DNA of 64,000 nucleotides, from sequence record PZ386955.1. One strand, written 5' to 3'. Within the stretch, counting starts at the first letter, position 1; every line of letters begins with the position of its first letter. Below are positions 1-64,000 of this stretch, one piece after another. Below the pieces are notes generated by a model that saw only the letters and a list, made by a program, of their open reading frames with translations, had not been told where the DNA came from and made no database searches. The DNA is from a phage. Made by a program: the position numbers and the translations under genes.

Positions 1-9494: not shown

Positions 9495-10901
9495 ATGGCA
9501 ACTTTTCGTGATAAGGTAGTTTCCGTAACCCTTACCTACGGTGCTACTTCAATTAGTGAAACACAGTTTGATATCCCTCTAATTCTTACAGGGCATAACG
9601 TTACTGGAAATCTTGTAGATTATTTCACTTCTTCAGACGCACTTCTGCAAGCAGGTTTTGGCACTGCCGATCCAGCTTATAAAATGGCAAAACTACTATT
9701 TGACGGTCTGTTCGCACCAGAACAAGTTATCGTCGGTAAGCGTGATGTTTCTAAAACGACTCTAACTCCAGTAGTTGAAGATAGTGCAACTTACGTTATC
9801 ACTATTAAAGCAAATTCAAAAAGCAAGGACTTCAAGTTTGTTGCCGATGATACTGCAACTGCTCAAGAGATTGTTGTTGGTTTAACAGAAATGATCAACG
9901 CAGACGTAGTGTATAAAGAATTTTTCACTGTGTCAAACGATGGTAGTGTTATCACTGTAACCCCAGTTGCAGGTAAATACGCTACTATGGATAGTTCAGG
10001 ATTCACAACTAACGTAGAATATGCAAATGATATCTTAGAAGATATTGCTAAAATTGCAGACTATGAAAACAGTTGGTTCTGGTTACTATCTGATTCTCAC
10101 GCAGAACAAGATATTATCGATCTAGCAGGTTATGTAGAAGAGCACGATAAAGTGTATTTCTTCTCTACCTCGCAACCAGGTGTTCTAACTAAAGAAGAAG
10201 ATAACATTCTAGAACGCTTAGGTGATATGGGCTACAATAACACTTGTATGGCATTGTGGATGACTAACGCTGATACAGTGTTCCCAGAAGCTGCTGTAGT
10301 TGGTTCTATCTGCTCTGCAACACCAGGTACTACTACCCTGCATGGTAAAACCCTTGTTGGTATCGAGATTGAAAAACTTGGTCAGACAGCAGAAAACTTT
10401 ATCGTTCAACAGAATGGTAATATTTACCGTAAAGAACACGGTGTTCTGTTCTACCGTGATGGCTTCATGGTTAGTGGTTTCTATGTTGACTATGTGGTAC
10501 ACGCTCTGTGGTTCAAAGCTCGCGTAGAAGAATCTCTGTTCGCTCTATTCAAGCAGCAATCTATGCTTGGTAGTGGTGTTAGAGCAACTTCTGCTGGTCT
10601 TGCTTTGATTCGTCAGGCTGTTACTGCAAACCCAATCCAAGTAGGTATTAACAATGGTTCTATTGCCAATGAGGTAGTAACTTCAGAGGAAACAGGACTT
10701 CTGGTAAGCCTTAAACCTACTATCTATATCCCATCTCGTGCAGATATGACTGATGCTCAAATCAATGCACGTTTGGTTGATGGTATGGTTATTGAATACG
10801 TATATGCTGGATTCTTCCACTATGTTAAAGTGCAGGTAAACGTTCTGACGAACCGCACTGCAAATAGCCAGAATTCCAATAGCTCTACTGTATCTTCATA
10901 A
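9495..10901 (+). CDS. Tail sheath protein
   Basis: 468-aa ORF immediately upstream of a ~160-aa tube-like ORF, with its own terminator; size and synteny typical of contractile-tail sheath. Confidence 0.65.
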   Translation: MATFRDKVVSVTLTYGATSISETQFDIPLILTGHNVTGNLVDYFTSSDALLQAGFGTADPAYKMAKLLFDGLFAPEQVIVGKRDVSKTTLTPVVEDSATYVITIKANSKSKDFKFVADDTATAQEIVVGLTEMINADVVYKEFFTVSNDGSVITVTPVAGKYATMDSSGFTTNVEYANDILEDIAKIADYENSWFWLLSDSHAEQDIIDLAGYVEEHDKVYFFSTSQPGVLTKEEDNILERLGDMGYNNTCMALWMTNADTVFPEAAVVGSICSATPGTTTLHGKTLVGIEIEKLGQTAENFIVQQNGNIYRKEHGVLFYRDGFMVSGFYVDYVVHALWFKARVEESLFALFKQQSMLGSGVRATSAGLALIRQAVTANPIQVGINNGSIANEVVTSEETGLLVSLKPTIYIPSRADMTDAQINARLVDGMVIEYVYAGFFHYVKVQVNVLTNRTANSQNSNSSTVSS

Positions 10902-10909
10902 TTAAAAGC

Positions 10910-10933
10910 AGCGGGGGAAACCCCGCTTATATG
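10910..10933 (+). terminator. Stem-loop / weak terminator after the sheath gene
   Basis: AGCGGGG-GAAA-CCCCGCT hairpin followed by TATATG. Confidence 0.45.
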
Positions 10934-10959
10934 AAAAGTAGTATAAAAGGAGATCCACT

Positions 10960-11439
10960 TTGGATAAAATGCTTACTGGCGTAATGGCCTATGATCCTTC
11001 TCAAGTAATCCTGTCTTTGGGTGGTTGGGAACCTTGGGGTTTCGCCGCAGATACCAAAATTGTTATTAACAAAACTAACGATATCATCAACCCATATTCA
11101 GGTACTGATGGTGACGTTTCCTTGGCTCTTAGTCGTAACCGTTTAGGTACGCTAACAATGTCACTGCAACGTACTTCCCCAGCAAACGAAGTTCTTGCTG
11201 CTTATGCACAAACGATGTATTCTACTCGTCAAGTAGCATTTAGCGTATATCTAGAAGACCCTCGCGGATATTATATCAGCACAATTGGTTGGATTCAAAG
11301 CCAACCGGACGACACTATTGGTGAAACTATTCAAGAAAACCAATGGGTAATTGGTCTTAAAGATGCAAGCCTACTTCGTTCTACTGTAGGTGTTGGTGTT
11401 AACGCACTTAACTCTATTAGTGCTCTAACTATTCAGTAA
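10960..11439 (+). CDS. Tail tube protein
   Basis: 159-aa ORF after sheath with AAGGAGAT RBS and TTG start; followed by a strong terminator. Confidence 0.6.
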   Translation: MDKMLTGVMAYDPSQVILSLGGWEPWGFAADTKIVINKTNDIINPYSGTDGDVSLALSRNRLGTLTMSLQRTSPANEVLAAYAQTMYSTRQVAFSVYLEDPRGYYISTIGWIQSQPDDTIGETIQENQWVIGLKDASLLRSTVGVGVNALNSISALTIQ

Positions 11440-11443
11440 CAAA

Positions 11444-11470
11444 AAGGGCAGAAATGCCCTTTATTTTTAA
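11444..11470 (+). terminator. Rho-independent terminator after the tube gene
   Basis: AAGGGCA-GAAA-TGCCCTT hairpin followed by TATTTTTAA. Confidence 0.65.
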
Positions 11471-11482
11471 AGAGAGGAAATA

Positions 11483-11965
11483 ATGGAACAACAAAAAGAT
11501 AATACTATTGCAAAATTTGCTCGTCCAGAAGTAATGGTTGAAATTGATCTGGATGAAGGACGCAGTGTAAAATTTAGAGTTCTCAAGTGGAGTCCAACTA
11601 AAGTTTTTGAAAGGATTCCAGAACTAGGTAGTGTACTAGCTGTTCCTATGACAATGTATAATACTGCTCTTATGTCAGCAGACGAAGATCTAGAAGCTCG
11701 TATTGCTATGGCGCTGATCCAATTATTCAGTGGTCTGGAAGAAAAAAACTTAGCCGCATTCTTACGTAAAATTTTAGATGAAGTTTACACAGAAGCAGGT
11801 CACAGTGTTTCCGATAATTTTGATGAATTGTTTTTTGCTCACCCAGAATTAGTTGTTGACTTAGCTGCAAAAGTTCTTGAGGTGAACTATGCCCCTTTTT
11901 TCAAACGAGGTTTCGGAAAACTGTTGACCCAATTTCAAGGAATAGAGACTCTAGCGAAGAGTTAA
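11483..11965 (+). CDS. Tail assembly chaperone (lambda G-like)
   Basis: Acidic 160-aa ORF between tube and tape measure genes; contains slippery heptamer TTTTTTC near its 3' end. Confidence 0.6.
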   Translation: MEQQKDNTIAKFARPEVMVEIDLDEGRSVKFRVLKWSPTKVFERIPELGSVLAVPMTMYNTALMSADEDLEARIAMALIQLFSGLEEKNLAAFLRKILDEVYTEAGHSVSDNFDELFFAHPELVVDLAAKVLEVNYAPFFKRGFGKLLTQFQGIETLAKS

Positions 11966-12240
11966 GTCCGGCAATTAAATCAGCAATTGAAATTGCCTCA
12001 CAAACCCTTAGCTTGACATGGTATGAAGTAATTCTTTGTAAGGTAATTAAGAATACCTCCGAAACCTTGTCCTCGTTAGATAATTACGGTGTAGATTATC
12101 TACTTAAAATTTATGAATATTTAACATTTGAAGACTATGTACAAGATCTTCACGTTAAAGATGCGGATATTAAACGTGGTCAACAGAGAACAATAAGAGA
12201 ACTGGATACGGCTATGAAAAAATTAATTCCAGATTCATAA
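11483..12240 (+). CDS. Tail assembly chaperone, predicted -1 frameshift extended isoform (GT-like)
   Basis: The -1 frame is open from the slippery site at 11896-11902 through track ORF 12013..12240 with no stop; conserved position before the tape measure gene. Confidence 0.5.
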
Positions 12241-12259
12241 GTAATACGGAGGATTACCC

Positions 12260-14239
12260 TTGTTAGAAATTAACACTTCCAAGATTAAGAATACAGTAAC
12301 GTTTACTGTAGATAAAGACAGTTTAAAAAATACTAAAGACGCAATTAAAAACCTTAAAACTTTTACAGAATCTATTGAACCATCTTTAAATATGACTAAA
12401 ATGCGTCGTCAGTTTAAAAGTATGGAAGAGTATGCTAAAAGAATAAGGCAGCAAATGTCAGGTCTTGGCGGCGGTAATCCTCCACCAATCCCACCAACCG
12501 GAGGTTCAAGTGGTGGTGGAAAAGGAGGAAGTGGCAGAGGTGGTTCTGGATCTTCTGGAGGACGTAAGACACCGGAGGAAAGAGCCGCAGAAGCCGCCGC
12601 TAAACGTGCAGCACTTGCTAATATGAAGCAAGACGATTTTAGTTTTAAAGCTATGCCTTTTACAAAAGCAGACAGCAGAATTCTAGAAAAATCTAAGAAG
12701 ATTGTAGAAGAAACTGTTGAACTTTATCGTAAAGGTGTGATTACTAGCCAACAAATGAACAATACTTTGGCTAGACAGTTAGAAGAACTACGCAGATCTC
12801 ATAAAGAGAAGAATGCACAACTTCTTGATGAAGAGAGAGCTAGACGTAGAATTGCCCGTCTGCAAGAAGCAGAAGATAAAAGAAGACAGCGTGTTCGAGA
12901 AAGAGAAAGAAAGGAGTTCGAACGTCAGCAAAGGAGAGAAAAAGAAGCAAGACAGCGAGATAGACAACGTAAGCTATCTGGCGTAGGTAATGCTGCTATT
13001 GCTCTTAACCCTGCTATGTTTGGTGCTGCTCTTTTAGGTGCTGGTTTATATCAAGGCATAAGCAAAATAGCTGAAAGTATCACAACTGCGGCAGAACGTA
13101 TTAATATGGTTAGTAAAGGTGGTCAGAACGTACAGGTAAACCCTAATGCAATTTTAACAATGCGTACTTGGGGTGAGATGAACGGTGTAGACTCTGCCAG
13201 CATTATTAAAGCCATTGACAATATTAAAGACGTTCGTGAACGTTTAGGTAATACTGTACTCCACTCTGAATTTGATGAAAAATCAGGTAAATGGAAAGGT
13301 GGAGATAGTGGTATTAATGAAATCATGAACCAATTTGGTTGGTCGAAAGAAGATGTTGCTAAATTCCAGAACAGACCTTTAGACTTTGTTCAAGCACTTG
13401 TTAATGAAGGTCAAAAAAGAGGAATGAACTCCGCGCAAATTGGTCGTTTGATGGAAAACCTTGGTGATGACTTAATGCACTACCAACGTATGTTTTTGGA
13501 TAACGGTAAAGAGTACATGAAAGTCTTGGATATGTTAAAAAATTCAGGAGCCACTCTTAACGATGAAAACATCAAAGCAGCACAAGATTTTGTTAAGCTA
13601 AGAGCACAAATTAGTGCAGCAGGAGAAGGTTTTACCAATAACTTACTTATAGGATTTATGGATGGTTTAAAATCTGCACCAGATTTTGCAGAGAATATGA
13701 AAACTTTCCAAGAAGCTGCTCGTGGTCTTGGTGAAATGTCTGGTAGTATTGTAAGTAGCCTTGCAAAAATTGCGAAATATTTCCTTGATTTTTCAAATAA
13801 GGTTGGGCCAAAAAACAATACTAAAGAAGCTGTAAGAGATTATTATAATGGTACGCAGTATGGGTACGATGCACAGGTTGGTGGTAATCCTTGGGCTTAT
13901 TGGCCTATTGGAAGAGATCAACATCTACCTGAAAATCAACCTTTAGGTAACTTTGATAGTAGTTTCTTAACTAGTGCCTTAAACCCAAGTGCTTCTAGTA
14001 TCGGTTACAATAGACCTGATTTAACAGCATCTATGCTAACACCACGCCAAGGTGTTCCAGTACCGTTAAGTGTAGAGAATACGGTTGTTATCCCAGACAA
14101 CGCATTCCAGATTAATGTTATTCCAGATGGCTATGGTTTTAGTAATTATCTAGATGCGACAATGAATACCAGTTTTAGTAACTTCTCACAAGGTTTAACT
14201 CTTCAGTTAAGCAGTGGACAATCTTCTACTGGTGGTTAA
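12260..14239 (+). CDS. Tail tape measure protein
   Basis: 659 aa, Gly-rich linker (GGGNPPPIPPTGGSSGGGKGGSG), charged coiled-coil region, hydrophobic GA-rich segment; follows the chaperone pair. Confidence 0.75.
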   Translation: MLEINTSKIKNTVTFTVDKDSLKNTKDAIKNLKTFTESIEPSLNMTKMRRQFKSMEEYAKRIRQQMSGLGGGNPPPIPPTGGSSGGGKGGSGRGGSGSSGGRKTPEERAAEAAAKRAALANMKQDDFSFKAMPFTKADSRILEKSKKIVEETVELYRKGVITSQQMNNTLARQLEELRRSHKEKNAQLLDEERARRRIARLQEAEDKRRQRVRERERKEFERQQRREKEARQRDRQRKLSGVGNAAIALNPAMFGAALLGAGLYQGISKIAESITTAAERINMVSKGGQNVQVNPNAILTMRTWGEMNGVDSASIIKAIDNIKDVRERLGNTVLHSEFDEKSGKWKGGDSGINEIMNQFGWSKEDVAKFQNRPLDFVQALVNEGQKRGMNSAQIGRLMENLGDDLMHYQRMFLDNGKEYMKVLDMLKNSGATLNDENIKAAQDFVKLRAQISAAGEGFTNNLLIGFMDGLKSAPDFAENMKTFQEAARGLGEMSGSIVSSLAKIAKYFLDFSNKVGPKNNTKEAVRDYYNGTQYGYDAQVGGNPWAYWPIGRDQHLPENQPLGNFDSSFLTSALNPSASSIGYNRPDLTASMLTPRQGVPVPLSVENTVVIPDNAFQINVIPDGYGFSNYLDATMNTSFSNFSQGLTLQLSSGQSSTGG

Positions 14240-14246
14240 TGCATAA

Positions 14247-14275
14247 AGCCTCGCTTCGGCGGGGCTTTTTATTTG
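14247..14275 (+). terminator. Rho-independent terminator after the tape measure gene
   Basis: AGCCTCGC-TTCG-GCGGGGCT hairpin followed by TTTTTATTTG. Confidence 0.65.
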
Positions 14276-14277
14276 TC

Positions 14278-14307
14278 TTGACAAAGAGTTGTTTTTCGTG
14301 ATAAAAT
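14278..14307 (+). promoter_or_regulatory. Candidate sigma70-like promoter for the baseplate operon
   Basis: TTGACA at 14278-14283, 17-nt spacer, ATAAAAT; followed by a 7-bp inverted repeat TGATAAG/CTTATCA at 14308-14337. Confidence 0.45.
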
Positions 14308-14354
14308 GAGTGATAAGGGAGAATGTTTCTTATCACATTAAGAGGTAAAATTAT

Positions 14355-15065
14355 ATGGCAGCAAACACTCCAGAACAACACGTTCAAGCGGTTTATAAAG
14401 CGGAACAAGATATAAATTCTACAAAAAACACAAATAACTCTGCCTCTACTGTGAAAGGGGAGAATGGTTTTTGTATTTTAGCAAGTGTTTACAATAGTGC
14501 AAGTGATCAATATATTCAAAACTACCAAGCTATAGTTTTTGATGCTGTTCCAAATATCGGTGTAAAACGTCAAGCAGATGTAACTAGTTATCCTGTAGAA
14601 AATGGAGCTAACGTATCGGATCACGTTCAAGTTAAAAATAATACTTTCTCTTTATCAGGAATGATTACAGAGACACCTGTAAGATTAATGCGAGATATGC
14701 TATATAGTGCTGGTGTTAACGGTACTCGTATCAGTCAAGCAATTACTTACTTAGATAAAATATTTGATGAAAGACAGCCTATCATTTTAATAACAGAACA
14801 TAAGGTGTATGAGAATGTTATTTTGAAAGGCATATCATATGAATATCAAACAGAATATGCAATGCAATTTGACTTGGAATTTGAACAAGTAAGATTAGTT
14901 TCTTACGGGGAAACAAATGCTATTGCACTTAAGACAAAACCAAATAAGAATACAGGTGTTAAAAACAAGAAAGGTACTAGTCCAGATGCTGATTTGGATG
15001 CAAGAACAGGGAAAGCAACTGGTACAGAACATCTTAGTGATCACAGTGCAGATGGTAAAAAATAA
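14355..15065 (+). CDS. Hypothetical baseplate / tail assembly protein
   Basis: First ORF after the tape measure gene; AAGAGG RBS. Confidence 0.45.
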   Translation: MAANTPEQHVQAVYKAEQDINSTKNTNNSASTVKGENGFCILASVYNSASDQYIQNYQAIVFDAVPNIGVKRQADVTSYPVENGANVSDHVQVKNNTFSLSGMITETPVRLMRDMLYSAGVNGTRISQAITYLDKIFDERQPIILITEHKVYENVILKGISYEYQTEYAMQFDLEFEQVRLVSYGETNAIALKTKPNKNTGVKNKKGTSPDADLDARTGKATGTEHLSDHSADGKK

Positions 15066-15076
15066 GGAGAAAATTT

Positions 15077-15496
15077 TTGGCTATTTCATCTTATTCAAAG
15101 ATCAGTAGAAGCACATCTAATAGTGGCTACAATGCAGTATTTATTGATCGAAATTTAGGTTATTATTCTTGGTACTTACCTACAGAACAGTACCCAGACC
15201 AAACATATACAGTAACTCTCGATGGAGTAGATTATGATATACGTTTGAGATGGAATACAAGAGATCAAGCGTGGCAAATGCAATTAGGGTTATCAGGAGA
15301 CAATCCTAGTGTAACTTTTAAAGTAACCAATGGTTTAGATCTTCTAGAGCCATATAAGTATATAGAATCTGTGCCGGATGGTCAACTTTATTTGGTAGAT
15401 ACTGTTAAAATAAACGGTAGACCTAATTACTATGACACAGGTGTAGATAAAAGATTTGCTTTGGTTTATATCGACGCTCTTCCATATCAAGCATGA
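15077..15496 (+). CDS. Hypothetical tail protein
   Basis: ORF with AAGGAGA RBS and TTG start. Confidence 0.4.
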   Translation: MAISSYSKISRSTSNSGYNAVFIDRNLGYYSWYLPTEQYPDQTYTVTLDGVDYDIRLRWNTRDQAWQMQLGLSGDNPSVTFKVTNGLDLLEPYKYIESVPDGQLYLVDTVKINGRPNYYDTGVDKRFALVYIDALPYQA

Positions 15497-15512
15497 TAAA
15501 AGGAGTTTTTAA

Positions 15513-16523
15513 ATGGCAGAAGAAAGAAATTACACAAAAGCTCCTGCACCCAATCTAAACAGAGCATACAAACTGTTAATAGGTACAGCTACTAATACTA
15601 AAGAAAAAAGGACAAAAAATTCCTCTTTCAAATCTACAGTAGACTTAGATACTAAACTAGGGGATGCTAAAAAATCAACCCCTAATTTGTATGTTATTAC
15701 GGAGCACCAAATATCTTTCACAATAAGAAAAGATAATAATAAAGATCCTAATCAAGCCGAGATAACTATTTATAACCTAAGTGATGATACTGTTAATTAT
15801 ATTAACAAAGGTATTCGTAACAACTTGGCTGTTGCTTTGGCAGTAGGTTATGAAGGTCAAGAGTTAATTATGATCTTTAAGGGAACGGTGCAATGGGTGA
15901 GTGATACTTTTAACAATACAGACAGACGTACAGTGTTACATTGTCTGGATGGTGGTATTAACATCTCCGAAGCAAGGACAAGCCGAAGTTATCCGAAAGG
16001 TACAAAAGTAAGTAAGGTTGTTAAAGATTTAGTTAAAGATCTAGGTACTACAGAAGGTAATATTCACGTAGACACAGAGAAAACTTTATCATCTGCAACA
16101 GCTATGTGTGGGAACACATCACATTACTTAGAAAGTATCTGTAAAGGTATTGATCACAATGTGTCGATACAAGATGGATCTGTTTACGTGACACCAAGAT
16201 CACAAATGTCTAGTGCAAGATGCGCATATATTAGTGCAGAAACAGGTTTAATTGGTAGTCCAGAACCTTTCCACAACGATATTAAACCGACACAAAAAGT
16301 AACTAAATCTTCTAAGAAAGCTAAAAAGCCTACAGATGGTGTTAAGTTCAGATGTGAAATGAACGGTGCTATCTTACCAGAAAAAACTGTTTGGCTCAAG
16401 AGCCATAACTACGATGGTGGTTTTAAGGTAGTATCTGTTGTTCATACAGGAGATAGGGAAGGTAAAGACTGGACAACTGAAGTAGAGTCTGTATCTGTAT
16501 CTGCAATTATTAAGAAGGGCTAG
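15513..16523 (+). CDS. Putative baseplate hub protein (gpD / Mu gp44-like position)
   Basis: 336-aa ORF immediately upstream of the spike gene; assignment by synteny. Confidence 0.4.
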   Translation: MAEERNYTKAPAPNLNRAYKLLIGTATNTKEKRTKNSSFKSTVDLDTKLGDAKKSTPNLYVITEHQISFTIRKDNNKDPNQAEITIYNLSDDTVNYINKGIRNNLAVALAVGYEGQELIMIFKGTVQWVSDTFNNTDRRTVLHCLDGGINISEARTSRSYPKGTKVSKVVKDLVKDLGTTEGNIHVDTEKTLSSATAMCGNTSHYLESICKGIDHNVSIQDGSVYVTPRSQMSSARCAYISAETGLIGSPEPFHNDIKPTQKVTKSSKKAKKPTDGVKFRCEMNGAILPEKTVWLKSHNYDGGFKVVSVVHTGDREGKDWTTEVESVSVSAIIKKG

Positions 16524-16525
16524 AA

Positions 16526-17263
16526 ATGGATGCTTTAAATTTTGTAACAGCAATCCGTGGATTAATCAACGAGCAAGTTGCGGAAGTACATACATCTTTA
16601 CCTGTAAGGGTAATTGGTGTAGATTATGGATCTAAGACAGTAACTTTAGAATCTATTGTAAAAAACACCAGATCTACTGAAGATGAAATAGATTACCCAA
16701 CATTCCACGATGTTCCTTTTATGGTAAATGGTGGTGGTACAGGTAGAATTTCATTTCCAATTAAAGCAGGAGATATTGGTGTTGTTGTCTTTTCAGAAAG
16801 AGATCCGTCGAATGCTTTCCAGACAGACGGAGATACAGCCAGCAGCGGAACATTAATTCAACCTTGTGGTTTGTATCCAGCCTGTTTTATTCCTAAGATA
16901 GCAACAGCTACAGATTCTTCTGAAGAAGTAGACCCTGAAAAAGTTGTTATCTCAAATAATAAGCAAACTTACGCTTCGTTTGATCCTAACGGTAATATAT
17001 CTGTGTACAACACACAAGGTATGAAAATAGATATGACACCAAACAGTATCGTTCTTACTGATGCAGGAGGAGGAAAACTTACACTGCAAGGTGGGACTAT
17101 GACATATAAAGGTGGTACTGTAAATTTAAACGGTTTAACAATCACACCTGACGGTCGTATGAAAGATAGTGGTGGCATTGGTTTACACACACATACACAC
17201 CCTGTACGCGGTGTTGAAACTGGTGGTAGCACTGTTACTTCCGACAAACCAAATGGAGGTTAA
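16526..17263 (+). CDS. Baseplate central spike (P2 gpV / Mu gp45-like)
   Basis: N-terminal OB-like region (LPVRVIGVDYG...AGDIGVVVFSERD), Gly-rich beta-helix-like repeats, His cluster LHTHTHP near the C-terminus. Confidence 0.5.
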   Translation: MDALNFVTAIRGLINEQVAEVHTSLPVRVIGVDYGSKTVTLESIVKNTRSTEDEIDYPTFHDVPFMVNGGGTGRISFPIKAGDIGVVVFSERDPSNAFQTDGDTASSGTLIQPCGLYPACFIPKIATATDSSEEVDPEKVVISNNKQTYASFDPNGNISVYNTQGMKIDMTPNSIVLTDAGGGKLTLQGGTMTYKGGTVNLNGLTITPDGRMKDSGGIGLHTHTHPVRGVETGGSTVTSDKPNGG

Positions 17264-17266
17264 CAG

Positions 17267-17902
17267 ATGGGAATACCATTTGATTTAAAACTTGATGGTT
17301 CTAACGATTTAGTAATGGTGGATGGTGATTTAACACTAACCACAACTAAAAGTGAAATTGCAGCACAGACGCTTGGAATAACACTTAGAACTTTCCGTGG
17401 AGAATGGTTCCTCAACTCTAATTTTGGGGTTCCATATCTGCAAGAGATTATTGGTGTTGCCAAGAAGAAAGAGATTGTTGATCGCATTTTCTTATCAACT
17501 ATCGCAAGTAATGTTTATATAGATAATATTAATTCCTACACATCCTCTTATGATAGAGATGATAGGTATTACTCAATGAACGTTACTGTTACAGTTGGTG
17601 AACAAGTTGTTAGTGCTCTATTCAGTACACAGCCGTCTGAAGAATATATCTATCCAGAAGCTGGTGACGATAATGCAGCAATCACTTGTGAAGCATTTGA
17701 AATTGTTGAATCTGCAAATAGACTCTATCGCTTTATTAACATTGTTGGTCTTCCTAGAGATACTTATTCTACTTGGTGGAATGAGTGGTCTAACGAGGCA
17801 TTGATTGAAAAATACCTTGTTAACGAAGCCAATAAAGGTCTTGCAACCAATTACAACTATGCATTAACAGCAACAATGGGAGCTACAAATAATAATGGCT
17901 GA
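17267..17902 (+). CDS. Baseplate wedge protein (gp25 / gpW-like N-terminal domain)
   Basis: N-terminal pattern (DG..LVMVDGDL...Q.LGITLRTFRGEWFLN..FGVPYLQEI) typical of gp25/W-like proteins; position after spike. Confidence 0.45.
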   Translation: MGIPFDLKLDGSNDLVMVDGDLTLTTTKSEIAAQTLGITLRTFRGEWFLNSNFGVPYLQEIIGVAKKKEIVDRIFLSTIASNVYIDNINSYTSSYDRDDRYYSMNVTVTVGEQVVSALFSTQPSEEYIYPEAGDDNAAITCEAFEIVESANRLYRFINIVGLPRDTYSTWWNEWSNEALIEKYLVNEANKGLATNYNYALTATMGATNNNG

Positions 17903-18368
17903 TTTAACTACAATCAAGGTGTCTGATCTACCTGTAACAACATCTGTTTCAGACACAGATTATTTTGTAACAGATCAATCAGGCATCACTAAGAAAACAT
18001 CATTACGTGTTCTTCTTGCGGGTGCTGGTGTTACACGAAATCGTCTTTCTGCAAGGGGTACTGTCACAAATACCCTAGCTTTAGATATTAGCACGGCAGA
18101 GTATTTCTCTGCCACTTTATCTAGTCCAACTTGCAGTATTTCATTTAGTAATGTTCCAGTTACAACTAACATTGTTCAAAACTTTACTCTATCCCTACGT
18201 CAAGGCAGTGGAGCAAATAAAGTAACGTGGCCTCAATCTGTTAAATGGAGTTTTGGTCGCGCTCCTGTTTTGAGTTATAAACAGGGAGCTACAGATATTT
18301 TTGAATTTGTTAGTTATGATAATGGAGCTACCTGGATAGGTAGTTTAGTGATGGCAGGAGTGATTTAA
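17895..18368 (+). CDS. Hypothetical tail fibre-related protein
   Basis: N-terminus (IKVSDLPVTTSVSDTDYFVTDQSG..KKTSL) resembles the N-terminal anchor motif of the tailspike at 23421. Confidence 0.4.
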   Translation: MADLTTIKVSDLPVTTSVSDTDYFVTDQSGITKKTSLRVLLAGAGVTRNRLSARGTVTNTLALDISTAEYFSATLSSPTCSISFSNVPVTTNIVQNFTLSLRQGSGANKVTWPQSVKWSFGRAPVLSYKQGATDIFEFVSYDNGATWIGSLVMAGVI

Positions 18369-21244
18369 TGTCAAGAATTAAGCACAGAATTGACAATGTT
18401 TTTCAATTGATCGATGGACATATTCAGTTCTTAGATCGTAATACAGGTTTAACTGTAGATCCTACAGTGCAACACTATGTATTAAACCCACAAAACGTTC
18501 TAGCTAATAACAGACACTTTATAAACTGGACTGCTCAAGAAGGGCAACCAAACGGGGATGCTACAACAGAAGGTCAATCCGTGCTTATTCTTGGTTGCGC
18601 TTATGCATACCTAGCTTCCGGCGATACAAAGTATTTAGACTCTGCTAAAAAATATTGGCAAGCCTATATAGATTACTTCTTTGGTGGTCAACCTATCCCA
18701 GATCCGCCAGCAAAGTATCGCCCTAACTGGATTATTAACGGTAAAGAACCACGTCTTGCACATTATCCTCTTACAGATGATGGCTACCCTACACACGGAG
18801 GTTTTAAGGGTAGCTTAATGACGTGGACTAACGGTAGAACAGTTATTCCTCATGGTGCTCCACATTGGGGAGAATACCTTGACAAAGCATGGTTTGCTTT
18901 TAATGGTAATCTAGGATGGAACTCTGTAAACGCTACAGTATATGCTGTTAATGCAGATGGTACAACAGATTGGTCTAAGAAGGGAGATCAATGGGATGTT
19001 GATTGGATCATTGATCGTCTAGGACGTAAAGTTGACTGGGATGGGAATATCTTAGAAGAAGGTTTTCCAACATCTCAATACGGAACAGTTCAACTAAAAA
19101 ATACTTCTGTAAACGGTACATATAAATTTAACTACGCGACTTGTAACCCTGTTGAACACGGTGGTTATTTAATGGAGCGTAACACTATGTGGCATAACAG
19201 ACCAGTTAACGTTCCGGTAGAAATGGGCTTTCAGGATAATGCGTCAGATGCCGAAACTTGGTGGTGTGATGCTAATTACCTGATGTACCAAATTACAGGA
19301 GAAAGAAAATATTGGCTATGCTGGCAGTCTTCACTGTTAGTGTGTCAAGATTACTCAAACATTGATATGTTTGATAAATTCTTCCGTAAGTCTACATATG
19401 CAACTATTCCGTTTACAGATGGCATCTCTTACGATTATTCGTACCCATCTACAGCGATACCTAAATATTCAAGAGATACTTTAGGTTATATTGTTATTAG
19501 ACAAGATGTTGCTGCTCAAACAACATTAGAACAGCAATCTATTTGGTTTAAAGTTGATCAGAACTCTAAGTTACGAGTCCAGTTTCAAGGTGTAGATGAC
19601 GCAGGACATGGTATTCTTTTCCGTCCAGAGTTGGAATTAAGTAAGACCAAAGATGAAAATAACACAGTAACTTACCGCTGTGGCTTACCACTAGGTACAG
19701 CTAATATGACAAGCATGGATATTCCACTATCCAGCTTTATGAGAAGTACCCCTCCAAATGGTGGAACATATATTATCGCAGATCCGCGAATTATTGTTGA
19801 CTGGGGTGACAATACTGTGGTACAATATAAGTATGTAACAGGTATTGCTGGAACTAATAATGACCAGATTGTTACTGCATCAATGGATACGGATGGTGGT
19901 GTTACTGTTGGTTTTTGGTTAACTCCTACATCAAAAGCTAATGTTAAGTCTATTACATATAGAACATATGAAGATGACTTTAACATGACTATCACGGATG
20001 CTCAAGGTTGGAGATGGTGGGCTATGCTGCCTAAAACGCAAGGGGCATGGAGTACGAAGACTTTATCAGCCTCTGCTTTTAAGTTAAGTGCTTACCAGCC
20101 TAATCATCCAGAAACAGATCCTAAACCTTCAGCAATAAATCTTACTGCTGTAGATCAGGTAAATTTAGTTCTTGATACGGCTCCTGTCAATGGTTTAACA
20201 GGAACAATAGATTTCTATTGTATTAACGATGTACCTGAAAGATATTCGTCATCTTCTGGTGATGATTATACCATGTACTTCCGTATTACTGTACAGGCTT
20301 CAAGTCCTCATACTGCTAAGTTAGGTGATTGTACTATTATTGACTATAAGTTAAATAGTCTTAATTACACACCAGGAATAATTCCATTCTCTAATATCAG
20401 TGACCCAAACACTGCATTATACGATGGATGGCGTGGTATTCCATACCCAGGATACCAGTATCCTTCCTTATACTGTTTCGCAGGTAGGGATATTGATTGG
20501 ACACGTTTAAACAACAGTATTGATTTCTTGTATGATGCTCAAATGTGGTTTTATAACACGTTTGATCCTGTGATGCCTGGGCCTATGGCACAAGCATATG
20601 TGTGGGATCGTTGGGATGCAAGGAAATACGGTGAACCTAATACGTTTACAATGAAACACTGGAATGAAAAAGCGTGGGATGGTTATGAAGCTCGTGCATT
20701 CTACTGTGCTTGTCATGCTGTATACGAACTTGTACAAAGAGGAGAAACACCTCCTGAAAAACTAGTAACTGTTTGTAAAAATTGGATCAACTACCTTAAA
20801 TGGTTCCAAGACAATAATGATGGAAGAACACCAACTATCTTTAACCCAGATGGTACAGTTCTTGCGCCTATAGATGACTTTACTAGTCATATGTCTGCAC
20901 TGTTTATGGCGGGTTGTTCAATCATGGGCTTGGCAGGTTATGATTCACAAATTCCAAACATTGGTATTGTAGCAGACAGATGTTTTGATCTGATTCAGCA
21001 AAACTATATTGTGCTTTCCCCTAACCATCCGATGAATGGTTCCTGGAGTGTTGCACCGCGTCCAGATTCAGATAACGGAATGTTCTTTGGTTTCCATGCT
21101 GGAGAACTATTACGTGGTTTTGGTTTATATGCTTTATATCGTAAACTAAATCCTCAAAACGCCTTACCAATTTTGGACAATAGTAACATACCGACACTAA
21201 CTGTTCTAACTATGAATGATATTAGTGTTGATGTAACCAAATAA
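18368..21244 (+). CDS. Large virion protein (958 aa), probable baseplate/fibre component
   Basis: Long Trp/Tyr-rich ORF in the baseplate-fibre block, coupled to the upstream gene (ATGA overlap). Confidence 0.45.
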   Translation: MSRIKHRIDNVFQLIDGHIQFLDRNTGLTVDPTVQHYVLNPQNVLANNRHFINWTAQEGQPNGDATTEGQSVLILGCAYAYLASGDTKYLDSAKKYWQAYIDYFFGGQPIPDPPAKYRPNWIINGKEPRLAHYPLTDDGYPTHGGFKGSLMTWTNGRTVIPHGAPHWGEYLDKAWFAFNGNLGWNSVNATVYAVNADGTTDWSKKGDQWDVDWIIDRLGRKVDWDGNILEEGFPTSQYGTVQLKNTSVNGTYKFNYATCNPVEHGGYLMERNTMWHNRPVNVPVEMGFQDNASDAETWWCDANYLMYQITGERKYWLCWQSSLLVCQDYSNIDMFDKFFRKSTYATIPFTDGISYDYSYPSTAIPKYSRDTLGYIVIRQDVAAQTTLEQQSIWFKVDQNSKLRVQFQGVDDAGHGILFRPELELSKTKDENNTVTYRCGLPLGTANMTSMDIPLSSFMRSTPPNGGTYIIADPRIIVDWGDNTVVQYKYVTGIAGTNNDQIVTASMDTDGGVTVGFWLTPTSKANVKSITYRTYEDDFNMTITDAQGWRWWAMLPKTQGAWSTKTLSASAFKLSAYQPNHPETDPKPSAINLTAVDQVNLVLDTAPVNGLTGTIDFYCINDVPERYSSSSGDDYTMYFRITVQASSPHTAKLGDCTIIDYKLNSLNYTPGIIPFSNISDPNTALYDGWRGIPYPGYQYPSLYCFAGRDIDWTRLNNSIDFLYDAQMWFYNTFDPVMPGPMAQAYVWDRWDARKYGEPNTFTMKHWNEKAWDGYEARAFYCACHAVYELVQRGETPPEKLVTVCKNWINYLKWFQDNNDGRTPTIFNPDGTVLAPIDDFTSHMSALFMAGCSIMGLAGYDSQIPNIGIVADRCFDLIQQNYIVLSPNHPMNGSWSVAPRPDSDNGMFFGFHAGELLRGFGLYALYRKLNPQNALPILDNSNIPTLTVLTMNDISVDVTK

Positions 21245-21252
21245 GGAAAATA

Positions 21253-23412
21253 ATGAAACAGGCTATTTTTACTGTAACTCGAAATACGAGAGTAAATGCC
21301 AGTTCATTCAGCTATAAGACCGTCGATGGAACGGCGGTCGCTGGTAGAGATTATGTAGCTAAACAGGGAACAGTAACGTTCCCTTCTGATGCAGATTCTG
21401 CTACTGTAGTGGTTGATGTATATGAACGTCCGGCAAACTCTTTAGATCTTTATTTTACTCTTGAGATTACTAGCATAAGTCAAAATAACATGATGATCAA
21501 CGAAGAAATTCGTTGTGTTATTACGACTGATCAATCGAATACAACCCCGCTAACTTGGCCTGTTGTGAAGTCTAGAATGTTTGATCCTAAGTTTTGGACA
21601 ATAGATTCTCAAGCAACAGAAAGTTGTTCTATTATCTCTAATGGTGATTCTTTCACAGCAAGAATGGTTAATAGGACAGTGGCTGGTCTTGCTGGGATTA
21701 TTTGGTCAACTTACGATAAATATGATCACAAAGGATTAGGCTACCAAGAACATTCTGACTTAAGTAAAGAGAAACTTTGGTTTAAAATGGAACTTAGTCA
21801 AGGTGTTCCTGGATTAAAAGAAGAAAAATTAATACCATCCTTAACAGTGACACTGAAGGATGAAACAGTTCATTATGTATCTCTAAACTTTTATGCAGAA
21901 GAAGTTTCAGAAGATGGTAAGACAGCAACAATCAAACTAGATTTCTCAAATTTAAAATCTGGGCCAGAAAATGATATTGTTGTTGACACTACACAGATAG
22001 ATAATATGTTCTTCTCCTTGATCTCCACAAGGTATCAAGAAATTGAAGATATTATTCCTGTAGACAATGTGGATCTTTCCTTTAAGTTTACCATACTGGA
22101 GCCTGATACTGGTTACAGTATGATGAATATGGGTAATTTAAATGTTCCGGCGCACACCATAAGAATGTGTACATCTTATGATGATATGTATAACCTAACC
22201 CCGGAGCGAGTTATTTCTAACACCTATAGATTAGGTTATAGAGATATGATTAACCATTATAATGGTATGTCACATTATTATCAATTTAGTTGGGACGCTG
22301 GCTCTAATAAATGGGCTTTGAACAGAACAGAATATTTAAACCCAGCAACAGAAGCCTGGTTTGATAACTTCCACGCTAATGCAAAAGCTATGGGCTACAC
22401 AGTAATGAACTCCTTAAGTTTTGAACTTATGAGTACAGTGTGTCCCGTAGAATGGGTACAACATACTTGGAATGATGATCTGGCTGCTACAGGTTATGAG
22501 CCACCAAGTTATGTTTTATCTCCTTCAATTGATGAAGGGATGAATTATTTACAAGGTGTAATAAATAAGATAGCTTCTATATCCGCTGCTAATGATCTTC
22601 CGGTTATTATTCAGGTTGGTGAACCGTGGTGGTGGTATAACACAGCTACCAATCTCCCGTGTATTTATGATTATACAACCAAAGTTGCATTTAATAATGA
22701 AACTGGATTGTATGCACAAGATGTTGGTACAGTTAAAAATTATAAAACTGGTACACCATATGATGAATATTATGCATTCCTATCTAAAACATTAGGACTG
22801 CGTGTTGCTAAATTTGCAACAGATACCAGATTAGCATACCCTGGAGCGAAAGTTACATTGTTACCATTTGTACCATCCATCTTAGGTAATGGTATGATGG
22901 AGTTTGTTAACTTCCCTAAAGATTATTATATTCCAGAAAACTTTGACTTTTATTGTTCAGAATGTTATGACTGGTTGTTGGAAGGCAAGATGGAAAGATC
23001 TTTCGACGCTATCACAATACCTAATGAGCAACTAGGTTTTAGTTATGATAAGATACATTATCTTGCAGGGTTTGTTCCAGACGCAACTCTAGCACCATTA
23101 TATGGCTTTGATCCTGAATCAAACTATAGAACATATTTGTGGAAAATGATTATAGGCAATATTGTCTTGAATGACCAGAAGTTTGTTGGTTTATATCAAT
23201 ACATATGGGCTTACCCACAAATAATGCATGATTCAATAACTGTTCTTAATTCAAAATCCCAAGTGTTTTATATGGGTAATGTGCCTTTGAATTGCTACTT
23301 GCAAGATATCACTCTTAAACAGGTAAATGTTGAGATTGCCACTATAAGTGGAATTACATTAGCCACTAAATCTGGAGAAGATTTAGTAACAACACAAAAA
23401 TTTTATATATAG
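21253..23412 (+). CDS. Large virion protein (719 aa), probable fibre/spike component
   Basis: Long Trp-rich ORF in the fibre block; no recognisable catalytic motif. Confidence 0.45.
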   Translation: MKQAIFTVTRNTRVNASSFSYKTVDGTAVAGRDYVAKQGTVTFPSDADSATVVVDVYERPANSLDLYFTLEITSISQNNMMINEEIRCVITTDQSNTTPLTWPVVKSRMFDPKFWTIDSQATESCSIISNGDSFTARMVNRTVAGLAGIIWSTYDKYDHKGLGYQEHSDLSKEKLWFKMELSQGVPGLKEEKLIPSLTVTLKDETVHYVSLNFYAEEVSEDGKTATIKLDFSNLKSGPENDIVVDTTQIDNMFFSLISTRYQEIEDIIPVDNVDLSFKFTILEPDTGYSMMNMGNLNVPAHTIRMCTSYDDMYNLTPERVISNTYRLGYRDMINHYNGMSHYYQFSWDAGSNKWALNRTEYLNPATEAWFDNFHANAKAMGYTVMNSLSFELMSTVCPVEWVQHTWNDDLAATGYEPPSYVLSPSIDEGMNYLQGVINKIASISAANDLPVIIQVGEPWWWYNTATNLPCIYDYTTKVAFNNETGLYAQDVGTVKNYKTGTPYDEYYAFLSKTLGLRVAKFATDTRLAYPGAKVTLLPFVPSILGNGMMEFVNFPKDYYIPENFDFYCSECYDWLLEGKMERSFDAITIPNEQLGFSYDKIHYLAGFVPDATLAPLYGFDPESNYRTYLWKMIIGNIVLNDQKFVGLYQYIWAYPQIMHDSITVLNSKSQVFYMGNVPLNCYLQDITLKQVNVEIATISGITLATKSGEDLVTTQKFYI

Positions 23413-23420
23413 GAGTAAAA

Positions 23421-25019
23421 ATGTCAACTACAATTACTAATTTACCCGAAACATCAAAAGTTAATGGTTCTGATTACCTGGTTTTAGACCAACCTGATAA
23501 GACTGTTAAAAGCACAGTTTCCAACTTTCTTACTGACACTGGGGTGGTTTTAGCCACCCAGTTGAAAGATACAGATGGTGCACAGTTGGTTGGATTCGGC
23601 CCTGGGCATACAGTTGCGGACTTAAAAAGTCCGACCACGGCAAACGGTGATGCCTTAATTCCAGTTGTTCAGCCGTACCCAAATGCTGTAGTAACCACTG
23701 TTCATGAGAAGATGGACGAGATTAAAACTGTAGTAGATTGGGGAGCCGTCAGTGACGTAGAGTCATCATCGGCTGCACAAAAGATGGTTGATGATACGGG
23801 AACATTAATTGTACCTGCTGGATTTAATTTGGTTGCTAAAAATATAAATATCTCCAGCGCCGACAAAGTGTTCATTTACGGAAAAATGACTTTACCGTCT
23901 GGATGTGTAGATTTTGACCGAGCCTTGTATGCGTACAGCAACACGCGGGGTCTTCAGGTGTATATTAACGAAATAGACGGTAATAAGGCTGGTCAGTCCG
24001 GCGATAACGTAGGCACACATTTATTGTATTTAATACAATGCCAGAAAGTGAATGTATACGTTAAGTACGCGCACAGTAACTACTTCAGCCGTACCTATAC
24101 GCCTGTACCGTCCCCCGATGGATTCCGTACTGAATCAGCTGGTGCCTTGTTCTTCCATGAATGCCACTACTCTCAATTCATCGCTGACAGAATTGAGAAT
24201 TGGGGTCGTGAAGGTATTATGGCTAATAAAACCAACTACTCCGTAATGGCGCTAGGTTTAGCGTTAGGTGATGCTAGTTCCAACGGGCAGGAGTACAGCG
24301 GCTTCCAATTTTCCGGTGACTACAATAACCTGCTATATGCTAATGTAGAGAACTCCGGTGCAAGCGGGGGTAGCTTTGACTGTCGTTATAGCCATGCTGG
24401 TACTATCAAGGTTATTAGAAACAAGTACTTTGGAAGCGTCGGATTTGGCCATTCTAATTCCCCTGCTGAGTACAACGTGATTGATTGTATCATTAGCATT
24501 AACTCCGCTGCTAACGGTTTCCAGTTTGCAGCCAACAGCAATAACAACCGAGTACTATCTGCAACCGTAATAAGTCCAGCGGCTGTAGGCATAAACCAGT
24601 CAGACGGCGCTGATAACAATAGTGTTGACAACTTCACAGTTAAAGACCCAGGAGCCTATCACGTAACAGCTTTTAACTCTACGTTAACGCTAACTAACGG
24701 CGACTTAACAAGCAACGCCAACAACAAGACCAGGCTAAACGCCGTAGGGACAGGAAAGTTCATACTCAGAAACGTTCGCTTAGACCCAGAAAAACCACTC
24801 CATATGCGCGCCTTCAATGGTTTAGCCGGAAACTCTAGGGCAGATATAGTAGACGCAAACATAAATGTTTGGTCACATATAATTATTGTACCCGCTAATG
24901 CAAATGGGGCGTTGGCAAATGCCTATGTAGCAGCAGTTAATAACGGCTCTTGCACTATAGCTACCGCTTCTGGTTCTCCTGCTGGGTCGGGGGCTAGTTT
25001 TAGGTATATGGTGGTTTAA
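23421..25019 (+). CDS. Tailspike / receptor-binding protein (beta-helix-like), compositionally distinct
   Basis: N-terminal anchor motif (ITNLPETSKVNGSDYLVLDQPDKTVKSTVS); Asn/Gly/Ser-rich repeats; central and C-terminal part visibly richer in G/C than neighbours. Confidence 0.5.
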   Translation: MSTTITNLPETSKVNGSDYLVLDQPDKTVKSTVSNFLTDTGVVLATQLKDTDGAQLVGFGPGHTVADLKSPTTANGDALIPVVQPYPNAVVTTVHEKMDEIKTVVDWGAVSDVESSSAAQKMVDDTGTLIVPAGFNLVAKNINISSADKVFIYGKMTLPSGCVDFDRALYAYSNTRGLQVYINEIDGNKAGQSGDNVGTHLLYLIQCQKVNVYVKYAHSNYFSRTYTPVPSPDGFRTESAGALFFHECHYSQFIADRIENWGREGIMANKTNYSVMALGLALGDASSNGQEYSGFQFSGDYNNLLYANVENSGASGGSFDCRYSHAGTIKVIRNKYFGSVGFGHSNSPAEYNVIDCIISINSAANGFQFAANSNNNRVLSATVISPAAVGINQSDGADNNSVDNFTVKDPGAYHVTAFNSTLTLTNGDLTSNANNKTRLNAVGTGKFILRNVRLDPEKPLHMRAFNGLAGNSRADIVDANINVWSHIIIVPANANGALANAYVAAVNNGSCTIATASGSPAGSGASFRYMVV

Positions 25020-25026
25020 TTTATTT

Positions 25027-25049
25027 CCCCCTCTTCGGAGGGGTTTACT
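25027..25049 (+). terminator. Rho-independent terminator after the tailspike gene
   Basis: CCCCCTC-TTCG-GAGGGG hairpin followed by TTTACT. Confidence 0.5.
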
Positions 25050-25069
25050 AGAAAAACAATGAGGTTTAT

Positions 25070-25219
25070 ATGAACGAAATGTTCTCGCAAGGCGGTATTG
25101 CCCCAGGTATTACTGCCATTAGTCTTAGTGCTGCTGTACTTGTGCATTCAGCGGGTTCTGTAGACCTTGGGGAATTAGCTGTATCTCGTGATTTAAAAAG
25201 TAATGAGAACGCACTATGA
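25070..25219 (+). CDS. Small hydrophobic protein (49 aa), not in ORF track
   Basis: ATG with GAGG RBS; MNEMFSQGGIAPGITAISLSAAVLVHSAGSV...; stop overlaps next start (ATGA). Confidence 0.3.
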   Translation: MNEMFSQGGIAPGITAISLSAAVLVHSAGSVDLGELAVSRDLKSNENAL

Positions 25220-25461
25220 GAAAATTTTTAATAGGTATGTTCTGTACATATCCTGATAATAAAGTCAGTTCTACTAAAGTTTGGAATGCTATTGGTATGA
25301 TTGTTATGTCCAGTATGTTTATTTATTTGGGAATTGATAAAGAAATTCCTGAATGGATGGGCTGGGCTTTTGTTTTTATGATCACACCATCCAGACTAAT
25401 GAAGAATTTAATAGATTTACGTTGGGGCAGATCACCTGCCCCTGATAAGGAGGATAACTAA
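25216..25461 (+). CDS. Small membrane protein (two predicted TM helices)
   Basis: 81 aa with hydrophobic stretches IGMIVMSSMFIYLGI and WMGWAFVFMI; coupled to neighbours. Confidence 0.4.
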   Translation: MRKFLIGMFCTYPDNKVSSTKVWNAIGMIVMSSMFIYLGIDKEIPEWMGWAFVFMITPSRLMKNLIDLRWGRSPAPDKEDN

Positions 25462-26948
25462 TGGCAGATTATGGTTTAACAGATGCTGGTTTTGTAATTC
25501 CAACGTTTGATGATATTTTAAATAATTATATGACAGCATTGAAAAACACTTTCGGTGCAGATACAGCTACATCTGAAGATACTGTCTTTGGTCAACTGTT
25601 CCGTATTATTGCATACACAGATTACACCCTTTGGGAAGGTATGCAAGGTGTTTACAATACCCAAACCTTAGATGGTGCAGAAGGTATTTACCTTGATGAA
25701 ATCTTCTCTAAAAGAGGTTTTTATCGTAAAGCTGCTTCTGCTGGTAGTGGTTATGCTTATGTTAAATCTAACAATAAGGCAGCTTGGACTTATGAACTAA
25801 GCACAGATGTTTATTTTAATGCCGATAACGATTTGACATATTATGTCAGTGCACCAACAATGTTGAATGCTAAGATTGGAGCATATACCATTTCTAAAGC
25901 AAACGCAACAGCTTCTGGTGAAACTTCTATTACTTTCTACATTCAAAGTGCTATTGATGGTGGTCTTAACAGTAAAACACTAAGTCCTAGCAATACAAAC
26001 TTTATTTTAGATCTCACAAATTTCATTAAAGCTAACGTATCAACAACAGATCGTGCTTTAGTATGGAATGATGCTAGTAATGTTTATATGGGTTATAATC
26101 CAGAAGATAATGTTAACCCAATAGGTCTAGTAACACCAGTGAAATTTTACGCATCTATTGCAATAGGTACAAAATGGAGTGAAATTCCAGTTACGTGTTC
26201 AGACGTTGGTTATAATCCAGTAGGTACAGAAAGTATCACAGGTATTTCTTCAACGTTTACAGGCTTTTTAGATACAGGTAACTTCTATCCATTCTCTCCA
26301 GGTACAGATGTTGAAACAGATGCAGAATTCCGCTCTCGTTTCAATGATAATATGGATGAAGCTAATGCTGCTACTCGTGCTGCTATTGTTAAAGCTCTGC
26401 TACTGACAGATGGTGTGACAAAGGTTAAGATTTATGATAACCCTACATTACACGATCAGGAACATGCGCCAGCTATGACATTCCAGACTATTGTGTATGG
26501 TGGTACAGCAGAAGAAGTTGCACAGGTTATTTATAATACTAAGCCTATTAACACCTTAACCTATGGTACAACAGCAATTACTATCGTAACAGAAGATGGC
26601 GGTCAAGAAGTAATTCGTTTTTCTCCTGGTGACAATGCTGAATATTCACTTAAACTAGTATATCAAACTGGTAATGGTAGTGTGCTAAGTACAACAGAAA
26701 GGGAAAATATTGTTTCTGCTCTTGCAAACTTACAGGCTTATTTTGAATTAGGGTCAACAGTAACTAACGACCAGATAAAAGGTGTAATTTATTCTGCACT
26801 TGCGTTCGGACGCTTGACTTCTCTCCGTGTTTATGTTAAACTTAATACTGAGGATGACAGTAAATATAATGAGGGAGATATCACTCCAGCGTACAATGTT
26901 GTACCATCCTTTGACCTTGATAATATTTCCTACGAGTACGGAGTCTAA
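25461..26948 (+). CDS. Baseplate J-like protein (P2 gpJ / Mu gp47 family)
   Basis: N-terminal pattern (LTDAGFVIPTFDDIL...FGADTATSEDTVFGQLFRIIAY...GIYLDEI) typical of baseplate J; followed by gpI-like and fibre genes. Confidence 0.5.
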   Translation: MADYGLTDAGFVIPTFDDILNNYMTALKNTFGADTATSEDTVFGQLFRIIAYTDYTLWEGMQGVYNTQTLDGAEGIYLDEIFSKRGFYRKAASAGSGYAYVKSNNKAAWTYELSTDVYFNADNDLTYYVSAPTMLNAKIGAYTISKANATASGETSITFYIQSAIDGGLNSKTLSPSNTNFILDLTNFIKANVSTTDRALVWNDASNVYMGYNPEDNVNPIGLVTPVKFYASIAIGTKWSEIPVTCSDVGYNPVGTESITGISSTFTGFLDTGNFYPFSPGTDVETDAEFRSRFNDNMDEANAATRAAIVKALLLTDGVTKVKIYDNPTLHDQEHAPAMTFQTIVYGGTAEEVAQVIYNTKPINTLTYGTTAITIVTEDGGQEVIRFSPGDNAEYSLKLVYQTGNGSVLSTTERENIVSALANLQAYFELGSTVTNDQIKGVIYSALAFGRLTSLRVYVKLNTEDDSKYNEGDITPAYNVVPSFDLDNISYEYGV

Positions 26949-26950
26949 AA

Positions 26951-27580
26951 ATGGCAGTGAGTGTTGACCATGTGACAACGTGGGATAGTATCAATGAAGA
27001 TGTTAAAGACCTACTGATTGAAGATTTTAAATCTTCTCCGAACATTGTCAAACTACTCTATATCATTTCTAGCGAAAAACAAAAGATAGATCAGGCAATG
27101 ATCTATCTTGCCAAACACCGCTTAATCTCTACTGCAACTGGTAAGTATTTAGATCTTATTGGTGAAGAAATGGGGATGGAAAGAAATGGTGCTACAGATG
27201 AAGAGTATCGTACAATATTAAAAATCAGGGCTTATCGTGTTGCGTCTTCTGGTACGCGAGATGATATCATTGATATGTTCGCTCGTTTTACAGGAACAGA
27301 AAAAGAAACGATCAATACATACGTTGGATTAAATAAAACATTCGACGTATTCTTTTATAATTTGTGTCTACAATCCGATCAGGCAGTAGCACAGTTACTT
27401 AACGTTTTCCCGATCCTAAGTAGTTATCGCTTAGGTGCGAAAGCGGGTTCAGCCTTTGGTTTCACTTCCTATTATGCCACAAAGCCACCTCATGGTATAG
27501 GTGGTTTAGGTTCTCTTTACACAGAGGCTGAAGGAGATGACACAGGGCGAATGACTATGCTGATAGCTCAAATAGAATAA
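26951..27580 (+). CDS. Baseplate protein (P2 gpI-like position)
   Basis: 209-aa ORF between J-like gene and tail fibre gene; synteny only. Confidence 0.4.
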   Translation: MAVSVDHVTTWDSINEDVKDLLIEDFKSSPNIVKLLYIISSEKQKIDQAMIYLAKHRLISTATGKYLDLIGEEMGMERNGATDEEYRTILKIRAYRVASSGTRDDIIDMFARFTGTEKETINTYVGLNKTFDVFFYNLCLQSDQAVAQLLNVFPILSSYRLGAKAGSAFGFTSYYATKPPHGIGGLGSLYTEAEGDDTGRMTMLIAQIE

Positions 27581-27593
27581 GGAGTTACTCTTA

Positions 27594-28574
27594 ATGGCAA
27601 AGCCACAATACTACCCTGACTGGGCGACACAAACAGTAACCCTCCCAGGAACGGGAAACACAAACAAGATTAGACCAAAAGAAACCATCCGTAATGTTGG
27701 TATGGACTTTGGTCAGATTATGACTTGTGAAGAAATGAACTGGATTTTAAACAATATTGGGTCTTGGATTCGCTACATGCAAGATGAATTCTTCCCAACA
27801 TTGCCTACTACATATCTTCCTATAGTCGGTACTAAAATTACAATGGCAGGTGATGCTACAGGTGAAGTTACATGGAATGGTAATGCTGCTGTAACATTAT
27901 CTATTCAAGTCGTAGATAACAGCCATAATCACTTATCAGCTAATATTACAGACGCAACATCAAACCAAGTTGTAGGGAATGTCCTTGTTAAGCGTGATAA
28001 TGGTGGTGCTATCTATGCAGGTGATATTTACACTTGTGGTACAGGTGCTACAGATCCTGCAACATTATTTTTTAGAAACTATAATGGACAAACAGTAGGC
28101 AATATGTCTTCTGAACCAGGTGCAGGTGGTCAACTCTATATTTATAGAATAAATCCATCTACTGGAGGAACATCTTGTGGAGTTCGTTTGTATGATGCAG
28201 GTTATGTTTTAATAGACAATCCTCGTTCTAATTCTGGTCAAGATACTGGTAATGGTAATGCTCTTGTAAGATTAGATTATCTTAACTCAAGACTAAACTC
28301 ATTGCAAAGCACACTGCAAAATAATATTAACAACGTTAATAGCAACTTGCAAGGCCAAATTAATAACATTAACAATAGAGTTTCTTCTGTTGTGTCTTCT
28401 ATCCGTCTAGGTACACGTATTAAAGCTGGTGTATCTGAATCTCCTTTCTATGCTGGTCACGTGATCACAGGTTGGGGTTTTGGTGATAAGAAAGAACTTC
28501 GTGGTGCTTGGTATTGGTCTGCTCCGCTACAATATTACATTAATGGTAGGTGGATAACAGTAACCAACGTTTAG
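27594..28574 (+). CDS. Tail fibre protein
   Basis: 326 aa, Gly/Asn/Thr-rich, located after J/I-like genes. Confidence 0.45.
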   Translation: MAKPQYYPDWATQTVTLPGTGNTNKIRPKETIRNVGMDFGQIMTCEEMNWILNNIGSWIRYMQDEFFPTLPTTYLPIVGTKITMAGDATGEVTWNGNAAVTLSIQVVDNSHNHLSANITDATSNQVVGNVLVKRDNGGAIYAGDIYTCGTGATDPATLFFRNYNGQTVGNMSSEPGAGGQLYIYRINPSTGGTSCGVRLYDAGYVLIDNPRSNSGQDTGNGNALVRLDYLNSRLNSLQSTLQNNINNVNSNLQGQINNINNRVSSVVSSIRLGTRIKAGVSESPFYAGHVITGWGFGDKKELRGAWYWSAPLQYYINGRWITVTNV

Positions 28575-28586
28575 TAAGGAGAACAC

Positions 28587-29138
28587 ATGAAAAAAGATGT
28601 TATTTACACTGGCTTTGAACTATATCAACCAGAATTGACAGAAGAAAATGTCATCTATCTTTCAATAGGTGCTGGTTTTCTTAAAGATAAAGATGGTAAT
28701 GATTGGTACGAAATTCAGAAATATTTATCCAAAAATTACCCTGATGCCTATTTCTTAACTCTAGATCACAACAATGTAGTTGTTGCAGCTACGAAAGATG
28801 TTTCTACATATTTTCCCGCTGGTCTTACTGTTCTTGTAACATACAATGTTCCAGATAAAATAGAAGAAGAAAGCAACCTAGGGTCGTGGAGATATGACAA
28901 TGGTAAGTTTATTTCTCATAATGGGTTTGCAATAGAAGATGCCAACCTTAAAATGGAAAAAGAATTAACTTGGGCCACAAATCAAATATCTGCAATTCAA
29001 GATTTAGAGGAATTACAAGGTTTATCTGAAGAACAAAAAGATTGGTTAGGAAAAGTTAAACTCTATCGTGCAACATTAATTCAAATTAACGTTGAAGATG
29101 CACCTAATATAACTTGGCCTACAAGACCTAAGAAATAG
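28587..29138 (+). CDS. Hypothetical protein (possible tail fibre assembly chaperone)
   Basis: 183-aa ORF immediately downstream of the fibre gene; synteny only. Confidence 0.3.
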   Translation: MKKDVIYTGFELYQPELTEENVIYLSIGAGFLKDKDGNDWYEIQKYLSKNYPDAYFLTLDHNNVVVAATKDVSTYFPAGLTVLVTYNVPDKIEEESNLGSWRYDNGKFISHNGFAIEDANLKMEKELTWATNQISAIQDLEELQGLSEEQKDWLGKVKLYRATLIQINVEDAPNITWPTRPKK

Positions 29139-29147
29139 GGGCAATGT

Positions 29148-29489
29148 ATGGAGCTAACAGAAGTATGGGATATCGCTAAAGAGGCGATTATCCCTCTTAT
29201 TGGCGTAATCTGGGTGGTCTTCAAACAGAAGATAGATGATATGGCAAGTGATTTGGATAAAATGGAAGACAAATACCGCGAACTAGAAAAGAAGTTGGTG
29301 TTTGTTGAATCCACTTATGCTACCAAAGCAGAACTTGCTCAAATGCTTAACCAGATCAACTCTACATTAATGGCAAATAATACTGCCTTAGAACAGAAGA
29401 TTGAAAAAATAATGGATTTAAAAAATGCTCCTGTTCAATTAATGTTAGAGGAGATTACAAAGCGCACACAAAGTAAGGACAAAAATTAA
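29148..29489 (+). CDS. Hypothetical coiled-coil protein
   Basis: 113 aa, N-terminal hydrophobic segment then charged helical region. Confidence 0.4.
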   Translation: MELTEVWDIAKEAIIPLIGVIWVVFKQKIDDMASDLDKMEDKYRELEKKLVFVESTYATKAELAQMLNQINSTLMANNTALEQKIEKIMDLKNAPVQLMLEEITKRTQSKDKN

Positions 29490-31903
29490 TGGCGAATTTT
29501 CCAACATATCCTGCTACGACACTAGAACAAGGTGTTGATCTGGTTATATTCTCGTCTAACCAGATGCATGATGTTATTAATGGGGATGCTACAGCAACTG
29601 TAGAAACCGAAACAGGTTTAATACCTACACTGCGTAAAGCACTTGTTGATAACTTCTTCTTTAAGAGTCCTGTTGCTTGGTCAGCAGGATCAACTGAAAC
29701 TGTATTTAACCAGTTACGTTATTTTGAAAACGGTATCTTGAGTGGGTACTATTATGCTCCATCTGCCACTACTGCGAACCCTGTACCTATGCAGGGTACA
29801 CCTGTAGGAGACAGTAACTGGACTCTGTACGCTCTTAAAACTGAACAGTTAGCTTCAGATGTGTATCCTTGGTATTTTAAAGGTGCTACAGGATATGAAA
29901 CAGAAATCAGTCCTCCTTATATCTTTGATAATGCTATTGTCACCATTAACGGTGTAATTCAGATTCAAGGTGAAGCATTTACTATCAAAGATAGTAAAAT
30001 TATTCTGGCAGAACCATTAGGTTTAGATCCGTCTACTGGTCTACCTAATAAATTGTTTGCTTTTATTGGTAAAACAACAGCCTCTACTTCTTACGTAGAG
30101 AAAAACCTTTTGTCATCTACCACTGGTGCAGCAATGGTTGGTCTTCCATCTGGAGGCAACCTGTTACAAGCTCAATACTTTGTAACGCCTGAGCAGTTTG
30201 GTGCAATTGGTGATGGAGTTACCGATGATACTCAAGCAATTTTAAAAACCATTACTTTCGCTAACACGAATAACATTCAAGTACGTGCAGATAAGAATTA
30301 TAGATTCACAAGCTCAATTGCTATGTCTGGTATTCGTTGGTATGGTGGTACATTCACTGGTAACGGTGGAACAATGATTTCTACTGTGTCCTGTTGGATG
30401 GAAAACGTTCGCTTTGAAAAATGTTATGTTAAGATGTTAGGTGGTGATTGCCGATTCTATCGTAATATCTTCTCCAACGCAACATCTACAGCAGCATTCT
30501 TAATGCAAGCAATGACAAGTGAAGGTACGTTGGACTTCAGTTACAACGAAATGTATGGTTGTAAATATGCGATCCTGCAACAAGGTACTGGAGAAGTAAT
30601 GACCTACGGGCGTTACTCTAACAACTATATTCACGATATTAAAGGTGATGCTATTGAACTTAACGTAGTTCAAAAACACTACACTGAAGGTTTGATTATC
30701 GAGAATAACCACATTGCTAACGTAGATGCTTCTGGACAAGGGGCAAACTGGGGTATTGGTATTGGTGTAGCAGGTAGTGGCCCATATGGTGTTGATGTTC
30801 CTGATTCACAATATGTACGTAATTTCAGTATCATTGGGAATAGGGTTTACAATTGCCGTCAATGTTTACACGTTGAAATGGGTAAAAACTTCACAATACG
30901 TGATAATGAAGTTTATCCTAACACAGCAGTTTCAACAGGTACAGGTTTAACTACTTGTGGTGTTGCATTATACGGATGCCAAGATTTTGAAGTTGATGGT
31001 TTAACTGGTTATCTGCTTAATGATCCATCTGTTTCAACACGCATGGTCTTTATTGACTGGGGTGTTAACAGTGGAAGATATGCGGGGCCACCAATTAACT
31101 TTACAATTAAGAATTTGGATATTCCAGAATCTTCAATTGAGATTGCAACGGCTGGATCAGATGCCTGGGAAAACTCTACAATTGTTAGTAACATCAATTG
31201 TAATGTTTTTAAATGGCGTGGACTACCATCTAGCTCTACCTTTAATAACATTCGTTGCCGTAGCATTGACTTTATTGGTCAACATGGAAGCGGAGAAGGA
31301 AGTGGTGGCGGTTTCTATACTCGCAGCCAATTCACGTATATGAAGTGGGTAGGATGTACAGCACTTAGCGGAGATGAAACAACAGTTTCTTTTGCTAAAA
31401 TCTACACTGATCGTTGCGATCAGGTTGGAAATAACTTTGGTGTTCCAACTGCTGTTGATGGTACAGGTCATCGTGGGCCAGTTTTAACTACTATCTCTGA
31501 ACAATATTTTACAGCTTATGATGAATTCCCAGGTGGGCGTGAATTCCCTACTGGAACAGTTATTCATTGTGCAAGCGGTAAAAAACATGTTGTTACAGTA
31601 GGTGGTGCTTTCTTTAGTGCCAACGAGAAAATAAAAGCAACTGTTACAGGTCAAACCTATCTACAGTCTAATGCTTTAAACTGGGCTAGTAATGGCTACG
31701 CTAAAGCAGCAGGTACTAAGATTGTTATTCCAGGTGCAGGTGCAAATGGAGGAGATCTTGTGACAACTATAGCACGTGCTACATATGTGACAAATAGTTT
31801 GTACACAATAGATATTGCAGATCCAATTGTAACACCTACAGCAGAGAATACACAAATTAAAGCTCTGAATCCTGTTACTTTTGTTACTGTCAACAATGCT
31901 TAA
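29489..31903 (+). CDS. Tailspike with pectate-lyase-type right-handed beta-helix (putative depolymerase)
   Basis: Motif QFGAIGDGVTDDTQAI typical of the N-terminus of pectate lyase / GH28-like beta-helix domains; 804 aa. Confidence 0.6.
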   Translation: MANFPTYPATTLEQGVDLVIFSSNQMHDVINGDATATVETETGLIPTLRKALVDNFFFKSPVAWSAGSTETVFNQLRYFENGILSGYYYAPSATTANPVPMQGTPVGDSNWTLYALKTEQLASDVYPWYFKGATGYETEISPPYIFDNAIVTINGVIQIQGEAFTIKDSKIILAEPLGLDPSTGLPNKLFAFIGKTTASTSYVEKNLLSSTTGAAMVGLPSGGNLLQAQYFVTPEQFGAIGDGVTDDTQAILKTITFANTNNIQVRADKNYRFTSSIAMSGIRWYGGTFTGNGGTMISTVSCWMENVRFEKCYVKMLGGDCRFYRNIFSNATSTAAFLMQAMTSEGTLDFSYNEMYGCKYAILQQGTGEVMTYGRYSNNYIHDIKGDAIELNVVQKHYTEGLIIENNHIANVDASGQGANWGIGIGVAGSGPYGVDVPDSQYVRNFSIIGNRVYNCRQCLHVEMGKNFTIRDNEVYPNTAVSTGTGLTTCGVALYGCQDFEVDGLTGYLLNDPSVSTRMVFIDWGVNSGRYAGPPINFTIKNLDIPESSIEIATAGSDAWENSTIVSNINCNVFKWRGLPSSSTFNNIRCRSIDFIGQHGSGEGSGGGFYTRSQFTYMKWVGCTALSGDETTVSFAKIYTDRCDQVGNNFGVPTAVDGTGHRGPVLTTISEQYFTAYDEFPGGREFPTGTVIHCASGKKHVVTVGGAFFSANEKIKATVTGQTYLQSNALNWASNGYAKAAGTKIVIPGAGANGGDLVTTIARATYVTNSLYTIDIADPIVTPTAENTQIKALNPVTFVTVNNA

Positions 31904-31907
31904 TTAA

Positions 31908-31930
31908 AAAGGGGCGAAAGCCCCTTTATA
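31908..31930 (+). terminator. Rho-independent terminator
   Basis: AAAGGGGC-GAAA-GCCCCTTT hairpin followed by ATAAAA. Confidence 0.55.
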
Positions 31931-31944
31931 AAAGGAGTAGTAAA

Positions 31945-33906
31945 GTGATTTTAACACGTCCAAATAGTGCCATTGCAGACATGGTAGAGTCTCGCTATAG
32001 AAAGCGTAGAAGTTTTGCAAGTGGTTTTACCTTAAGAGATGCTCGTGAAGCATTGCTCTTTGAAACTGACGGTAACTACTATCAGTGGAAAGGTTCTCTA
32101 CCTAAAGTTGTACCTGCTAACTCTACTCCTACATCTACTGGAGGGATTTCAGATACAGCTTGGAAAAATGTGGGTAATGCAGATGACATTGCTCAAATAG
32201 AATCAGAATTAGATGCTATTGAAGCTGAAATTGAAGATCTTAGAGAATCCATCCCAGAAGCTGGTAAATCAGCTTACCAGATTGCCGTAGACAATGGTTT
32301 CCAAGGTACTGAGACACAGTGGTTGGCTTCTTTAAAAGGTGATCCAGGTGCTCCATTAAAGCTACTAGGGACGCTATCTAATACCAACCAATTACCTACA
32401 ACTGGAAACAATGCAGGGGATGCATGGATTGTAGGCGAGAATATGTATGCTTGGGATGGTACTGCTTGGAGAAAAGTAAACTCACAGGGGCCAGAAGGTA
32501 AATCAGCTTATCAAGTTTGGCTTGCAGCAGGAAACCAAGGTACAGAACTAGACTATCTTGCTGCAATTAAAGGTGATAAAGGGGAGCCTGGCCCAGAGGG
32601 GCCACAAGGTGTGCCAGGTAACAATGCTAATGGTTTTGATTACCAAGGTGCAGCTAATTCCGTTTCAGATCTTCCTTCTGCATCTCATGGAAACACATCT
32701 CAAGCATGGAGTATTGGTACATATCTATACGTGTCAAACGGTGTAGAATGGATCAATATGGGTGCTATAGTGGGGCCAAAAGGAGATAAAGGCGACAAAG
32801 GAGATAAGGGTAACACTGGTGATTCAGCTTATCAAGTCTGGTTAAACGCTGGTAACGTTGGTACTATTGACGAATATATTGCCTCTCTGAAAGGAGAAAA
32901 AGGTGATAAGGGAGACAAGGGTGATCAAGGTGAACAGGGTATACAAGGCTTGACGGGGCCAACTGGTGCAGGGTTGACCATTATTGATATTCTGACTAAC
33001 ACTTCTGAACTACCACAAACTGGAGAAGATGGTGATGGTTATCTAATCAATAATGAACTTTGGGTCTGGTTGCAAGGAGCCACAGAGTGGACAAATGTTG
33101 GTCGTTTAGCTGGTACTCCAATCACTGCAAAAGGACACGTTGCGTCTGCAAGTGCGCTTCCTCCTACAGCCAATTACGGTGATGCTTATCTGACGGAAGA
33201 TACAGGTCATCTTTACATTTACACCTATAATGAACAAACTCAAACTGCTGAATATGTAGATATGGGTAGTTTGAAAGGTGATAAGGGTGAAAAAGGTGAC
33301 GCTGGTACTAACGGTACAGACGGTGCAACTTGGATTGTTAAAACAACAGATCCAATCTCTAGTGATGGTAAACAAGGGGATTATGCCTTTAATATCTCCA
33401 CTGGCGAGGTGTTCTTAAAAACATCTGCAACTGTCTGGACTTCTCAAGGTACACTACCTAGCATTACAGATGCACCTAGTGATGGTAAAATTTATGCTCG
33501 TAAAGATGGAGCATGGGAAGAACTAACTAGTTCTGTAGATGGTCAAGATATAGTTCCAACAAAAGTAACAACTAATTTTATAGAGGTTACAGCATATACC
33601 AACAACTCTGTTACAGGTGACTGGACACCTCCAGGAACACATAACATGAATGTGTTGAATCTTACTGGTAACTCTACTATAAAAGCATGGCCTGGTGTCG
33701 AAGATAGCACAAAACCTAAACCATTCTCTGCAATAGTTTATCTTATCCAAGATGCCACTGGAGGTCGTACTGTTACTTTAGATCCATCTTACAAAGTAAT
33801 TGGTTCTAGTGATATTAATACAGATCCTAACGGAGTAACAATACTACAACTAACATATTGTGGTGTTGGCGATTACGTGGATGCTATTGTTGCTAAACGC
33901 ACATAA
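31945..33906 (+). CDS. Tail fibre with collagen-like G-X-Y repeats and three phage tail-fibre repeats
   Basis: GPKGDKGDKGDKGNTGD, KGEKGDKGDKGDQGEQGIQGLTGPTGAG, KGDKGEKGDAGTNGTDG; repeated ~30-aa unit SAYQ..(V/I)..G(F/N).GT...(W/Y)L...KG occurs three times. Confidence 0.7.
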   Translation: MILTRPNSAIADMVESRYRKRRSFASGFTLRDAREALLFETDGNYYQWKGSLPKVVPANSTPTSTGGISDTAWKNVGNADDIAQIESELDAIEAEIEDLRESIPEAGKSAYQIAVDNGFQGTETQWLASLKGDPGAPLKLLGTLSNTNQLPTTGNNAGDAWIVGENMYAWDGTAWRKVNSQGPEGKSAYQVWLAAGNQGTELDYLAAIKGDKGEPGPEGPQGVPGNNANGFDYQGAANSVSDLPSASHGNTSQAWSIGTYLYVSNGVEWINMGAIVGPKGDKGDKGDKGNTGDSAYQVWLNAGNVGTIDEYIASLKGEKGDKGDKGDQGEQGIQGLTGPTGAGLTIIDILTNTSELPQTGEDGDGYLINNELWVWLQGATEWTNVGRLAGTPITAKGHVASASALPPTANYGDAYLTEDTGHLYIYTYNEQTQTAEYVDMGSLKGDKGEKGDAGTNGTDGATWIVKTTDPISSDGKQGDYAFNISTGEVFLKTSATVWTSQGTLPSITDAPSDGKIYARKDGAWEELTSSVDGQDIVPTKVTTNFIEVTAYTNNSVTGDWTPPGTHNMNVLNLTGNSTIKAWPGVEDSTKPKPFSAIVYLIQDATGGRTVTLDPSYKVIGSSDINTDPNGVTILQLTYCGVGDYVDAIVAKRT

Positions 33907-33909
33907 TCA

Positions 33910-33934
33910 AAGCCCCTTCGGGGGCTTATTATTT
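33910..33934 (+). terminator. Rho-independent terminator
   Basis: AAGCCCC-TTCG-GGGGCTT hairpin followed by ATTATTT. Confidence 0.55.
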
Positions 33935-33945
33935 AAGGAGATTAA

Positions 33946-36765
33946 ATGTATCCTATTCCTTTATTTATGTCAACAACATCAGCTTCAGTAGTAACAGCTA
34001 CATCTATAACCACTTCCTCTATTGGTATTGCAATAGTTGGTAGTAAAAAGCAACTGACATACACAGTTTCACCGGAAGATGGTGCGTTATTTGATATAGC
34101 TTTTTCATCTTCAGATAATACCAAAATGGTTATAGATAATAGTGGTATGATGGAGTTTGTTGCCGAAGGTGGTTTTGATGCAATAATGACAGCTAAAAAT
34201 AATTTAGGTGCTGTCTTAACTGATCAATCTGGTGGTTATGCTTCAGAATTAAGCGTGTACACTGAAAGTCTATCAGCTATGGATGTAGGCACTACTCAAC
34301 AGTTGGTTGCTACAATCAGTCCAGAAGGTGCTAAAGATCTTCCAGACATGGTAATTACGTACACCACAACAGATCCAGAAGTAGCTACTGTAAGCCCTAC
34401 AGGATTAATAACTGCTCTTAAAGATGGTAATTGCCGTATAGGTTGTACTGCAACGTATCAAGGAACAGTGGTGGCCTCTGATAGTTCTTATTTAGGTGTT
34501 AATGCTATTCCTGTCATTTCTAATGTAACAGCCGTGGCAAACAGCTATGGAGACGTTCGTGTTGCTTGGGATGTAGCTGATCCGCTAGATGGTGATACTT
34601 ATACTGTAGAAGTATTAGATTTAAGTAATAATAGTGTCCAGTGGACTACAACAACCACGAATACTTACGCTTACTTTGATATCTCTGACTCTATTCCTCT
34701 TTATGGGTTTGCTCCAACATACCTTAAAATTAGCGTTAAGAGCACCAAAGCAGCAGCCGTTATCTTTAATAACTCAATAGCTACAGATGATTCATTCATT
34801 AAAGAAGTTATTGTCTTTGCTGGACAAGATAACGTAAATGCACACTTTACAGAATTATCTGGTGCAAATAAAGCAGCAATGAGTAGCACAACAGTCCGTA
34901 ATGCATATGCTACGCAACGTGGTTTAGCAAATGCTGAAGTTCTTCCGTTAAATACAGCTTCTGGATCATCAGCAGCAGATAAATATGCTGACGATAAAGC
35001 TGGAACAGGTACACCAGACAACTACTGGTATGATCTGGATAACACAGCAGATGGGCCATGCTTAACTAACTTTATCACTAAAGTCACACCTTATGCAAGT
35101 AAGGTTAAAGCAATTGTTTGGGGACAAGGTGAAAATGATGCTGTATCAGCATCTTCAACTGTTGCAGGTAGGTACAGTAACACTACACGTTACCATGATG
35201 CTACGATAGCTATCTTTGATAAGATGCGTACAATAGTTCCTGCTTCTCAAGCAAAAATTGTTTGGCAGATCCTAGGACGTTCTTATTTATATGGTGTAGA
35301 AGTTAATGGTGTGGATTGGCAGAAGTACAGAAATGTACAAAGAACCATCTCTACAGCACGTGATGATGTTATCATTGGTTCTTGGGTAGATGGTGCTGAA
35401 CGTTACAGTGGCTATGTTTATGAAGAAGGTATTGATGGTCGTATCCATTATGTTTCTTCTGTATACCAAACAGCAGCTACAAAACTTGCTAAATCGGCAG
35501 CAGACGGTACAGACTTAACATCAACGTCACCTGTTTGGGTTGATATGGCTGTTCCAACTGGAGCAACAGCTACTTCCCAATCTAATCAAGATACAATTTT
35601 AGCATGGGATGCTCAAGGCTATAGTAAACACTACTTCCGTAATATTAACGTCTTAACAGCATCTGTATTAACGGAACAAACGCTTAATACGAACAGCTAT
35701 ACGTTTACCTATGCAGATCAAGTAGCACAATATGGTTTTGCAGCAGGAACTACTATATTTGATGTTGCATATTATGACGAAGCAAATGATGTGTTATCTC
35801 CTTTAGTACGTTTTAATGTTAACGTTACAGCAGGAACCGAAGAAGATAAACCTGTCGTGATGGACTATGATTTGACGCAAGAAACTCTCCCATCAGATGT
35901 TAAGGTTAATGGTGGGAACTCTTTTGCTCGTGCTTCTGGAGATAAACTTGTAGCCACTAACACCTTGGTTGCTCCGTTGGAGTATGTTGGTACTACCCCT
36001 GTAGGTAGACGTGTAACAGCTAACACAGCTACACAAATTTTTGTCAACAACGCCTTAACAAGTGCAAGCCCGTGGGTAAAGACCAACTTAACTGTTGCAG
36101 CTTCATCTGATAACTCTCCGGCTGGAACTACTGCTAATGTATTCAAATTAACTCCGACTACAACCTCTAGTAGTCATATCTTAACTGCGACATATACTAA
36201 CGCGTACAACATATCTGCCGGACGTAACTGGTCTGCCTCTGTTTTCTTGAAAGCGAATGGGATTACTAAGGCCAAACTAAGATTAAAAGCAGGAACTGAA
36301 GTTAATGAGGGTACTTTTGATTTAGCAGCAGGTACATTCACAGGAAGTGAAGCTAATATTATATCTATGGGCAACGGTTGGTATCGTGCTATTCTGCATA
36401 AAACAGGGATAGCCAAACAGTCCTCCATAAGTTTTGAAATAATTGCCTTGGATGCAACTGGTGCGGAGATTTTCGCTGGAGATGGTACTAGTAACCTTGC
36501 AGTTTGGTTGCCACAGCTTGAAGGTGCTTCTACAGGAGAAACATCAAAAGCTGGATCGCCTTATGTCTGCACATATCCTGGAAATTTAGGAGGAGTATCC
36601 TTCACTATACCAAGGAACGGACATACTGGTGTGGATGTTTACTATTCCAACGGAGACGTTGTTCGTGACGTATTCTCTGGTACGGCATCTACTTGGACAA
36701 TAAACTACTCCAGCTTGTATGATTGGGGATCAGTCTTTATTACAGGTTTGAAATATTACGACTAA
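33946..36765 (+). CDS. Tail fibre/spike with Ig-like region and SGNH-type esterase-like domain
   Basis: VIVFAGQDNVNAH (GQSN-like block) and KAIVWGQGENDA (W.QGE.D block) in the order seen in SGNH acetylesterases; 939 aa. Confidence 0.5.
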   Translation: MYPIPLFMSTTSASVVTATSITTSSIGIAIVGSKKQLTYTVSPEDGALFDIAFSSSDNTKMVIDNSGMMEFVAEGGFDAIMTAKNNLGAVLTDQSGGYASELSVYTESLSAMDVGTTQQLVATISPEGAKDLPDMVITYTTTDPEVATVSPTGLITALKDGNCRIGCTATYQGTVVASDSSYLGVNAIPVISNVTAVANSYGDVRVAWDVADPLDGDTYTVEVLDLSNNSVQWTTTTTNTYAYFDISDSIPLYGFAPTYLKISVKSTKAAAVIFNNSIATDDSFIKEVIVFAGQDNVNAHFTELSGANKAAMSSTTVRNAYATQRGLANAEVLPLNTASGSSAADKYADDKAGTGTPDNYWYDLDNTADGPCLTNFITKVTPYASKVKAIVWGQGENDAVSASSTVAGRYSNTTRYHDATIAIFDKMRTIVPASQAKIVWQILGRSYLYGVEVNGVDWQKYRNVQRTISTARDDVIIGSWVDGAERYSGYVYEEGIDGRIHYVSSVYQTAATKLAKSAADGTDLTSTSPVWVDMAVPTGATATSQSNQDTILAWDAQGYSKHYFRNINVLTASVLTEQTLNTNSYTFTYADQVAQYGFAAGTTIFDVAYYDEANDVLSPLVRFNVNVTAGTEEDKPVVMDYDLTQETLPSDVKVNGGNSFARASGDKLVATNTLVAPLEYVGTTPVGRRVTANTATQIFVNNALTSASPWVKTNLTVAASSDNSPAGTTANVFKLTPTTTSSSHILTATYTNAYNISAGRNWSASVFLKANGITKAKLRLKAGTEVNEGTFDLAAGTFTGSEANIISMGNGWYRAILHKTGIAKQSSISFEIIALDATGAEIFAGDGTSNLAVWLPQLEGASTGETSKAGSPYVCTYPGNLGGVSFTIPRNGHTGVDVYYSNGDVVRDVFSGTASTWTINYSSLYDWGSVFITGLKYYD

Positions 36766-36770
36766 TAAAA

Positions 36771-36797
36771 AAGGAGCCATTAGGCTCCTTTTCTTTT
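36771..36797. terminator. Bidirectional terminator at the boundary between structural (+) and replication (-) modules
   Basis: GGAGCC-ATTA-GGCTCC hairpin flanked by an A-run upstream and TTTTCTTTT downstream; convergent genes on both sides. Confidence 0.6.
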
Positions 36798-36800
36798 ATC

Positions 36801-37181
36801 TTAATCAGTGAAAATTACACTTACATCTTCTTTAGAAAAGAGTTTATGATCTTCACCTTTTGTCTCAAGAGTTTCATACAGGTTAAGAAGTTCTGAAACA
36901 TCTTTCTCTACCAGTTTCTTCAATGTTGCAATTTTCTGTTTGCGACTCTTAATACGTTCAGCTACAACCTTACGTTGGTATCCAGCAGTACGATAACCTG
37001 AGAAAGTTACACCAGTGAGACTTGCAGTTACAGGATCGTAATGACGTTCAATCTGAAATTTATTAAAAGGTACAGCGTCATCACGAATAATCTTCCCACC
37101 ATTACTTACTTGACGAAGACCAGTAACTTGTTCTAGTCGTGCCATAGAAATCTTTGGAGACAGACCAGAGTCCAGGTTCAT
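36801..37181 (-). CDS. Hypothetical protein
   Basis: Track ORF 36801..37232 overlaps the methyltransferase gene; internal ATG at 37181 starts just after the upstream stop. Confidence 0.4.
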   Translation of the reverse strand: MNLDSGLSPKISMARLEQVTGLRQVSNGGKIIRDDAVPFNKFQIERHYDPVTASLTGVTFSGYRTAGYQRKVVAERIKSRKQKIATLKKLVEKDVSELLNLYETLETKGEDHKLFSKEDVSVIFTD

Positions 37182-37188
37182 ACCATTG

Positions 37189-37920
37189 TTAATCAGTGCT
37201 TTCAGGGTGATTTTGCTGTTCAGTGTACTCATTTAGTCGTTCCTCCGCTTGCTTAAAAATATTTACATCGGCTTCACAGCCTAAGTATTCTCTACCTGTT
37301 AAAAGTGCCGCAACTTGTGTTGTTGCACTTCCAGAGAAGAAGTCTAAGACTACATCTCCTTCGTTGGTGTGTATATTAATAAGGTCACAAAACAAAGTCA
37401 AGTGTTTTTGTGTTGGATGAAAACGATCTGCTCCTTGATAGATAGGATACTCAAACACACCCTTATGGTAGGAAGCATTGAAGGTTGGCTTAGAACCTTT
37501 AACACAAACAATAGCCATTTCTTTAGCGTTACTAAGGTAGTTAACACCACTGTTGATGGGTACAGGGTTTGTTTTAATCCATTCAATAGTACGGAACATA
37601 CGAAAACCAAGCGGTTCAAGGATTTCACGTAGCTCCTGGATCTTCCACATATCATACCAAACTATGCAAGTACCACCTTTTCTAAGCACCCTGTAGGCTT
37701 CTTTGAATACTTCTTTAAAGTAAGGAATATCTACAACATCCCAATCACCAAAGTTGTAAGATACACGGAATCTATCCGTATCTTTTCCAGTAGGCTCTCC
37801 AGACTGAAAATTTGTGTCACGAGAAATAGCATATGGTGGGTCAGTAAGAATCAAATCTACACTATTGCTTTCGAGGGTTTGCAGGTAGTTTAATGCAGTG
37901 TTGTTTACAAATTCGCTCAT
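37189..37920 (-). CDS. DNA methyltransferase (N6-adenine / N4-cytosine type, beta-class motif order), orphan
   Basis: DPPY motif near N-terminus (LILTDPPYAISRD) and AdoMet-binding F.G.G-like motif near C-terminus (VVLDFFSGSATT); no adjacent restriction enzyme gene. Confidence 0.75.
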   Translation of the reverse strand: MSEFVNNTALNYLQTLESNSVDLILTDPPYAISRDTNFQSGEPTGKDTDRFRVSYNFGDWDVVDIPYFKEVFKEAYRVLRKGGTCIVWYDMWKIQELREILEPLGFRMFRTIEWIKTNPVPINSGVNYLSNAKEMAIVCVKGSKPTFNASYHKGVFEYPIYQGADRFHPTQKHLTLFCDLINIHTNEGDVVLDFFSGSATTQVAALLTGREYLGCEADVNIFKQAEERLNEYTEQQNHPESTD

Positions 37921-37938
37921 TATATCTCCTTCAAAGAA

Positions 37939-37958
37939 AAGGAGCCGTTAGGCTCCTT
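37939..37958 (-). terminator. Rho-independent terminator (minus strand) after the SSB-like gene
   Basis: AAGGAGCC-GTTA-GGCTCCTT hairpin; on the minus strand followed by TTTTCTTTG; near-identical to the 36771 hairpin. Confidence 0.55.
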
Positions 37959-37980
37959 ATATTCACACAATATTTAACTA

Positions 37981-38928
37981 TTAGAAACAGTGCAGGAAGT
38001 TTCGACCATACTGCAAACCAATAGGAGCAAATGGGATATCATCATCGAAATCTTGAACAACAGGTTCTGGTTCTTTCGGTGCTGGCTCTTTCTTCTCTAC
38101 TTTTTTAGTTTCTTTCTTAACTTCTTGTACTGGGGTAGACATTCCACGGATAGCAGCAGCTACTTTATCAGACAAAGCAAGAACTTCACGAGCAGCTTCA
38201 ATAATCTCTTCTGCCGTTACAGTTTTACCTGTATGATCACGACAAGCGTTAAGAATTGCGTGTCCAACTGAAGCACCAAGATCATAGTCAGTCACATCAA
38301 CGCCACGATCTTTAGCAATTTCAGCTTTCAGAGTAACAGTTGCAGATTGTACCACACCAGCCAAGTCGAAAGCATCACCTTTCACACCAGCACGTAGAAG
38401 CTCCAGAGCGCCGTTTACAGCGTGTCCTGTTTCAATCCCTACGGTATCACGTTTTTTGTAGTTAGGCTTGCTACCTTCGTTATTAGATGGCTTATTTCCA
38501 CCTTTTGAAGAAGATTGCGCTTGCTGAACACCTTCTGTTGAAAGAACAGTGATTTTACCTTTAGAGGAGTTGTAGTATGTTTTGCCATTCCATTCGGAAG
38601 GTTTAACATCCATAGTTAGTTCTACACCTTTTTCGATAGTAACCCACTTGTCACCATCTTTAACTTGCAGGTTTTCATGTTCTGGATGCAGTTTAACTTC
38701 ACCTAGGCTAACCCAAACACCTTTATCATCAGCACCAGCACCTTTCTCTTTAATAAGCAGAGATGCTTTGTGAGTTGATTCAATTTTCTTATCTGGCTGA
38801 CCTGCAACCTTAATATAAGAGACTTTCATTTCATCAAACTTATCCAGTTTGACATATTCAACGATACCTTCAGCCCAGAATGCTTCTTTTTTAGTACGAC
38901 GGTCGATTTCAGAATTAATTACTGGCAT
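37981..38928 (-). CDS. Putative ssDNA-binding protein with SSB-like acidic DFDDDIPF motif
   Basis: Gly/Ser/Asn/Lys-rich linker, Pro/Glu/Lys-rich segment, then QDFDDDIPF (same as the E. coli SSB C-terminal tip) followed by a further 15 residues. Confidence 0.45.
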   Translation of the reverse strand: MPVINSEIDRRTKKEAFWAEGIVEYVKLDKFDEMKVSYIKVAGQPDKKIESTHKASLLIKEKGAGADDKGVWVSLGEVKLHPEHENLQVKDGDKWVTIEKGVELTMDVKPSEWNGKTYYNSSKGKITVLSTEGVQQAQSSSKGGNKPSNNEGSKPNYKKRDTVGIETGHAVNGALELLRAGVKGDAFDLAGVVQSATVTLKAEIAKDRGVDVTDYDLGASVGHAILNACRDHTGKTVTAEEIIEAAREVLALSDKVAAAIRGMSTPVQEVKKETKKVEKKEPAPKEPEPVVQDFDDDIPFAPIGLQYGRNFLHCF

Positions 38929-38944
38929 AAATTCTCCTCTATAA

Positions 38945-39343
38945 TTACATTACTTTAACACAAAACTCTCGTAAAAGAGTAGCGTCAGTTTCTTCCAACA
39001 GGTATTTACCAAGACCAATACCAAATCCTATTTCACCACTTTCGAAATGGAGGATTTGTATCTTTTCTCCACCAAGGTTAATTACTTTTGCTTTTCCAGG
39101 ATTATCCAAAACATCTCGTATTGTATCCTGTAGTAGCATTAGTTCACGTTTTGTGATAGTGGTTTCAGATATCTCTTTGTTTTCTACTCTCACTGTTAAA
39201 CGATTGTATCCACCAAAGAGACATAGTATTTGAATAAAAAAGGTATTATCTTGAGGTTCAACATCTTTTTTAGTTAGCTCAAGACGATTAGTTTCTCTAC
39301 TATAGAACGTCTCGACTAAGATTTTAGAACGATTATCTGTCAT
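38945..39343 (-). CDS. Hypothetical protein
   Basis: 132-aa ORF between the nucleotidyltransferase and SSB-like genes. Confidence 0.4.
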   Translation of the reverse strand: MTDNRSKILVETFYSRETNRLELTKKDVEPQDNTFFIQILCLFGGYNRLTVRVENKEISETTITKRELMLLQDTIRDVLDNPGKAKVINLGGEKIQILHFESGEIGFGIGLGKYLLEETDATLLREFCVKVM

Positions 39344-39386
39344 TCAAGTCCTCATAATAACACATAATTATAATGTTTGTCAACAC

Positions 39387-39980
39387 TTAAATTTTAAATT
39401 CTTCATTGTTAAATGAATCCAGTGTACGTACTTCTGGCTCTTTGGGAATGAAAACGTCTTTTACAAAGCGGAACATAGGGAAACGTTCTGCCATTTTACG
39501 GACGTGTGCTTCTTTACCTGTGTATCGGTGATTAATAGTACAAATATTAGTTTTCAGTGCAAATTCAAAATCTGGATGATATACATAATTTTGACCATCC
39601 CAGTAACACAAGCAAATAGCTACATCAAAGTTCCATACGATTTCACTGCGTACACCTTCTTCCATGATCATAAAGTTAAACTTAAGATCTTTATAGTATG
39701 CTTCAAATACCCATTTCAAATGTGGTAGTTCGGCATAAGTGTGTTCTGTTTGCTTAGTAAGTTGTTTAACATTACGTGCACCAACACCCAACATCAAAAA
39801 CTTCTCTACTAGCACGAGTGTATTGTGGTTAGGCATACGCAAGTAAATGTCAATGTCTTGTGCAGGTTTCTCTAATCGCCAATCACGTACAGCGCCGCCA
39901 GCTACAATTGCAAACGGATCTACCAGTTGGCACATACGTAATACTTCTAAAGCGCGTACTTTTTGATCTTCAATATTCAT
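39387..39980 (-). CDS. Small nucleotidyltransferase (Pol beta superfamily; GGAVRD ... DIDI motif)
   Basis: IVAGGAVRDWRL...AQDIDIYL matches the hG[GS]-x-DhD signature (CCA-adding / minimal nucleotidyltransferase-like head); only 197 aa. Confidence 0.55.
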   Translation of the reverse strand: MNIEDQKVRALEVLRMCQLVDPFAIVAGGAVRDWRLEKPAQDIDIYLRMPNHNTLVLVEKFLMLGVGARNVKQLTKQTEHTYAELPHLKWVFEAYYKDLKFNFMIMEEGVRSEIVWNFDVAICLCYWDGQNYVYHPDFEFALKTNICTINHRYTGKEAHVRKMAERFPMFRFVKDVFIPKEPEVRTLDSFNNEEFKI

Positions 39981-40117
39981 ATTTTCTCCTATCTCTTATG
40001 GTCTTTGCGTTATTCTAGATGTTCAAACATCTAATTATGAAATGGTTTAAAAGTGTGGAACAACCTTGGCAATAACAGATTGTCCCACATAAAAACTCCT
40101 TTAAAATCAAATAGATA

Positions 40118-42697
40118 CTAGTGACAACTGGCCCATGAGTTACCAACATCGTAACCAGCAGTGAGAGGTACATTAAGATTGTAATACTCACCAGCTTTAT
40201 TAACAGCAATAGATGCTAATTCTCCAGCACGACTGTAGGCTGTAAACCAACCACCTTTCGGAGATTCATGTACGTTAGCCCAAATCTTGCCAGTACGTTT
40301 CTCTTCCTCTTCTTTCCAGGCATTAACTTTATCCAAACATTCTTTATCAATTTTCTTTTGTTCTTCTGGATCATCAACTTGAGTCCAACCTAAAGATTCT
40401 TTAGAGAACCATTTAAAATGCACCAGATCACGAGTTACTTCAAGCTGTGCTTCATCGTGGTATGCAATCATTTGTTGAACGAATGACTTATTTTTCCAGT
40501 CATCAACAAAAAAGTCAACAGCTAATCCTTCTTCTTCGATAAGATCGTCGTAGATAACCATTGCTCTTTTTGCACAAATAACACCACCACTCTGGAACAG
40601 AGAGTTAAGTATTGCGTGTGCAGATCGTGTAGGTACTTTTCTACCATCAATACCGAGAATGTATTTCTTACCTGTTTTAACCCAAAAATCATGCAGACGT
40701 TCTTTAAGAAGCGCAAGAGGTTTTGCAGCTTCCCAGAAAGCATCGTATACAAGCTGTCCTGTATACATATCACTACCAATAGTTTTTGCTACTTTTGCAG
40801 CTTGAGCACCATAAGTAATACCATACTTAACAGATTTAGCAGGGCTTCGTTCAAACTTACGACCAATAGTATCAGAAATACGTCGAGCCATCATTGTATG
40901 AACATCATTAGGTTTTTCCAACAATAGAGCATTACAATATTCGTGTGGTTCCTGCTCGTACCGCCAACAGTAGTGTGATTCTATTTTTGCCTCAAGAGAA
41001 TCAAAGTCATAACCAATTTGGAAGTATTTTGGAACTTCTACACCAAATAAGTTACGCATTTCATACCCGTACAAAGATGTTACACGTGGGATGTTTGCTA
41101 CTAACCTATGTTTCATACGAGACGTAGCTGCATCACACGTTGCAGCAGGAGTTGGTATACGACCATCAGCCCTTACTGCCGCCAGATACCCTTTATCATA
41201 ATCCTCTTCATCTTCTTCCCAATCAGCACCACCACCTAGAATAGAGTTTCTACGATGTTTATACGTAAGATACTGCACAATCTGCGTAGCATAAGGAAAC
41301 TTTTCACCTAGTGCTTCCAAGTTAGGACAAATATCCTTCTCTTGCCCTTTTGTAAAGGAAGGGTTAGTAAGCACTTTAACACCACGACCTTTAGCTTTAG
41401 CAATACGATCTCTTAGTTTCCATTCCAAAGTTTCTGGTGTGCACTCCAGATGATCACATCTATCCTGGCAGAAGTTAGATGCTAATGTTTGATCAACATA
41501 GTCACGAATAGCTTTCTCCATTTGTGCTTCATCTTTCTTAATCTTAGTGCCAGATTTAAGAGTGATATCTTTATCTTTATATTCAGATGGACTCCAACCT
41601 AAACCAACTAACCAATTTTTAATATGTGTAGTGTCATCTAAAGTAGCAGGTACTGTAGGATCACAAATAGGTTCTTCTGCTGGAATAGGTAGTTTAAACT
41701 CTTTACCTAATGCAAATAACCACCAACCATCTTCTTTTTGTACAAGTTCACCAGAATGTTTCTCTGCAAACTTTATCATGTTACTTGAAGGTTCACCATT
41801 CTTTTTAAACTGTAGTTTAGGTGGAATGAATGATTTCAAATAACCTTTAGTAGCAGGTTTAGGAGGTAGCACAGGTTCTGCCTCTAAACGACATGCTTCC
41901 ATTCGAGCATCCAGATCACGAATATTATCTTCTGCTTGTTTCATATTGAAAGCAAAGCCACGGTGCTCTTGACGTGTAATAATATCAGCTACACGTTGTT
42001 CTAAGTTAAATGGTTCAGACCACTTATTATAATCACCCCACTCTTCCATCAAATAACGGAACACTGCGGTGTTAGCTTTGTTATCGTAAATACAGTAATA
42101 CAGCATATCTGCTGCAAATGTTTTAAATCTTTCAGTTTCAGGAATGTTTTTTCTAAAATCAATTTTAACATCCCCTCCAGCTTTCTTAGATAACTCTGCC
42201 AGACTATGACCACCGAAGCGATCAGGGTTTAGTGTCTTACTTAAGATCATAGTATCACAAATTTCAATGTTACTATTACCCCAAGTATTGTACTTAATAC
42301 TGTAGTTGAGTTTAAAAAATAATTTAATTGCCAGTAAGTCGAAGTTAATGATGTTGTGTCCAACTACTTTGGTAATTTTATAGTTTGAATTACCTTTAAA
42401 TTTACCTGTTCCATTTACAAAATCAGGAAAATCTTTAAGAGGGAAATGGGTATATTCTAAATGCTCATATTCCTCCAGTCGGTATTCATACTTTCCGTCA
42501 GTCTCAATATACGGACGACCATCGAAAAGATATTTATCACCATCATGGAAAGCAATAATCTCTCCAGTATCATGACTTTCGCACACAATACAGTGCATTG
42601 CAAAACTATCTTTTAAACGATATGGACTTGCCAAGTAATCTACACTTTCGTCATTAAGCAAGTTGTTACTTTCAATGTCGAAAGTAAAAGCTCCCAT
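40118..42697 (-). CDS. DNA polymerase, family A, with 3'-5' exonuclease domain
   Basis: Exo I FTFDIESNN; motif A-like DFDSLEAKI; motif B-like RSPAKSVKYGITYGAQ; motif C IAYHDEAQ; 859 aa. Confidence 0.8.
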   Translation of the reverse strand: MGAFTFDIESNNLLNDESVDYLASPYRLKDSFAMHCIVCESHDTGEIIAFHDGDKYLFDGRPYIETDGKYEYRLEEYEHLEYTHFPLKDFPDFVNGTGKFKGNSNYKITKVVGHNIINFDLLAIKLFFKLNYSIKYNTWGNSNIEICDTMILSKTLNPDRFGGHSLAELSKKAGGDVKIDFRKNIPETERFKTFAADMLYYCIYDNKANTAVFRYLMEEWGDYNKWSEPFNLEQRVADIITRQEHRGFAFNMKQAEDNIRDLDARMEACRLEAEPVLPPKPATKGYLKSFIPPKLQFKKNGEPSSNMIKFAEKHSGELVQKEDGWWLFALGKEFKLPIPAEEPICDPTVPATLDDTTHIKNWLVGLGWSPSEYKDKDITLKSGTKIKKDEAQMEKAIRDYVDQTLASNFCQDRCDHLECTPETLEWKLRDRIAKAKGRGVKVLTNPSFTKGQEKDICPNLEALGEKFPYATQIVQYLTYKHRRNSILGGGADWEEDEEDYDKGYLAAVRADGRIPTPAATCDAATSRMKHRLVANIPRVTSLYGYEMRNLFGVEVPKYFQIGYDFDSLEAKIESHYCWRYEQEPHEYCNALLLEKPNDVHTMMARRISDTIGRKFERSPAKSVKYGITYGAQAAKVAKTIGSDMYTGQLVYDAFWEAAKPLALLKERLHDFWVKTGKKYILGIDGRKVPTRSAHAILNSLFQSGGVICAKRAMVIYDDLIEEEGLAVDFFVDDWKNKSFVQQMIAYHDEAQLEVTRDLVHFKWFSKESLGWTQVDDPEEQKKIDKECLDKVNAWKEEEEKRTGKIWANVHESPKGGWFTAYSRAGELASIAVNKAGEYYNLNVPLTAGYDVGNSWASCH

Positions 42698-42787
42698 TCT
42701 CCCTCCTTAAAATATTTCTAAAGTCTTAATTTGTTAATACTGTACCATAAATTAATTGTTTTGTAAAGGGGCTTTCGCCCCTTCTTG

Positions 42788-43183
42788 TTATTTATTGTCA
42801 GCACTTAATTGTACTTTAATAAGGCAATTAGGGACACCATTGGTATTTCTCAAGCCTACACGTTCAATTTTAACTGTCCCTGTTAAGCCACTAAAAGTGG
42901 AAACAATGTTGTTAATGTTTTCATCCTTACTAGCGATATCAAGAACAACTTTATCACTAACATTTTTCAACATACGATCTACAAGCTCTCCCACAAAACC
43001 ACTGGTAGTTTGAATGAGAAGGTATAGGCAACCATCCTCAAACCACAAATGTTCACCATAAGCATAACCGTATGGTTCTAACTCCGATCCATCTTGAAAT
43101 TTAAACTTAGCAATAGTTTTCGTATAATCATACCCTAACGCATAAGGGGATACCCCATAGAGGATATTTTCGTTGTCTTTCAT
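42788..43183 (-). CDS. Hypothetical protein
   Basis: Track ORF 42788..43312 overlaps the primase-helicase 3' end; internal ATG at 43183 with AAGGAGAG RBS. Confidence 0.4.
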   Translation of the reverse strand: MKDNENILYGVSPYALGYDYTKTIAKFKFQDGSELEPYGYAYGEHLWFEDGCLYLLIQTTSGFVGELVDRMLKNVSDKVVLDIASKDENINNIVSTFSGLTGTVKIERVGLRNTNGVPNCLIKVQLSADNK

Positions 43184-43193
43184 ATTTCTCTCC

Positions 43194-44966
43194 TTAATAA
43201 GAACCATCAGGAATATTCTCTGGGTTACTTGTGTATTGATCGTAATCGTGAAGTGTAGCTGTTTTAATCTCATAGAAGAAACTACCTGCTGCACCAGTCT
43301 CTGAGAACTCACGGTTCTTTAGAATGTAGCAATATGTGCGGTTACGTTCCATAGGATCTTCAGCTTGTTTATCACGCTCCAGCGCAATTGTGATACCAGC
43401 ACCTTTAGCAAGGAAGCTACTACCCATTGCATCATCTTCTACAATATGTTCATTACTATTGTTAGAAGACTTTTTAACGTGTGAAATTACAACAATGGTA
43501 ATTGCGTACTCTTTCATAATGCGTTTGAGCCACGTCGCAAGTTCCTCTTGTTGTGACACGTCCATACCAGAAAGCAAATCAGAATAAGGGTCGATAACAA
43601 GAATGGTTACTCCGAAATAAATAATCATTTCCAGAACCTTCTCTTTAATCACATCTACGTTAGCTCCACGATCATCACAAACATAGAAACGTGGTGTTCC
43701 ATCTTCCCGTTCGTAAAAATCACGAATCTTTTCTTCATTATCTTTTAAAATCTTTTCCTTCTCTTCTTTCGTTTTACGGTGAAGAGGGATATGCAAGAAT
43801 GAAGACAGTAAGTTACGAGAATACTTCTTATACGTTGCCTCCAAAGATAAAATACCAAGAGTATGTTCTGGGTGTGCAAGAATAATGTGCTTCGTAATCT
43901 CGTTAACCAACAGTGTTTTACCGATACTTGTTTTTGCAAGTATAACAGTAATTTCTTCTTCTACCAAGCCTCCACCTAACATATTAGAAGCAACACGCAT
44001 GAATGGAGGAAGGGTGATCATTTTAGCTTCCAGGCATTCCAAGGCTGCTTCATACAGTACGTTAGAAGCATAAACACCAGCAGGTGTGTACAGTTTAGCT
44101 TTGAAAAAGCGATCAAGAAAGTGATCAATTTTTCCTTCTACTAGTGCCTGGTTAGGATCTTTAACATCTGTTAGTTCCATCACGTAAACTTTATTACGTG
44201 GTAAGATTTTAACACATTTCTCAACTGCTGCACGTCCAGCTTCATCATTATCCATACATAGAACAATCTTTTTAAATTGATCTAAGAATTTATAACGATG
44301 TTGAAGCTGCTTATGCAGAGATGTTTCGCCACAAGTGCCAGATACTACAGCAGGAACAGGATATTTACCACCCTTGTTATAATCTTTTAGCATCTGTGTT
44401 GCAGCCAGCATATCGTGTTCACCACCAACGATTAGAATAGTACCGCTGTGGTTACGATATTTAAACTCCCCAAAAAGATCACAATCCTTTCCTGTTTCAC
44501 CGATAGGATGTGAGAAATCTTTTGGATCGATACGTTGTTTATACCCAGCAATATTGTAATCTTTAGTTGTAGGGTATAGTGTTGAAATTACTTCGCCAGT
44601 AGCTTCATCGTACATATAACGTACACCGAAAGGCTTAGAGATATCTTCACGAATACCGCGATAACCTTTTGGATTAGTTCCAGTGCTGGCTTTCAGTTTA
44701 TCATGTACTTCTGGATTAAACTCACTACCCAAGATATCCTCCTCTTCAATTTCTTCGCCGTGTGCATTTAACCATTTTTGATCAGGGATAGTAAAGCCAC
44801 AAGAAAAACAATGTGCGCCTCGATGGTCTTCATCGGCATCTAAGCCATATACCATCAAATTGTTTTGTGATCGATCACGCCCTCCTTTCATACAACGAGG
44901 ACACCCAGTATGTCCTTCTTGACTTAGATCAATATTATACCCATATTTATTTACAACATAAGACAC
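43194..44966 (-). CDS. DNA primase-helicase (T7 gp4-like: zinc-ribbon primase + DnaB-like helicase)
   Basis: N-terminal zinc ribbon C.RC...C.SC; DnaB-like C-terminal half with Walker A AKTSIGKT and Walker B-like VLVIDPYSDL. Confidence 0.75.
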   Translation of the reverse strand: MSYVVNKYGYNIDLSQEGHTGCPRCMKGGRDRSQNNLMVYGLDADEDHRGAHCFSCGFTIPDQKWLNAHGEEIEEEDILGSEFNPEVHDKLKASTGTNPKGYRGIREDISKPFGVRYMYDEATGEVISTLYPTTKDYNIAGYKQRIDPKDFSHPIGETGKDCDLFGEFKYRNHSGTILIVGGEHDMLAATQMLKDYNKGGKYPVPAVVSGTCGETSLHKQLQHRYKFLDQFKKIVLCMDNDEAGRAAVEKCVKILPRNKVYVMELTDVKDPNQALVEGKIDHFLDRFFKAKLYTPAGVYASNVLYEAALECLEAKMITLPPFMRVASNMLGGGLVEEEITVILAKTSIGKTLLVNEITKHIILAHPEHTLGILSLEATYKKYSRNLLSSFLHIPLHRKTKEEKEKILKDNEEKIRDFYEREDGTPRFYVCDDRGANVDVIKEKVLEMIIYFGVTILVIDPYSDLLSGMDVSQQEELATWLKRIMKEYAITIVVISHVKKSSNNSNEHIVEDDAMGSSFLAKGAGITIALERDKQAEDPMERNRTYCYILKNREFSETGAAGSFFYEIKTATLHDYDQYTSNPENIPDGSY

Positions 44967-44978
44967 ATGATTCTCCTA

Positions 44979-45248
44979 CTAAAATGATTCGTTTGTCTCC
45001 ATAATATATTGCATTTCCAAATCTTCCATATGTTTCTTAAATTGGTAAACAATTTCCGATGGGGAAATATCTATATCAAAAAGTTCTTTTGTACCAGAAT
45101 AAAATCTAATACCATCAACAATAAGACCACCATAATAATCCCAATCACTTTCTCGTGAGAAAGGGTTAGGTTCTTCATAATAGTAATCTACTTCAACAAT
45201 AATAGGTTCTTTATTATCTTGTTTATACTCAAAATCAAAAGTGTTCAT
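44979..45248 (-). CDS. Hypothetical protein
   Basis: 89-aa acidic ORF coupled to neighbours. Confidence 0.35.
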   Translation of the reverse strand: MNTFDFEYKQDNKEPIIVEVDYYYEEPNPFSRESDWDYYGGLIVDGIRFYSGTKELFDIDISPSEIVYQFKKHMEDLEMQYIMETNESF

Positions 45249-46192
45249 TATAAATCCTCGATAAGCAGTCTGCGGGTTTCATTTAAATCATCAATATTGT
45301 AGTTATCTCTTACATACTTAGCAAGAGCCAATCCTTTCTCAATACAAACATCAGGAGATTCGATTAAGTATTCTACAATATCTTTCCACTCTTTAACTGA
45401 ATCAGCAAAGAAGATTAGATCTTTAAACTCTTCAGTATAATAGTTCTCTCGTGGTGAACAAACGAGTGGCAAACCTTTAGCACCAGCTTCAAGAATTTTT
45501 AAATTACTTTTGGCATTATTAAAATGATTATTTACTAATGGAGCTATGGAGATTTGATGACCATCGTATGCTTCCATATAACACTCATAAGGACGAATAC
45601 CCTCATAAACACAATCTGGTTGAATATCTTCTTTAATTTGCAACCATTGAGCACTACTTAACTCTTCGTGATCTCTACGAAATCCACATAAAGTTAAATC
45701 TTTACCAAAACTAGGAAGAATAGCTAAATCATGTTTATGTGTTTCACTTCCCGCCCAAACCAGTGGACTTTTAGAATAACGATCTTTAGTAAGAACAAAC
45801 TGTCCTTCATCAAAAGGTAGTCCGTTAGGCACAATATGTACATTATCATTGTATTGGCTTAATTCAACCTTTAATGCTGGAGTTGTTGTAGTTACAAGAT
45901 CGCTTCTTTCAAGGAACCATTTTAGATCATCTCGGATTTGATTTTCAAATAATCCTTCAAGCATATGTCCTTCAGGAATAATTAAAGAATCATCCAGATC
46001 CATTACCAATTTAAACCCAAGTTGTTTAAGAGCCAGGAAACCTGGCTTTCCACGGGTTGGTACTCCATTGAACACAAAAATATTATGCTTAGGATTAATG
46101 GTCAGTTTGCGTTTATATGGCAAAATGATTCTATGAAAATCACATACACTATACTTTTCATTTTCGCGTGTGTCAAGAATAATGTTAGGCAT
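45248..46192 (-). CDS. Glycosyltransferase (GT-B-like), paralogue 1
   Basis: C-terminal block DGHQISIAPLVNNHFNNAKSNLKILEAGAKGLPLVCS resembles the GT1/GT4 sugar-donor-binding region; paralogous to 46204 gene. Confidence 0.5.
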   Translation of the reverse strand: MPNIILDTRENEKYSVCDFHRIILPYKRKLTINPKHNIFVFNGVPTRGKPGFLALKQLGFKLVMDLDDSLIIPEGHMLEGLFENQIRDDLKWFLERSDLVTTTTPALKVELSQYNDNVHIVPNGLPFDEGQFVLTKDRYSKSPLVWAGSETHKHDLAILPSFGKDLTLCGFRRDHEELSSAQWLQIKEDIQPDCVYEGIRPYECYMEAYDGHQISIAPLVNNHFNNAKSNLKILEAGAKGLPLVCSPRENYYTEEFKDLIFFADSVKEWKDIVEYLIESPDVCIEKGLALAKYVRDNYNIDDLNETRRLLIEDL

Positions 46193-46203
46193 ATCGCTCC
46201 TTA

Positions 46204-47178
46204 TTAAAGACTTTCAATAACTTGACGACGCAGTTCATTGGCATCTGCAAGATTATAATTAAGACGAACGTGTTCTGCAAGCATCATACCACGATCTTCT
46301 GTGTATCTAGGGTTCCTCATTAGCTTGACAACTTCATAATGCCAAGATGCTTTAGAGTCTGCATAAATAACAGCCTTTGCATCTACTGGATTGAAGTACG
46401 GCAGCACAGGAGAACAGATAATAGGAAGACCCTTTGCACCTGCTTCCAAAATCTTCAAATTGCTTTTACAGTTGTTGAAGTCATTATCTACCAGAGGAGC
46501 AATTGCAATACTGTGACCGTCATACACAGACATATACTCACCTAGATTTTTAATAGCTGGTTTATACTGTGCATTTGGAATTTTACGTTTTATTTTAACC
46601 CACTCCGCAGTAGTTAGATACTGACTATTATTTCCAACAGGTGCAGAAGGATACACTTCGTACCCTGCAATTGTCAATAGTGTATCATCAAATGTATTAG
46701 CTACAAGAGATAAATCAGGTTCATGGCTTGCTCCTCCAGCCCAAACAATAGGTGTGTCAGAATAACGGTCTTTTGTTAAAGTAAATTGACCTTCATCGTA
46801 AGGCAGTGCGTTTCTAATAACGACAACATTACGATTTAAATGACGAATTTTGTAAGCTAGGTATTCTGTTGTTACAGTAACCACATCTGCTAACTTAATC
46901 ATCTCTACAATAGTCTTTGAGTGATTAGTAAATACGCCAGCCATATAATGTTCAGGATTAAGCGAATAAAAATCATCTAAATCAACAATAATCTTAACAC
47001 CTTGTGCCTTCAGGCGTTTAACTTCGTCTGATCCACGAGAATACACTCTATTAAAAACTAAAACGTCTTTCTTAGGTTTAAACGTATTTCCAGCAAATGG
47101 CATTACAATACGATGGTAATCACAACCACTGCCTAACTTATTATCACACTTAAGTACAGGAGTATTAGGATTTACCAT
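46204..47178 (-). CDS. Glycosyltransferase (GT-B-like), paralogue 2
   Basis: Block DGHSIAIAPLVDNDFNNCKSNLKILEAGAKGLPIICS nearly identical to paralogue 1; start taken at internal ATG 47178 after GAGGAGG (track start 47217 also possible). Confidence 0.5.
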   Translation of the reverse strand: MVNPNTPVLKCDNKLGSGCDYHRIVMPFAGNTFKPKKDVLVFNRVYSRGSDEVKRLKAQGVKIIVDLDDFYSLNPEHYMAGVFTNHSKTIVEMIKLADVVTVTTEYLAYKIRHLNRNVVVIRNALPYDEGQFTLTKDRYSDTPIVWAGGASHEPDLSLVANTFDDTLLTIAGYEVYPSAPVGNNSQYLTTAEWVKIKRKIPNAQYKPAIKNLGEYMSVYDGHSIAIAPLVDNDFNNCKSNLKILEAGAKGLPIICSPVLPYFNPVDAKAVIYADSKASWHYEVVKLMRNPRYTEDRGMMLAEHVRLNYNLADANELRRQVIESL

Positions 47179-47851
47179 ATTTTTGAGCCTCCTCATAAGA
47201 GATAAAAGTTTTACCATTGCGAAGATCCTCCAGTGATTGTTTATATTGTTCCCAGTTTACACCAATCCCCTGTTCTTTCTCTTCTTTTGACAGATTCGCA
47301 AAAGGTAAAGGATTGTCTCCAAACACATCGTCAGGATGGATAAACGCCATAATTCGAATAGGACATGGTACGCCGTGAATACCTCGGTTCAAACCTGCCA
47401 GTGGAACGCGCTGAATCCACTCTGCATCTTCATATCCATAACCGTGGGTGTATGAGCGGAAATAGCCAGCTTTCTCAATAACTGCACGGGAATACATACC
47501 AAACTGGCACATGCCTAGCTCCCAAATAACCACTTCTCCTTCAATACCTTTTACTTTATCTTTAAAGTATTCAGGCATACCAAAGAAATCCCAACCATTT
47601 TCCTTCGCCTGTTTTACAAAATATGTTTCCCAACCTGGAACAACAGGATAACAATCATCATCAAAAATAAACCAGTAGTCATACCCTTCATCATAAAACT
47701 TTTTCATCAGTTCATTACGGGCATATGCAACACCTTTTCGTTCACGATCATACTGTACAACAAAAGTAGCATTAGGATCAGTTACAAGATAATCTTTAAG
47801 AGGACGCTTACCTACAGTAATAACACCAACACCAATTTTTGTATTTTCCAA
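47165..47851 (-). CDS. Glycosyltransferase, GT-A-like (DxD motif)
   Basis: Rossmann-like N-terminus IGVGVITVGKRP and acidic FIFDDDCYP motif typical of family 2-like GT-A enzymes. Confidence 0.5.
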   Translation of the reverse strand: MENTKIGVGVITVGKRPLKDYLVTDPNATFVVQYDRERKGVAYARNELMKKFYDEGYDYWFIFDDDCYPVVPGWETYFVKQAKENGWDFFGMPEYFKDKVKGIEGEVVIWELGMCQFGMYSRAVIEKAGYFRSYTHGYGYEDAEWIQRVPLAGLNRGIHGVPCPIRIMAFIHPDDVFGDNPLPFANLSKEEKEQGIGVNWEQYKQSLEDLRNGKTFISYEEAQKYGKS

Positions 47852-47860
47852 AATAACTCC

Positions 47861-48424
47861 TTAAATAATTTTATTCATGTCTTGACAATGTAAAAGGTGT
47901 GAAACAGCTTTTCTAGGATCATCATTACCTAAACGGTATGTGTGAAATAAATATAACCCACGTAGTAAACCTAGCCTTTTATTGTTAGCGTGCAATGCTT
48001 TAGAGAAAATTATATCAAACTGTATTGATCTTTCCTCAAAAGGAATTTCATTCCACAGACTCTTACGAAAGAGAAGAAAGAATCCTGCTAAGATAGCATC
48101 TGTAGGTACTTCCTCTATTGAGTTTCCCCATTCTAGATGTGCTCTTTTTGCAATCTCAATGTGGTGTAATATATTCGGATCTTCACTTCTTTCATTATTA
48201 AATAATTGATATGTTGATCCCAATCTGTTACAAGATGCACCAAGAACATCAAAATCAGGATTTGAACGGACAATTGATTCCAGCCAAGCAGGTTGTTCTG
48301 GAAGAAGAAACATTGTATCAATGTCTCTTAGGCAAATCCAACTATCTTCTGGTAAGACACTTATTGTGTCATTGATACCTTTTCCAATATCTCCAGAAAG
48401 ATAGGGAGTTATGTGAAATATCAT
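47861..48424 (-). CDS. Hypothetical protein, possible GT-A-like glycosyltransferase
   Basis: ICLRDIDTMF acidic motif; adjacent to the glycosyltransferase genes. Confidence 0.3.
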   Translation of the reverse strand: MIFHITPYLSGDIGKGINDTISVLPEDSWICLRDIDTMFLLPEQPAWLESIVRSNPDFDVLGASCNRLGSTYQLFNNERSEDPNILHHIEIAKRAHLEWGNSIEEVPTDAILAGFFLLFRKSLWNEIPFEERSIQFDIIFSKALHANNKRLGLLRGLYLFHTYRLGNDDPRKAVSHLLHCQDMNKII

Positions 48425-48481
48425 ACTCCCTCCGTATTATTACTTTAGCATTTTTAGACTAAAAAGTCCAAATGGTTTTAC

Positions 48482-48676
48482 CTATTGATTACGTTTTGCG
48501 AGTTCCATTTGGATAGCTAAACTGTGATCTCGTGCTTCCATATACTCTTTATATGTTTCATTAAGATGATCACGACAAACATCACGCAGTTTAATCAGTT
48601 TATCTGTAGGGATACCACTAAGATCATCCCAAGATTTTACAACTTCACCAGTATCATTGATCCCAATGGTTTTCAT
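48482..48676 (-). CDS. Hypothetical protein
   Basis: 64-aa ORF. Confidence 0.3.
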   Translation of the reverse strand: MKTIGINDTGEVVKSWDDLSGIPTDKLIKLRDVCRDHLNETYKEYMEARDHSLAIQMELAKRNQ

Positions 48677-48884
48677 CTACAACCTCCTTAATTGCTACAG
48701 CACAGTTTTTGCAGATACACTGCCCTTTACCTTTAGAAATCTGGATGTAAGGTTCATTTTCATTTTCGCCCTTACGTGAGTCATATATTACAGAATTGAA
48801 GCACACAACGCAAATATTTTTTAAGATTGTATACTTATCAACTTTCTTTTTTGTTTTAAAGTTAACTTCAATAACATCAGCCAT
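48654..48884 (-). CDS. Small zinc-ribbon protein
   Basis: CVVCF ... CICKNC pairs of cysteines; start at internal ATG 48884 overlapping upstream stop (ATGA). Confidence 0.4.
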   Translation of the reverse strand: MADVIEVNFKTKKKVDKYTILKNICVVCFNSVIYDSRKGENENEPYIQISKGKGQCICKNCAVAIKEVVDENHWDQ

Positions 48885-49162
48885 CAGTGTAACACTCCCA
48901 GTATGTTGCTTTGTGACATAACCATAGAACATTCAACATTATCGTGACTACGTGAAAAACGTTCCCAAACATCTTCATCGACTCGTAAAGCTATACAAGG
49001 ATAGACGTTATCATTGATCATTTCAATTGAATAAACATCCACATTGTCTTCGTCTTCGATGAACATCATTGCAAACTGTTCTAAATGTTTCCTAATGTAA
49101 TGTACATCCTCTTCTGTAAGACCAATAACAAGATAACTTGCAACGATAATGCCATCTTTCAT
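48884..49162 (-). CDS. Hypothetical protein
   Basis: 92-aa acidic ORF. Confidence 0.35.
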   Translation of the reverse strand: MKDGIIVASYLVIGLTEEDVHYIRKHLEQFAMMFIEDEDNVDVYSIEMINDNVYPCIALRVDEDVWERFSRSHDNVECSMVMSQSNILGVLH

Positions 49163-49172
49163 CTATATCTCC

Positions 49173-49682
49173 TTAGCGATAGAATTGATGTTCTTTGTAG
49201 CGGTACACTAGAACCATATCTTTTTCCCAGTGTGCTCTTATTGTAGATTTTTTAAAGTATAATGCTCCTTTTGTAATATCTAATGCAATTCGTAATTCTG
49301 GAAAATGCGTATCGAGATAAAGTAGACGTTCTGCTATAGCCTTAGCTTCCTTCCACTTATCACGTTCCATAACGTTGAATGTCTTTGTGTAAGAGAATTG
49401 TCCTTTTTGAAACAAAACTTCTTTTATAGTATCAGGGAAATATGAATCTCTAGCCCTATTCAATACTACATTACCAACAGCAGACATACCGCGCTTTCCT
49501 TGATTACGACTTTCTGCATAGATTGCACAAGCTAATAGATTTTCTTTACTATCACGCTTTGTACACTTGTGAACTACTTTAGCAGTTTTTACGTTTGCAG
49601 CTTCGGCTTGCGCCACAACAGGTGTAAATGTAAAAGCAGTTAAGGATAGTAACGCAATTGCGACAAAGGTTTTTATTGACAA
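49173..49682 (-). CDS. Secreted cell-wall hydrolase (SleB/CwlJ-type), candidate endolysin
   Basis: N-terminal signal peptide MSIKTFVAIALLSLTAFTFTPVVAQA; hydrolase block LLACAIYAESRNQGKRGMSAVGNVVLNRA. Confidence 0.6.
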   Translation of the reverse strand: MSIKTFVAIALLSLTAFTFTPVVAQAEAANVKTAKVVHKCTKRDSKENLLACAIYAESRNQGKRGMSAVGNVVLNRARDSYFPDTIKEVLFQKGQFSYTKTFNVMERDKWKEAKAIAERLLYLDTHFPELRIALDITKGALYFKKSTIRAHWEKDMVLVYRYKEHQFYR

Positions 49683-49774
49683 ACTTGCCTCCTATTTTGT
49701 TAAACGAACTTTTATTGTAACACAGAAGAGGCTGTTTTGCAAGTGGAGGGGGATTATCCCCCTCTTACACTCTG

Positions 49775-50377
49775 TTAGATATTGTAAACCTTCGTATGAG
49801 TTACTACACCATCTTCTACAAAATCAATACGTTCTTGATCCGTAACTAGTGCAGACAACACTTTAAATTTAATTTTTACACGTTCAAAAGCTGGTTGACC
49901 ATCTTTAAGATAATTATGTTCGGTTGTCACTGTCTTGTTTACAAAATCAACTTTCGCTTTACCGTTTTCGCGTAGGTGGAATGTTTTTCCTGCTTTGTAC
50001 ACAATTTCAACATTACCTTCGAGAATAATTCCTTCAAAAAGTTCACCCTCTTCTTCATTTTCTTCACTTTTGAACAGACGACGAAACTCTTCCATATCAA
50101 GATAAACAACATCTTCAGAATAACTATCAGTAAGGTATGTCTTACCATCCATTAACCCGAAATATTGCCAGATCGCAGAATAAACATCACTAGTTGATCC
50201 AAGGGTTTCTCTGAGTTTAGTTCCACGGATTACTTCATAAACTTCAAAATTGAAACCAGACTGCAAAGCATCAAACAGTACATCACTAACTTCTACAGCA
50301 TAATCTTGATTGTTGTCAACATCCACAAGAAAATTGCCGCTACGAATAAGTTTTTGACCTTCTAAAGTAATACCCAT
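49775..50377 (-). CDS. Hypothetical protein
   Basis: 200-aa acidic ORF downstream of TerD; no recognisable motif. Confidence 0.4.
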   Translation of the reverse strand: MGITLEGQKLIRSGNFLVDVDNNQDYAVEVSDVLFDALQSGFNFEVYEVIRGTKLRETLGSTSDVYSAIWQYFGLMDGKTYLTDSYSEDVVYLDMEEFRRLFKSEENEEEGELFEGIILEGNVEIVYKAGKTFHLRENGKAKVDFVNKTVTTEHNYLKDGQPAFERVKIKFKVLSALVTDQERIDFVEDGVVTHTKVYNI

Positions 50378-50404
50378 TGTTTTCTCCTCTTTTATTTAAA
50401 ATAT

Positions 50405-50420
50405 GCGCCCCGAAGGGCGC
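50405..50420 (-). terminator. Rho-independent terminator after the TerD gene
   Basis: GCGCCC-CGAA-GGGCGC hairpin; on the minus strand followed by ATATTTTAAATAAAAG. Confidence 0.55.
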
Positions 50421-50429
50421 TATGATTTA

Positions 50430-51026
50430 TTACTCGAACCAATCGTCGCCAGCGCCAAACGCTTTAACTACATCGTAAATGTCAAGCCCAGCTTTACCCA
50501 CACCATACGCTTTCAGTTTCCATTCGCTATCTTCTCGCACCAGGGAGGCAACGTGGCAAATGGTGTTACCTGCAAGTTCTGGAGCCAAGAAGTCAAAGTC
50601 CAGCAGTTCAACATTACGTTCATCATCGAAGATTTTAAGGAAACCTTCGGTAGCGTGACCAAGGCGTTTCTTACCCGTTTCGTCATCAATAGTAATTACG
50701 AATGCAATTTCCTGTGCTTCAGCAGAGATATTATCCAGTGTAACATCAATCTGCTCCATCTGTCCTACACCATCACGAACATCTTCACCTGCAAAAGTAG
50801 AACGTTCAGGATCAAATTTCTGCGCGTAGCACACCAGGTGACGAGGAGACAACAGTTCCGGCAGACCAGATGCATTGTGTCGGCAAATCAGAGCACTAAC
50901 ATCCAGATCCAGTTTTTCGTTAGATTTCCAAGAGAATTCCAGACGAATGCGTTTCAGTGCTGGTGCAATCTTTTTCAGAGAAACTTTTTCGCTAGAACCT
51001 TTTTTCAGGGAAATTTTCTGAGTCAT
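50430..51026 (-). CDS. TerD-family protein (tellurium-resistance TerD/TerE/TerZ domain)
   Basis: N-terminal ISLKKGSSEKVSLKK, DLDVSAL, IAFVITIDD, C-terminal EWKLKAYGVGKAG align block-by-block with R478 TerD. Confidence 0.75.
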   Translation of the reverse strand: MTQKISLKKGSSEKVSLKKIAPALKRIRLEFSWKSNEKLDLDVSALICRHNASGLPELLSPRHLVCYAQKFDPERSTFAGEDVRDGVGQMEQIDVTLDNISAEAQEIAFVITIDDETGKKRLGHATEGFLKIFDDERNVELLDFDFLAPELAGNTICHVASLVREDSEWKLKAYGVGKAGLDIYDVVKAFGAGDDWFE

Positions 51027-51098
51027 AATTTATTATCTCCTTTGTTGTTAATTTACGTTGTCTATTTTACTAATCTTTTCTACAAAGTCAAGCGTTTT

Positions 51099-51893
51099 TT
51101 ACGCTTTTGCTCCAAATTTTTTAACCCACTCACCAAACTCTTCGGATAGCAGTTTATCGTAAAGTTCTTCGTCAGACAAGGACAAATCTGCAATACCGAT
51201 AAAATCAACATTATCGTATTCTTTTGCCAAGTCTTTCAGGAATTTAAAGTTTGCATTACCTACACCAACCATAAACCAGTAAACAGGCGTATTGCGGTGT
51301 TTGTTCAGTAAGCTACGTACTGCTGAAGTATCCATGTTCTCCCCGTCAGTTTGGAAGAAAATCATTGCAGGAGTACGATCAACTTGTGCATCAGTATCTA
51401 CAACCTGTTCTACAACAGTACGTGTTACTTCTACAAGTTCTTTTTTACCAGTTAGTTTAGCAAGGAAACCTTTAGCCGGAACTTCTTCATACTCAACGAC
51501 TTCGCGTGTAATATTTTTCATAGGTACACTACCGAAGTATGTATCATAGATCTCTTGCATTACTGGAGCATAAGCAGTACCACCGTTGATGCAAACATTA
51601 GACATGCAAGAGCCGACATAATCATCATACACATCAGCCGTTGCAGGAGGCAGTTCAAAAGAAGAACTATTGAAAGCCCACATGTCAATCTGTGCATTAT
51701 CATCAAACTTCATACCAAACGGCAGCAGTTTACCTACAAAATCGCTAACAGTGCCATCACGATACAGCTCACACATACTACCCGAAATATCTAAGGCGCT
51801 ACCTACACGAAGAACAACATCGTTAATCTTTTTCTTACGCAGGGATACAGTAAGAGTTTCTTGACGTTTTTTAAGACTGATTTTATTGGACAT
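51099..51893 (-). CDS. von Willebrand factor A domain protein (TerY-like)
   Basis: MIDAS-type motif DISGSM and downstream FFQTDGENMD (TDG motif); N-terminus ISLKKRQETLTVSLRKK resembles the TerD N-terminal strand. Confidence 0.65.
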   Translation of the reverse strand: MSNKISLKKRQETLTVSLRKKKINDVVLRVGSALDISGSMCELYRDGTVSDFVGKLLPFGMKFDDNAQIDMWAFNSSSFELPPATADVYDDYVGSCMSNVCINGGTAYAPVMQEIYDTYFGSVPMKNITREVVEYEEVPAKGFLAKLTGKKELVEVTRTVVEQVVDTDAQVDRTPAMIFFQTDGENMDTSAVRSLLNKHRNTPVYWFMVGVGNANFKFLKDLAKEYDNVDFIGIADLSLSDEELYDKLLSEEFGEWVKKFGAKA

Positions 51894-51894
51894 A

Positions 51895-52164
51895 TTATTT
51901 CTCCTTTCTGACTGTAATGTTAGTAACTTCTAAATCCACTTCTACCACTTCTGTATCATATAAAATACAGTTAAGTTGACCTCTTTGTGAACCGTTAAGA
52001 CACATTGCTTGGTTTGTATTAACCTTAATAAACACTAAGTTTCTGAACGTATCTAAACCAGCATCTTGATAGGCAACATAATATACGAATGTATCACCTG
52101 TGTCAAGTTCTCCAAAACATTTAGGTTCATCTGATTTGTCGTCTTTGATATTAAATTTAAGCAC
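51895..52164 (-). CDS. Hypothetical protein
   Basis: 89-aa ORF coupled to the vWA gene. Confidence 0.35.
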   Translation of the reverse strand: MLKFNIKDDKSDEPKCFGELDTGDTFVYYVAYQDAGLDTFRNLVFIKVNTNQAMCLNGSQRGQLNCILYDTEVVEVDLEVTNITVRKEK

Positions 52165-52720
52165 TGTCTTCTCCTTTACCTGCTCTCAAGCCTAAATAGA
52201 AAGCCTCTCTAGTGATTTTTTGCAACTCGTTTAAAGAGATAGTTACAACTAAATCATCTTCAATTTCTAGCTTTGAGTCTTCTTCTGTCTCAATGCAAGT
52301 ATTATGCACTTTGTGGTAAGGATTGTCAACACGTTTAAATTTATTATTTTCAGTGCTGAAGAAGCAATCTGGATCTTCTTCTCCATCACCCCAACCCTGG
52401 TTAGGGTCTTCTTCAGATCTTTCTGTTGGGATCTCACCTGTAAAGTGTTCTTCTAATACCAGAGCAATCCCATCTCCAAGATCGGAAGAGAACATCAAAT
52501 TACAAACTTCTTCCCAAGGCATAGACCACTTGAATCTTTTACGATTGCCATGTTTATCTTCTTCGTTAGAGAAAACACTACCATAGCTATCATAATTCCC
52601 ATACATCTCTTCGACAACCTTACCACCTTTCAAAAGAAATAGGTAGCAAGGAGAGCCATCGAAAGAGGTAGAAAGAGCAGCATTACCAGACTCTTTGCAC
52701 AAGAAACTAAAACACCCCAT
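52157..52720 (-). CDS. Hypothetical acidic protein
   Basis: 187-aa ORF, Asp/Glu-rich, Cys-containing. Confidence 0.4.
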   Translation of the reverse strand: MGCFSFLCKESGNAALSTSFDGSPCYLFLLKGGKVVEEMYGNYDSYGSVFSNEEDKHGNRKRFKWSMPWEEVCNLMFSSDLGDGIALVLEEHFTGEIPTERSEEDPNQGWGDGEEDPDCFFSTENNKFKRVDNPYHKVHNTCIETEEDSKLEIEDDLVVTISLNELQKITREAFYLGLRAGKGEDSA

Positions 52721-52920
52721 TATACACCAGCCTTAAGATCAATTAAAGCCAAAGTTGTTTCAGAGTGTGTTTGCTCGTCTACAGGTGCAGTCATATGATA
52801 ATACAAAAAATCTTCGGCATCATACCAATCTGATTCTTGACCTTGTTTCCAACCATCAATGAAAGCATCTTCCATAATGGTTTGCAATTCTTCACGAGTT
52901 AAGTGAATATCTTTACTCAT
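52720..52920 (-). CDS. Hypothetical protein
   Basis: 66-aa acidic ORF, coupled. Confidence 0.3.
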   Translation of the reverse strand: MSKDIHLTREELQTIMEDAFIDGWKQGQESDWYDAEDFLYYHMTAPVDEQTHSETTLALIDLKAGV

Positions 52921-53126
52921 TACACATTCTCCTCTTTTACCAATTCCATCGTTGAACTATCAAAACCATCTTTAGAAGAATAGGTATAGACAGAACGTAG
53001 TTCTCGCAGGACAGTGAATACATTGGGATCATCTAACCAAGCATCCTGGAGGAGAACATAACGATCTTCATTGTCGTACTGGACAGCAATCATAGAACCA
53101 GACAGTTTGTAAATTTTAATATTCAT
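52920..53126 (-). CDS. Hypothetical protein
   Basis: Start moved to internal ATG 53126 preceded by AAGGAGAA (track start 53153 overlaps upstream gene). Confidence 0.3.
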   Translation of the reverse strand: MNIKIYKLSGSMIAVQYDNEDRYVLLQDAWLDDPNVFTVLRELRSVYTYSSKDGFDSSTMELVKEENV

Positions 53127-53139
53127 AATATATTTCTCC

Positions 53140-54243
53140 TTAAAGTAGACCACGTTTAACAGTTTGAATCATACCATCTTCAAGAGATTGCACTTCTTGA
53201 ATGTAATCAATACGCGCAGCACGGGCTTCAGTGTTGATTCGGTTAGTTTCTTCCAACATTTTAACTAAGTTTTCTTGATCGCGACGTAATGTTTCAATAT
53301 CCAATACTTGACGATTAGCAAGTTGTGTAGCTTCAATTTGGTTTTGTGCAGCCAGATCACTACCCATTGCAATAGCAGCATTAAATTCATTCAGCACATT
53401 GTTCTGTGTATCGGCTGCTTTCTTCTGGCGTAGACTTTCAATATACATAGAAAAGTTTGCAGAGTAAGCAGGGATAACATTATTCACAATATTACGGGCT
53501 GATCGCATCAAACTTGCAGATACTTTCTGCATACTTTGTACCCGTGGCCCCATCTGAACACACAGTAAACGCAAGGCTTTCAGGTCTGCAATACGAATTT
53601 CAAGCAGATCCATAGTATCACGAGTACGTTGACGCTCTTCTACTTCATTTTCAGGTAGTGTATTAAGGCGAACTTCTTCTTTTTCATAAGTAGCTGTTAG
53701 AAGCTCTATATCCCTGTTTAAGCTAAGAGCATATTTTGCAATAGCCTCTTCTAAACGTTGCAGATATCGTAAAGAATCTTCTTCTTTTTTCAAGTCTGTT
53801 TGTAGTGTCTTTACCAAACCTTCAATACGGTTATTGATGGTGTCAAATTCTCCAAACAAATCTTCTTTCATACCTAATACTTTCTTAACTAGTTTACCTA
53901 AGCCTTTAGATTGTTTAATAGAGTTAGGATCAAGTTGCTTTGCTTGCTTAATAAGTGCAGTTAAACGTTCACTCATTTCATCCCCCTGAGATGAACGCTG
54001 GTGTTTAAGCACTTCAGCATTAAGGTTACGAAGAGTAAGTCCTGCATCAGCACCAACTTGTTCAATCTCTTCACGAGACATTGGAGGCAGCATTTGTACA
54101 GGTCGTGCAACAGCAGGGGCATATACAGGGCTTGCATCCATAGCACTTGGAGCAAACAAAGACTTACTTTTTTCTGTTGTTGCCGTGAATACACTCATTT
54201 CAGACGGTTTGCTTTTTACGGCACTGATAAAAGGACTGGACAT
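53140..54243 (-). CDS. TelA/KlaA-like toxic-anion-resistance family protein (tentative)
   Basis: 367-aa, predicted largely helical/coiled-coil, size and composition fit TelA; located among TerD, vWA and TerC genes; not verified by HMM. Confidence 0.4.
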   Translation of the reverse strand: MSSPFISAVKSKPSEMSVFTATTEKSKSLFAPSAMDASPVYAPAVARPVQMLPPMSREEIEQVGADAGLTLRNLNAEVLKHQRSSQGDEMSERLTALIKQAKQLDPNSIKQSKGLGKLVKKVLGMKEDLFGEFDTINNRIEGLVKTLQTDLKKEEDSLRYLQRLEEAIAKYALSLNRDIELLTATYEKEEVRLNTLPENEVEERQRTRDTMDLLEIRIADLKALRLLCVQMGPRVQSMQKVSASLMRSARNIVNNVIPAYSANFSMYIESLRQKKAADTQNNVLNEFNAAIAMGSDLAAQNQIEATQLANRQVLDIETLRRDQENLVKMLEETNRINTEARAARIDYIQEVQSLEDGMIQTVKRGLL

Positions 54244-54311
54244 TCAATTTCCTCCATATTCTTTAGTAGATGGTGATACCTCTGTACCACCATCATAACA
54301 CAAATTAAGTA

Positions 54312-55163
54312 TTAAACAAACATATCTAAATAATTTGTAGTAATAAATGCTCCATCTGCTTCCAGATTAACATAACCAGTAGCATTAGTGGTTAAGAAAT
54401 CCAGATCGAAGGACTCTTTAACACCCCGTACCTCAACACGAGAGATATCGAATACAGGTAGTGTAACAGCCTCTTCGTGCAATACCGTACCTTTGTAGGT
54501 TGCCTTAATGATAAACTTGATATTACCCGTTCCAGCATCATACAAAACACTTTCAAACCCTTTGAGAGTATACTTATCACCAGAAGTGAAGTGCAAAGTT
54601 GCTTTGTTTACAGTACGTTTCTTACGAGGAGTTCCTTTCACACGTTTATGATCACTACGTTTTTTGTATTTAGGAATGAATACAAACGATACATTGTGAA
54701 GAAAGGTATCAACATCAAGGATTTTAATATCCTCTGTTGCAGCAAATTTTGAAGTTGTTGCATCAAAATGCTTTTCCCTGCGATCATACATAAAGATATC
54801 AAACCGATCTTCTAAATCAAACAAATTATGTATTTTAATTTCAGAATGCTTGCGCATTGCAGCAACCTTGAACTCTTCAAAACGTGGGTGTTCTACAAGT
54901 TCTTCAAGTTTTACACCAAAGACAGTATATTGCTTCGGAGTTTTTTCTGGTGTTGGCATTACAGAAGCATAATCCCCGATTGCGCTCTTAAAGCAAAATT
55001 GTTCTTGACCTGTATTTTTACCAACGAATTTACAGTATTCGTCATCGTGCATACTTTCCTGGGTAGTACCAACAAACTCAAAACCATCTTTATTCTTCTC
55101 AAGAATTTCTTGATTAAAGATCCAACCTTCCAGGCGATACACTTTACCAACTTCTAGTTTCAT
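54312..55163 (-). CDS. Hypothetical protein
   Basis: 283-aa ORF, Lys-rich central region. Confidence 0.4.
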   Translation of the reverse strand: MKLEVGKVYRLEGWIFNQEILEKNKDGFEFVGTTQESMHDDEYCKFVGKNTGQEQFCFKSAIGDYASVMPTPEKTPKQYTVFGVKLEELVEHPRFEEFKVAAMRKHSEIKIHNLFDLEDRFDIFMYDRREKHFDATTSKFAATEDIKILDVDTFLHNVSFVFIPKYKKRSDHKRVKGTPRKKRTVNKATLHFTSGDKYTLKGFESVLYDAGTGNIKFIIKATYKGTVLHEEAVTLPVFDISRVEVRGVKESFDLDFLTTNATGYVNLEADGAFITTNYLDMFV

Positions 55164-55198
55164 CTGTTTCTCCTTCTTATTTAATCTGTATTAAATTA

Positions 55199-55789
55199 TT
55201 AACGACGACGTGAGCTACTAAAACTACGTTTCGACGAAGAATAACTTTTCGAAGACTTACTATAAGAGCTAATAGGGCTTGAGTAAGACTTACGAGCAGA
55301 GTAATTACTATTCACTTTTGTTGTTGATGGGCGTGAATACGTTTGTACACTTTGCTGCTTAATTGTGTTTTGTTTAGTGGTTGTATATGTATTCCCTTGT
55401 TTATCATAAAAACTATGCTTTTGTGTTGTATATGCTTTACTGTTAGTTATAGGAGCAGCGTTGTTATTAATAATTGTTGTGCTGCTACCACCATCCCTAT
55501 AACCACCACCGCCACTATTACCACTCAACATATGACCAAGAAGCATACCTGTAGCGAACTCACCTACGCCAGAAGAACCACTGCCGCCTCCTTGAACAAC
55601 AACTGTTGAAGGTTGTGCAGGTGCTGCTTGAACAACTTGAGGTGCAGGTTGATTTACATATTGCTCATCTACCATCTGATTTGGTGTTTGTTGGTAACGT
55701 TGATTTTGTACATTTTCAGAATCATCACAACCTACCAGCAATACACTACCTAAAACAACTGCAACAATAAAAGATTTAATGTTTTTCAT
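55199..55789 (-). CDS. Lipoprotein with glycine-zipper and Ser/Tyr/Lys-rich tail
   Basis: Signal peptide plus lipobox MKNIKSFIVAVVLGSVLLVGC; GGGSGSSGVGEFATGMLLGHMLSG; C-terminal SYSKSSKSYSSSKRSFSSSRRR. Confidence 0.55.
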   Translation of the reverse strand: MKNIKSFIVAVVLGSVLLVGCDDSENVQNQRYQQTPNQMVDEQYVNQPAPQVVQAAPAQPSTVVVQGGGSGSSGVGEFATGMLLGHMLSGNSGGGGYRDGGSSTTIINNNAAPITNSKAYTTQKHSFYDKQGNTYTTTKQNTIKQQSVQTYSRPSTTKVNSNYSARKSYSSPISSYSKSSKSYSSSKRSFSSSRRR

Positions 55790-55982
55790 TTGTAACCCTC
55801 TCATTTAAAGTCTCAACACAATTTTTAAAATCCCTAGAGAAACAATACATCTGTTCTCCGTTCCTGTTGATAGTAATTGTATGGTTATCAATATATGTTG
55901 TCAAGATAAAAATCAAACAAAACAACCCTAGAGCAAAACAAATATTTTCAAACAGAATCCAAAGAACACGTAAAACCACCAT
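55776..55982 (-). CDS. Small membrane protein
   Basis: 68 aa with hydrophobic helix; stop overlaps the lipoprotein start by 14 nt. Confidence 0.35.
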   Translation of the reverse strand: MVVLRVLWILFENICFALGLFCLIFILTTYIDNHTITINRNGEQMYCFSRDFKNCVETLNERVTNEKH

Positions 55983-56021
55983 CAGATCACCTCAACAAAG
56001 CCCCCGAAGGGGCTTAATGAA

Positions 56022-56999
56022 TTAAGCAACAGTCTGGTCTTCTTTTTCAGGGAAGATTAAACTTGCAATAACACCCAACCCAAGAGTACCTAACACGATA
56101 TACATACTGATCGTCGGGTCAATGTGTGCTGGCAGGAAACTCATTTTTGCGTGCAGAGTTTCTGCAAACGGATGATACATCAGTTTTACACCCACAAACA
56201 CCAAGACTACGATAACTGCTTTCTCCAGATGAACCAAATACTTCAGTGCAACACTAAGAACAAAGAACAGAGCACGTAAACCTAAGATTGCACAGAGCAT
56301 CGAAGAGAACACCAGCAGAGGTTCTTGTGTCACTGCAATTACTGCTGGAACAGAGTCTACTGCAAAGATTACGTCAACCATTTCCATTACAAACACACAA
56401 ACCAGAGCCGGAGTTGCTACACGAACACCATTTTTGATTGTGAAGAACTTCTCACCATCCATCTGATCAGATACAGGGAACAGCTTACGAACAATGCGAG
56501 TAGCCCAGTGTTTAGAGTAATCAACTTCTGCATCATTATCTCCAGCGAATACCATTTTAGCCGCACAGAAAAGGATGACAGCACCGAAGAAGATATTAAC
56601 ATACCAGCCCAAACTCAACAAGTAAGTGCCTACTGCTACAAACACACCTCGGAAGACAATCGCACCTGCAATACCCCAAAGTAGAATCTTGTGTTGTAAG
56701 TGTGTGCTTTTAATACCAAAACTTGCGAATACTGCCACAAATACTACTAAGTTATCTACAGAAAGAGATTTCTCCAACACATACCCACTCAAGAACAAGC
56801 TCGCAAAATCAGCACCGTGTTGGAAGTATACAAAACCATAGTAGGCTAATGATACTCCAATCCAGAAAATTGACCAGCCAATTGCAGATTTAAATGAAAT
56901 TTCTTTGTTTTCTCTGTGTCCAAAGAAGTCAATACAAATCGACAAGACTAAAATACCCACTAAAACAACCACATCAATAATTGGGAAACCCAGTTGCAT
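56022..56999 (-). CDS. TerC-family integral membrane protein
   Basis: Multi-pass membrane protein with duplicated TerC signature: EKSLSVDNLVVFVAVFASFG and FAVDSVPAVIAVTQEPLLVFSSMLCAILGLRALFF. Confidence 0.75.
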   Translation of the reverse strand: MQLGFPIIDVVVLVGILVLSICIDFFGHRENKEISFKSAIGWSIFWIGVSLAYYGFVYFQHGADFASLFLSGYVLEKSLSVDNLVVFVAVFASFGIKSTHLQHKILLWGIAGAIVFRGVFVAVGTYLLSLGWYVNIFFGAVILFCAAKMVFAGDNDAEVDYSKHWATRIVRKLFPVSDQMDGEKFFTIKNGVRVATPALVCVFVMEMVDVIFAVDSVPAVIAVTQEPLLVFSSMLCAILGLRALFFVLSVALKYLVHLEKAVIVVLVFVGVKLMYHPFAETLHAKMSFLPAHIDPTISMYIVLGTLGLGVIASLIFPEKEDQTVA

Positions 57000-57076
57000 T
57001 CTTTTCTCCTCTTTAATGCGGAGGACAATCCTCCGCTCTATGTCTTATACTATAAACTGTTTTTAAAGAAAGTCAA

Positions 57077-57325
57077 CTAGTTCAGTTCTGTAATTTTAAG
57101 TTTATCTTCTTTGTTAATGATAGGGAAAGCTACAGCATCACCTACATCATCAATAAAGCAAATAGCAAGACCACCTTCCACTTTGCTAACCTGACCATTA
57201 AAGGCATGATACGGGGCAGGAACTTCATCTCCATCTTCAATGAGAATAGCCTCGTAAACCTTGCCGATAGTACAATCACGGGTGTTTATAAATTTTTCAA
57301 GCACTTCAACATTTACTTTACGCAT
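57077..57325 (-). CDS. Hypothetical protein
   Basis: 82-aa ORF upstream of TerC. Confidence 0.35.
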   Translation of the reverse strand: MRKVNVEVLEKFINTRDCTIGKVYEAILIEDGDEVPAPYHAFNGQVSKVEGGLAICFIDDVGDAVAFPIINKEDKLKITELN

Positions 57326-57339
57326 ATAAAGATCCTCTC

Positions 57340-57546
57340 TTATTTGTTAGATTGAAAGATACCACGGAGTACCGCAAGAATGAACGTCACACAGACTACA
57401 CTCCAAAACGTTACAGGAACATGATGCCAGTCTAAGCCGATAATGTCAATCATATAATTGTATGCTAAAAGCAGTAGCCAACTAGGGATTAACACAATCA
57501 AGAACACAACAATAAAACAACCTAATACTGCTAAAACACCTGCCAT
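57340..57546 (-). CDS. Small two-TM membrane protein (holin-like topology)
   Basis: 68 aa with two hydrophobic helices and a short charged C-terminus. Confidence 0.4.
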   Translation of the reverse strand: MAGVLAVLGCFIVVFLIVLIPSWLLLLAYNYMIDIIGLDWHHVPVTFWSVVCVTFILAVLRGIFQSNK

Positions 57547-57555
57547 ACTTTCTCC

Positions 57556-58272
57556 TTATTTCAGTTTGTAAACAATTACATTTAAACCTTTGTTTACTAG
57601 AGTTTCTTCGATCATAAGTTTTACAATATTCCAAGAACCTCCAGCCAAACCACAACCAAGCATTGGTAAACCTACAATTTTACCGCCTGAAGATACAACA
57701 TCGTCTCCCATACTATCTAGCGCATTGTAGATAGCTTCATAATTCAGGTCACGCTTACCTTCCTCACGACGACTATAACCATATTGTCCATATAAATTAT
57801 AAATTGTCAAATTGTTTTCTGTATATTTGGTAAACGTACCTAATTTTTTATAATCACCACGTTTAGTGGCACAATCTGCTTTAAACGCACCAGGCCACTT
57901 GCTTTTAATTTTTGGTGCAATACCACTACCCATAGTGCAAAAACAGTTACAGCAGTGTGCTATAGCGTCTATATCGCCTCTCTCGGCTGCTGCTAAAAGA
58001 TCACCGTATACCTCAATGATACCTGCTGGATAACTTGTTACAATTTCATCTTCCCAGTACATTTTCTCTACACCACCGATCAGTGCAAAGTTTTGTGTAA
58101 TGCGATCATCAATATAGTTAAGACCTGAAACATACACAGCGTATTCATCCTGTGCTGTAATACCTTGCACACGAATTCTTAAGACACCATCTTTATCTGT
58201 TGCTACACGCCCAAAATCTTTTTCTGTAATATTGGTGATAGGATCTCCGAAAGTCATTACTTTATTAGACAT
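57556..58272 (-). CDS. Macrodomain protein, TARG1/OARD1-like (ADP-ribose processing)
   Basis: C-terminal ~150 aa align with human TARG1: GDLLA..(11)..IAHCCNCFCTMGSGIA vs GDLFA..LAHCISEDCRMGAGIA; LPMLGCGLAGGSWNIVKLMIEE...VIVYKL vs [24 protein letters not shown]...ITVYTL. Start at internal ATG 58272. Confidence 0.65.
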   Translation of the reverse strand: MSNKVMTFGDPITNITEKDFGRVATDKDGVLRIRVQGITAQDEYAVYVSGLNYIDDRITQNFALIGGVEKMYWEDEIVTSYPAGIIEVYGDLLAAAERGDIDAIAHCCNCFCTMGSGIAPKIKSKWPGAFKADCATKRGDYKKLGTFTKYTENNLTIYNLYGQYGYSRREEGKRDLNYEAIYNALDSMGDDVVSSGGKIVGLPMLGCGLAGGSWNIVKLMIEETLVNKGLNVIVYKLK

Positions 58273-59122
58273 AATAATCCCCTTTAACATTAGATTTGTT
58301 GATAATGTTGCTTTCAAAAAATTGACGTAGGAAATCAAAGTTCTCTTTGTATTTTTCAATGTTATTGTAACCTTCTGCAAGGCAACCAAAGAACAGTTGT
58401 TCTACATAATACAAAGGAAGTTGTGAAAGTGCAATTTTAAAATCAACTTCGCTTTGACTCATTAGATACTTAATAGGACGAACCAAACATTTAGCATCAG
58501 TTTCTTGCTTAATCATTTTAATAAAAGCTGCCAGATTATTGATATAGTTGAAGTTAAGTGCAGCTTCGGTATTGGCTTCTGTACCTTCATACTTTGCAAA
58601 GTACAGGAAAAACGTATCGTTTTCAACACCTTCTTTGTCTAAAATTTCAATAAGTTTTTCTTCGTGCGTTCCTGTAATATTAACATCATCAATGAAAATC
58701 AGAGTTTTATTACCCCAGAAATCACGATTGATAGAGAAAGTGTCACCATCGATCAAAGCCTTACGATCTTCTTTGCTAAGAAATCCATAATCATTGATAT
58801 AGCTCACTTTACGATGAACGATATCCCACTCCACTGGTTTACCACCTTTGATAGAGATTAGGTAGTTGAGGTGATCTACAAAATGTTCAGATAACACTGT
58901 AGCTGCATTTTTCACATAGTTATATGGAGATGGAATAACAACAAAACTTTCATTTACCAGTCGTTCTTCATACTTAGAAAAGAAACTTTCAGCCAGAATG
59001 CGCCCCATTCTTTTTGCTGCCTGGTTACTACCAAACTTTAGCTTGGAATAATCTGCAATGTTAAATTTTGCTTCCTTCAGGTTAGTAAAAGTATTAGCAA
59101 AATGTTGAATTTGATTACGCAT
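58265..59122 (-). CDS. Phosphoribosyltransferase (type I PRPP-binding motif)
   Basis: PRPP-binding signature TLIFIDDVNITGTHEEK; stop overlaps the macrodomain start by 8 nt. Confidence 0.55.
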   Translation of the reverse strand: MRNQIQHFANTFTNLKEAKFNIADYSKLKFGSNQAAKRMGRILAESFFSKYEERLVNESFVVIPSPYNYVKNAATVLSEHFVDHLNYLISIKGGKPVEWDIVHRKVSYINDYGFLSKEDRKALIDGDTFSINRDFWGNKTLIFIDDVNITGTHEEKLIEILDKEGVENDTFFLYFAKYEGTEANTEAALNFNYINNLAAFIKMIKQETDAKCLVRPIKYLMSQSEVDFKIALSQLPLYYVEQLFFGCLAEGYNNIEKYKENFDFLRQFFESNIINKSNVKGDYYV

Positions 59123-59771
59123 TAATAAGTTCCTCTTTTTTAAGTTTAGCCAACAAGTCTTCTGGATTAATAATATGACAGAACTTCATCCCTATGTCAA
59201 CAGCTTTTCCATCATAAATCAAACTATCTCCAACGTGTAAAATCTCCTCTGGTGCAAGATCAAACGTCACCATTTCATCAAAAGAGAGTTTAAAAAACCT
59301 AGGATCTGGTTTACACAAGCAAAACTCGTCAGAAAAATGCATAAAGTCGAATGGTAATTTTGTTAAACCAGAATATACAGCTAAGAAACTACCTGGTACA
59401 AAATTAGTATTGCTCTTAATACTCAAAGAATAGGTTGAACTTAGCTCTTCCAACTTCTTGCAAAGTTCAGGATTCAATGTTGGAGGATGTTTTATAAACA
59501 TTGCTAAACAGTCTCTTTTTAACCCATCCACTTTATCAAGATCAATGTTCAAACGAGTAGAAAGTGTAACCCAAGCATCCTTAGACGTTCCACAAATGCC
59601 TTTTTCTGCTTTTAAATCCAAGAGGGTTTTTACCTCTTTATATACGGTAGCTGCTTCTACCTCAGAACAAGAGGCATACTCGGCAATGACCTTGTTGCGC
59701 TCTTCTGCATACAAAGGGTTAGCAGTAATAAGAGTATTCCATACATCAAAAGAAATATGCTTAACAGTCAT
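59115..59771 (-). CDS. HAD-superfamily hydrolase-like protein
   Basis: Motif I-like ISFDVWNTLI and motif IV GDSLIYD; start at ATG 59771 with GGAGGA RBS; stop overlaps PRTase start by 8 nt. Confidence 0.45.
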   Translation of the reverse strand: MTVKHISFDVWNTLITANPLYAEERNKVIAEYASCSEVEAATVYKEVKTLLDLKAEKGICGTSKDAWVTLSTRLNIDLDKVDGLKRDCLAMFIKHPPTLNPELCKKLEELSSTYSLSIKSNTNFVPGSFLAVYSGLTKLPFDFMHFSDEFCLCKPDPRFFKLSFDEMVTFDLAPEEILHVGDSLIYDGKAVDIGMKFCHIINPEDLLAKLKKEELINA

Positions 59772-59773
59772 TT

Positions 59774-59929
59774 TTAATCCTCCGTCCAAAAGAATATCAT
59801 CTGCTTAATTTTATTGATCTCTTGATGTAGTAACTTTCCAGCATGTGATTGATCTTTAATATTGACAGCAAGAATTTCAAGTTCCGTTAGTTTTTCTTGG
59901 ATAGCTTTATATTCATCATCTGTAAGCAT
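59774..59929 (-). CDS. Small hypothetical protein (51 aa), not in ORF track
   Basis: ATG at 59929 preceded by AAGGGGAAG; MLTDDEYKAIQEKLTELEILAVNIKDQSHAGK...; stop 2 nt before the HAD start. Confidence 0.3.
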   Translation of the reverse strand: MLTDDEYKAIQEKLTELEILAVNIKDQSHAGKLLHQEINKIKQMIFFWTED

Positions 59930-59940
59930 TTTCTTCCCCT

Positions 59941-60144
59941 TTAGAATGGTAATCTTTGTATGTCACTTATACCCACACCAAGAAGTCTAGCAATATCCTT
60001 ATCTAAAAGCAACTCTTTTTGTTCTAAAATGTTAATCAGATCTCCTAATACTTCTTTAATGTCACGATCATTTTTAGCAACGTGACCACCTGCCGTATCA
60101 ACTTTATCTTTAAAAACAAAGTAATGATCCATAATACCCTCCAT
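59941..60144 (-). CDS. Hypothetical protein
   Basis: 67-aa ORF directly after a terminator hairpin. Confidence 0.35.
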   Translation of the reverse strand: MEGIMDHYFVFKDKVDTAGGHVAKNDRDIKEVLGDLINILEQKELLLDKDIARLLGVGISDIQRLPF

Positions 60145-60150
60145 ATAAAT

Positions 60151-60172
60151 AAAGGAGGCTTTCGCCTCCTTT
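60151..60172 (-). terminator. Rho-independent terminator after the AAA ATPase gene
   Basis: AAAGGAGGC-loop-GCCTCCTTT hairpin; on the minus strand followed by ATTTAT. Confidence 0.5.
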
Positions 60173-60178
60173 TATCAC

Positions 60179-61339
60179 TTAGTAAGAACGACCACCAAAC
60201 ACATACTCTGTGTAGTTTTTACGTTCTTTGTTTTTAATAACAACTTCAATGTTGTTGCCTTTATCATCGGTGAACACAAAGTGATAACCGTCACCACCCA
60301 TTGTACGGATGTGTTTTTCATCATACGTCAGCAAGATACGGTCTACACCCCAGTAGTAGTCACCTTCTTCATCTTTATCTTCTACGGTAACGACTCCTTC
60401 CATTTCAGGAAGATGCTCTTCTCCTAGCTTATGGTCTACAGCTACAACATAACGATTACCGCTAAACAAACCCTGTGCTGTCATACCGTCAATATCGGTA
60501 TCTGCCGAAACATCTCCTGTACGGTCTACACCGTTGACTTTCAGAAGTTTAACTTCTTTTGCAGCATAGCGGTGTTCAGTAATACTGATACCCATTAATG
60601 CAAGTGCATCAGAGAATTTGTCATTAGGGTAACGGTTAAGTTCTTCTACTAAGGACTGAACAATATCAAAGTTCAAATCCACGGAAAGATTATAAAGCGT
60701 TTCAAAATCTGGTAAAAAGGCTTTGTTCTCCAGATTTTTAGCCAGATAGTCATCCATAGTAGCTTTAGGTAGTTTCTTATAGCTAAAGCTGTAGAAAATA
60801 CGGCTAGGACGATTACGCAAAAATTCTGATACATAACCATCATTTTTAGTCAATACAAACAGCTTGTCATAGCCACCAACACCATCCAGCAGGGTAAGCA
60901 AACCATCCTGTGCATCTTTTTCAGCATACAGTTTATCAAATTCATCGATCATAATCATCACAGGTTGTGTGATTTTAGACATAAAATTGATAAAGCCTTC
61001 ACCATTAAAAGCACTACCGATAGAAATAGTAGGAATACCCATTTCACGAAGAGCAGAAGACAGCATTTTAGCTTGCAAAGTTTTACCGCTACCCTTCGTA
61101 CCCTCAAGGAGAACACCTGTGTTTTTACCTTTGCGGCTAAGGAACGTCTTGATAATACGTTCTGATTTATCATCAGTATCACCGTATGTTACTGAAGGGA
61201 CTTCCATATCGTTTTTAGGATACAGGAAGAACTCACCACTTTGAGTAACACCTACACCAAAAGTTCCTGCTGGAATTTCTTCGATATCTGTACCAGACTT
61301 CTGACGCAGGAAGATTTGATTGCCGAATACTGTAAACAT
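60179..61339 (-). CDS. AAA-type ATPase with uncharacterised C-terminal domain
   Basis: Walker A LLEGTKGSGKT and Walker B VMIMIDEFDK; C-terminal ~130 aa have no recognisable motif. Confidence 0.55.
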   Translation of the reverse strand: MFTVFGNQIFLRQKSGTDIEEIPAGTFGVGVTQSGEFFLYPKNDMEVPSVTYGDTDDKSERIIKTFLSRKGKNTGVLLEGTKGSGKTLQAKMLSSALREMGIPTISIGSAFNGEGFINFMSKITQPVMIMIDEFDKLYAEKDAQDGLLTLLDGVGGYDKLFVLTKNDGYVSEFLRNRPSRIFYSFSYKKLPKATMDDYLAKNLENKAFLPDFETLYNLSVDLNFDIVQSLVEELNRYPNDKFSDALALMGISITEHRYAAKEVKLLKVNGVDRTGDVSADTDIDGMTAQGLFSGNRYVVAVDHKLGEEHLPEMEGVVTVEDKDEEGDYYWGVDRILLTYDEKHIRTMGGDGYHFVFTDDKGNNIEVVIKNKERKNYTEYVFGGRSY

Positions 61340-61359
61340 AGTTTTCTCCTCTATTTAAT

Positions 61360-61830
61360 TTAGTCAGATTCCCAAATGTTGTCTTTCTTAATCCACATTC
61401 GTTGATTATCTGAACCTCTATAACGTTTCGTTGTTGGTTGATTCATATCATACTTACCATCTATCACTATGTCAACCAGTTTTTTAATTTTTTCTGGAAT
61501 TTCCTCAAAAAGATATCCTGTATATAAGACAATATCTTTTTTGTTTCCAAAACAATCTCTTACCTTCTCAAGAACATACTCTACAGTGTCAATGTTCTCT
61601 TTGTCAAGAGGTTCACCACCTAAAACTGTTAATCCTTTAATGAAAGGTCGAGATAAATCTTTCAAGATAAGACCTAATGTTTCAGTAGTGAACTCTTGTC
61701 CGTAGTTATACGACCAGGCTTTCTGGTTAAAGCAGCCACGGCAACCGTGGCTACAACCGCTCACCCACAAAGAGCATCTTACACCGTCACCGTTGAGCAT
61801 GTCAACAGGTTCATATCCGGCGTAATTCAA
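61360..61830 (-). CDS. nrdG: Anaerobic ribonucleotide reductase activating enzyme (radical SAM)
   Basis: Cys cluster CSLWVSGCSHGCRGCFN (C.{3}C.{2}C) and position immediately downstream of, and overlapping, nrdD. Confidence 0.75.
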   Translation of the reverse strand: MNYAGYEPVDMLNGDGVRCSLWVSGCSHGCRGCFNQKAWSYNYGQEFTTETLGLILKDLSRPFIKGLTVLGGEPLDKENIDTVEYVLEKVRDCFGNKKDIVLYTGYLFEEIPEKIKKLVDIVIDGKYDMNQPTTKRYRGSDNQRMWIKKDNIWESD

Positions 61831-63626
61831 AAATGTTTCTCCCTTTCTAGTACCTCTTGCATTTTACCTTTATTATAAGGGCGAGAGTTAGGGGCAGACA
61901 GGTATCCTGACACTCTTCTGATTACAGATATAGATTCTTCCTCATGATTGCCACAACTTGGACACTCGAAGCCTTTAGCTGTTGCCTTAAATTCACCATG
62001 AAAACCACATTTGAAACACTGATCTACAGGTTGGTTCACGCCAAAATAAGGAATTTTGTTGTAGGCATAATCTACAAGGGTTTCCAGTGCTTGCAAGTTA
62101 TTTTTAAGGTTTGGTGTTTCTACATAACCTATGTTCCCACCATTACTGATTTGTGCAAAACCTTCCTCATAATCCCACTTTTGGAACGGGGTAGTGTGCA
62201 TCCATACAGGTTGATGGAAAGAGTTTGTCAAGTAGTCACGATCAATAGAACCAGGATAGCGATCATTTAATGCTTTGGCAAATTTATAGCACAAGGATTC
62301 TGCTGGTGTTCCATACAAACTAAAAGCTAAACCAGAACGTTCTTTAAATGTGCCACAGATATCCTTCATATATTGAAGGATGTTTTTACCCATTGCTTTT
62401 GGATTGGTGTTACCTGGGTATAAAATCTCCATAGCTTCTGCTAAACCTACATAACCGATACTAATAGAGGCATAACCACCTTCGAATAGTTTACCAATCT
62501 CTTCATTAGCTTCTAGTCGAGCTAAAGCCCCTTCCATAAACAATGTAGGGTTTTGAGATGCTTTGGTATGTCTAATACGGTTAACACGTAGCATATGTGC
62601 CTTATACGCCATCTCCATATGTTGTTCCAACAGTTCAGTAAATAAGATGCCCTTTTCACGGGACTCTGCTGCAATGATAGGTAAGTTTAAAGAAACTACG
62701 CCTAAGTTGAAACGACCATCATATTTTTCACCCTGCTCTGTTGCATAGTATGACAAGAAGCTACGGCAACCCATGCTTGTGACGCGACCATCTGAAGATC
62801 CTGTAACTTCTTTGTTTAAAGGTACAGAGATAAAATCAGGATAAATGCGTTCAGCACAACACTCCATTGCCAGTTGCTTCAAATCATAATTTGGATCGCC
62901 AGCTTTCATGTTAACACCATCTTCCAAGAAGAAGATAACTTTAGGAAACACAGGAGTTACCCTATCTTTTCCCAACCCTTGTTTGTGCACCATTAGGTAG
63001 TTTTTAGTGATCATTCTACCAAAAGCAGAGGTATCCAAACCTAAACTAATTGTTATAAAAGGTGACTGACCATTTACACTCATTAGAGTGTTCACCTGGT
63101 AGATTAAAGTTTGCATTGCATCATAGACCTGTTTATCTACCATACGCATAGCAATATCATAATCGCCAACATCGGCATATATTTTATTAAAACTTGCTTT
63201 AACGTATTGACTAAGCCCAGTATCAACATGTGCACAAGTTTGTCCACCATATTGGCTAGAAGCTACTGCTTGAATAATTTGAGTTAGGACAGTAGTCGCT
63301 ACACCGATAGATTTTGGTTTTTCAATATGTGCATTACCAATACGGAAACCGTTCTCAAGCATATCTTGGTAATTTACCAGGCAACAATTAGTTAAAGGTG
63401 AGAGTAAATAATCTAAATCGTGAATGTGACCATACCCACTTTTATGCCATTCTGCCAGATCTTCCGGTAAAATATGGGTCATTGCCATGTGCTTGCTTAG
63501 GATACCTGCTAGTAAGTCTCGGTGAGTATTAACAATCATTGCAGGTTTGTTTGCATTTTCACGAGTAAATTCTTCGGATGTTTGTTCGAGGAATCCGATT
63601 ACATCCTCATATAGTTTTTGGGTCAT
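61827..63626 (-). CDS. nrdD: Anaerobic ribonucleoside-triphosphate reductase (class III)
   Basis: C-terminal zinc ribbon CFKCGFHGEF...CPSCGN and glycyl-radical motif RVSGYLS; start at ATG 63626 with GGAGGA RBS (track start 63656). Confidence 0.8.
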   Translation of the reverse strand: MTQKLYEDVIGFLEQTSEEFTRENANKPAMIVNTHRDLLAGILSKHMAMTHILPEDLAEWHKSGYGHIHDLDYLLSPLTNCCLVNYQDMLENGFRIGNAHIEKPKSIGVATTVLTQIIQAVASSQYGGQTCAHVDTGLSQYVKASFNKIYADVGDYDIAMRMVDKQVYDAMQTLIYQVNTLMSVNGQSPFITISLGLDTSAFGRMITKNYLMVHKQGLGKDRVTPVFPKVIFFLEDGVNMKAGDPNYDLKQLAMECCAERIYPDFISVPLNKEVTGSSDGRVTSMGCRSFLSYYATEQGEKYDGRFNLGVVSLNLPIIAAESREKGILFTELLEQHMEMAYKAHMLRVNRIRHTKASQNPTLFMEGALARLEANEEIGKLFEGGYASISIGYVGLAEAMEILYPGNTNPKAMGKNILQYMKDICGTFKERSGLAFSLYGTPAESLCYKFAKALNDRYPGSIDRDYLTNSFHQPVWMHTTPFQKWDYEEGFAQISNGGNIGYVETPNLKNNLQALETLVDYAYNKIPYFGVNQPVDQCFKCGFHGEFKATAKGFECPSCGNHEEESISVIRRVSGYLSAPNSRPYNKGKMQEVLEREKHF

Positions 63627-63645
63627 TAATCCTCCGTGGAAAATA

Positions 63646-63668
63646 AAAGCCAGCATTAAGCTGGCTTT
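63646..63668 (-). terminator. Terminator hairpin upstream of nrdD
   Basis: AAAGCCAGC-ATTAA-GCTGGCTTT hairpin; on the minus strand followed by TATTTTCC then the nrdD RBS. Confidence 0.5.
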
Positions 63669-63715
63669 AGGGTGGATCTTTATTTTAAATCTTTTTCGTA
63701 AGATTGTCCTTGATC

Positions 63716-63913
63716 TTAGTCAAGGTTTTTGGTAATACGTGTACAACCATCAGAAGTCAAACCGTCAACTTGAGTTTCCCAAGTGCCATGAATATTTCGG
63801 AACAATGTTGTTACACCTTTTGGTTCATTAATAATGATTGCCATAACAAGTTTAGGATCGATAACAGACATAATCTTTTCCTCAATACCCTCTGTAATAA
63901 CATTATTACGCAC
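63716..63913 (-). CDS. Hypothetical protein
   Basis: 65-aa ORF near the window edge. Confidence 0.3.
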   Translation of the reverse strand: MRNNVITEGIEEKIMSVIDPKLVMAIIINEPKGVTTLFRNIHGTWETQVDGLTSDGCTRITKNLD

Positions 63914-64000
63914 AATATTAATTACATCTTCTTGTACAGAAAGGGTACTTACGTTCTTAAGAGTATATACCTGCTGCGTAGTGTAAATGATACGAACATA

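Follow-up and report, generated by a model that had tools for sequence, protein, structure and literature searches.

What task falls to a large, virus-only enzyme family whose members resemble half of a CCA-adding enzyme or poly(A) polymerase? This is the main question raised by a gene lying behind the DNA polymerase gene in a 64,000-nt stretch of phage DNA (PZ386955.1; hereafter the window), which is a Justusliebigvirus sequence. The gene itself is already catalogued and ordinary, and finding it here adds little. Members of its family, though, stay beside a T7-type polymerase and primase-helicase in myoviruses, podoviruses and many uncultured phages, and their substrate, once found, would fill a blank that recurs in phage annotation as 'nucleotidyltransferase'; it could connect the chemistry of RNA 3' ends with phage DNA replication, or bring to light a new means of host shut-off or a tRNA-repair activity. 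Because the BASEL phi92-like phages grow on E. coli K-12, the role of the enzyme is directly testable.

The gene, its protein and its family

The nucleotidyltransferase (NTase) gene occupies 39387..39980 on the minus strand and encodes, from an ATG start, a protein of 197 aa that is 100% identical to its phi92 counterpart gp158, labelled "nucleotidyltransferase" in RefSeq. The initial annotation was right about this ORF, which contains GGAVRD followed by DIDIY (G28-G-A-V-R-D33 and D42-I-D-I-Y46), and right to place it downstream of the DNA polymerase gene, from which it is separated by 137 nt. The polymerase (40118..42697, minus strand) is a family-A, T7-type enzyme of 859 aa (Pfam DNA_pol_A, PHROG 17) without an intein, whereas the phi92 and PaulScherrer versions carry one; a T7 gp4-type primase-helicase, which clusters with Toprim and DnaB_C proteins, is encoded at 43194..44966 on the same strand. 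An AGGAG ribosome-binding site at 39986..39990 (minus strand), evident in the sequence and annotated as such in phi92, is unchanged across a five-phage alignment. There are 10, 9 and 5 nucleotide differences among the NTase genes of the window, phi92 and VEcB, all of them synonymous, as is every difference found genus-wide, and the spacer adjoining the gene is 82 to 99% identical between relatives; the gene is under strong purifying selection. Directly after its stop codon lies a sigma-70-like promoter match (39354..39383, minus strand; TTGACA, 18 nt, TG-extended TATTAT; 11/12), by consensus match only the best in a 9-kb scan, which suggests that the NTase gene is the last of the polymerase transcription unit and is probably expressed as such. 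The gp157-like and gp156-like genes directly downstream gave no PDB or Pfam match, and are conserved as neighbours within the Stephanstirmvirinae only.

PHROG 1614 matches residues 7-193 of the protein (E = 2e-34), and PF26128 is recorded on a cluster representative that is 99% identical to it. The family consists of ~190-aa proteins, with 997 clusters at E <= 1e-3 (about 1000 clusters at 50% identity), nearly all of them 175-220 aa long. It is confined almost entirely to viruses: 95 loci were found in viral contigs, against four among 185,579 species genomes (all metagenome-assembled). A literature search for PF26128 found nothing, and literature searches for phage head-domain NTases found no functional study of this family.

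The predicted model comprises a head and two short helices, the chain ending at residue 197, and has the Pol-beta-like core alpha-beta-alpha-beta fold with the hG[GS] turn before helix 2. The family core DP..AGGAxRDW...DxDxY is present, the full-length profile match being significant, and the [DE]h[DE]h metal-binding motif is represented by D42-I-D44-I in strand 43-48. The key residues are G28-G29, D42, D44, E93 and N102. Neither catalytic aspartate is missing on alignment: G28, G29, D42 and D44, the GG...DxD metal-binding core, are invariant in all 75 family members compared, R32 is kept in 72, the E93 position is acidic in 64 and position 102 is Q or N in 74. The conserved acidic E93 (F-E-A) faces Q/N102 across the strands of the 88-96 / 99-106 hairpin, and by strand order the canonical slot for a third carboxylate may be filled by Q/N102 instead of an acid. 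In a mean-field coevolution analysis of 309 sequences, conserved columns and gaps swamped the signal, and the result did not distinguish whether the E93 strand or the Q/N102 strand is the partner of strand 2. With both aspartates invariant, the catalytic core signature seen in the initial annotation stands; its further proposals are taken up below. The protein has a pI of 6.3 and so is not basic; the family median is 7.0.

The spacer between the polymerase and NTase genes

The initial annotation regarded this region as intergenic, and saw in it an imperfect inverted repeat and a perfect 18-bp palindrome, the latter as a candidate operator. Both repeats exist and the palindrome is indeed perfect, but both had been misplaced: the palindrome, TAGATGTTcaAACATCTA, which consists of two 8-bp arms (TAGATGTT-ca-AACATCTA) and is assigned to no strand, lies at 40016..40033 and not 40006-40023, and the inverted repeat lies at 40054..40089 on the minus strand and not 40043-40078, an offset of about 10. 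Nor is the region truly intergenic. It holds a 19-codon mini-ORF (MWDNLLLPRLFHTFKPFHN*; 40031..40090, minus strand) with a strong AAGGAG site at 40096-40101, and the stop codon of this mini-ORF is formed by the first three bases of the palindrome on the minus strand. In about half of the relatives the spacer is occupied by an HNH-AP2 homing endonuclease gene, and the NTase gene is the same. The start signals of the mini-ORF are those of the HNH-AP2 gene of sister phages, its 3' part is homologous to the 3' end of that gene, and the phage 'outra' carries an intermediate between the two, a 40-aa version with an internal deletion. From these sequence relationships we read the mini-ORF as a remnant of an HNH-AP2 homing endonuclease gene.

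An operator at which a dimeric phage or host regulator controls transcription of the NTase gene appears highly improbable. Its appeal lies in a palindrome with two perfect 8-bp arms that precedes the NTase start codon by 36 nt, overlaps a promoter-like match (TTCATA-18-TAGAAT) and is identical in four short-spacer phages (the window, phi92, inny and ALITA). The perfect form, however, is found in those four only; phages that carry the HNH gene (e.g. alia) have an imperfect GAAATGCTTGAGCATGTAG at this site, inside the HNH ORF, so that an imperfect site goes with a 99-100% conserved NTase protein in about half of the relatives. The promoter-like match scores 9/12, and such matches occur at background frequency (32 found versus 28.5 expected). 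The flanks of the palindrome are as conserved as the palindrome itself, and no second copy was found in the 64 kb, even with three mismatches. Perfect inverted repeats with 8-bp arms and a loop of <=4 nt number 19 in the window against 7.3 +/- 3.2 under a first-order Markov model, that is, some seven per window by chance, and finding one in any particular 137-nt spacer is uncommon (roughly 2%) but not remarkable.

As RNA, the palindrome forms a weak hairpin (dG -6.3 kcal/mol). The inverted repeat at 40054..40089 folds in the coding-strand RNA into a 13-bp hairpin followed by CUUUUAAA (dG -17.8 kcal/mol, z = -3.9), which sequesters the AUG of the mini-ORF and whose stem is retained in phi92 via two pair-compatible changes. 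A terminator scan did not call this hairpin (loop of 10 nt, U-run of only 4) and an Rfam search of the spacer gave no match; behind the DNA polymerase gene it may serve as a stabiliser or a weak terminator. Palindrome and hairpin would both lie in a decayed homing-endonuclease scar, and would act at most as transcript hairpins.

Candidate substrates and roles

In the structural comparison the closest folds to the NTase model were CCA- and A-adding enzymes, with E. coli PAP I as the top match. The explanation we favour, to which we give about an even chance, is that the protein is a catalytically competent, stand-alone, head-only nucleotidyltransferase, as predicted from the model, and we infer that it transfers nucleotides to RNA 3' ends. 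By analogy with all characterised head-domain relatives, D42 and D44 (with E93) would most likely hold two Mg2+ ions, and a nucleoside monophosphate would most likely be moved, untemplated, from an NTP to an RNA 3'-OH. Possible acceptors are a transcript, a short primer and a tRNA-like ACCA end, and one or a few nucleotides would be added per RNA end. CCA-adding enzymes sense the ribose and template the base with motifs that are missing here, as are the body and tail that bind tRNA, so that nucleotide and substrate must be chosen differently, possibly with a partner. A substrate at a DNA end, or a nucleotide, would fit the link to the replication module described below equally well.

A neutral protein without an RNA-binding body or tail is unusual for an enzyme that acts on polynucleotides, and this counts against RNA ends as the substrate, although the charge by itself, taken as a proxy for RNA binding, is at most mildly negative evidence.

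The initial annotation suggested tRNA 3'-end repair, and a true repair enzyme would put back A, CA or CCA where host or phage tRNAs have lost them, as a counter to tail-trimming or tail-cutting host nucleases. Besides the structural neighbours, such a role draws on the investment of this lineage in tRNAs (16 tRNA genes in a sister genome), on the label 'putative tRNA nucleotidyl transferase/poly(A) polymerase' given to some relatives, on the existence of immune nucleases that cut tRNA CCA tails, of which Cas12a3 is an example (PMC12851939), and on the full-length CCA enzymes of jumbo phages, for which a repair role is presumed (PMC7824862). The sequence comparisons, however, are confined to motif A (GGxVRD then DxD), which aligns with E. 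coli Cca, PcnB and CCA enzymes in the PDB. PDB searches, whether run with the protein alone or with a profile of 75 sequences, aligned CCA enzymes over motif A only (E 0.2-0.5), and in hhalign the family profile ceased to align with E. coli Cca and PcnB after it (probability 7% and 25%, respectively). The Pfam PolyA_pol threshold was missed (19.1 bits versus 23, over residues 26-81 only), only seven of the 75 family members matched that model at E < 0.01, none of them well, and NCBIfam CCA models scored 14-15 bits, far under their cut-offs of 280-290. The alignment of E. coli Cca and PcnB shows both RRD and EDP.R, but the family table has no conserved counterpart of motif B (RRD, ribose 2'-OH sensing) or motif D (EDxxR, base-templating), and the helical body and tail domains that bind tRNA or RNA are absent from the window NTase. 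On sequence grounds, the protein is not a bona fide CCA-adding enzyme. The phage's own tRNAs would in any case need no CCA synthesis, as CCA is encoded in 16/16 tRNA genes of the sister phage; no tRNA genes were found in the 64,000-nt window, and a Cca enzyme is available from the host. Phages without any annotated tRNA gene, among them the 43-kb fHe-Kpn01, also carry homologues, and the ICP1 copy is truncated to 139 aa. We consider tRNA repair unlikely.

In its genomic context the family recurs beside T7-type replisome genes, a co-location that we count both for the favoured explanation and for a direct role in replication. Among 60 dereplicated viral groups, 23 have a family-A DNA polymerase and 21 a primase-helicase within 3 kb of the NTase; with the distance widened to 5 kb, 36 have at least one of the two. 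The proximity persists across very divergent phages: the order of the genes near the family NTases is not fixed, and the identity of their polymerases to that of the window goes down to 22-27%. In the unrelated podovirus fHe-Kpn01 the gp21 DNA polymerase gene is followed, with a 4-nt overlap, by the gp22 NTase gene, whose product is a remote homologue of the family (hhalign probability 74%, E = 2.9e-5); the NTase was absent from the KP34 region examined. The ACCA end of tRNA is reportedly a T7 primer sequence. T7 is able to prime the lagging strand with host tRNA (Zhu et al. 2012, summarised in PMC11506809), an NTase gene adjoins the DNA polymerase gene in Pectobacterium T7-like phages (PMC7693777), and in the Gordonclarkvirinae the NTase is found among replication genes (PMC11990801). 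The NTase might accordingly serve a T7-type replisome directly. Its targets would then be the 3' ends of primers or of DNA: it might, for example, synthesize, lengthen or block tRNA primers or RNA primers of the ACCA type, or attach untemplated nucleotides to DNA ends. We rate this as quite unlikely, given that the co-location perhaps reflects only shared middle-gene timing or inheritance as a block, that several Vibrio and ICP1-like phages place the NTase among uncharacterised early genes with no polymerase in the region examined, and that DNA-acting Pol X enzymes are much weaker structural matches than RNA-acting CCA and poly(A) polymerase enzymes. It is tempting to speculate, although we give the idea a low probability, that head-only NTases of this kind form an accessory part of T7-type replisomes and edit 3'-ACCA-type RNA ends. 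If so, the editing of tRNA tails or of primase-made tetraribonucleotides would control which RNAs prime the lagging strand, and the toxicity of the podovirus homologue would follow from a by-product activity on tRNA tails.

That toxicity also bears on host shut-off. Gp22 of fHe-Kpn01 (182 aa), encoded like the NTase after a DNA polymerase gene, is reported to be toxic on expression in E. coli (PMC7291057), and for PAP I, the top structural match, toxicity on over-expression has likewise been reported. A host-directed tailing enzyme would add unwanted nucleotides to host tRNA acceptor ends, like MenT and AbiEii, or oligo(A) to host RNAs, like PcnB, and so block translation or mark RNA for decay. 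Over-expression toxicity is, however, common, and here concerns the remote homologue Gp22 and not the gp158-type family, and MenT-type toxins match the NTase structure far worse than do CCA and poly(A) polymerase heads. RNA-coating polymerases are typically basic, and the NTase is neutral. A PADLOC search gave no defence-system match, and the neighbourhood comparison showed no cognate or conserved partner gene, let alone an antitoxin-like one, beside the family NTases; nothing supports the toxin/antitoxin-like enzyme once proposed for this locus, or a place among the defence-system NTases of the MenT/AbiEii, MNT-HEPN and CD-NTase kinds, and a shut-off function is improbable.

Finally, the NTase could modify a protein, as MNT and GlnE do, or a small molecule or nucleotide in place of a nucleic-acid end, for instance neutralizing a host defence or making or consuming a signalling nucleotide. 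Its small size, neutrality and want of nucleic-acid-binding domains would suit such a target, as would a phage-restricted distribution like that of many anti-defence genes. The enzymes of these classes are nevertheless clearly worse structural matches than CCA and poly(A) polymerase heads, no defence or anti-defence family was matched and no conserved partner or target gene lies nearby, which leaves this a very unlikely account.

Comparison with known systems

The class-II tRNA nucleotidyltransferases and PAP I (PF01743 head; 1miv, 3h37, 4wby, 3aql) are 370-470 aa long, so that the window NTase, at 197 aa, is far shorter than a full CCA enzyme, as had been noted from the outset. It differs from them also in the invariant Trp that its family has after RD, in a third-carboxylate slot that may hold Q/N, the acidic residue then being on the strand next to it, and in belonging to a virus-restricted family that falls below the Pfam threshold and lacks recognizable motifs B and D. 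A stand-alone protein with a CCA head domain is known from Streptococcus pneumoniae (2la3, NP_344798.1), but it is cellular, not viral, and 9% identical to the NTase. With the MenT and AbiEii toxins, small Pol-beta-fold enzymes that add nucleotides to tRNA 3' ends (PMC10435456, PMC11541572), there is a possible functional analogy.

The nearest known system is the phi92 gp158 family (PHROG 1614/10174; PF26128), which has the same position after the polymerase and the same length class as the window NTase, and shares GGAxRDW...DxD, E93, Q/N102, W126 and K162 with it; we see no difference of substance. Further removed are the short NTases of T7-like podoviruses (Gp22 and the 'tRNA nucleotidyltransferases' of Pectobacterium and Dickeya phages), which are likewise head-only (~170-190 aa), adjoin a family-A polymerase and are structural neighbours of the window NTase in BFVD. 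They are 15-20% identical to it and belong to another PHROG/Pfam family, and at the position where the gp158 family has Q/N, the h-D-h motif of Gp22 (EIDVLF) provides an additional Asp.

Identity and distribution of the nucleotidyltransferase family

The 197 aa nucleotidyltransferase (NTase) encoded at 39387–39980 on the minus strand matches Escherichia phage phi92 gp158 at 100 % identity. A check of the sequence found the ORF, its length and the motifs GGAVRD (28–33) and DIDIY (42–46) exactly as the initial annotation had described them. Fully identical orthologues occur in phi92 and 23 other records, and 56 records carry one of at least 95 % identity. Because the NTase matches phi92 gp158 and its relatives, we assign the window to a phi92-like myovirus (Justusliebigvirus, Stephanstirmvirinae); its genes follow the phi92 order, namely primase-helicase, gp160, DNA polymerase, NTase, gp157, gp156 and methyltransferase. 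In RefSeq phi92 gp158 is a 'nucleotidyltransferase', and some relatives are annotated 'putative tRNA nucleotidyl transferase/poly(A) polymerase'. With gene and annotation listed in RefSeq, PHROGs and Pfam, the observation is an ordinary one. The NTase genes of the window, phi92 and the phi92-like phage VEcB show 10, 9 and 5 nt differences, all of them synonymous, and identity of the neighbouring spacer among relatives ranges from 82 to 99 %. Judged by such comparisons, purifying selection on the NTase is strong.

Sequence methods place the NTase only marginally near the head of CCA/poly(A) polymerases (PAP): Pfam PolyA_pol scores 19.1 bits over residues 26–81 (cut-off 23), the NCBIfam CCA models score 14–15 bits (cut-offs near 285) and sequence matches in the PDB cover motif A only. 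The protein is a clear member of PHROG 1614 (E = 2e-34), and Pfam PF26128 is listed for it in the protein database. An exhaustive profile search (E ≤ 1e-3) yielded 997 family clusters at 50 % identity, nearly all of stand-alone proteins of 175–220 aa, and BFVD holds many viral head-only proteins of 170–220 aa that share its shape, among them proteins from giant viruses and from T7-like phages of Pectobacterium, Dickeya, Providencia and Pseudomonas. Pattern scans found four family loci in prokaryotes (one genome per species, 185 579 species), all in metagenome-assembled genomes, and 95 in viral contigs; as far as these scans indicate, which relied on one peptide pattern, the family is confined to viruses.

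In Vibrio phage ICP1 the homologue, gp223 (5959–6378 of the ICP1 locus), is cut to 139 aa, with the GG...DxD core kept and the C-terminal third gone, and in several ICP1 records the match spans two annotated ORFs; the gene may be decaying or split. Five 'Campylobacter phage' records of about 146–151 kb with C. jejuni as host (MG065639, MG065645, MG065656, MG065689 and MG065650) also carry NTase genes, which together with their spacers are 94–99 % identical to those of Escherichia coli phi92-like phages, or score identical to Phapecoctavirus; these host labels look doubtful.

The spacer and its flanking signals

Two DNA repeats had been reported in the 137 nt spacer between the DNA polymerase gene (40118–42697, minus strand) and the NTase gene. 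Both exist, at coordinates about 10 bases higher than those first assigned: a perfect 18 bp palindrome at 40016–40033 and an imperfect inverted repeat at 40054–40089. On the coding strand the latter forms a 13 bp hairpin (ΔG −17.8 kcal/mol, z = −3.9) with CUUUUAAA behind it. The two changes that phi92 has in this hairpin are compatible with the pairing, which is thus preserved; behind the polymerase gene the hairpin may act as a weak terminator or stabilizer, four sequences being too few to show selection. As RNA, the palindrome gives a weak 7 bp hairpin (ΔG −6.3). The window contains 19 perfect 8+8 inverted repeats with a loop of up to 4 nt against 7.3 ± 3.2 expected, an excess consisting mostly of GC-rich terminator hairpins, so that an AT-rich palindrome in a spacer of this length is only mildly unexpected.

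Alignment of the spacers of the window and the phi92-like phages phi92, inny, ALITA and outra revealed a strong AAGGAG site and an ATG that follow the stop codon of the polymerase directly. These begin, in the window, a 19-codon ORF (40031–40101 including the AAGGAG site, minus strand) whose TAG stop is the start of the palindrome. The start is shared by alia, VEcB and about 20 other relatives, where it leads into a 198 aa HNH-AP2 homing endonuclease gene, which occupies the whole spacer and has its stop inside the NTase ribosome-binding site; another endonuclease variant is present in five more relatives, and outra has a 40-codon derivative that arose by internal deletion. The window spacer is homologous to the 3'-terminal ~90 nt of the endonuclease gene, and at the position of the palindrome alia has GAAATGCTTGAGCATGTAG. 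The 19-codon ORF looks like a remnant of the HNH-AP2 endonuclease, with the outra ORF as an intermediate. The phi92-like records divide into 27 with the short spacer, 27 with an endonuclease gene and one with a remnant of such a gene.

The proposal in the initial annotation that the palindrome is a candidate operator fared poorly in these comparisons. Among the fetched loci the perfect palindrome is confined to short-spacer phages, and the NTase is 99–100 % conserved in short-spacer and endonuclease-carrying phages alike, so that the NTase gene cannot depend on the palindrome for its control. The promoter-like match overlying it reaches 9/12, and matches of this kind number 32 in 9 kb against 28.5 expected. 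The best sigma-70-like match in the 9 kb region (11/12; TTGACA, 18 nt, TG-extended TATTAT) lies at 39354–39383 on the minus strand, beginning 4 nt past the NTase stop codon and ahead of the gp157-like gene, which suggests that the NTase is the last gene of the polymerase transcription unit. Further along, a GC-rich hairpin with a T-run occurs in two nearly identical copies, 36771–36790 (AAGGAGCCaTTAGGCTCCTT) and 37939–37958 (AAGGAGCCgTTAGGCTCCTT), one on each strand; they look like a terminator reused on either side of the methyltransferase/gp154 block; a similar hairpin lies at 60152–60171.

Association with replication genes

Within the Stephanstirmvirinae the conserved order is DNA polymerase, small ORFs or a homing endonuclease, NTase, a 130 aa protein and a 300 aa protein. 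For a wider sample, ORFs were called in 88 loci and clustered, and dereplication of the NTases (80 % identity) left 60 groups. Replication proteins and mobile HNH-AP2 endonucleases were the only neighbours shared widely. A family-A DNA polymerase lay within 3 kb of the NTase in 23 of the 60 groups, a Toprim + DnaB_C primase-helicase within the same distance in 21/60, and a 5'–3' exonuclease was a neighbour in seven. The NTase is upstream of the polymerase in some loci and downstream in others, and the linked polymerases are as little as 22–27 % identical to that of the window. By our estimate, random placement in 40–150 kb genomes would put the NTase within 5 kb of a polymerase in roughly 10–20 % of cases; a polymerase or primase-helicase was found within that distance in 36/60 groups, which argues that the link to replication is real, though the groups share phylogeny and are not independent. 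In the unrelated Klebsiella podovirus fHe-Kpn01, gp21 (DNA polymerase) overlaps by 4 nt the following gp22, a 182 aa 'putative nucleotidyltransferase' that is a remote family homologue (hhalign probability 74 %, E = 2.9e-5, 100 columns) and whose expression proved toxic to E. coli (PMC7291057). The NTase also adjoins the polymerase in Pectobacterium T7-like phages (PMC7693777) and is among the replication genes of the Gordonclarkvirinae (PMC11990801). Several Vibrio and ICP1-type phages carry it amid early genes and without a polymerase close by. What interest remains in the NTase lies with its family, which is large, virus-only and replication-linked.

Other features of the module were also noted. 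The window polymerase gene is 2580 nt long and lacks an intein; its orthologues in phi92 and PaulScherrer measure 3315 nt, the PaulScherrer one being annotated as an intein-containing precursor, and in some relatives the polymerase is annotated 'part I'. The gp156-like protein (37981–38928, minus strand; 315 aa, PHROG 4477) has a weak match to an SSB PHROG and carries, 16 residues ahead of its C terminus, DFDDDIPF, the motif at the end of E. coli SSB; it may be a phage single-strand DNA-binding protein. Just upstream of the replication module of phi92 are four glycosyltransferase genes in a row (gp163–166; locus L001, 1–2998), equivalent to the region upstream of the primase-helicase in the window.

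Active site, chemistry and possible substrates

The catalytic Asp residues D42 and D44, whose absence would, according to the initial annotation, have refuted its reading, are invariant in 75/75 family members, as are P22, G28, G29 and W34; D21, A27, A30, R32, A40, G67, Y82, W126 and K162 are kept in at least 90 % of the 75, and P31 in 74, the window NTase having V31. From this conservation the enzyme looks active, and we consider it very probably a Pol-beta-fold nucleotidyltransferase, catalytically active and derived from a class-II CCA/PAP head. Position 93 (E93) is acidic in 64/75 members; at position 102, 74/75 have Q or N. In the structure model the two-residue turn of the tight 88–96/99–106 hairpin would set E93 and N102 opposite each other on the same sheet face, and fHe-Kpn01 Gp22, aligned to the family, has the equivalent Glu plus, in 'EIDVLF', an extra Asp. 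Together with the Gp22 alignment, strand order in comparison with class-II enzymes such as that of Bacillus stearothermophilus (Glu79) suggests that position 102 may be the canonical third-carboxylate slot and that E93 may be the acid from the neighbouring strand; coevolution analysis gave no informative signal on this slot.

A CCA-adding enzyme was considered and rejected. The RRD and EDP..R motifs displayed by the E. coli Cca/PcnB alignment have no conserved equivalents in the residue table of 75 phage members, profile alignments of the family with Cca or PcnB stop after motif A, the structure model contains no body or tail domain and a pI of 6.3 (family median 7.0) marks the protein as neutral. 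No tRNA genes were found in the 64 kb window. The sister phage Justusliebigvirus VEcB (OZ035773.1) has a cluster of 16 (locus L019, 44024–47221), all of which encode the 3'-CCA, so that there is no need to add CCA de novo. The NTase might conceivably repair damaged tRNA tails, a reading that the data do not favour over others.

Untemplated addition of ribonucleotides to RNA 3' ends is the activity of every characterized enzyme that has a CCA/PAP head. For that reason our preferred chemistry, favoured tentatively at just under an even chance, is that the NTase would do the same. Host-directed tailing or shut-off, action on a non-nucleic-acid acceptor and action at primer or DNA ends in a T7-type replisome are equally without favour from the data. 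The ACCA end of tRNA reportedly matches a T7 primer. Host tRNA is reported to prime T7 lagging-strand synthesis (Zhu et al., 2012, as summarized in PMC11506809), and on that account it is tempting to speculate, although we think it improbable, that tRNA ACCA-type ends could be the target of a CCA-enzyme-like head whose gene is kept next to those of a T7-type polymerase and primase-helicase.

Follow-up and report, generated by a model that had tools for sequence, protein, structure and literature searches.

Glycosyltransferase genes beside the replication module

The window analyzed here is a 64,000-nucleotide stretch of phage DNA (PZ386955.1). The four ORFs that a first-pass annotation had placed in it are all present at those positions, on the minus strand, and the replication genes described beside them are a primase/helicase, which the cluster adjoins, and then DNA polymerase A (Table 1). 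ORF4 is the first gene of the cluster along the direction of transcription. The genes are tightly packed, with gaps of 9–11 nt or overlaps. The TTG start of ORF3 is identical in a curated relative. ORF2 probably starts at an internal ATG (47178), giving a 324-amino acid protein, because homologues and gene calls in relatives point there.

Table 1. Genes of the cluster and downstream neighbors, with predicted products.
Feature	Coordinates	Strand	Description
ORF4	47861..48424	-	187 aa, equivalent to phi92 gp166; minimal GT-A glycosyltransferase, RD-I-DT (DxD) motif
ORF3	47165..47851	-	228 aa, TTG start, equivalent to phi92 gp165; GT-A (GT2-like), FDDD and YG(Y/F)ED motifs
ORF2	46204..47217	-	337 aa from ATG 47217, equivalent to phi92 gp164; GT-B-type glycosyltransferase, core gene of cassette
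ORF1	45248..46192	-	314 aa, equivalent to phi92 gp163; GT-B paralogue of ORF2
89-aa ORF, function unassigned	44979..45248	-	between ORF1 and primase/helicase; phrog_4240 (unknown function), E 8e-35
Primase/helicase	43194-44966		replication gene directly downstream of cluster
DNA polymerase A	40118-42697		replication gene downstream of cluster

The start of the 89-amino acid ORF overlaps the stop codon of ORF1, and the ORF keeps this position in relatives. In two more distant relatives (L028 and L029), ORFs of 83–84 amino acids lie between the GT-B gene and the next large ORF (427 and 609 amino acids, not individually annotated). This ORF may be co-transcribed with the cluster, as a putative member only. 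The nearest strong terminator upstream of the cluster in a terminator scan is at 50405–50420. A scan of the window found no terminator inside the cluster and no terminator-like site between it and the primase/helicase and polymerase genes, and promoters and terminators showed no excess over shuffled sequences. Because no internal terminator occurs, the primase/helicase and polymerase genes apparently share a transcript with the cluster; the scan is otherwise uninformative. Many host-takeover-type genes lie nearby (among them a Ter cluster, a macrodomain, a PRTase, and NAD-salvage genes). A precomputed Pfam 'Gad2' label, carried by a 197-amino acid ORF beside the polymerase in a near-identical contig, was absent with a local copy of Pfam and was discarded.

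Two GT-A and two GT-B enzymes

The window comes from a phi92-like E. coli phage, and a glycosyltransferase annotation of these genes already exists. As the first-pass annotation had described, the cluster holds four glycosyltransferase-like genes: all four ORFs match PHROG families annotated as glycosyltransferases (E 1e-79 to 1e-149), each in the category 'moron, auxiliary metabolic gene and host takeover'. Judged by profiles and motifs, all four products are glycosyltransferases, two of GT-A and two of GT-B type. No NCBIfam model matched any of the four proteins, and no PDB sequence was matched by sequence or profile search for the three families. None of the four enzymes has a transmembrane-like segment, and three are acidic; we propose that all are soluble and cytoplasmic.

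In predicted structures, ORF3 and ORF4 each have a single Rossmann-like α/β/α domain in which a DxD-type acidic motif follows a central β-strand. The FDDDCYP motif noticed earlier in ORF3 has D64–D66 invariant in 18 homologues, and the DID motif noticed in ORF4 is part of RDIDT, in which D34 and D36 are invariant in 34 homologues. Their nearest solved folds are polysaccharide and teichoic-acid enzymes (GlfT2, K4CP, TarP/TarS, RmlT, and cellulose/hyaluronan synthases). Foldseek searches against viral structures returned generic GT-A proteins only, mostly unnamed.

ORF1 and ORF2 are GT-B paralogues with a common C-terminal block, as had been noted. They are 41% identical over 324 amino acids (E 3e-83), and within the entire GT-B family no part is better conserved than this block, YDGHxIxIAPLVxNxFNNxKSNLKILEAGAKGLP. 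Both match phrog_7162 (E 3.9e-145 for ORF1 and 2.9e-149 for ORF2). ORF1 scores above the cutoff for Pfam Glyco_trans_1_2 (PF13524; 26.8 bits, cutoff 25), whereas the matches of ORF2 to Glyco_trans_1_4 and Glyco_trans_1_2 are weak and under the cutoff (14–18 bits). The predicted placement in the Glyco_trans_1_2/Glyco_trans_1_4 clan therefore comes by profile through ORF1, and for ORF2 through its 41% identity to ORF1. Many GT-B homologues carry precomputed PF13524 or PF13692 assignments. ORF2 has 424 homologues, and family-invariant residues include C32, H35, R36, D79, D81, and D82, along with the KSNLKxLEAGAKG block. The tandem pair of GT-B genes was seen in phages of the phi92/phAPEC8 type and their close relatives alone (loci L017–L027 and L096). 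Some GT-B homologues bear the automatic name 'processive 1,2-diacylglycerol beta-glucosyltransferase', and the BASEL curators call them 'putative disaccharide synthase'.

The cassette in other phages and its cellular relatives

A conserved cassette, consisting of an ORF3-like GT-A and a GT-B and often a second, mini GT-A resembling ORF4, is found in at least 539 viral contigs. In other phages the GT-B gene almost always comes with the ORF3-like gene, which lies beside it in 34 of 41 loci; an ORF4-like gene does so in 28 of the 41 (pairwise E 1e-44 to 1e-56). Unrelated phages share the three kinds of gene in shuffled order, which argues for one common pathway. In these phages the cassette is usually located among capsid, portal, and terminase genes, and the commonest annotated neighbors at 25 diverse viral loci are the major head protein, TerL, prohead protease, HNH, portal, and head closure genes. 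The cassette lies right behind the major capsid gene in a Pseudomonas prophage, between endolysin and HNH/TerS/TerL genes in an Enterobacter prophage (with a sugar-nucleotide epimerase/dehydratase gene inserted), and between lysis genes and terminase in a lambdoid phage. The order in metagenomic phages is holin, cassette, TerL, and portal. Streptomyces phage KimJongPhill has UDP-glucose dehydrogenase, methyltransferase, GT-B (E 6e-35), and TerS, and a Chitinophaga prophage has a rhamnosyl-O-methyltransferase-like gene, a 232-amino acid ORF, GT-B, and portal. ORF2 is 43–46% identical to GT-Bs within prophage head modules. Unlike this head and packaging placement, the cassette homologue in the window adjoins the primase/helicase gene. 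Cassette-bearing phages have unrelated capsid types, and hence there is no obvious common protein acceptor.

In bacteria, the GT-B domain is found at the C-terminal end of giant GT2+GT4 fusions (GT-B [A3] profile against these domains, E 1e-22 to 1e-46). fliC or fliD occurs within 10 kb of 23 of 43 such proteins, and the flagellin neighborhood was checked with Pfam in Stutzerimonas and Thauera (loci L137 and L124). In three Burkholderiaceae, the GT-B relative follows an inverse-autotransporter adhesin gene. No O-antigen or capsule locus was seen around cellular relatives in the annotated part of 80 loci. By analogy, these relatives would point to protein acceptors. The flagellin islands of Pseudomonas and its relatives thus resemble the cluster in having this GT-B domain family beside fliC/fliD and GT-A (GT2) and GT-B modules that work together. 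In the characterized system of P. syringae, where fgt1 and fgt2 are located upstream of fliC, the linking sugar is rhamnose; it comes from a dTDP-sugar pathway and is attached to flagellin serines by Fgt1 (PMC3927599). However, the comparison covers the giant glycosyltransferases rather than Fgt1, Fgt2, or FgtA, identity to the phage GT-B is only 22–32%, and the bacterial multidomain fusions of 900–2,100 amino acids contrast with separate small genes in the phages. A lytic phage would hardly target E. coli K-12 flagellin itself.

Mycobacteriophages offer a possible functional parallel. Virion O-glycosylation systems are known from Che8 (gp108–110), Corndog (gp34–38), and Myrna, with experimental proof for the Che8 and Corndog clusters (Freeman et al. 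2023, in the summary given in PMC12363180). As here, these phages encode at least three small cytoplasmic glycosyltransferases of about 190–400 amino acids. After the Che8 genes come HNH and then the genome end, ahead of terminase, and those of Corndog lie ahead of the capsid protease. Cassette-bearing relatives similarly have their genes just before terminase, often with HNH, or among head genes, and sugar-nucleotide or methyltransferase genes are sometimes inserted. The enzymes are not detectably homologous, with hmmsearch scores of at most 6.5 bits and hhalign probabilities of 0.1–0.6%. In contrast to the mycobacteriophage systems, the present phage has Gram-negative hosts, its cluster lies in the replication module and is only a candidate for virion glycosylation, and its phage type adds a complete dTDP-rhamnose pathway. 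Chlorovirus PBCV-1 glycosylates its major capsid protein with its own GT-A enzymes (A64R), and it encodes sugar-nucleotide enzymes and has rhamnose in its capsid glycans. PBCV-1 differs in being a eukaryotic giant virus with atypical N-linked glycans, and the similarity is at the fold level only.

Rhamnose donor and candidate acceptors

In the relative JohannJBalmer, which is 98.5% identical in the cluster region, rmlBACD is located at 113945–117205, outside the window and ~70 kb from the cluster. These genes, which also occur in phi92 and others, make up the full dTDP-L-rhamnose pathway, so this phage type encodes RmlB, RmlA, RmlC, and RmlD. The phage distribution of RmlC is almost the same as that of the glycosyltransferase cluster, and we infer that the donors of the transferases probably include dTDP-L-rhamnose. 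The rml genes sit within a nucleotide-metabolism region (Olsen 2020, PMC7552041).

Our leading, still tentative reading, to which we give a probability of about 0.45, is that a rhamnose-containing glycan is O-linked, step by step, to virion proteins. The four soluble enzymes would work one after another on a short glycan, with the two GT-As (ORF4 and ORF3) and the two GT-Bs (ORF2 and ORF1) adding one sugar each. At least one sugar would be L-rhamnose, for which RmlBACD of the phage itself would supply dTDP-L-rhamnose. The glycan would be O-linked to particle proteins (capsid, decoration, sheath, tube, or fiber subunits) before or during assembly, and the resulting sugar coat might, by analogy with mycobacteriophages, alter the virion surface (e.g., antibody recognition, stability, or stickiness). 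The first-pass annotation had offered virion glycosylation as an alternative, and the comparative evidence moves it to the front: we favor it because of the recurrence of the cassette as a unit, its head-module context, the layout shared with the proven Che8 and Corndog clusters, the flagellin- and adhesin-associated relatives, the rmlBACD donor genes, the predicted solubility of the enzymes and the acidity of three of them, and the lack of DNA acceptors. By this guilt by association, the acceptor is most likely a protein of the virion. Against this reading, the cluster here lies in the replication module rather than the structural module, as do the T4 DNA glucosyltransferases. Our literature search found no report of glycosylated phi92-type virion proteins and no experimental work on phi92 or Phapecoctavirus glycosyltransferases. 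The S/T/N-rich C-terminal tail of the tail sheath (…NRTANSQNSNSSTVSS) was considered as an acceptor and dropped because its presence does not follow the cluster: by direct reading (BLAST masked the tail), it is absent from Phapecoctavirus, which has the cluster, and the rV5 end differs.

DNA hypermodification is an idea of the first-pass annotation and of Olsen et al. (2020). The enzymes would glycosylate modified phage bases in the manner of T-even alpha/beta-glucosyltransferases or TET-associated glycosyltransferases, here with dTDP-rhamnose as donor; we regard this as improbable. The cluster adjoins and is co-oriented with the primase/helicase and DNA polymerase genes, much as T4 b-gt lies beside gene 42, uvsX, and gene 41, and the T-even and TET-associated enzymes are likewise phage-encoded beside replication genes. 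DNA is also the sole component common to all cassette-bearing phages, and the nucleotide-metabolism setting of the rml genes fits as well. T4 a-gt and b-gt are GT-B folds, but they are unlike the GT-Bs of the cluster: the GT-B (A3) profile scored 1.9 bits against b-gt and did not match a-gt, tblastn and phmmer searches with both against the window and the relative's genome gave E >0.08, and neither ORF1 nor ORF2 matched a DNA-glycosyltransferase PHROG. ORF3 weakly matches Pfam TAGT (PF20691, E 6.8e-5) and phrog_842, 'beta-glucosyl-HMC-alpha-glucosyltransferase' (E 5e-5); however, the TAGT score is below the cutoff (23.3 versus 27.5 bits) and covers only residues 16–75, a generic nucleotide-binding/DxD region. 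The earlier statement that the window has no hydroxymethylase or thymidylate synthase homologue holds, and a search for a dCMP/dUMP hydroxymethylase with T4 gp42 found none in the window or the complete 144.8-kb JohannJBalmer genome (best E 1.4). The only annotated thymidylate synthase is ThyX/Thy1-type, and no TET/JBP or C5-methyltransferase is annotated in the relative's genome. The acidity of three of the enzymes and the occurrence of the cassette in temperate prophages, which replicate with host DNA and have no hydroxymethylase nearby, also disfavor DNA as acceptor, and so does the finding of Maffei et al. (2021, PMC8594841), who call phi92-like phages 'exceptionally susceptible' to restriction-modification. 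Sparse or site-specific sugars attached to phage DNA itself, with no hydroxymethyl-pyrimidine precursor involved, are a still fainter prospect. Such modification might, for example, occur at packaging, beside terminase, with either an unmodified base or the m6A of the phage Dam-like methylase as acceptor. Its density would be too low to defend the DNA against the restriction systems tested so far, and it would, if true, be a new DNA glycosylation chemistry.

Two further readings would place the acceptor outside both DNA and virion. The enzymes might remodel the host envelope, altering a lipid-linked or cell-surface glycan (LPS core, O-antigen, ECA, or NGR glycan) during infection or in prophage lysogens, and thereby block superinfection or spare progeny from trapping on debris; this is unlikely, although it is the stronger of the two. 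Rhamnose is a common O-antigen sugar, the solved folds nearest to ORF3 and ORF4 and the diacylglycerol glucosyltransferase and disaccharide synthase names of homologues agree with it, and phi92-like phages recognize several surface glycans (PMC11990801). Yet the enzymes have no membrane segment, and no initiating phosphoglycosyltransferase, flippase, polymerase, or ligase gene is adjacent. Seroconversion modules normally lie beside integrase/att, whereas temperate-phage cassettes are in late head, packaging, or lysis operons, and in the annotated part of the 80 loci the cellular relatives keep company with flagellin and adhesin genes rather than O-antigen or capsule loci. There is a smaller chance that the sugars go to another soluble acceptor, either a small molecule or a protein of phage or host that is not structural (e.g., a defense factor or signaling nucleotide), with the virion left unmodified. 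The early/middle position by replication genes, near host-takeover-type genes, and the PHROG category of all four families would suit such a role. However, a phage type that keeps four enzymes just for dTDP-rhamnose would seem to need the sugar in bulk and not in catalytic amounts, the recurrent head-module position in unrelated phages is unexpected for an anti-defense factor, and no match to defense-related families was seen (PADLOC library left out).

To our knowledge, no virion-glycosylation system of this kind has been demonstrated for phages of Gram-negative hosts. The analysis defines a compact, widespread cassette with an evolutionary link to bacterial flagellin-glycosylation enzymes, and it gives genes earlier labeled only 'glycosylation machinery' a testable hypothesis. 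That this machinery confers no protection from restriction would follow, in the virion-glycosylation view, from the acceptor being a virion protein and not DNA. Virion glycans of mycobacteriophages have been shown to affect antibody recognition, clearance, stability, and mucus/surface binding. The phi92-like and phAPEC8-like phages are among the coliphages of broadest host range and are used in therapy cocktails, and a phage-made rhamnose glycan on their particles would, if true, affect these same properties.

Architecture of the glycosyltransferase cluster

The four ORFs of the first-pass annotation were all found at its coordinates, on the minus strand, overlapping or separated by intergenic gaps of 9–11 nt. 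ORF1 and ORF2, which had been called paralogues, are 41% identical across 324 amino acids (E 3e-83), and the C-terminal block quoted for them is the best-conserved stretch of this GT-B family. The FDDD motif noted in ORF3 is invariant in its family, as are the aspartates of the DID motif in ORF4 (D34-x-D36); ORF3 has a further motif, YG(Y/F)ED. Judging from sequence, ORF2 probably starts at an internal ATG at 47178, because its homologues and the gene calls in relatives are 324 amino acids in length.

All four products are glycosyltransferases. PHROG profiles labelled glycosyltransferase match ORF1–4 with E-values of 1e-79 to 1e-149. Pfam support is weak, with ORF1 barely above the Glyco_trans_1_2 cutoff and the TAGT match of ORF3 sub-threshold; ORF4 has no Pfam match, and none of the four is covered by an NCBIfam model. 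No solved structure was detectable for the cluster proteins by sequence and profile searches. AlphaFold models from family alignments are confident for ORF4 (pLDDT 95.2) and ORF3 (pLDDT 87.4). None of the four proteins has a transmembrane-like hydrophobic segment, and their pIs are 5.1, 8.9, 5.2, and 5.6.

A terminator-like hairpin upstream of the cluster, located between the TerD gene and a 200-amino acid ORF, probably marks the start of a transcription unit containing the cluster and the replication genes. A scan of the window found no terminator-like site between the cluster and the 89-amino acid ORF, primase/helicase, and DNA polymerase A downstream.

Features of the window, with coordinates
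Feature	Coordinates	Strand	Remarks
Sheath	9495–10898		
Dam-like N6/N4 DNA methyltransferase	37189–37920	minus	Pfam N6_N4_Mtase, E 5e-31; few genes past polymerase
197-amino acid ORF	39387–39980	minus	beside DNA polymerase
ORF1	45248–46192	minus	GT-B
ORF2	46204–47217	minus	GT-B
ORF3	47165–47851	minus	GT-A
ORF4	47861–48424	minus	GT-A
SleB-type cell-wall hydrolase, 169 amino acids	49173–49682	minus	Pfam Hydrolase_2, E 6.5e-20
Terminator-like hairpin	50405–50420	both	strong; perfect 6-bp GC stem, GCGCCC-TTCG-GGGCGC
Tellurite-resistance-type (Ter) stress cluster	50430–59789	minus	
TerD	50430–51026	minus	
vWA-TerF-like	51099–51893	minus	
TelA	53140–54243	minus	
TerC/Alx membrane protein	56022–56999	minus	
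Macrodomain protein	57556–58389	minus	weak DarG similarity
ComF-like phosphoribosyltransferase	58265–59122	minus	
HAD hydrolase	59115–59789	minus	

Most genes in the Ter region are hypothetical in the BASEL record. The SleB-type hydrolase, three small ORFs upstream of the glycosyltransferase cluster, has an N-terminal signal-peptide-like sequence and is not the endolysin, which is annotated at another place in the genome of JohannJBalmer, a curated relative. That genome also has a second putative N6-adenine methyltransferase. Its sole ‘thymidylate synthase’ is a ThyX-type protein of 323 amino acids, beside a weak NT5C-like nucleotidase (locus L003, 13762–14733 and 14743–15333); the Thy1 match (37 bits) is far under the NCBIfam equivalog cutoff, and thymidylate synthase activity is only putative. 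On contig L011, which is near-identical, the orthologue of the 197-amino acid ORF has the precomputed Pfam label PF26128 ‘Gad2’, which was not reproduced in a Pfam scan of the window ORF (no match at E ≤0.001).

Relatives of the cluster in phages and bacteria

Positions 44900–48700 match over 50 sequenced Escherichia phages at 98–99% identity, all members of the genus Justusliebigvirus (phi92-like, Stephanstirmvirinae), and gp163–166 of phi92 are the counterparts of the four genes. Annotation of the genes is not new, nor is the suggestion that they act in glycosylation. RefSeq labels all four ‘glycosyltransferase’, and the BASEL collection labels two ‘putative disaccharide synthase’ and two ‘putative glycosyltransferase’. 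Several GenBank records (MG065639, MG065656, MG065645, and MG065689) are named ‘Campylobacter phage’, with C. jejuni as host; their glycosyltransferase, RmlC, and sheath proteins are 98.8–100% identical to those of the window’s E. coli phage type. Mislabelled hosts or contaminant records are the probable explanation.

Homologues of ORF2 number in the hundreds; in IMG/VR, relatives are encoded on at least 539 contigs. Of 41 viral loci with a GT-B at least ~35% identical to ORF2, 34 have an ORF3-like neighbour and 28 an ORF4-like one, with three different arrangements of the cassette; tandem GT-B duplication occurs only in the phi92/phAPEC8-type set. The partner genes in phages and prophages are true homologues of ORF3 (36–42% identity, E 1e-44 to 1e-56) and ORF4 (42–45% identity, E 1e-49 to 1e-55).

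An Enterobacter huaxiensis prophage carries, in this order, endolysin, ORF4-like, NAD-dependent sugar epimerase/dehydratase, ORF3-like, GT-B, HNH, TerS, TerL, and capsid; in a Pseudomonas alliivorans prophage, major capsid comes first, followed by ORF4-like, ORF3-like, GT-B, and connector and tail genes. Metagenomic phages have holin, ORF3-like, GT-B, TerL, and portal; a lambdoid phage has antiterminator Q, lysis genes, cassette, HNH, and terminase; and a further phage has cassette, TerL, and portal. The GT-B of Streptomyces phage KimJongPhill (E 6e-35) lies between genes for UDP-glucose dehydrogenase and a methyltransferase on one side and TerS on the other, and that of a Chitinophaga prophage follows a rhamnosyl-O-methyltransferase-like gene and a 232-amino acid ORF and precedes an SPP1-type portal. 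The commonest PHROG/Pfam families among 147 flanking ORFs, pooled from 25 diverse loci rather than counted per locus, are major head protein, large terminase, prohead protease, HNH endonuclease, portal, and head-closure; primase/helicase occurs just three times.

Relatives of the GT-B are few in cells: a search across 185,579 species of bacteria and archaea, with one genome per species, found only 95. The close ones come from prophages of Pseudomonas, from that of Chitinophaga mentioned above, and from three Burkholderiaceae (Trinickia symbiotica, Burkholderia dolosa, and Trinickia sp.; loci L100, L101, and L103). The last three share a conserved chromosomal trio of an inverse-autotransporter (intimin/invasin-like) adhesin, an uncharacterised protein of ~555 amino acids, and a GT-B 42–44% identical to the phage enzyme, which may be a dedicated adhesin-glycosylation system. 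In distant relatives (22–32% identity), the GT-B domain lies C-terminally in giant proteins 900–2,100 amino acids long, whose other domains include GT4 and two or three GT2. Flagellin or FliD is encoded within 10 kb of 23 of 43 giants, often as the immediate neighbour, as compared with a rough chance expectation of ~1–2%, guessed rather than computed. In Stutzerimonas and Thauera, the genes around the giants encode FliC and FliD together with a DegT-type sugar aminotransferase and a hexapeptide acetyltransferase, the make-up of a flagellin glycosylation island. The fliC gene of P. syringae has fgt1 and fgt2 upstream of it, and Fgt1 moves rhamnose onto serine in a glycan consisting of mVio-Rha-Rha (PMC3927599). 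The cellular relatives point to protein acceptors.

Proposed donor and acceptor of the sugar

We favour, with a probability of roughly 45%, phage-encoded protein O-glycosylation, in which several phage enzymes together would build an O-linked glycan, at least part of the sugar would be dTDP-L-rhamnose made by the phage, and the acceptors would most probably be virion proteins. A complete dTDP-rhamnose pathway is encoded by phi92-like and Phapecoctavirus phages (Olsen et al. 2020, PMC7552041); in JohannJBalmer, rmlB, rmlA, rmlC, and rmlD are located at 113945–117205, ~70 kb from the cluster and beyond the window. RmlC and GT-B have near-identical distributions in 50,697 phage records (each with ~55 Justusliebigvirus-level and ~77–79 Phapecoctavirus-level matches), which fits a rhamnose donor but is weak evidence because only one or two lineage-level events lie behind the pattern. 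According to a summary of Freeman 2023 (PMC12363180), the capsid and tail-tube proteins of mycobacteriophages Che8, Corndog, and Myrna are glycosylated by enzymes that these phages encode themselves; gp110 of Che8 and gp38 of Corndog are essential. Downstream of Che8 gp108–110 come an HNH gene and then the genome end ahead of terminase, and Corndog gp34–38 lie immediately ahead of the capsid protease, the same layout as that of the cassette in the prophages described above. The enzymes show no detectable homology to those of Che8 and Corndog (hmmsearch ≤6.5 bits, hhalign probability <1%), and the proposed relationship is one of functional analogy, not of family membership. The main weakness of the virion-protein model is that the phi92-type cluster sits among replication genes. 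An S/T/N-rich C-terminal extension of the tail sheath was considered as a candidate lead and rejected, as its presence does not track the cluster: in Justusliebigvirus the sheath has a low-complexity C-terminus (NRTANSQNSNSSTVSS), in Phapecoctavirus it terminates with NRTAN, and in rV5 its end is different.

Remodelling of a host-envelope glycan is unlikely, and a different soluble protein or a small molecule as acceptor is more doubtful still. Least probable is glycosylation of DNA, the hypermodification role raised by the first-pass annotation and akin to the speculation of Olsen et al. 2020 that hydroxymethylated nucleotides are rhamnosylated (PMC7552041). Vequintavirinae and phi92-like phages were measured to be ‘exceptionally susceptible’ to restriction-modification ‘despite a putative dTDP glycosylation machinery’ (Maffei et al. 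2021, PMC8594841). The genome-wide hydroxymethylase search that the annotation had proposed, run on JohannJBalmer as well as on the window with T4 dCMP hydroxymethylase as query, found no homologue (best E >1), and the annotated thymidylate synthase of JohannJBalmer is a divergent ThyX/Thy1, not of the ThyA family. The GT-B profile scores only ~2 bits on T4 α- and β-glucosyltransferase, and the matches of ORF3 to TAGT and phrog_842 are limited to the N-terminal nucleotide-binding/DxD region common to GT-A enzymes. The same cassette is also present in temperate prophages that have no base-modifying genes near it.

What is new here is the definition of a three-gene cassette, its habitual location in the head module, its kinship with flagellin-island enzymes, and the resulting prediction that phages of Gram-negative bacteria may glycosylate their virions.

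Follow-up and report, generated by a model that had tools for sequence, protein, structure and literature searches.

The gene at positions 49173–49682 of phage sequence record PZ386955.1 encodes what appears to be an exported peptidoglycan hydrolase of the SleB type, which raises the question of whether it is the endolysin with which this phage lyses its host or an enzyme with a different task. The window, by which we mean the whole stretch of 64,000 nucleotides that was analysed, comes from a phi92-like Escherichia myovirus (Justusliebigvirus, Stephanstirmvirinae). Its first position is the first base of terL, equivalent to phi92 coordinate 56345, and over positions 47000–53000 the window shares 100% identity with phage Nernie and 98.5% with phi92. 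The preliminary description of this locus had read the gene product as an endolysin that is either Sec-exported or of the signal-anchor-release (SAR) type.

According to the ORF list and the sequence, the gene comprises 169 codons and a stop on the minus strand and begins with TTG; its product is 100% identical to phi92 gp170 (YP_009012502.1) by tblastn. The features of the gene are the following.

49173..49682, minus strand: coding sequence of the SleB-like exported hydrolase, orthologue of phi92 gp170 (ORF list, tblastn, PF07486)
49605..49682, minus strand: predicted Sec signal peptide, residues 1–26, with the predicted cut after AQA (sequence, homologues, pLDDT below 50)
49512..49514, minus strand: codon of Glu57, putatively catalytic; YAES aligned with YGES of Bacillus SleB
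49179..49502, minus strand: Hydrolase_2/SleB catalytic domain, residues 61–168 (Pfam, AlphaFold2 model, phmmer to 4F55/4FET)

The signal peptide and SleB-type hydrolase block that had been noted in the preliminary description are both borne out. Pfam Hydrolase_2 (PF07486, SleB/CwlJ) matches with an E value of 6.5e-20 and 72.1 bits, against a gathering score of 27, over profile positions 2–100 of 100, and is the only domain detected in the protein; PG_binding_1 was not found by Pfam. The only solved relatives by sequence are the catalytic domains of Bacillus SleB, 4F55 and 4FET (phmmer). An AlphaFold2 model built on 49 homologues has a pLDDT of 86 overall and above 90 for residues ~35–169, with residues 1–30 disordered (below 50), and in a Foldseek search of the PDB it matches 4FET and 4F55 only (probability 1.00, target-normalised TM 0.73–0.76). 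The fold begins at about residue 38, ahead of the Pfam-matched residues 61–168. As homologues are found in 1148 phage records and 6144 cluster representatives, the assignment of the gene is far beyond chance.

In terms of catalysis, Glu57 aligns with the glutamate of the SleB YGESRGE motif; only four positions (E57, V72, N75, and R76) are invariant in the divergent alignment of 49 sequences, and the Y-x-E-[AS]-R motif is kept in 131 of 143 family representatives. The protein is probably a glycan-strand-cleaving peptidoglycan enzyme that would act as a lytic transglycosylase via Glu57; we infer its activity and bond specificity from Bacillus SleB. Bacillus SleB needs muramic-δ-lactam, and the E. 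coli wall is without that modification. Cys40 and Cys52 are invariant across the close family and would probably form a periplasmic disulfide beside the catalytic helix; the corresponding C-x(~11)-C-x4-E motif is present in 34 of 143 representatives and absent from Bacillus SleB. [quoted passage not shown] By analogy, SleB-type activity in a Gram-negative periplasm is plausible.

The N-terminus reads MSIKTFVAIALLSLTAFTFTPVVAQA up to the predicted cut and EAANV beyond it; its n-region contains a single Lys, a hydrophobic core follows, and the predicted cleavage site has Pro at −6 and the A-x-A pattern at −3/−1. A positive n-region, Pro at −5/−6, and small −3/−1 residues are kept in all 20 close homologues (60–98% identity), among which the c-region itself varies (AQA, VYA, AKA, GIA, VHA, ALA, AYA, SEA, and VEA); a varying c-region within a kept layout is the pattern expected for a conserved signal-peptidase I site. 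An N-terminal hydrophobic segment is found in 135 of the best 150 family representatives, with a median core run of 13 residues, and the orthologues from T5 (MKAAWLLVAALTFSFSSQA before the cut, S after it) and from the rV5-type phage Murica (MKIKIFAIILSALLSLPVVA, followed by A) have short classical signal peptides. The kept layout supports the Sec export that had been claimed, and the protein is very probably exported through Sec.

The location of the gene also agrees with the preliminary description, which had placed it in an accessory region, outside a lysis cassette and without an adjacent holin or spanin. The gene sits in a minus-strand block of replication and accessory genes, outside the structural module. 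Its downstream neighbour is a 92-aa ORF (48884–49162) without a predicted transmembrane (TM) segment, and upstream lie the genes for an uncharacterised 200-aa protein, TerD, and vWA-TerF; neither a membrane protein nor a spanin was found among the neighbours on both sides.

The role of endolysin, in contrast, most likely falls to another gene. The 166-aa product of phi92 gp061 is a full-length homologue of T4 lysozyme, gpe (phmmer E ~1e-52 over residues 6–165), which matches dozens of T4L entries and Pfam Phage_lysozyme and has no hydrophobic N-terminus; Nernie carries the same T4 gpe-type lysozyme at 58828–59328, where it is annotated “hypothetical protein”; the lysozyme gene falls beyond the limits of the window. 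By tblastn, 56 phage records have a match to this lysozyme at ≥95% identity and 77 have one at 60–90%, compared with 55 and 77, respectively, for the SleB-like protein; from these near-equal counts it follows that the two genes co-occur across Stephanstirmvirinae. A search for spanins in the rest of the genome, a check that the preliminary description had proposed, reveals an Rz/Rz1 pair directly upstream of terL and just outside the window, consisting of an i-spanin (PHROG 4297, E = 1.9e-40) and an overlapping lipoprotein o-spanin (PHROG 1267, E = 2.7e-17, lipobox MMTGC). It is the T4 gpe homologue, not the SleB-like protein, that has the character of a signal-less cytoplasmic enzyme; the latter is without canonical endolysin features, carrying a signal peptide and being unlinked to holin or spanin genes.

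Genetic evidence comes from a relative, Bas54 (MaxBurger, Vequintavirus), in which transposon insertions have been mapped in the HIDEN-SEQ preprint (10.1101/2025.11.20.689424, Data S2). The SleB-like gene bas54_0065 is hit at 32 of 36 TA sites and is non-essential, whereas the endolysin bas54_0202 (0 of 24 sites), the i-spanin (0 of 29), and the o-spanin (0 of 19) are all scored Essential (10.1101/2025.11.20.689424). Along its full length, the bas54_0065 protein shows 41% identity to the window protein (E = 1e-40); it has the same build of signal peptide and Hydrolase_2, and its gene lies directly upstream of rIIA; bas54_0202 belongs to PHROG 90, endolysin. Because insertions in bas54_0065 are viable and bas54_0202 is essential, Bas54 can form plaques without its SleB-like enzyme, and that enzyme cannot stand in for the endolysin, a result that applies to a 41%-identical orthologue from another subfamily on E. 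coli K-12 under laboratory conditions.

With a T4 gpe homologue and spanins present and the Bas54 orthologue non-essential, lysis genes elsewhere make the SleB-like gene redundant as an endolysin, and the gene most likely encodes an accessory enzyme that is neither endolysin nor SAR enzyme. The core lysis set of the lineage would comprise the cytoplasmic T4 gpe-type lysozyme, the Rz/Rz1 pair by terL, and a further holin. The model as a whole, an accessory Sec-exported wall hydrolase that is expressed from its own transcription unit and is not the principal endolysin, has in our estimate a probability of about 0.62.

Sec-crossing endolysins are known, among them fOg44 Lys44, P1 Lyz, and R21 of phage 21, and they are sole and essential in their phages. 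A Sec-exported endolysin of the Lys44 type would reside in the periplasm, be kept in check by the energised membrane, and be unleashed when a holin or pinholin depolarises it; the SleB-like enzyme would then account for a substantial part of lysis or be enough on its own, perhaps with the T4-type lysozyme as a redundant second enzyme. The window protein has an export signal and an intact muralytic domain, as such an enzyme would, and is labelled “endolysin” both in RefSeq and in its best PHROG, 938; the cleavable Sec signal characteristic of Lys44 is matched only in sequence pattern and conservation. [quoted passage not shown] The SleB-like gene of Certrevirus shares its 3′ end with an overlapping 2-TM ORF. 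In T5, CRISPRi-ART scores both the SleB-like gene and lys as “Not Fit”, and the lack of a fitness cost on lys knockdown could reflect redundancy between the two; however, as lys is itself “Not Fit” and T4 e was missed by the method too, we take this score as uninformative for enzymes. We consider a Lys44-type role unlikely, as the Bas54 endolysin is essential despite an intact SleB-like gene whose own insertion mutants are viable, each genome of the subfamily has a T4 gpe homologue and spanins, and the window gene has no membrane-protein neighbour.

The products of 57340–57546 and 25216–25461 had been proposed as holin partners. Both are real small membrane proteins, but neither adjoins the SleB-like gene or is linked to it. 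The former, phi92 gp184, is encoded inside the Ter/phosphoribosyltransferase cluster and has a PHROG of “unknown” function; the latter, phi92 gp144 (81 aa), comes from the baseplate/tail-fibre module and is assigned to PHROG 1322, “membrane protein”. The Justusliebigvirus phage BME3, described in 2025, “encodes two endolysins”, a lysozyme and a SleB homologue; the proteins near both are without TM domains, distant proteins of 61 and 81 residues look class II holin-like, and two genes specify the spanin (PMC12210895). The product of 25216–25461 matches the 81-residue one of these two BME3 candidates in its length and its class-II-like topology. For the 2-TM ORF of Certrevirus, no homologue reached significance either in the window or in phi92 (best E 0.054, phi92 gp029). 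A TM scan of phi92 predicted TM segments for ~42 ORFs, a list in which many entries are probably spurious, and did not single out a holin. An exported enzyme reaches the wall by itself, so that a holin is not needed.

A SAR enzyme would retain its N-terminus as an uncleaved tether that holds it inactive at the inner membrane until depolarisation frees it. The hydrophobic segment of the window protein is indeed long, with 22 uncharged residues that are rich in Ala, Thr, and Ser, and its Hessa-scale sum, a crude measure, is 0.93, about as low as for the SAR domains of P1 Lyz and R21, so that by its hydrophobicity alone the protein might be kept in the membrane; in addition, the authors of the phi92 study assigned SignalP signal peptides to six other genes and not to gp170. 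The same crude score is 6.26 for T5, 4.43 for phiTE, and 3.25 for the family median, and among 143 single-domain representatives of the family 106 exceed 1.5. The segment is devoid of Gly, the distance from anchor to fold is ~20 residues, and the Pro-preceded small −3/−1 motif is kept in all 20 close homologues while the flanking residues vary. The h-regions of the T5 and rV5-type orthologues, at ~12–15 residues, are too short to span a membrane, and no pinholin was identified. Because the −3/−1 motif is conserved, Gly is absent, and the orthologue signals are short, a cleaved, soluble periplasmic enzyme is favoured over a SAR anchor, which we regard as improbable. A virion-associated entry lysin or a catalytically dead wall-binding protein is more improbable still, as the gene lies in the minus-strand replication and accessory block and not in the structural module, a protein that carries a cleavable export signal cannot take part in virion assembly in the cytoplasm, the catalytic Glu is invariant together with the motif around it, and the Bas54 orthologue is non-essential, even if large myoviruses often have extra lysozyme-like virion proteins and a gp25-like baseplate lysozyme is present in the rV5 group.

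The favoured reading, that of an accessory exported hydrolase, includes a transcription unit of its own. The gap upstream of the gene is 92 nt long and holds a hairpin and then a promoter, with the following elements.

49746..49764, minus strand: GC-rich hairpin GAGGGGG-ATAAT-CCCCCTC, 10 nt past the upstream stop codon; terminator-like or insulating
49714..49742, minus strand: predicted sigma-70-type promoter, with −35 TTGCAA at 49737–49742, a 17-nt spacer, and extended −10 TGT-TACAAT at 49714–49722
49726..49732, minus strand: tentative anti-SD segment GCCTCTT in the promoter spacer; pairing with the Shine-Dalgarno (SD) sequence possible in read-through transcripts only
49688..49693, minus strand: SD sequence AGGAGG, 5 nt before the TTG start at 49680–49682

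The region was compared in 11 sequences, comprising the window, nine diverged relatives from metagenomic contigs (54–77% protein identity), and one Phapecoctavirus. The hairpin is part of the minimum free energy (MFE) fold in all 11, with stem sequences that differ yet stay complementary; TGnTAnAAT is likewise present in 11 of 11 and the −35 TTGC in 10, and GGAGGC and the TTG start are invariant. The hairpin, kept by compensatory changes, together with the promoter, the SD sequence, and the TTG start constitutes a conserved private control module, which is a new observation here. Within the window, the hairpin is the only G5-N(3–7)-C5 element and is followed by no clear U-tract, and the RNA fold of the upstream region has a z score of −3.89. 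The simplest reading is that the SleB-like gene would be insulated from the upstream Ter genes and would take its own level from a host-type promoter. A sigma-70-like function is predicted for this element from its sequence; such a promoter does not establish the timing of expression.

A scan for promoter consensus matches overall gave 30, compared with 22.5 ± 4.4 in shuffles, which is no enrichment, and the counts of a recurrent promoter family like the upstream element are near chance in the window and in phi92; the upstream element is therefore locus-specific. TTG starts ~11 of 167 genes of the phage (crude caller) and is not rare, so that only its invariance across the relatives is notable. 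The SD sequence is predicted to be paired (unpaired probability ≤0.05) in 8 of 11 read-through RNAs, with shuffled controls often pairing the SD too, and in one clade it is paired even in the short transcript (partition-function folding). Masking of the SD by the anti-SD segment in read-through RNA is suggestive only. A functional tie of the gene to the Ter cluster was considered and rejected, as the synteny is confined to Stephanstirmvirinae, with other neighbours for the homologues in T5, rV5-type phages, and PaP1, and as the hairpin and promoter part the two transcription units.

In the mechanism that we propose, the gene would be transcribed from the extended −10 host-type promoter just past the conserved hairpin and translated from the conserved weak TTG start, with its dose decoupled from that of the upstream Ter genes. 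The protein would be made with a classical Sec signal peptide and exported across the inner membrane, and signal peptidase I would cut after Ala26 to release a soluble periplasmic protein of ~16 kDa, in which the Cys40/Cys52 disulfide would probably form. There, in the course of infection, it may cut or remodel the sacculus to a limited and non-lethal extent, which would help in certain circumstances, for example with particular hosts or states of the wall. A further-reaching proposal, which we put forward tentatively, is that the exported SleB-type enzyme is a conserved periplasmic effector rather than a lysis protein in virulent phages of several mutually unrelated lineages that infect Gram-negative hosts (T5-like, rV5-like, phi92-like, and PaP1-like), uncoupled from the holin clock by expression from a host-type promoter and remodelling the sacculus at a dose tightly limited by the module of hairpin, promoter, anti-SD, and TTG start. 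If that were so, the remodelling might help the phage to cope with particular wall states or hosts, to keep competitors out, or to ready the envelope. Such a second, self-exporting wall hydrolase is found in more than 1000 phage genomes; in one relative it is apparently dispensable in the laboratory, and finding its role would be a modest but real gain for phage-envelope biology.

The gene, its signal peptide, the layout with two “endolysins”, and the dispensability of the orthologue are already in databases or papers. A second muralytic enzyme, with Rz/Rz1 beside terL, has been described in CB7 and rV5-like phages (PMC7344957). In T5-like Salmonella phages, an M15 endolysin lies beside the holin and the SleB-type gene lies far off (PMC11180984), and a Phapecoctavirus paper likewise reports a second “endolysin” distant from the holin. 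A 2026 preprint on a UPEC endolysin was set aside, as it concerns an unrelated SAR lysozyme.

Among the related systems, the SleB-like proteins of rV5-type phages (bas54_0065, Murica gp002, CB7_83, and PVP-SE1 gp243) combine a signal peptide with Hydrolase_2 as the window protein does, share 41% full-length identity and the C-x11-C-x4-E motif with it, and are also encoded apart from the endolysin and the terL-linked spanins. Their genes, including those of Vequintavirus, differ in lying directly upstream of rIIA and behind a terminator that leaves no space for a promoter, and the Certrevirus gene has its overlapping 2-TM ORF, whereas the window gene follows Ter genes, has its own promoter, and has no membrane protein beside it. 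The T5 “sleB” product (T5.083/AAX12015) also joins a classical signal peptide to Hydrolase_2 (E = 1.4e-26) and is exported; its gene belongs to the early region, where it follows an annotated early promoter at a great distance from the lys-holin pair. Its identity to the window protein is ~36% and limited to the catalytic domain, and it has another Cys pattern and an ATG start.

The Bacillus SleB catalytic domain (4FET, 4F55) has its fold and catalytic-Glu motif in common with the window protein at 23–24% identity. The latter differs in being without an N-terminal PG_binding_1 domain, in its extra Cys pair, and in its substrate, which cannot be muramic-δ-lactam cortex. As Hydrolase_2 is the only domain detected and the host is E. 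coli, the window protein is a member of the Hydrolase_2 family and not an orthologue of SleB. Like Lys44, P1 Lyz, and R21, it is a muralytic protein predicted to cross the membrane through Sec without a holin pore, but those proteins belong to other enzyme families and are sole endolysins, whereas the window protein coexists with a canonical endolysin and has a dispensable orthologue. The T6SS effector T6EC3 (PMC11148199) shares the SleB-like domain and acts in the E. coli periplasm with Glu-dependent toxicity, and differs in being T6SS-delivered, in having an immunity-protein partner, and in being detectable only by structure.

Finally, in phi92 gp170 and the orthologues from Justusliebigvirus and Phapecoctavirus, the gene, its neighbours, and its upstream control region are the same, and nothing of substance differs. 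Automated pipelines label the SleB-like gene “endolysin” and the real T4-type lysozyme “hypothetical protein” or “baseplate hub”; such labels can mislead catalogues of lysis genes, which matters for annotation and for enzybiotic mining. The Justusliebigvirus and Phapecoctavirus orthologues themselves are annotated either “putative cell wall hydrolase” or “endolysin”.

In all nine diverged metagenomic relatives compared, the gene order vWA-TerF, TerD, and the SleB-like gene, which encodes the predicted exported Hydrolase_2 protein, is conserved. The window, from a strictly lytic coliphage, holds the full complement of Ter-type "stress response" genes at 50430–59122 (−). The TelA-like, TerC-like, phosphatase, PRTase, and hydrolase identities within this set are taken from the phi92 annotation, and the following members are placed by coordinate.

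50430–51026, − strand, TerD (Pfam-confirmed)
51099–51893, − strand, vWA-TerF-like protein (Pfam-confirmed)
56022–56999, − strand, TerC-like membrane protein (identity from phi92 annotation)
58265–59122, − strand, phosphoribosyltransferase-like protein, PRTase (identity from phi92 annotation)

Two further elements lie beside or inside this set. Between the gp171-like gene and TerD sits a perfect GC-rich palindrome, GCGCCCCGAAGGGCGC (window 50405–50420), the flanks of which are T-rich on both strands and which scores as a terminator in either orientation. Within the Ter cluster, the counterpart of phi92 gp180 (window 55199–55804, −) encodes a predicted lipoprotein of 201 aa with a signal sequence, an LVGC lipobox, and a long low-complexity tail rich in Ser, Gly, and Gln; judged from its sequence, it would be a further exported phage protein besides the SleB-like one.

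In the Vequintavirinae, an annotated intrinsic terminator lies ~20 nt before the start of the SleB-like gene, leaving no room for a promoter between them (Murica, L009 2459–2995; phiTE, L011 1951–2716; Bas54, L021). A hairpin directly upstream of the SleB-like gene is therefore common to the Stephanstirmvirinae relatives and both Vequintavirinae genera examined. The Murica gene starts with a GTG codon. In Vequintavirus the SleB-like gene overlaps the start of rIIA, whereas in Certrevirus it overlaps the gene for a 65-aa membrane protein instead. In T5, an M14 zinc carboxypeptidase-family ORF, ORF082 (L007 609–1277), lies near the SleB-like gene in a common early block. As murein-peptide amidases belong to the M14 family, one might speculate, purely as conjecture, that ORF082 hints that T5 processes peptidoglycan or muropeptides at an early stage.

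The T4 gpe-type lysozyme gene of this phage group lies outside the window, at the following positions.

Nernie (PP925835) 58828–59328, T4 gpe-type lysozyme
phi92 23600–24100, T4 gpe-type lysozyme

Across the group its product is variously labelled "hypothetical protein", "baseplate hub", "baseplate hub subunit and tail lysozyme", "endolysin", or "e lysozyme", and in RefSeq and pharokka-style records the "endolysin" label goes to the SleB-like gene, a pattern that is likely a systematic annotation swap.

The window phage also differs from phi92 in two tail-fibre or tailspike cassettes, 23573–25220 and 33946–36765 (+), which look like host-range module swaps. A 532-aa protein (23421–25019) stands in place of the phi92 endosialidase region (gp143), and a 939-aa fibre-like ORF (33946–36765) replaces gp152/gp153, with ~950 bp absent from phi92. 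Conversely, the DNA polymerase gene of phi92 contains 732 additional bp (at window ~40967–40969, −), a length divisible by 3, and its nrdD contains ~288 additional bp (at window ~62759–62769, −), where the phi92 record annotates a "spliced variant". Because both insertions are missing from the window phage, these segments suggest mobile intervening sequences, intein or intron, present in phi92 only.

Follow-up and report, generated by a model that had tools for sequence, protein, structure and literature searches.

The 10-kb block at about 50405-60172 of the 64,000-nucleotide DNA analyzed here (the window) is a conserved accessory gene set of phi92-like (Stephanstirmvirinae) virulent myoviruses, and it comprises three separable pieces: a reduced Ter core, a pair of genes encoding a HAD-superfamily enzyme and a PRTase_3 phosphoribosyltransferase, and a macrodomain gene of a kind widespread among phages. 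The window belongs to a Justusliebigvirus, i.e., a phi92-like virulent myovirus of E. coli. The block is bounded by two terminators, namely, a terminator-like GC hairpin upstream (60151..60172, 3' of an AAA-ATPase gene and at a place equivalent to a terminator annotated in the phage Paula record) and a bidirectional GC hairpin downstream (50405..50420, directly 3' of terD); apart from the latter, all block features given below lie on the minus strand. The range first proposed began at 49775, but its first gene, the lineage-specific gp171 (49775-50377), is past the downstream terminator and probably outside the unit. In at least 55 phage genomes, sequenced independently by many laboratories, the block is collinear with 98-99.5% identity, and its gene order is kept in two sister lineages (Phapecoctavirus ESCO13 and Klebsiella phage KP2025). 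Across all 13 shared genes, dN/dS values of 0.07-0.37 indicate purifying selection. The GC content of the block (0.35-0.39) equals that of the remaining window, and no tRNA was found in the window as a whole. The block is located among early replication and nucleotide-metabolism genes, flanked by anaerobic ribonucleotide reductase genes and a gene for a signal-peptide SleB hydrolase.

The original prediction had placed TerD, vWA, TelA, TerC, macrodomain, phosphoribosyltransferase and HAD genes in this block, and the profile-HMM searches that it had proposed bore out all seven positions, with significant family matches for TerD, TerC, TerF-type vWA and TelA and a borderline one for the HAD enzyme, in which the motifs are present; the motifs it had quoted (DISGSM, TDG, LSVDN, FAVDSVPA and ILGLR) are visible in the translations. 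More specifically, TerC (56022..56999; Pfam TerC E 1e-38) is a TerC/Alx-type integral membrane protein with at least 8 transmembrane (TM) segments that passes the NCBIfam Alx subfamily model TIGR03718 (323 bits vs cutoff 246), and its gene is a monocistronic unit. The TelA-family helical protein (53140..54243; Pfam TelA E 5e-34), has no TM segments by prediction and no solved relatives by sequence, and its gene (dN/dS 0.08) opens a closely packed operon that runs from TelA to vWA. The vWA protein (51099..51893) had been described as TerY-like, but it matches the TerF C-terminal vWA family (vWA-TerF-like PF10138, E 1e-38), scores 22.8 bits with the generic VWA model, under its cutoff of 23.8, and has no kinase or PP2C partner of the TerY-kinase-phosphatase set; PADLOC likewise returned no match. 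Three MIDAS-type motifs (DISGSM, GGT and TDG) were read in its translation. In the single TerD-domain protein (50430..51026; Pfam E 5e-28), the calcium-binding signature is degenerate, with GEDVRDGVGQMEQ replacing GDNRTGEGDGDDE (family alignment; K. pneumoniae TerD structures 2KXT and 3IBZ). Nor is the set whole, as had been claimed: TerB, the TerZ/A/E paralogues, the ATP-grasp enzyme and TerW are absent. The phage Ter copies are old lineages, with identity to plasmid homologues reaching no more than 49% for TerC and 37% for the vWA protein. Many smaller phages, e.g., of Proteus, Cronobacter, Vibrio and Pectobacterium, carry TerC without other Ter genes nearby.

Several small membrane proteins, as originally proposed, accompany these genes: a gp180-like predicted inner-membrane lipoprotein (55199..55789; lipobox LVGC, Asp at +2), a gp181-like protein with one TM segment (55776..55982) and a gp184-like protein with two (57340..57546; conserved in ESCO13 and KP2025). 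The gp180-like protein contains regions rich in Gln and Ser as well as a short glycine-zipper motif, and its PHROG alignment begins at Met6. A protein resembling gp180 in architecture is encoded on a distant jumbo-phage contig.

Both terC and terD have their own predicted sigma70-like promoter and terminator. In the gap upstream of terC lies TTGACT-16-TATAGT (57049..57076; consensus match only), and an equivalent TTGAC(A/T)/-10 pair occurs in 6 lineages. Between this promoter and the Shine-Dalgarno sequence, the terC 5' leader contains a conserved stem-loop (57018..57036) showing compensatory changes in 5 of 7 pairs and no broken pair among 6 sequences, with no Rfam family match; the arrangement of promoter, leader hairpin and Shine-Dalgarno sequence is kept in 6 lineages. 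Bacterial alx is controlled by a Mn-sensing riboswitch, whereas the phage terC leader has a plain hairpin instead. Directly past the terC stop codon is an intrinsic-terminator-like hairpin, GCCCC-TTCG-GGGGC followed by TTTGTT (56000..56013), and terC of ESCO13 is trailed by an equivalent hairpin. Upstream of terD we found TTGACT-16-TAAAAT (51064..51091; likewise a consensus match only). Relative to shuffled sequence, the region is not enriched in promoters (50 vs 39.6 ± 7) or terminators (8 vs 6.2 ± 2), so that early timing is argued from position and conservation only.

The HAD gene (59115..59771) comes first in the second piece of the block. Its product scores 26.1 bits with Pfam Hydrolase (cutoff 26.4) and matches NCBIfam HAD models weakly, missing some cutoffs narrowly (HAD-IA subfamily, 22.2 vs 23.3) and others by a wide margin, and HAD motifs I-IV are present in the alignment. 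Motif I reads SFDVWNTL, in which the nucleophile Asp is kept and Asp+2 is Trp; this DxW form occurs in 29 of 30 paired HADs, bacterial ones included. Without the Asp+2 general acid, simple nucleotide dephosphorylation is not assured. The HAD gene end overlaps by 8 nt the start of the PRTase_3 gene (58265..59122; Pfam E 1.5e-41), the product of which is a ComF-like type I phosphoribosyltransferase that carries an additional helical domain at its C-terminus. Its PRPP loop, IDDVxITGTHE, is invariant, and the nearest folds to its AlphaFold model (pLDDT 91.5) are HG(X)PRT, PyrR and ComF, for the core only. With the PRPP loop and HAD motifs kept and the PRTase fold matched, both enzymes look active as judged from sequence and model. 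At all loci examined, the HAD gene immediately precedes that of PRTase_3. Of about 19 independent lineages, 8 have Ter genes no more than 10 kb from the pair, one of the 8 being a bacterial Hymenobacter plasmid with three TerD genes and a vWA/PP2C/kinase set, and phages with the pair elsewhere in the genome still have a TerF-type vWA gene. About half of the pairs have no Ter gene next to them, and some occur in RNA-repair-like neighborhoods; the jumbo-phage pairs have RNA ligase, CCA-adding enzyme, 2H phosphoesterase and NUDIX genes as neighbors and a macrodomain gene at a distance of 7-9 kb.

The macrodomain protein (57556..58272; Pfam Macro E 3e-7, 30.8 bits vs cutoff 22) has a Justusliebigvirus-specific N-terminal stretch of ~85 aa ahead of its macrodomain, which falls in the TARG1/SCO6735/BT1257/DarG class (PDB matches 5e3b and 2fg1, E about 4e-15). 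Membership in DarG itself fails, as the score with DarG models is 49 bits (cutoff 250) and the C-terminal domain is absent. Of the "PRTase-HAD-macrodomain triad" originally seen here, the invariant HAD-PRTase_3 pair stands. The macrodomain is a generic phage one: its family counts 2,973 phage records, almost all without PRTase_3 (which is in 157 records), and a macrodomain gene directly next to the pair is confined to the Stephanstirmvirinae-like clade, where its 8-nt overlap with the PRTase_3 gene exists only in those members in which the N-terminal extension was added.

Phage Ter clusters, including that of phi92, are already described, and the phi92-group block is already annotated and discussed. 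The original prediction was not aware of any phage example; such clusters are published for jumbo phages, PhiPsa374 and phiKp34, and GenBank records of near-identical phages already carry Ter-block annotations. From comparative genomics, Iyer et al. 2021 (PMC7824862) hypothesized superinfection exclusion or xenobiotic tolerance for phage Ter systems, with xenobiotic tolerance during pseudolysogeny as an additional possibility. The roles originally proposed for this block (superinfection exclusion, envelope or metal stress control, and a ribosylated metabolite) match that hypothesis and appear plausible. In the literature searched, we found no experiments on any phage Ter gene. Details added here are the terC and terD promoters and terminators, the covarying terC leader hairpin, the Trp at HAD Asp+2 and the degenerate TerD calcium motif.

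The explanation that we rank first, with about an even chance of being correct, is that the Ter core serves envelope-stress buffering and exclusion at the inner membrane, with the metabolite of the HAD-PRTase_3 pair as ligand or signal and the macrodomain acting independently. From what was observed here (the identity and anatomy of the genes, their conservation and purifying selection, and the linkage statistics), we infer that host RNA polymerase would transcribe the block early in infection. The Ter core (the TerC/Alx-type inner-membrane transporter, the TelA-to-TerF-type-vWA operon and one TerD), accompanied by the lipoprotein and the two small membrane proteins, would then work at the inner membrane of the infected cell, buffering divalent-cation and envelope stress. 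Such a cell may resist both premature collapse and a second invasion, whether by other phages or by pore-forming colicins, and the phage's investment would be protected. The pair would join a base with PRPP and convert the result to a nucleoside-like small molecule, which would probably serve the soluble proteins TerD and vWA as a ligand or signal, and the macrodomain may independently remove ADP-ribose marks or metabolites; tellurite resistance as such would not be the selected function. Consistent with this explanation are the conservation of the block, its transcription anatomy, the number of membrane-associated products (TerC, the lipoprotein and the two small TM proteins), the kept enzyme motifs and the linkage of the pair to Ter genes, including on the Hymenobacter plasmid. 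According to Whelan 1995, as cited in later papers, the plasmid R478 ter locus confers phage inhibition and colicin resistance, and insertions in terZ, terC and terD reduced or abolished these phenotypes (cited in PMC12054061); the absence of TerB and TerZ here counts against the explanation, as do the degenerate TerD signature, the pairs that stand apart from Ter genes, the lack of promoter and terminator enrichment, and the missing Asp+2 general acid of the HAD enzyme. In K. pneumoniae, terC contributes to tolerance of membrane-active agents (PMC9933665) as well as to Zn/Mn resistance and modest phage resistance (PMC12054061), but its effect on phages is small and mainly on plaque size (PMC12054061), which also weighs against exclusion.

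It is also possible, though we consider it improbable, that the block manages metals for the phage's own needs, with TerC/Alx and metal-binding TerD and vWA proteins adjusting cytoplasmic or periplasmic Mn2+, Zn2+ or Ca2+. In this case, phage enzymes, or exported proteins like the secreted SleB-type hydrolase encoded alongside, would be metallated or protected, and the exclusion of competitors would not be the aim. The Alx metal-homeostasis model passed by TerC, the MIDAS-type motifs of the vWA protein, the smaller phages in which TerC stands without nearby Ter genes, and the ribonucleotide reductase and SleB genes beside the block all favor metal management, as do the effects of K. pneumoniae terC on Zn and Mn resistance, the Zn induction of its ter operon (PMC12054061) and the reported role of B. 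subtilis TerC family proteins as metal chaperones for export (PMC12096827). However, the TerD calcium motif is degenerate, the Mn-sensing riboswitch of bacterial alx is absent, one study in K. pneumoniae (PMC9933665) found TerC to be dispensable under metal stress, and TelA and the HAD-PRTase pair are left unexplained.

We likewise regard as unlikely a counter-defense independent of Ter, in which HAD, PRTase_3 and the macrodomain would act jointly on nucleotide/ADP-ribose chemistry in an incidental Ter neighborhood; its suggested products, a decoy or replacement metabolite or the erasure of ADP-ribosylation and of ADP-ribose-derived immune signals, are no better than a minority prospect. The two 8-nt overlaps translationally couple the three genes, the best family matches of the macrodomain are DarG-type and TARG1/SCO6735-type ADP-ribosyl hydrolases, phage macrodomains are held in published work to degrade ADP-ribose signals, and the jumbo-phage neighborhoods point the same way. 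In contrast, Gln and Ala occupy the positions of the TARG1 catalytic residues K84 and D125, the DarG assignment fails, the macrodomain family is found almost entirely without PRTase_3 and adjoins the pair, with its extension-dependent overlap, only in this clade, and linkage of the pair to Ter genes, seen in a bacterium too, is far more frequent than expected from chance adjacency.

A set of auxiliary genes benefiting the host, through tellurite, xenobiotic or antibiotic tolerance in prolonged or pseudolysogenic infection, is very unlikely: Iyer et al. raise such xenobiotic tolerance and bacterial ter loci give tellurite resistance (PMC9933665, PMC12054061), but the phage is virulent, the block lies among early genes, TerB, TerZ, TerA and TerE are absent, and the PhiPsa374 authors judged tellurite resistance unlikely from incomplete ter sets. 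The idea that host or plasmid DNA was mis-assembled into a phage contig, for which no supporting point was found, has next to no chance and is already refuted by the uniform composition of block and window, the same content and position in the at least 55 independent phage genomes, protein identity to plasmid copies never above 49%, and the complete lack of PRTase_3 matches in enterobacterial plasmids; the phage setting of the original prediction was correct.

The block contains further, mostly small ORFs. The first gene past the upstream terminator encodes a gp189-like protein (59941..60144; 67 aa) conserved in ESCO13, with no significant Pfam match; the gp188-like (59774..59929; 51 aa) and gp183-like (57077..57325; 82 aa) small ORFs are not conserved there. 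A gp179-like protein of 283 aa (54312..55163) belongs to a PHROG family of unknown function, has no match in Pfam or NCBIfam and is conserved only in part among sister genera. Near the vWA gene are gp177-like (52920..53126), gp176-like (52720..52920; conserved clade-wide) and gp174-like (51895..52164; 89 aa; conserved, and duplicated in ESCO13) small ORFs, together with a gp175-like protein (52157..52720), the model of which (pLDDT 85) had no match in the fold search. Its N-terminal domain of ~135 aa represents a widespread phage family without a Pfam entry (294 homologues), which also occurs in non-Ter contexts and is thus not specific to Ter loci; the invariant residues of this family include G2, C3, F4, S5 and C8.

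Profile searches against Pfam recovered, at the positions predicted, every domain that the original prediction had named in the block, all of them on the minus strand and with the HAD-like domain being borderline. The TerD protein (50430-51026), present as one copy only, matched PF02342 (E = 5e-28) and could be aligned over 176 residues to the K. pneumoniae TerD structures 2KXT and 3IBZ. By alignment, the acidic TerD signature GDNRTGEGDGDDE reads GEDVRDGVGQMEQ in the phage protein and is similar in that of ESCO13 (a Phapecoctavirus); it is intact in Hymenobacter TerDs and in one viral contig. Because the signature is degenerate, calcium binding by the phage TerD is uncertain from its sequence. 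A 248-amino-acid (aa) ORF runs antisense over the whole of terD (50403-51149, plus strand), which we regard as a shadow ORF and not as a separate feature. The vWA protein (51099-51893) matched the vWA-TerF-like family PF10138 (E = 1e-38), with the generic VWA profile remaining under its cutoff, and carries three MIDAS-type motifs (DISGSM, GGT, and TDG). It had been described as TerY-like, a label that we replace with the TerF C-terminal family: a TerY-P triad (TerY vWA, PP2C, and Ser/Thr kinase) was rejected given the TerF-like match, the lack of a kinase or PP2C gene in the block, and the lack of a PADLOC match to a TerY-P system. In contrast, a true vWA/PP2C/kinase triad is present on a Hymenobacter plasmid. 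As for other catalogued defence systems, PADLOC returned only noise and a partial match to DarG that covers the macrodomain portion. The TelA protein (53140-54243) matched PF05816 (E = 5e-34); sequence searches retrieved no solved relatives of either TelA or the vWA protein. TerC (56022-56999) matched PF03741 (E = 1e-38) and has at least eight transmembrane (TM) segments. Among the block ORFs there was no match to TerB, a second TerD paralogue (TerZ, TerA, or TerE), TerW, ATP-grasp, or TIM-barrel lyase, so what had been taken for the whole set of Ter genes is a reduced one; likewise, the Ter-system biosynthetic module (PRTase, HAD, ATP-grasp, and TIM-barrel) is represented by PRTase_3 and HAD, with the other two being absent.

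The finding is real and correctly located, but in the form originally given it was already known: the original prediction was not aware of such a set in a phage, yet dozens of GenBank records annotate the locus and published work has discussed it. In near-identical database records, the genes already carry the labels TerC, TelA/toxic anion resistance, stress protein, PRTase, macrodomain, and HAD, and "alx-like ter cluster genes" have been reported in phi92 and vKMB37. Ter systems in jumbo phages (Acinetobacter ME3 and Caulobacter phages) were described by Iyer, Anantharaman, Krishnan, Burroughs, and Aravind (2021; PMC7824862), whose account covers PRTase and HAD genes for signal biosynthesis and proposes use against superinfecting phages and, possibly, in xenobiotic tolerance; the interpretation first offered for our block repeats this published hypothesis. 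The papers on PhiPsa374 and phiKp34 record terC, terD, terF, and telA, and terD operons are strongly transcribed in gut jumbo phages (PMC12880540). Our literature search found no experiment on a phage-borne ter gene, and functional-genomics data on phi92-like phages (CRISPRi-ART, BASEL text) held nothing on this block. The jumbo-phage systems, PhiPsa374, and phiKp34 share TerC, TerD, TerF-type vWA, and TelA with our block, with or without PRTase and HAD; their phages are likewise virulent, and the role proposed for them, competition with superinfecting phages, is alike. Unlike the jumbo-phage systems, the block here is contiguous within 10 kb, has a single TerD, and has a macrodomain gene appended.

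Gene identities, anatomy, conservation, and linkage are observations; for the function, the reading that we favour, at about an even chance and from sequence, has three parts. The Ter core would be expressed early and directed to the membrane, where it would keep the envelope and cation balance of the infected cell stable and thereby make the cell refractory to second invaders; the product of the HAD-PRTase_3 pair would be a small-molecule ligand of this core; and the macrodomain would act independently as an ADP-ribose eraser. Widespread among bacteria, plasmids, and large phages, the Ter system has a clinical link to infection (K. pneumoniae, EHEC) and has long resisted mechanistic explanation; the main interest of the block is that of a compact, genetically tractable version of it. 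With one each of TerC, TerD, TelA, and TerF-type vWA plus a two-gene metabolite module, the phi92-group block is among the smallest contiguous Ter versions and, being carried by virulent phages with E. coli K-12 as a host, offers experiments a convenient starting point. Our analysis adds the block boundaries, the independent terC and terD units, a covarying leader hairpin, and an invariant HAD-PRTase_3 pair, which has a Trp in the Asp+2 position and from which we set the macrodomain apart.

Hairpin terminators at 60151-60172 and 50405-50420 delimit the block. Its first unit comprises, in order, gp189, gp188, HAD (59115-59771), PRTase (58265-59122), macrodomain (57556-58272), gp184, and gp183 (ORFs being named after their phi92 counterparts), with overlaps of 8 nucleotides (nt) each at the HAD/PRTase and PRTase/macrodomain junctions. 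The terC unit consists of an intergenic, sigma70-like promoter-like site (TTGACT-16-TATAGT; 57049-57076, minus strand), a 7-bp hairpin lying between this site and the Shine-Dalgarno sequence (57018-57036, minus strand), the Shine-Dalgarno sequence itself, the ORF, and a GCCCC-TTCG-GGGGC/T-rich terminator-like hairpin. Within the 77-nt leader, the promoter-hairpin-Shine-Dalgarno layout is kept in six diverged phage lineages, across which compensatory changes affect 5 of the 7 hairpin pairs and none is broken. Downstream of terC lie gp181, gp180, and gp179, followed by one compact operon that begins with TelA and continues through gp177, gp176, gp175, and gp174 to vWA as its last gene, consecutive ORFs either overlapping or being separated by at most 14 nt. 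The terD gene, too, is served by a separate TTGACT-16-TAAAAT site and a separate terminator. Promoter-like and terminator-like sites were not enriched over shuffles across the region as a whole, which leaves intergenic position and conservation as the basis of these assignments. The range first proposed started at 49775 and so counted gp171 (49775-50377) as a member; this gene is located past the terD terminator, has no counterpart in ESCO13, and is probably outside the unit. In ESCO13, the SleB gene, with its hairpin and promoter, comes directly after terD. The SleB-type cell-wall hydrolase gene of the window (49173-49682, minus strand) encodes a cleavable-looking signal peptide (…VVAQA|EA) and has its own sigma70-like promoter (TTGCAA-17-TACAAT), both of which would be unusual for a lysis endolysin; judging from these signals, the enzyme may remodel periplasmic peptidoglycan and be expressed apart from the late lysis genes.

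The phage TerC falls within the Alx subfamily by the NCBIfam model TIGR03718 (323 bits versus a cutoff of 246), and E. coli Alx is Mn2+- and pH-responsive and has a yybP-ykoY riboswitch. In contrast, the phage leader offers only a promoter, a covarying hairpin, and a Shine-Dalgarno sequence: searching 49000-61000 with Rfam families, yybP-ykoY included, gave no match even at an E-value threshold of 1, and the idea that terC, like bacterial alx, is preceded by a Mn2+ riboswitch was rejected in favour of a simple conserved hairpin. This hairpin may act from the 5' end to stabilise or regulate the mRNA, in place of the alx Mn riboswitch. Set beside both the Alx-type match and the riboswitch-free leader, a role of the block in managing metals for the phage's own enzymes strikes us as unlikely, albeit worth keeping in mind.

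The PRTase matched PF15610 (PRTase_3; E = 1.5e-41) and keeps the PRPP loop IDDVxITGTHE, with D145, D146, T150, and G151 being invariant. Its predicted model (pLDDT 91.5) has a type I PRT core nearest to HG(X)PRT (6-oxopurine PRTases), PyrR, and ComF; the helical domain at its C-terminus had no match in the fold comparison. An attempt to read base specificity from structure was abandoned, given that only generic type I core matches (TM 0.3-0.45) were obtained and these allow no assignment; a PDB sequence search with PRTase_3 gave nothing useful. The HAD protein, at 26.1 bits against a Pfam cutoff of 26.4, is borderline, with motifs I to IV aligned; its motif I reads SFDVWNTL, and the nucleophile Asp and motifs II to IV are retained. 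Phosphatases of the HAD superfamily use the Asp+2 residue as general acid/base; dehalogenases, phosphonatase, and P-type ATPases have another residue in its place. The block HAD departs from the phosphatase pattern (DxDx(T/V), with Asp+2 as general acid/base), and Trp occupies Asp+2 in 29 of 30 PRTase_3-linked HADs, bacterial members included. Since Trp replaces the general acid/base, to give this partner its customary label of "phosphatase" is an assumption; by its motifs, it may be a HAD-fold enzyme with non-canonical chemistry. Paired HADs as a group, namely that at 59115-59771, those of the other loci with the pair (L003-L034), and those on Hymenobacter and Rhizobium plasmids, show a motif I of the form S(F/L)DxWxT(L/I).

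The macrodomain gene had been counted with these two as a triad, which resolves into an invariant HAD-PRTase_3 pair and a generic macrodomain whose family is widespread without PRTase_3. The protein scored above the cutoff of the Pfam Macro profile (E = 3e-7); PRTase_3 occurs in 157 phage records and the macrodomain family in 2,973, including T4-like, FelixO1-like, and many other phages without PRTase_3. The macrodomain gene directly adjoins the pair in the Stephanstirmvirinae-type clade only, and its 8-nt overlap with PRTase is found in Justusliebigvirus only, where an N-terminal extension of ~85 aa has been added. The closest solved relatives are SCO6735 (5e3b), BT1257 (2fg1), and TARG1 (E of ~4e-15 for 5e3b and 2fg1), which places the best PDB matches within the TARG1/SCO6735/BT1257/DarG class. 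By pairwise BLASTP, the macrodomain is 30% identical to what we take to be the human TARG1 sequence, and has Gln and Ala at the positions that presumably correspond to the catalytic Lys84 and Asp125 of TARG1. Unlike this class, the phage protein thus presumably lacks equivalents of Lys84 and Asp125, has neither a DarT-binding domain nor a DarT partner, and carries an 85-aa N-terminal region not seen in the class. A DarG antitoxin was rejected, with NF048014 scoring 48.9 bits (cutoff, 250) over profile positions 4-147 of 338 only, and no DarT-like neighbour of the macrodomain gene is present in the block. That the three upstream genes serve an independent nucleotide/ADP-ribose counter-defence is, in our view, about as unlikely as the metal-management reading, and is to be weighed with both the class of the macrodomain and the linkage of the pair to Ter genes.

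As to this linkage, HAD lies directly upstream of PRTase_3 in every locus examined by tblastn and contig look-ups, i.e., ~25 distinct loci from Xanthomonas, Rhizobium, Caulobacter, and Brevundimonas phages, uncultivated viral contigs, and Rhizobium and Hymenobacter plasmids. Ter genes occur within 10 kb of the pair in 8 of ~19 lineages outside Stephanstirmvirinae, a small-sample statistic given that the IMG/VR scan yielded 16 loci. One of these Ter-linked lineages is the bacterial Hymenobacter plasmid, which has three TerD genes together with its vWA/PP2C/kinase set. In XaC1, Rhizobium phages, and CcrColossus, the pair lies elsewhere in the genome, and a TerF-type vWA is still encoded. Linkage in these lineages, and the encoded vWA even where the pair lies elsewhere, support the published functional link between the HAD-PRTase pair and Ter proteins. 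A bolder reading, which we hold to be somewhat less probable than either alternative considered so far, is a self-contained signal-effector system in which the DxW HAD and PRTase_3 would make, in the infected cell, a nucleoside-like messenger (a non-canonical ribosylated base); TerD and vWA would read it and switch a TerC/TelA apparatus, thereby sealing the envelope against incoming phage DNA, colicins, or membrane-depolarising abortive-infection effectors. If true, this would provide the first biochemical mechanism for a Ter system after three decades and a new class of superinfection-exclusion or anti-abortive-infection device, in the form of a compact system in engineerable E. coli K-12 phages. 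As a separate observation, in some jumbo phages the pair precedes a gene for a ~530-aa DUF2828/DUF7788 protein (region 8333-11527 of L004, the locus of Xanthomonas phage XaC1, and region 9345-12562 of L010, another locus with the pair), in a context of RNA ligase, CCA-adding enzyme, 2H phosphoesterase, NUDIX, and PTH2 that is RNA-repair-like and unlike Ter.

Bacterial and plasmid ter loci (IncHI2 R478, the E. coli O157 island, K. pneumoniae plasmids) share TerC, TerD-domain, TerF-type vWA, and TelA proteins with the block. They comprise terZABCDEF, terWXY, and biosynthetic genes and have been tied to the envelope and to phage and colicin phenotypes, those ascribed to the R478 locus being tellurite resistance, phage inhibition, and resistance to pore-forming colicins; the Anantharaman-Aravind scheme, as cited in later papers, links a PRTase and HAD metabolite module to them. 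In contrast, the phage block lacks TerB, TerZ/A/E, TerW, TerY-kinase-PP2C, and ATP-grasp/TIM-barrel, and differs from ter plasmids in its degenerate TerD calcium motif, in protein identities of <50%, and in a PRTase_3 that has no homologue there: none was found on enterobacterial or R478-type plasmids, and only Rhizobium, Sinorhizobium, and Hymenobacter plasmids matched. K. pneumoniae needs terC to tolerate polymyxin B and cetylpyridinium chloride (PMC9933665); the gene also adds to Zn/Mn resistance and, to a modest degree, to phage resistance (PMC12054061). Viewed alongside the reduced gene set of the phage, resistance for the benefit of the host is a highly improbable purpose of the block.

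Megablast with 49775-59771 matched 92 phage records, 55 of which span at least 80% of the region; the best match was Escherichia phage Antha (99.5% identical). Nearly all are Justusliebigvirus (phi92-like; Stephanstirmvirinae), in whose genomes the block is 98-99.5% identical, and annotated relatives pair its ORFs one-to-one with phi92 gp171-gp187. The Ter clusters of phi92 (gp172-gp187), phAPEC8/ESCO13, and BASEL Bas61-63 are the same locus and differ in nothing substantive; the differences concern the lineage-specific small genes gp171, gp177, gp183, and gp188, and the N-terminal extension of the macrodomain. The block is syntenic with Phapecoctavirus and KP2025-like Klebsiella phages, gene order and content being common to ESCO13 and Klebsiella phage KP2025. 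Amino acid identity between the window and ESCO13 ranges from 48% (HAD) to 81% (TerD), and dN/dS is 0.07-0.37 for all 13 common genes, with dS near saturation. Every block gene is on the minus strand, in the replication and nucleotide-metabolism arm of a ~146-kb (i.e., not jumbo) genome, flanked on one side by four glycosyltransferase genes and the SleB-type hydrolase gene, and on the other by an AAA ATPase gene and nrdG/nrdD. GC content is uniform across the block (0.35-0.39), and no tRNA genes were found in the window. Among ~2,600 plasmid copies, none exceeds 49% identity to the phage TerC or 37% identity to the phage vWA protein; thus, on sequence divergence, the phage Ter proteins are no recent captures. 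Misassembly of host or plasmid DNA into the phage contig is ruled out, to the point of near certainty, by uniform composition, more than 55 collinear phage genomes, and plasmid homologues that are <50% identical.

Some of the matching records deserve comment. Four labelled "Campylobacter phage" (host C. jejuni; MG065639, MG065645, MG065656, and MG065689) are 98.4% identical to the block, and "Pseudomonas phage PsgM04F" and "Serratia phage KKP_3264" have near-identical genes too; these host labels may be wrong, or the records may represent contaminating coliphages. The terC alleles of the Phapecoctavirus members Mt1B1_P17, ESCO37, and tuntematon are 95-96% identical to that of Justusliebigvirus, as against ~71% in other members, which suggests, at the level of sequence, a recent terC exchange between the two genera.

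The small membrane proteins of the original prediction are present as well, with one TM segment in gp181, two in gp184, and a predicted inner-membrane lipoprotein in gp180 (lipobox LVGC, Asp at +2). This last protein (55199-55789) also has a Gln-rich linker and a short glycine-zipper motif (GxFxxGxxxGH). A gp180-like architecture was seen a few kb from the HAD-PRTase pair at L010 5748-6257 and L004 5543-6040, in distant jumbo-phage genomes without adjacent Ter genes, where the match is possibly partly compositional. Lying inside the TelA-vWA operon, gp175 (52157-52720) was considered as a hidden Ter component; its N-terminal domain of ~135 aa, which has no Pfam entry and a confident model without a fold match in PDB or BFVD, is widespread in phages outside Ter contexts, and by this distribution gp175 is therefore not Ter-specific. 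The domain defines a phage family of 294 homologues, marine metagenomes included, with the invariant residues G2-C3-F4-S5...C8...D-P-x-Q-G-W-G.
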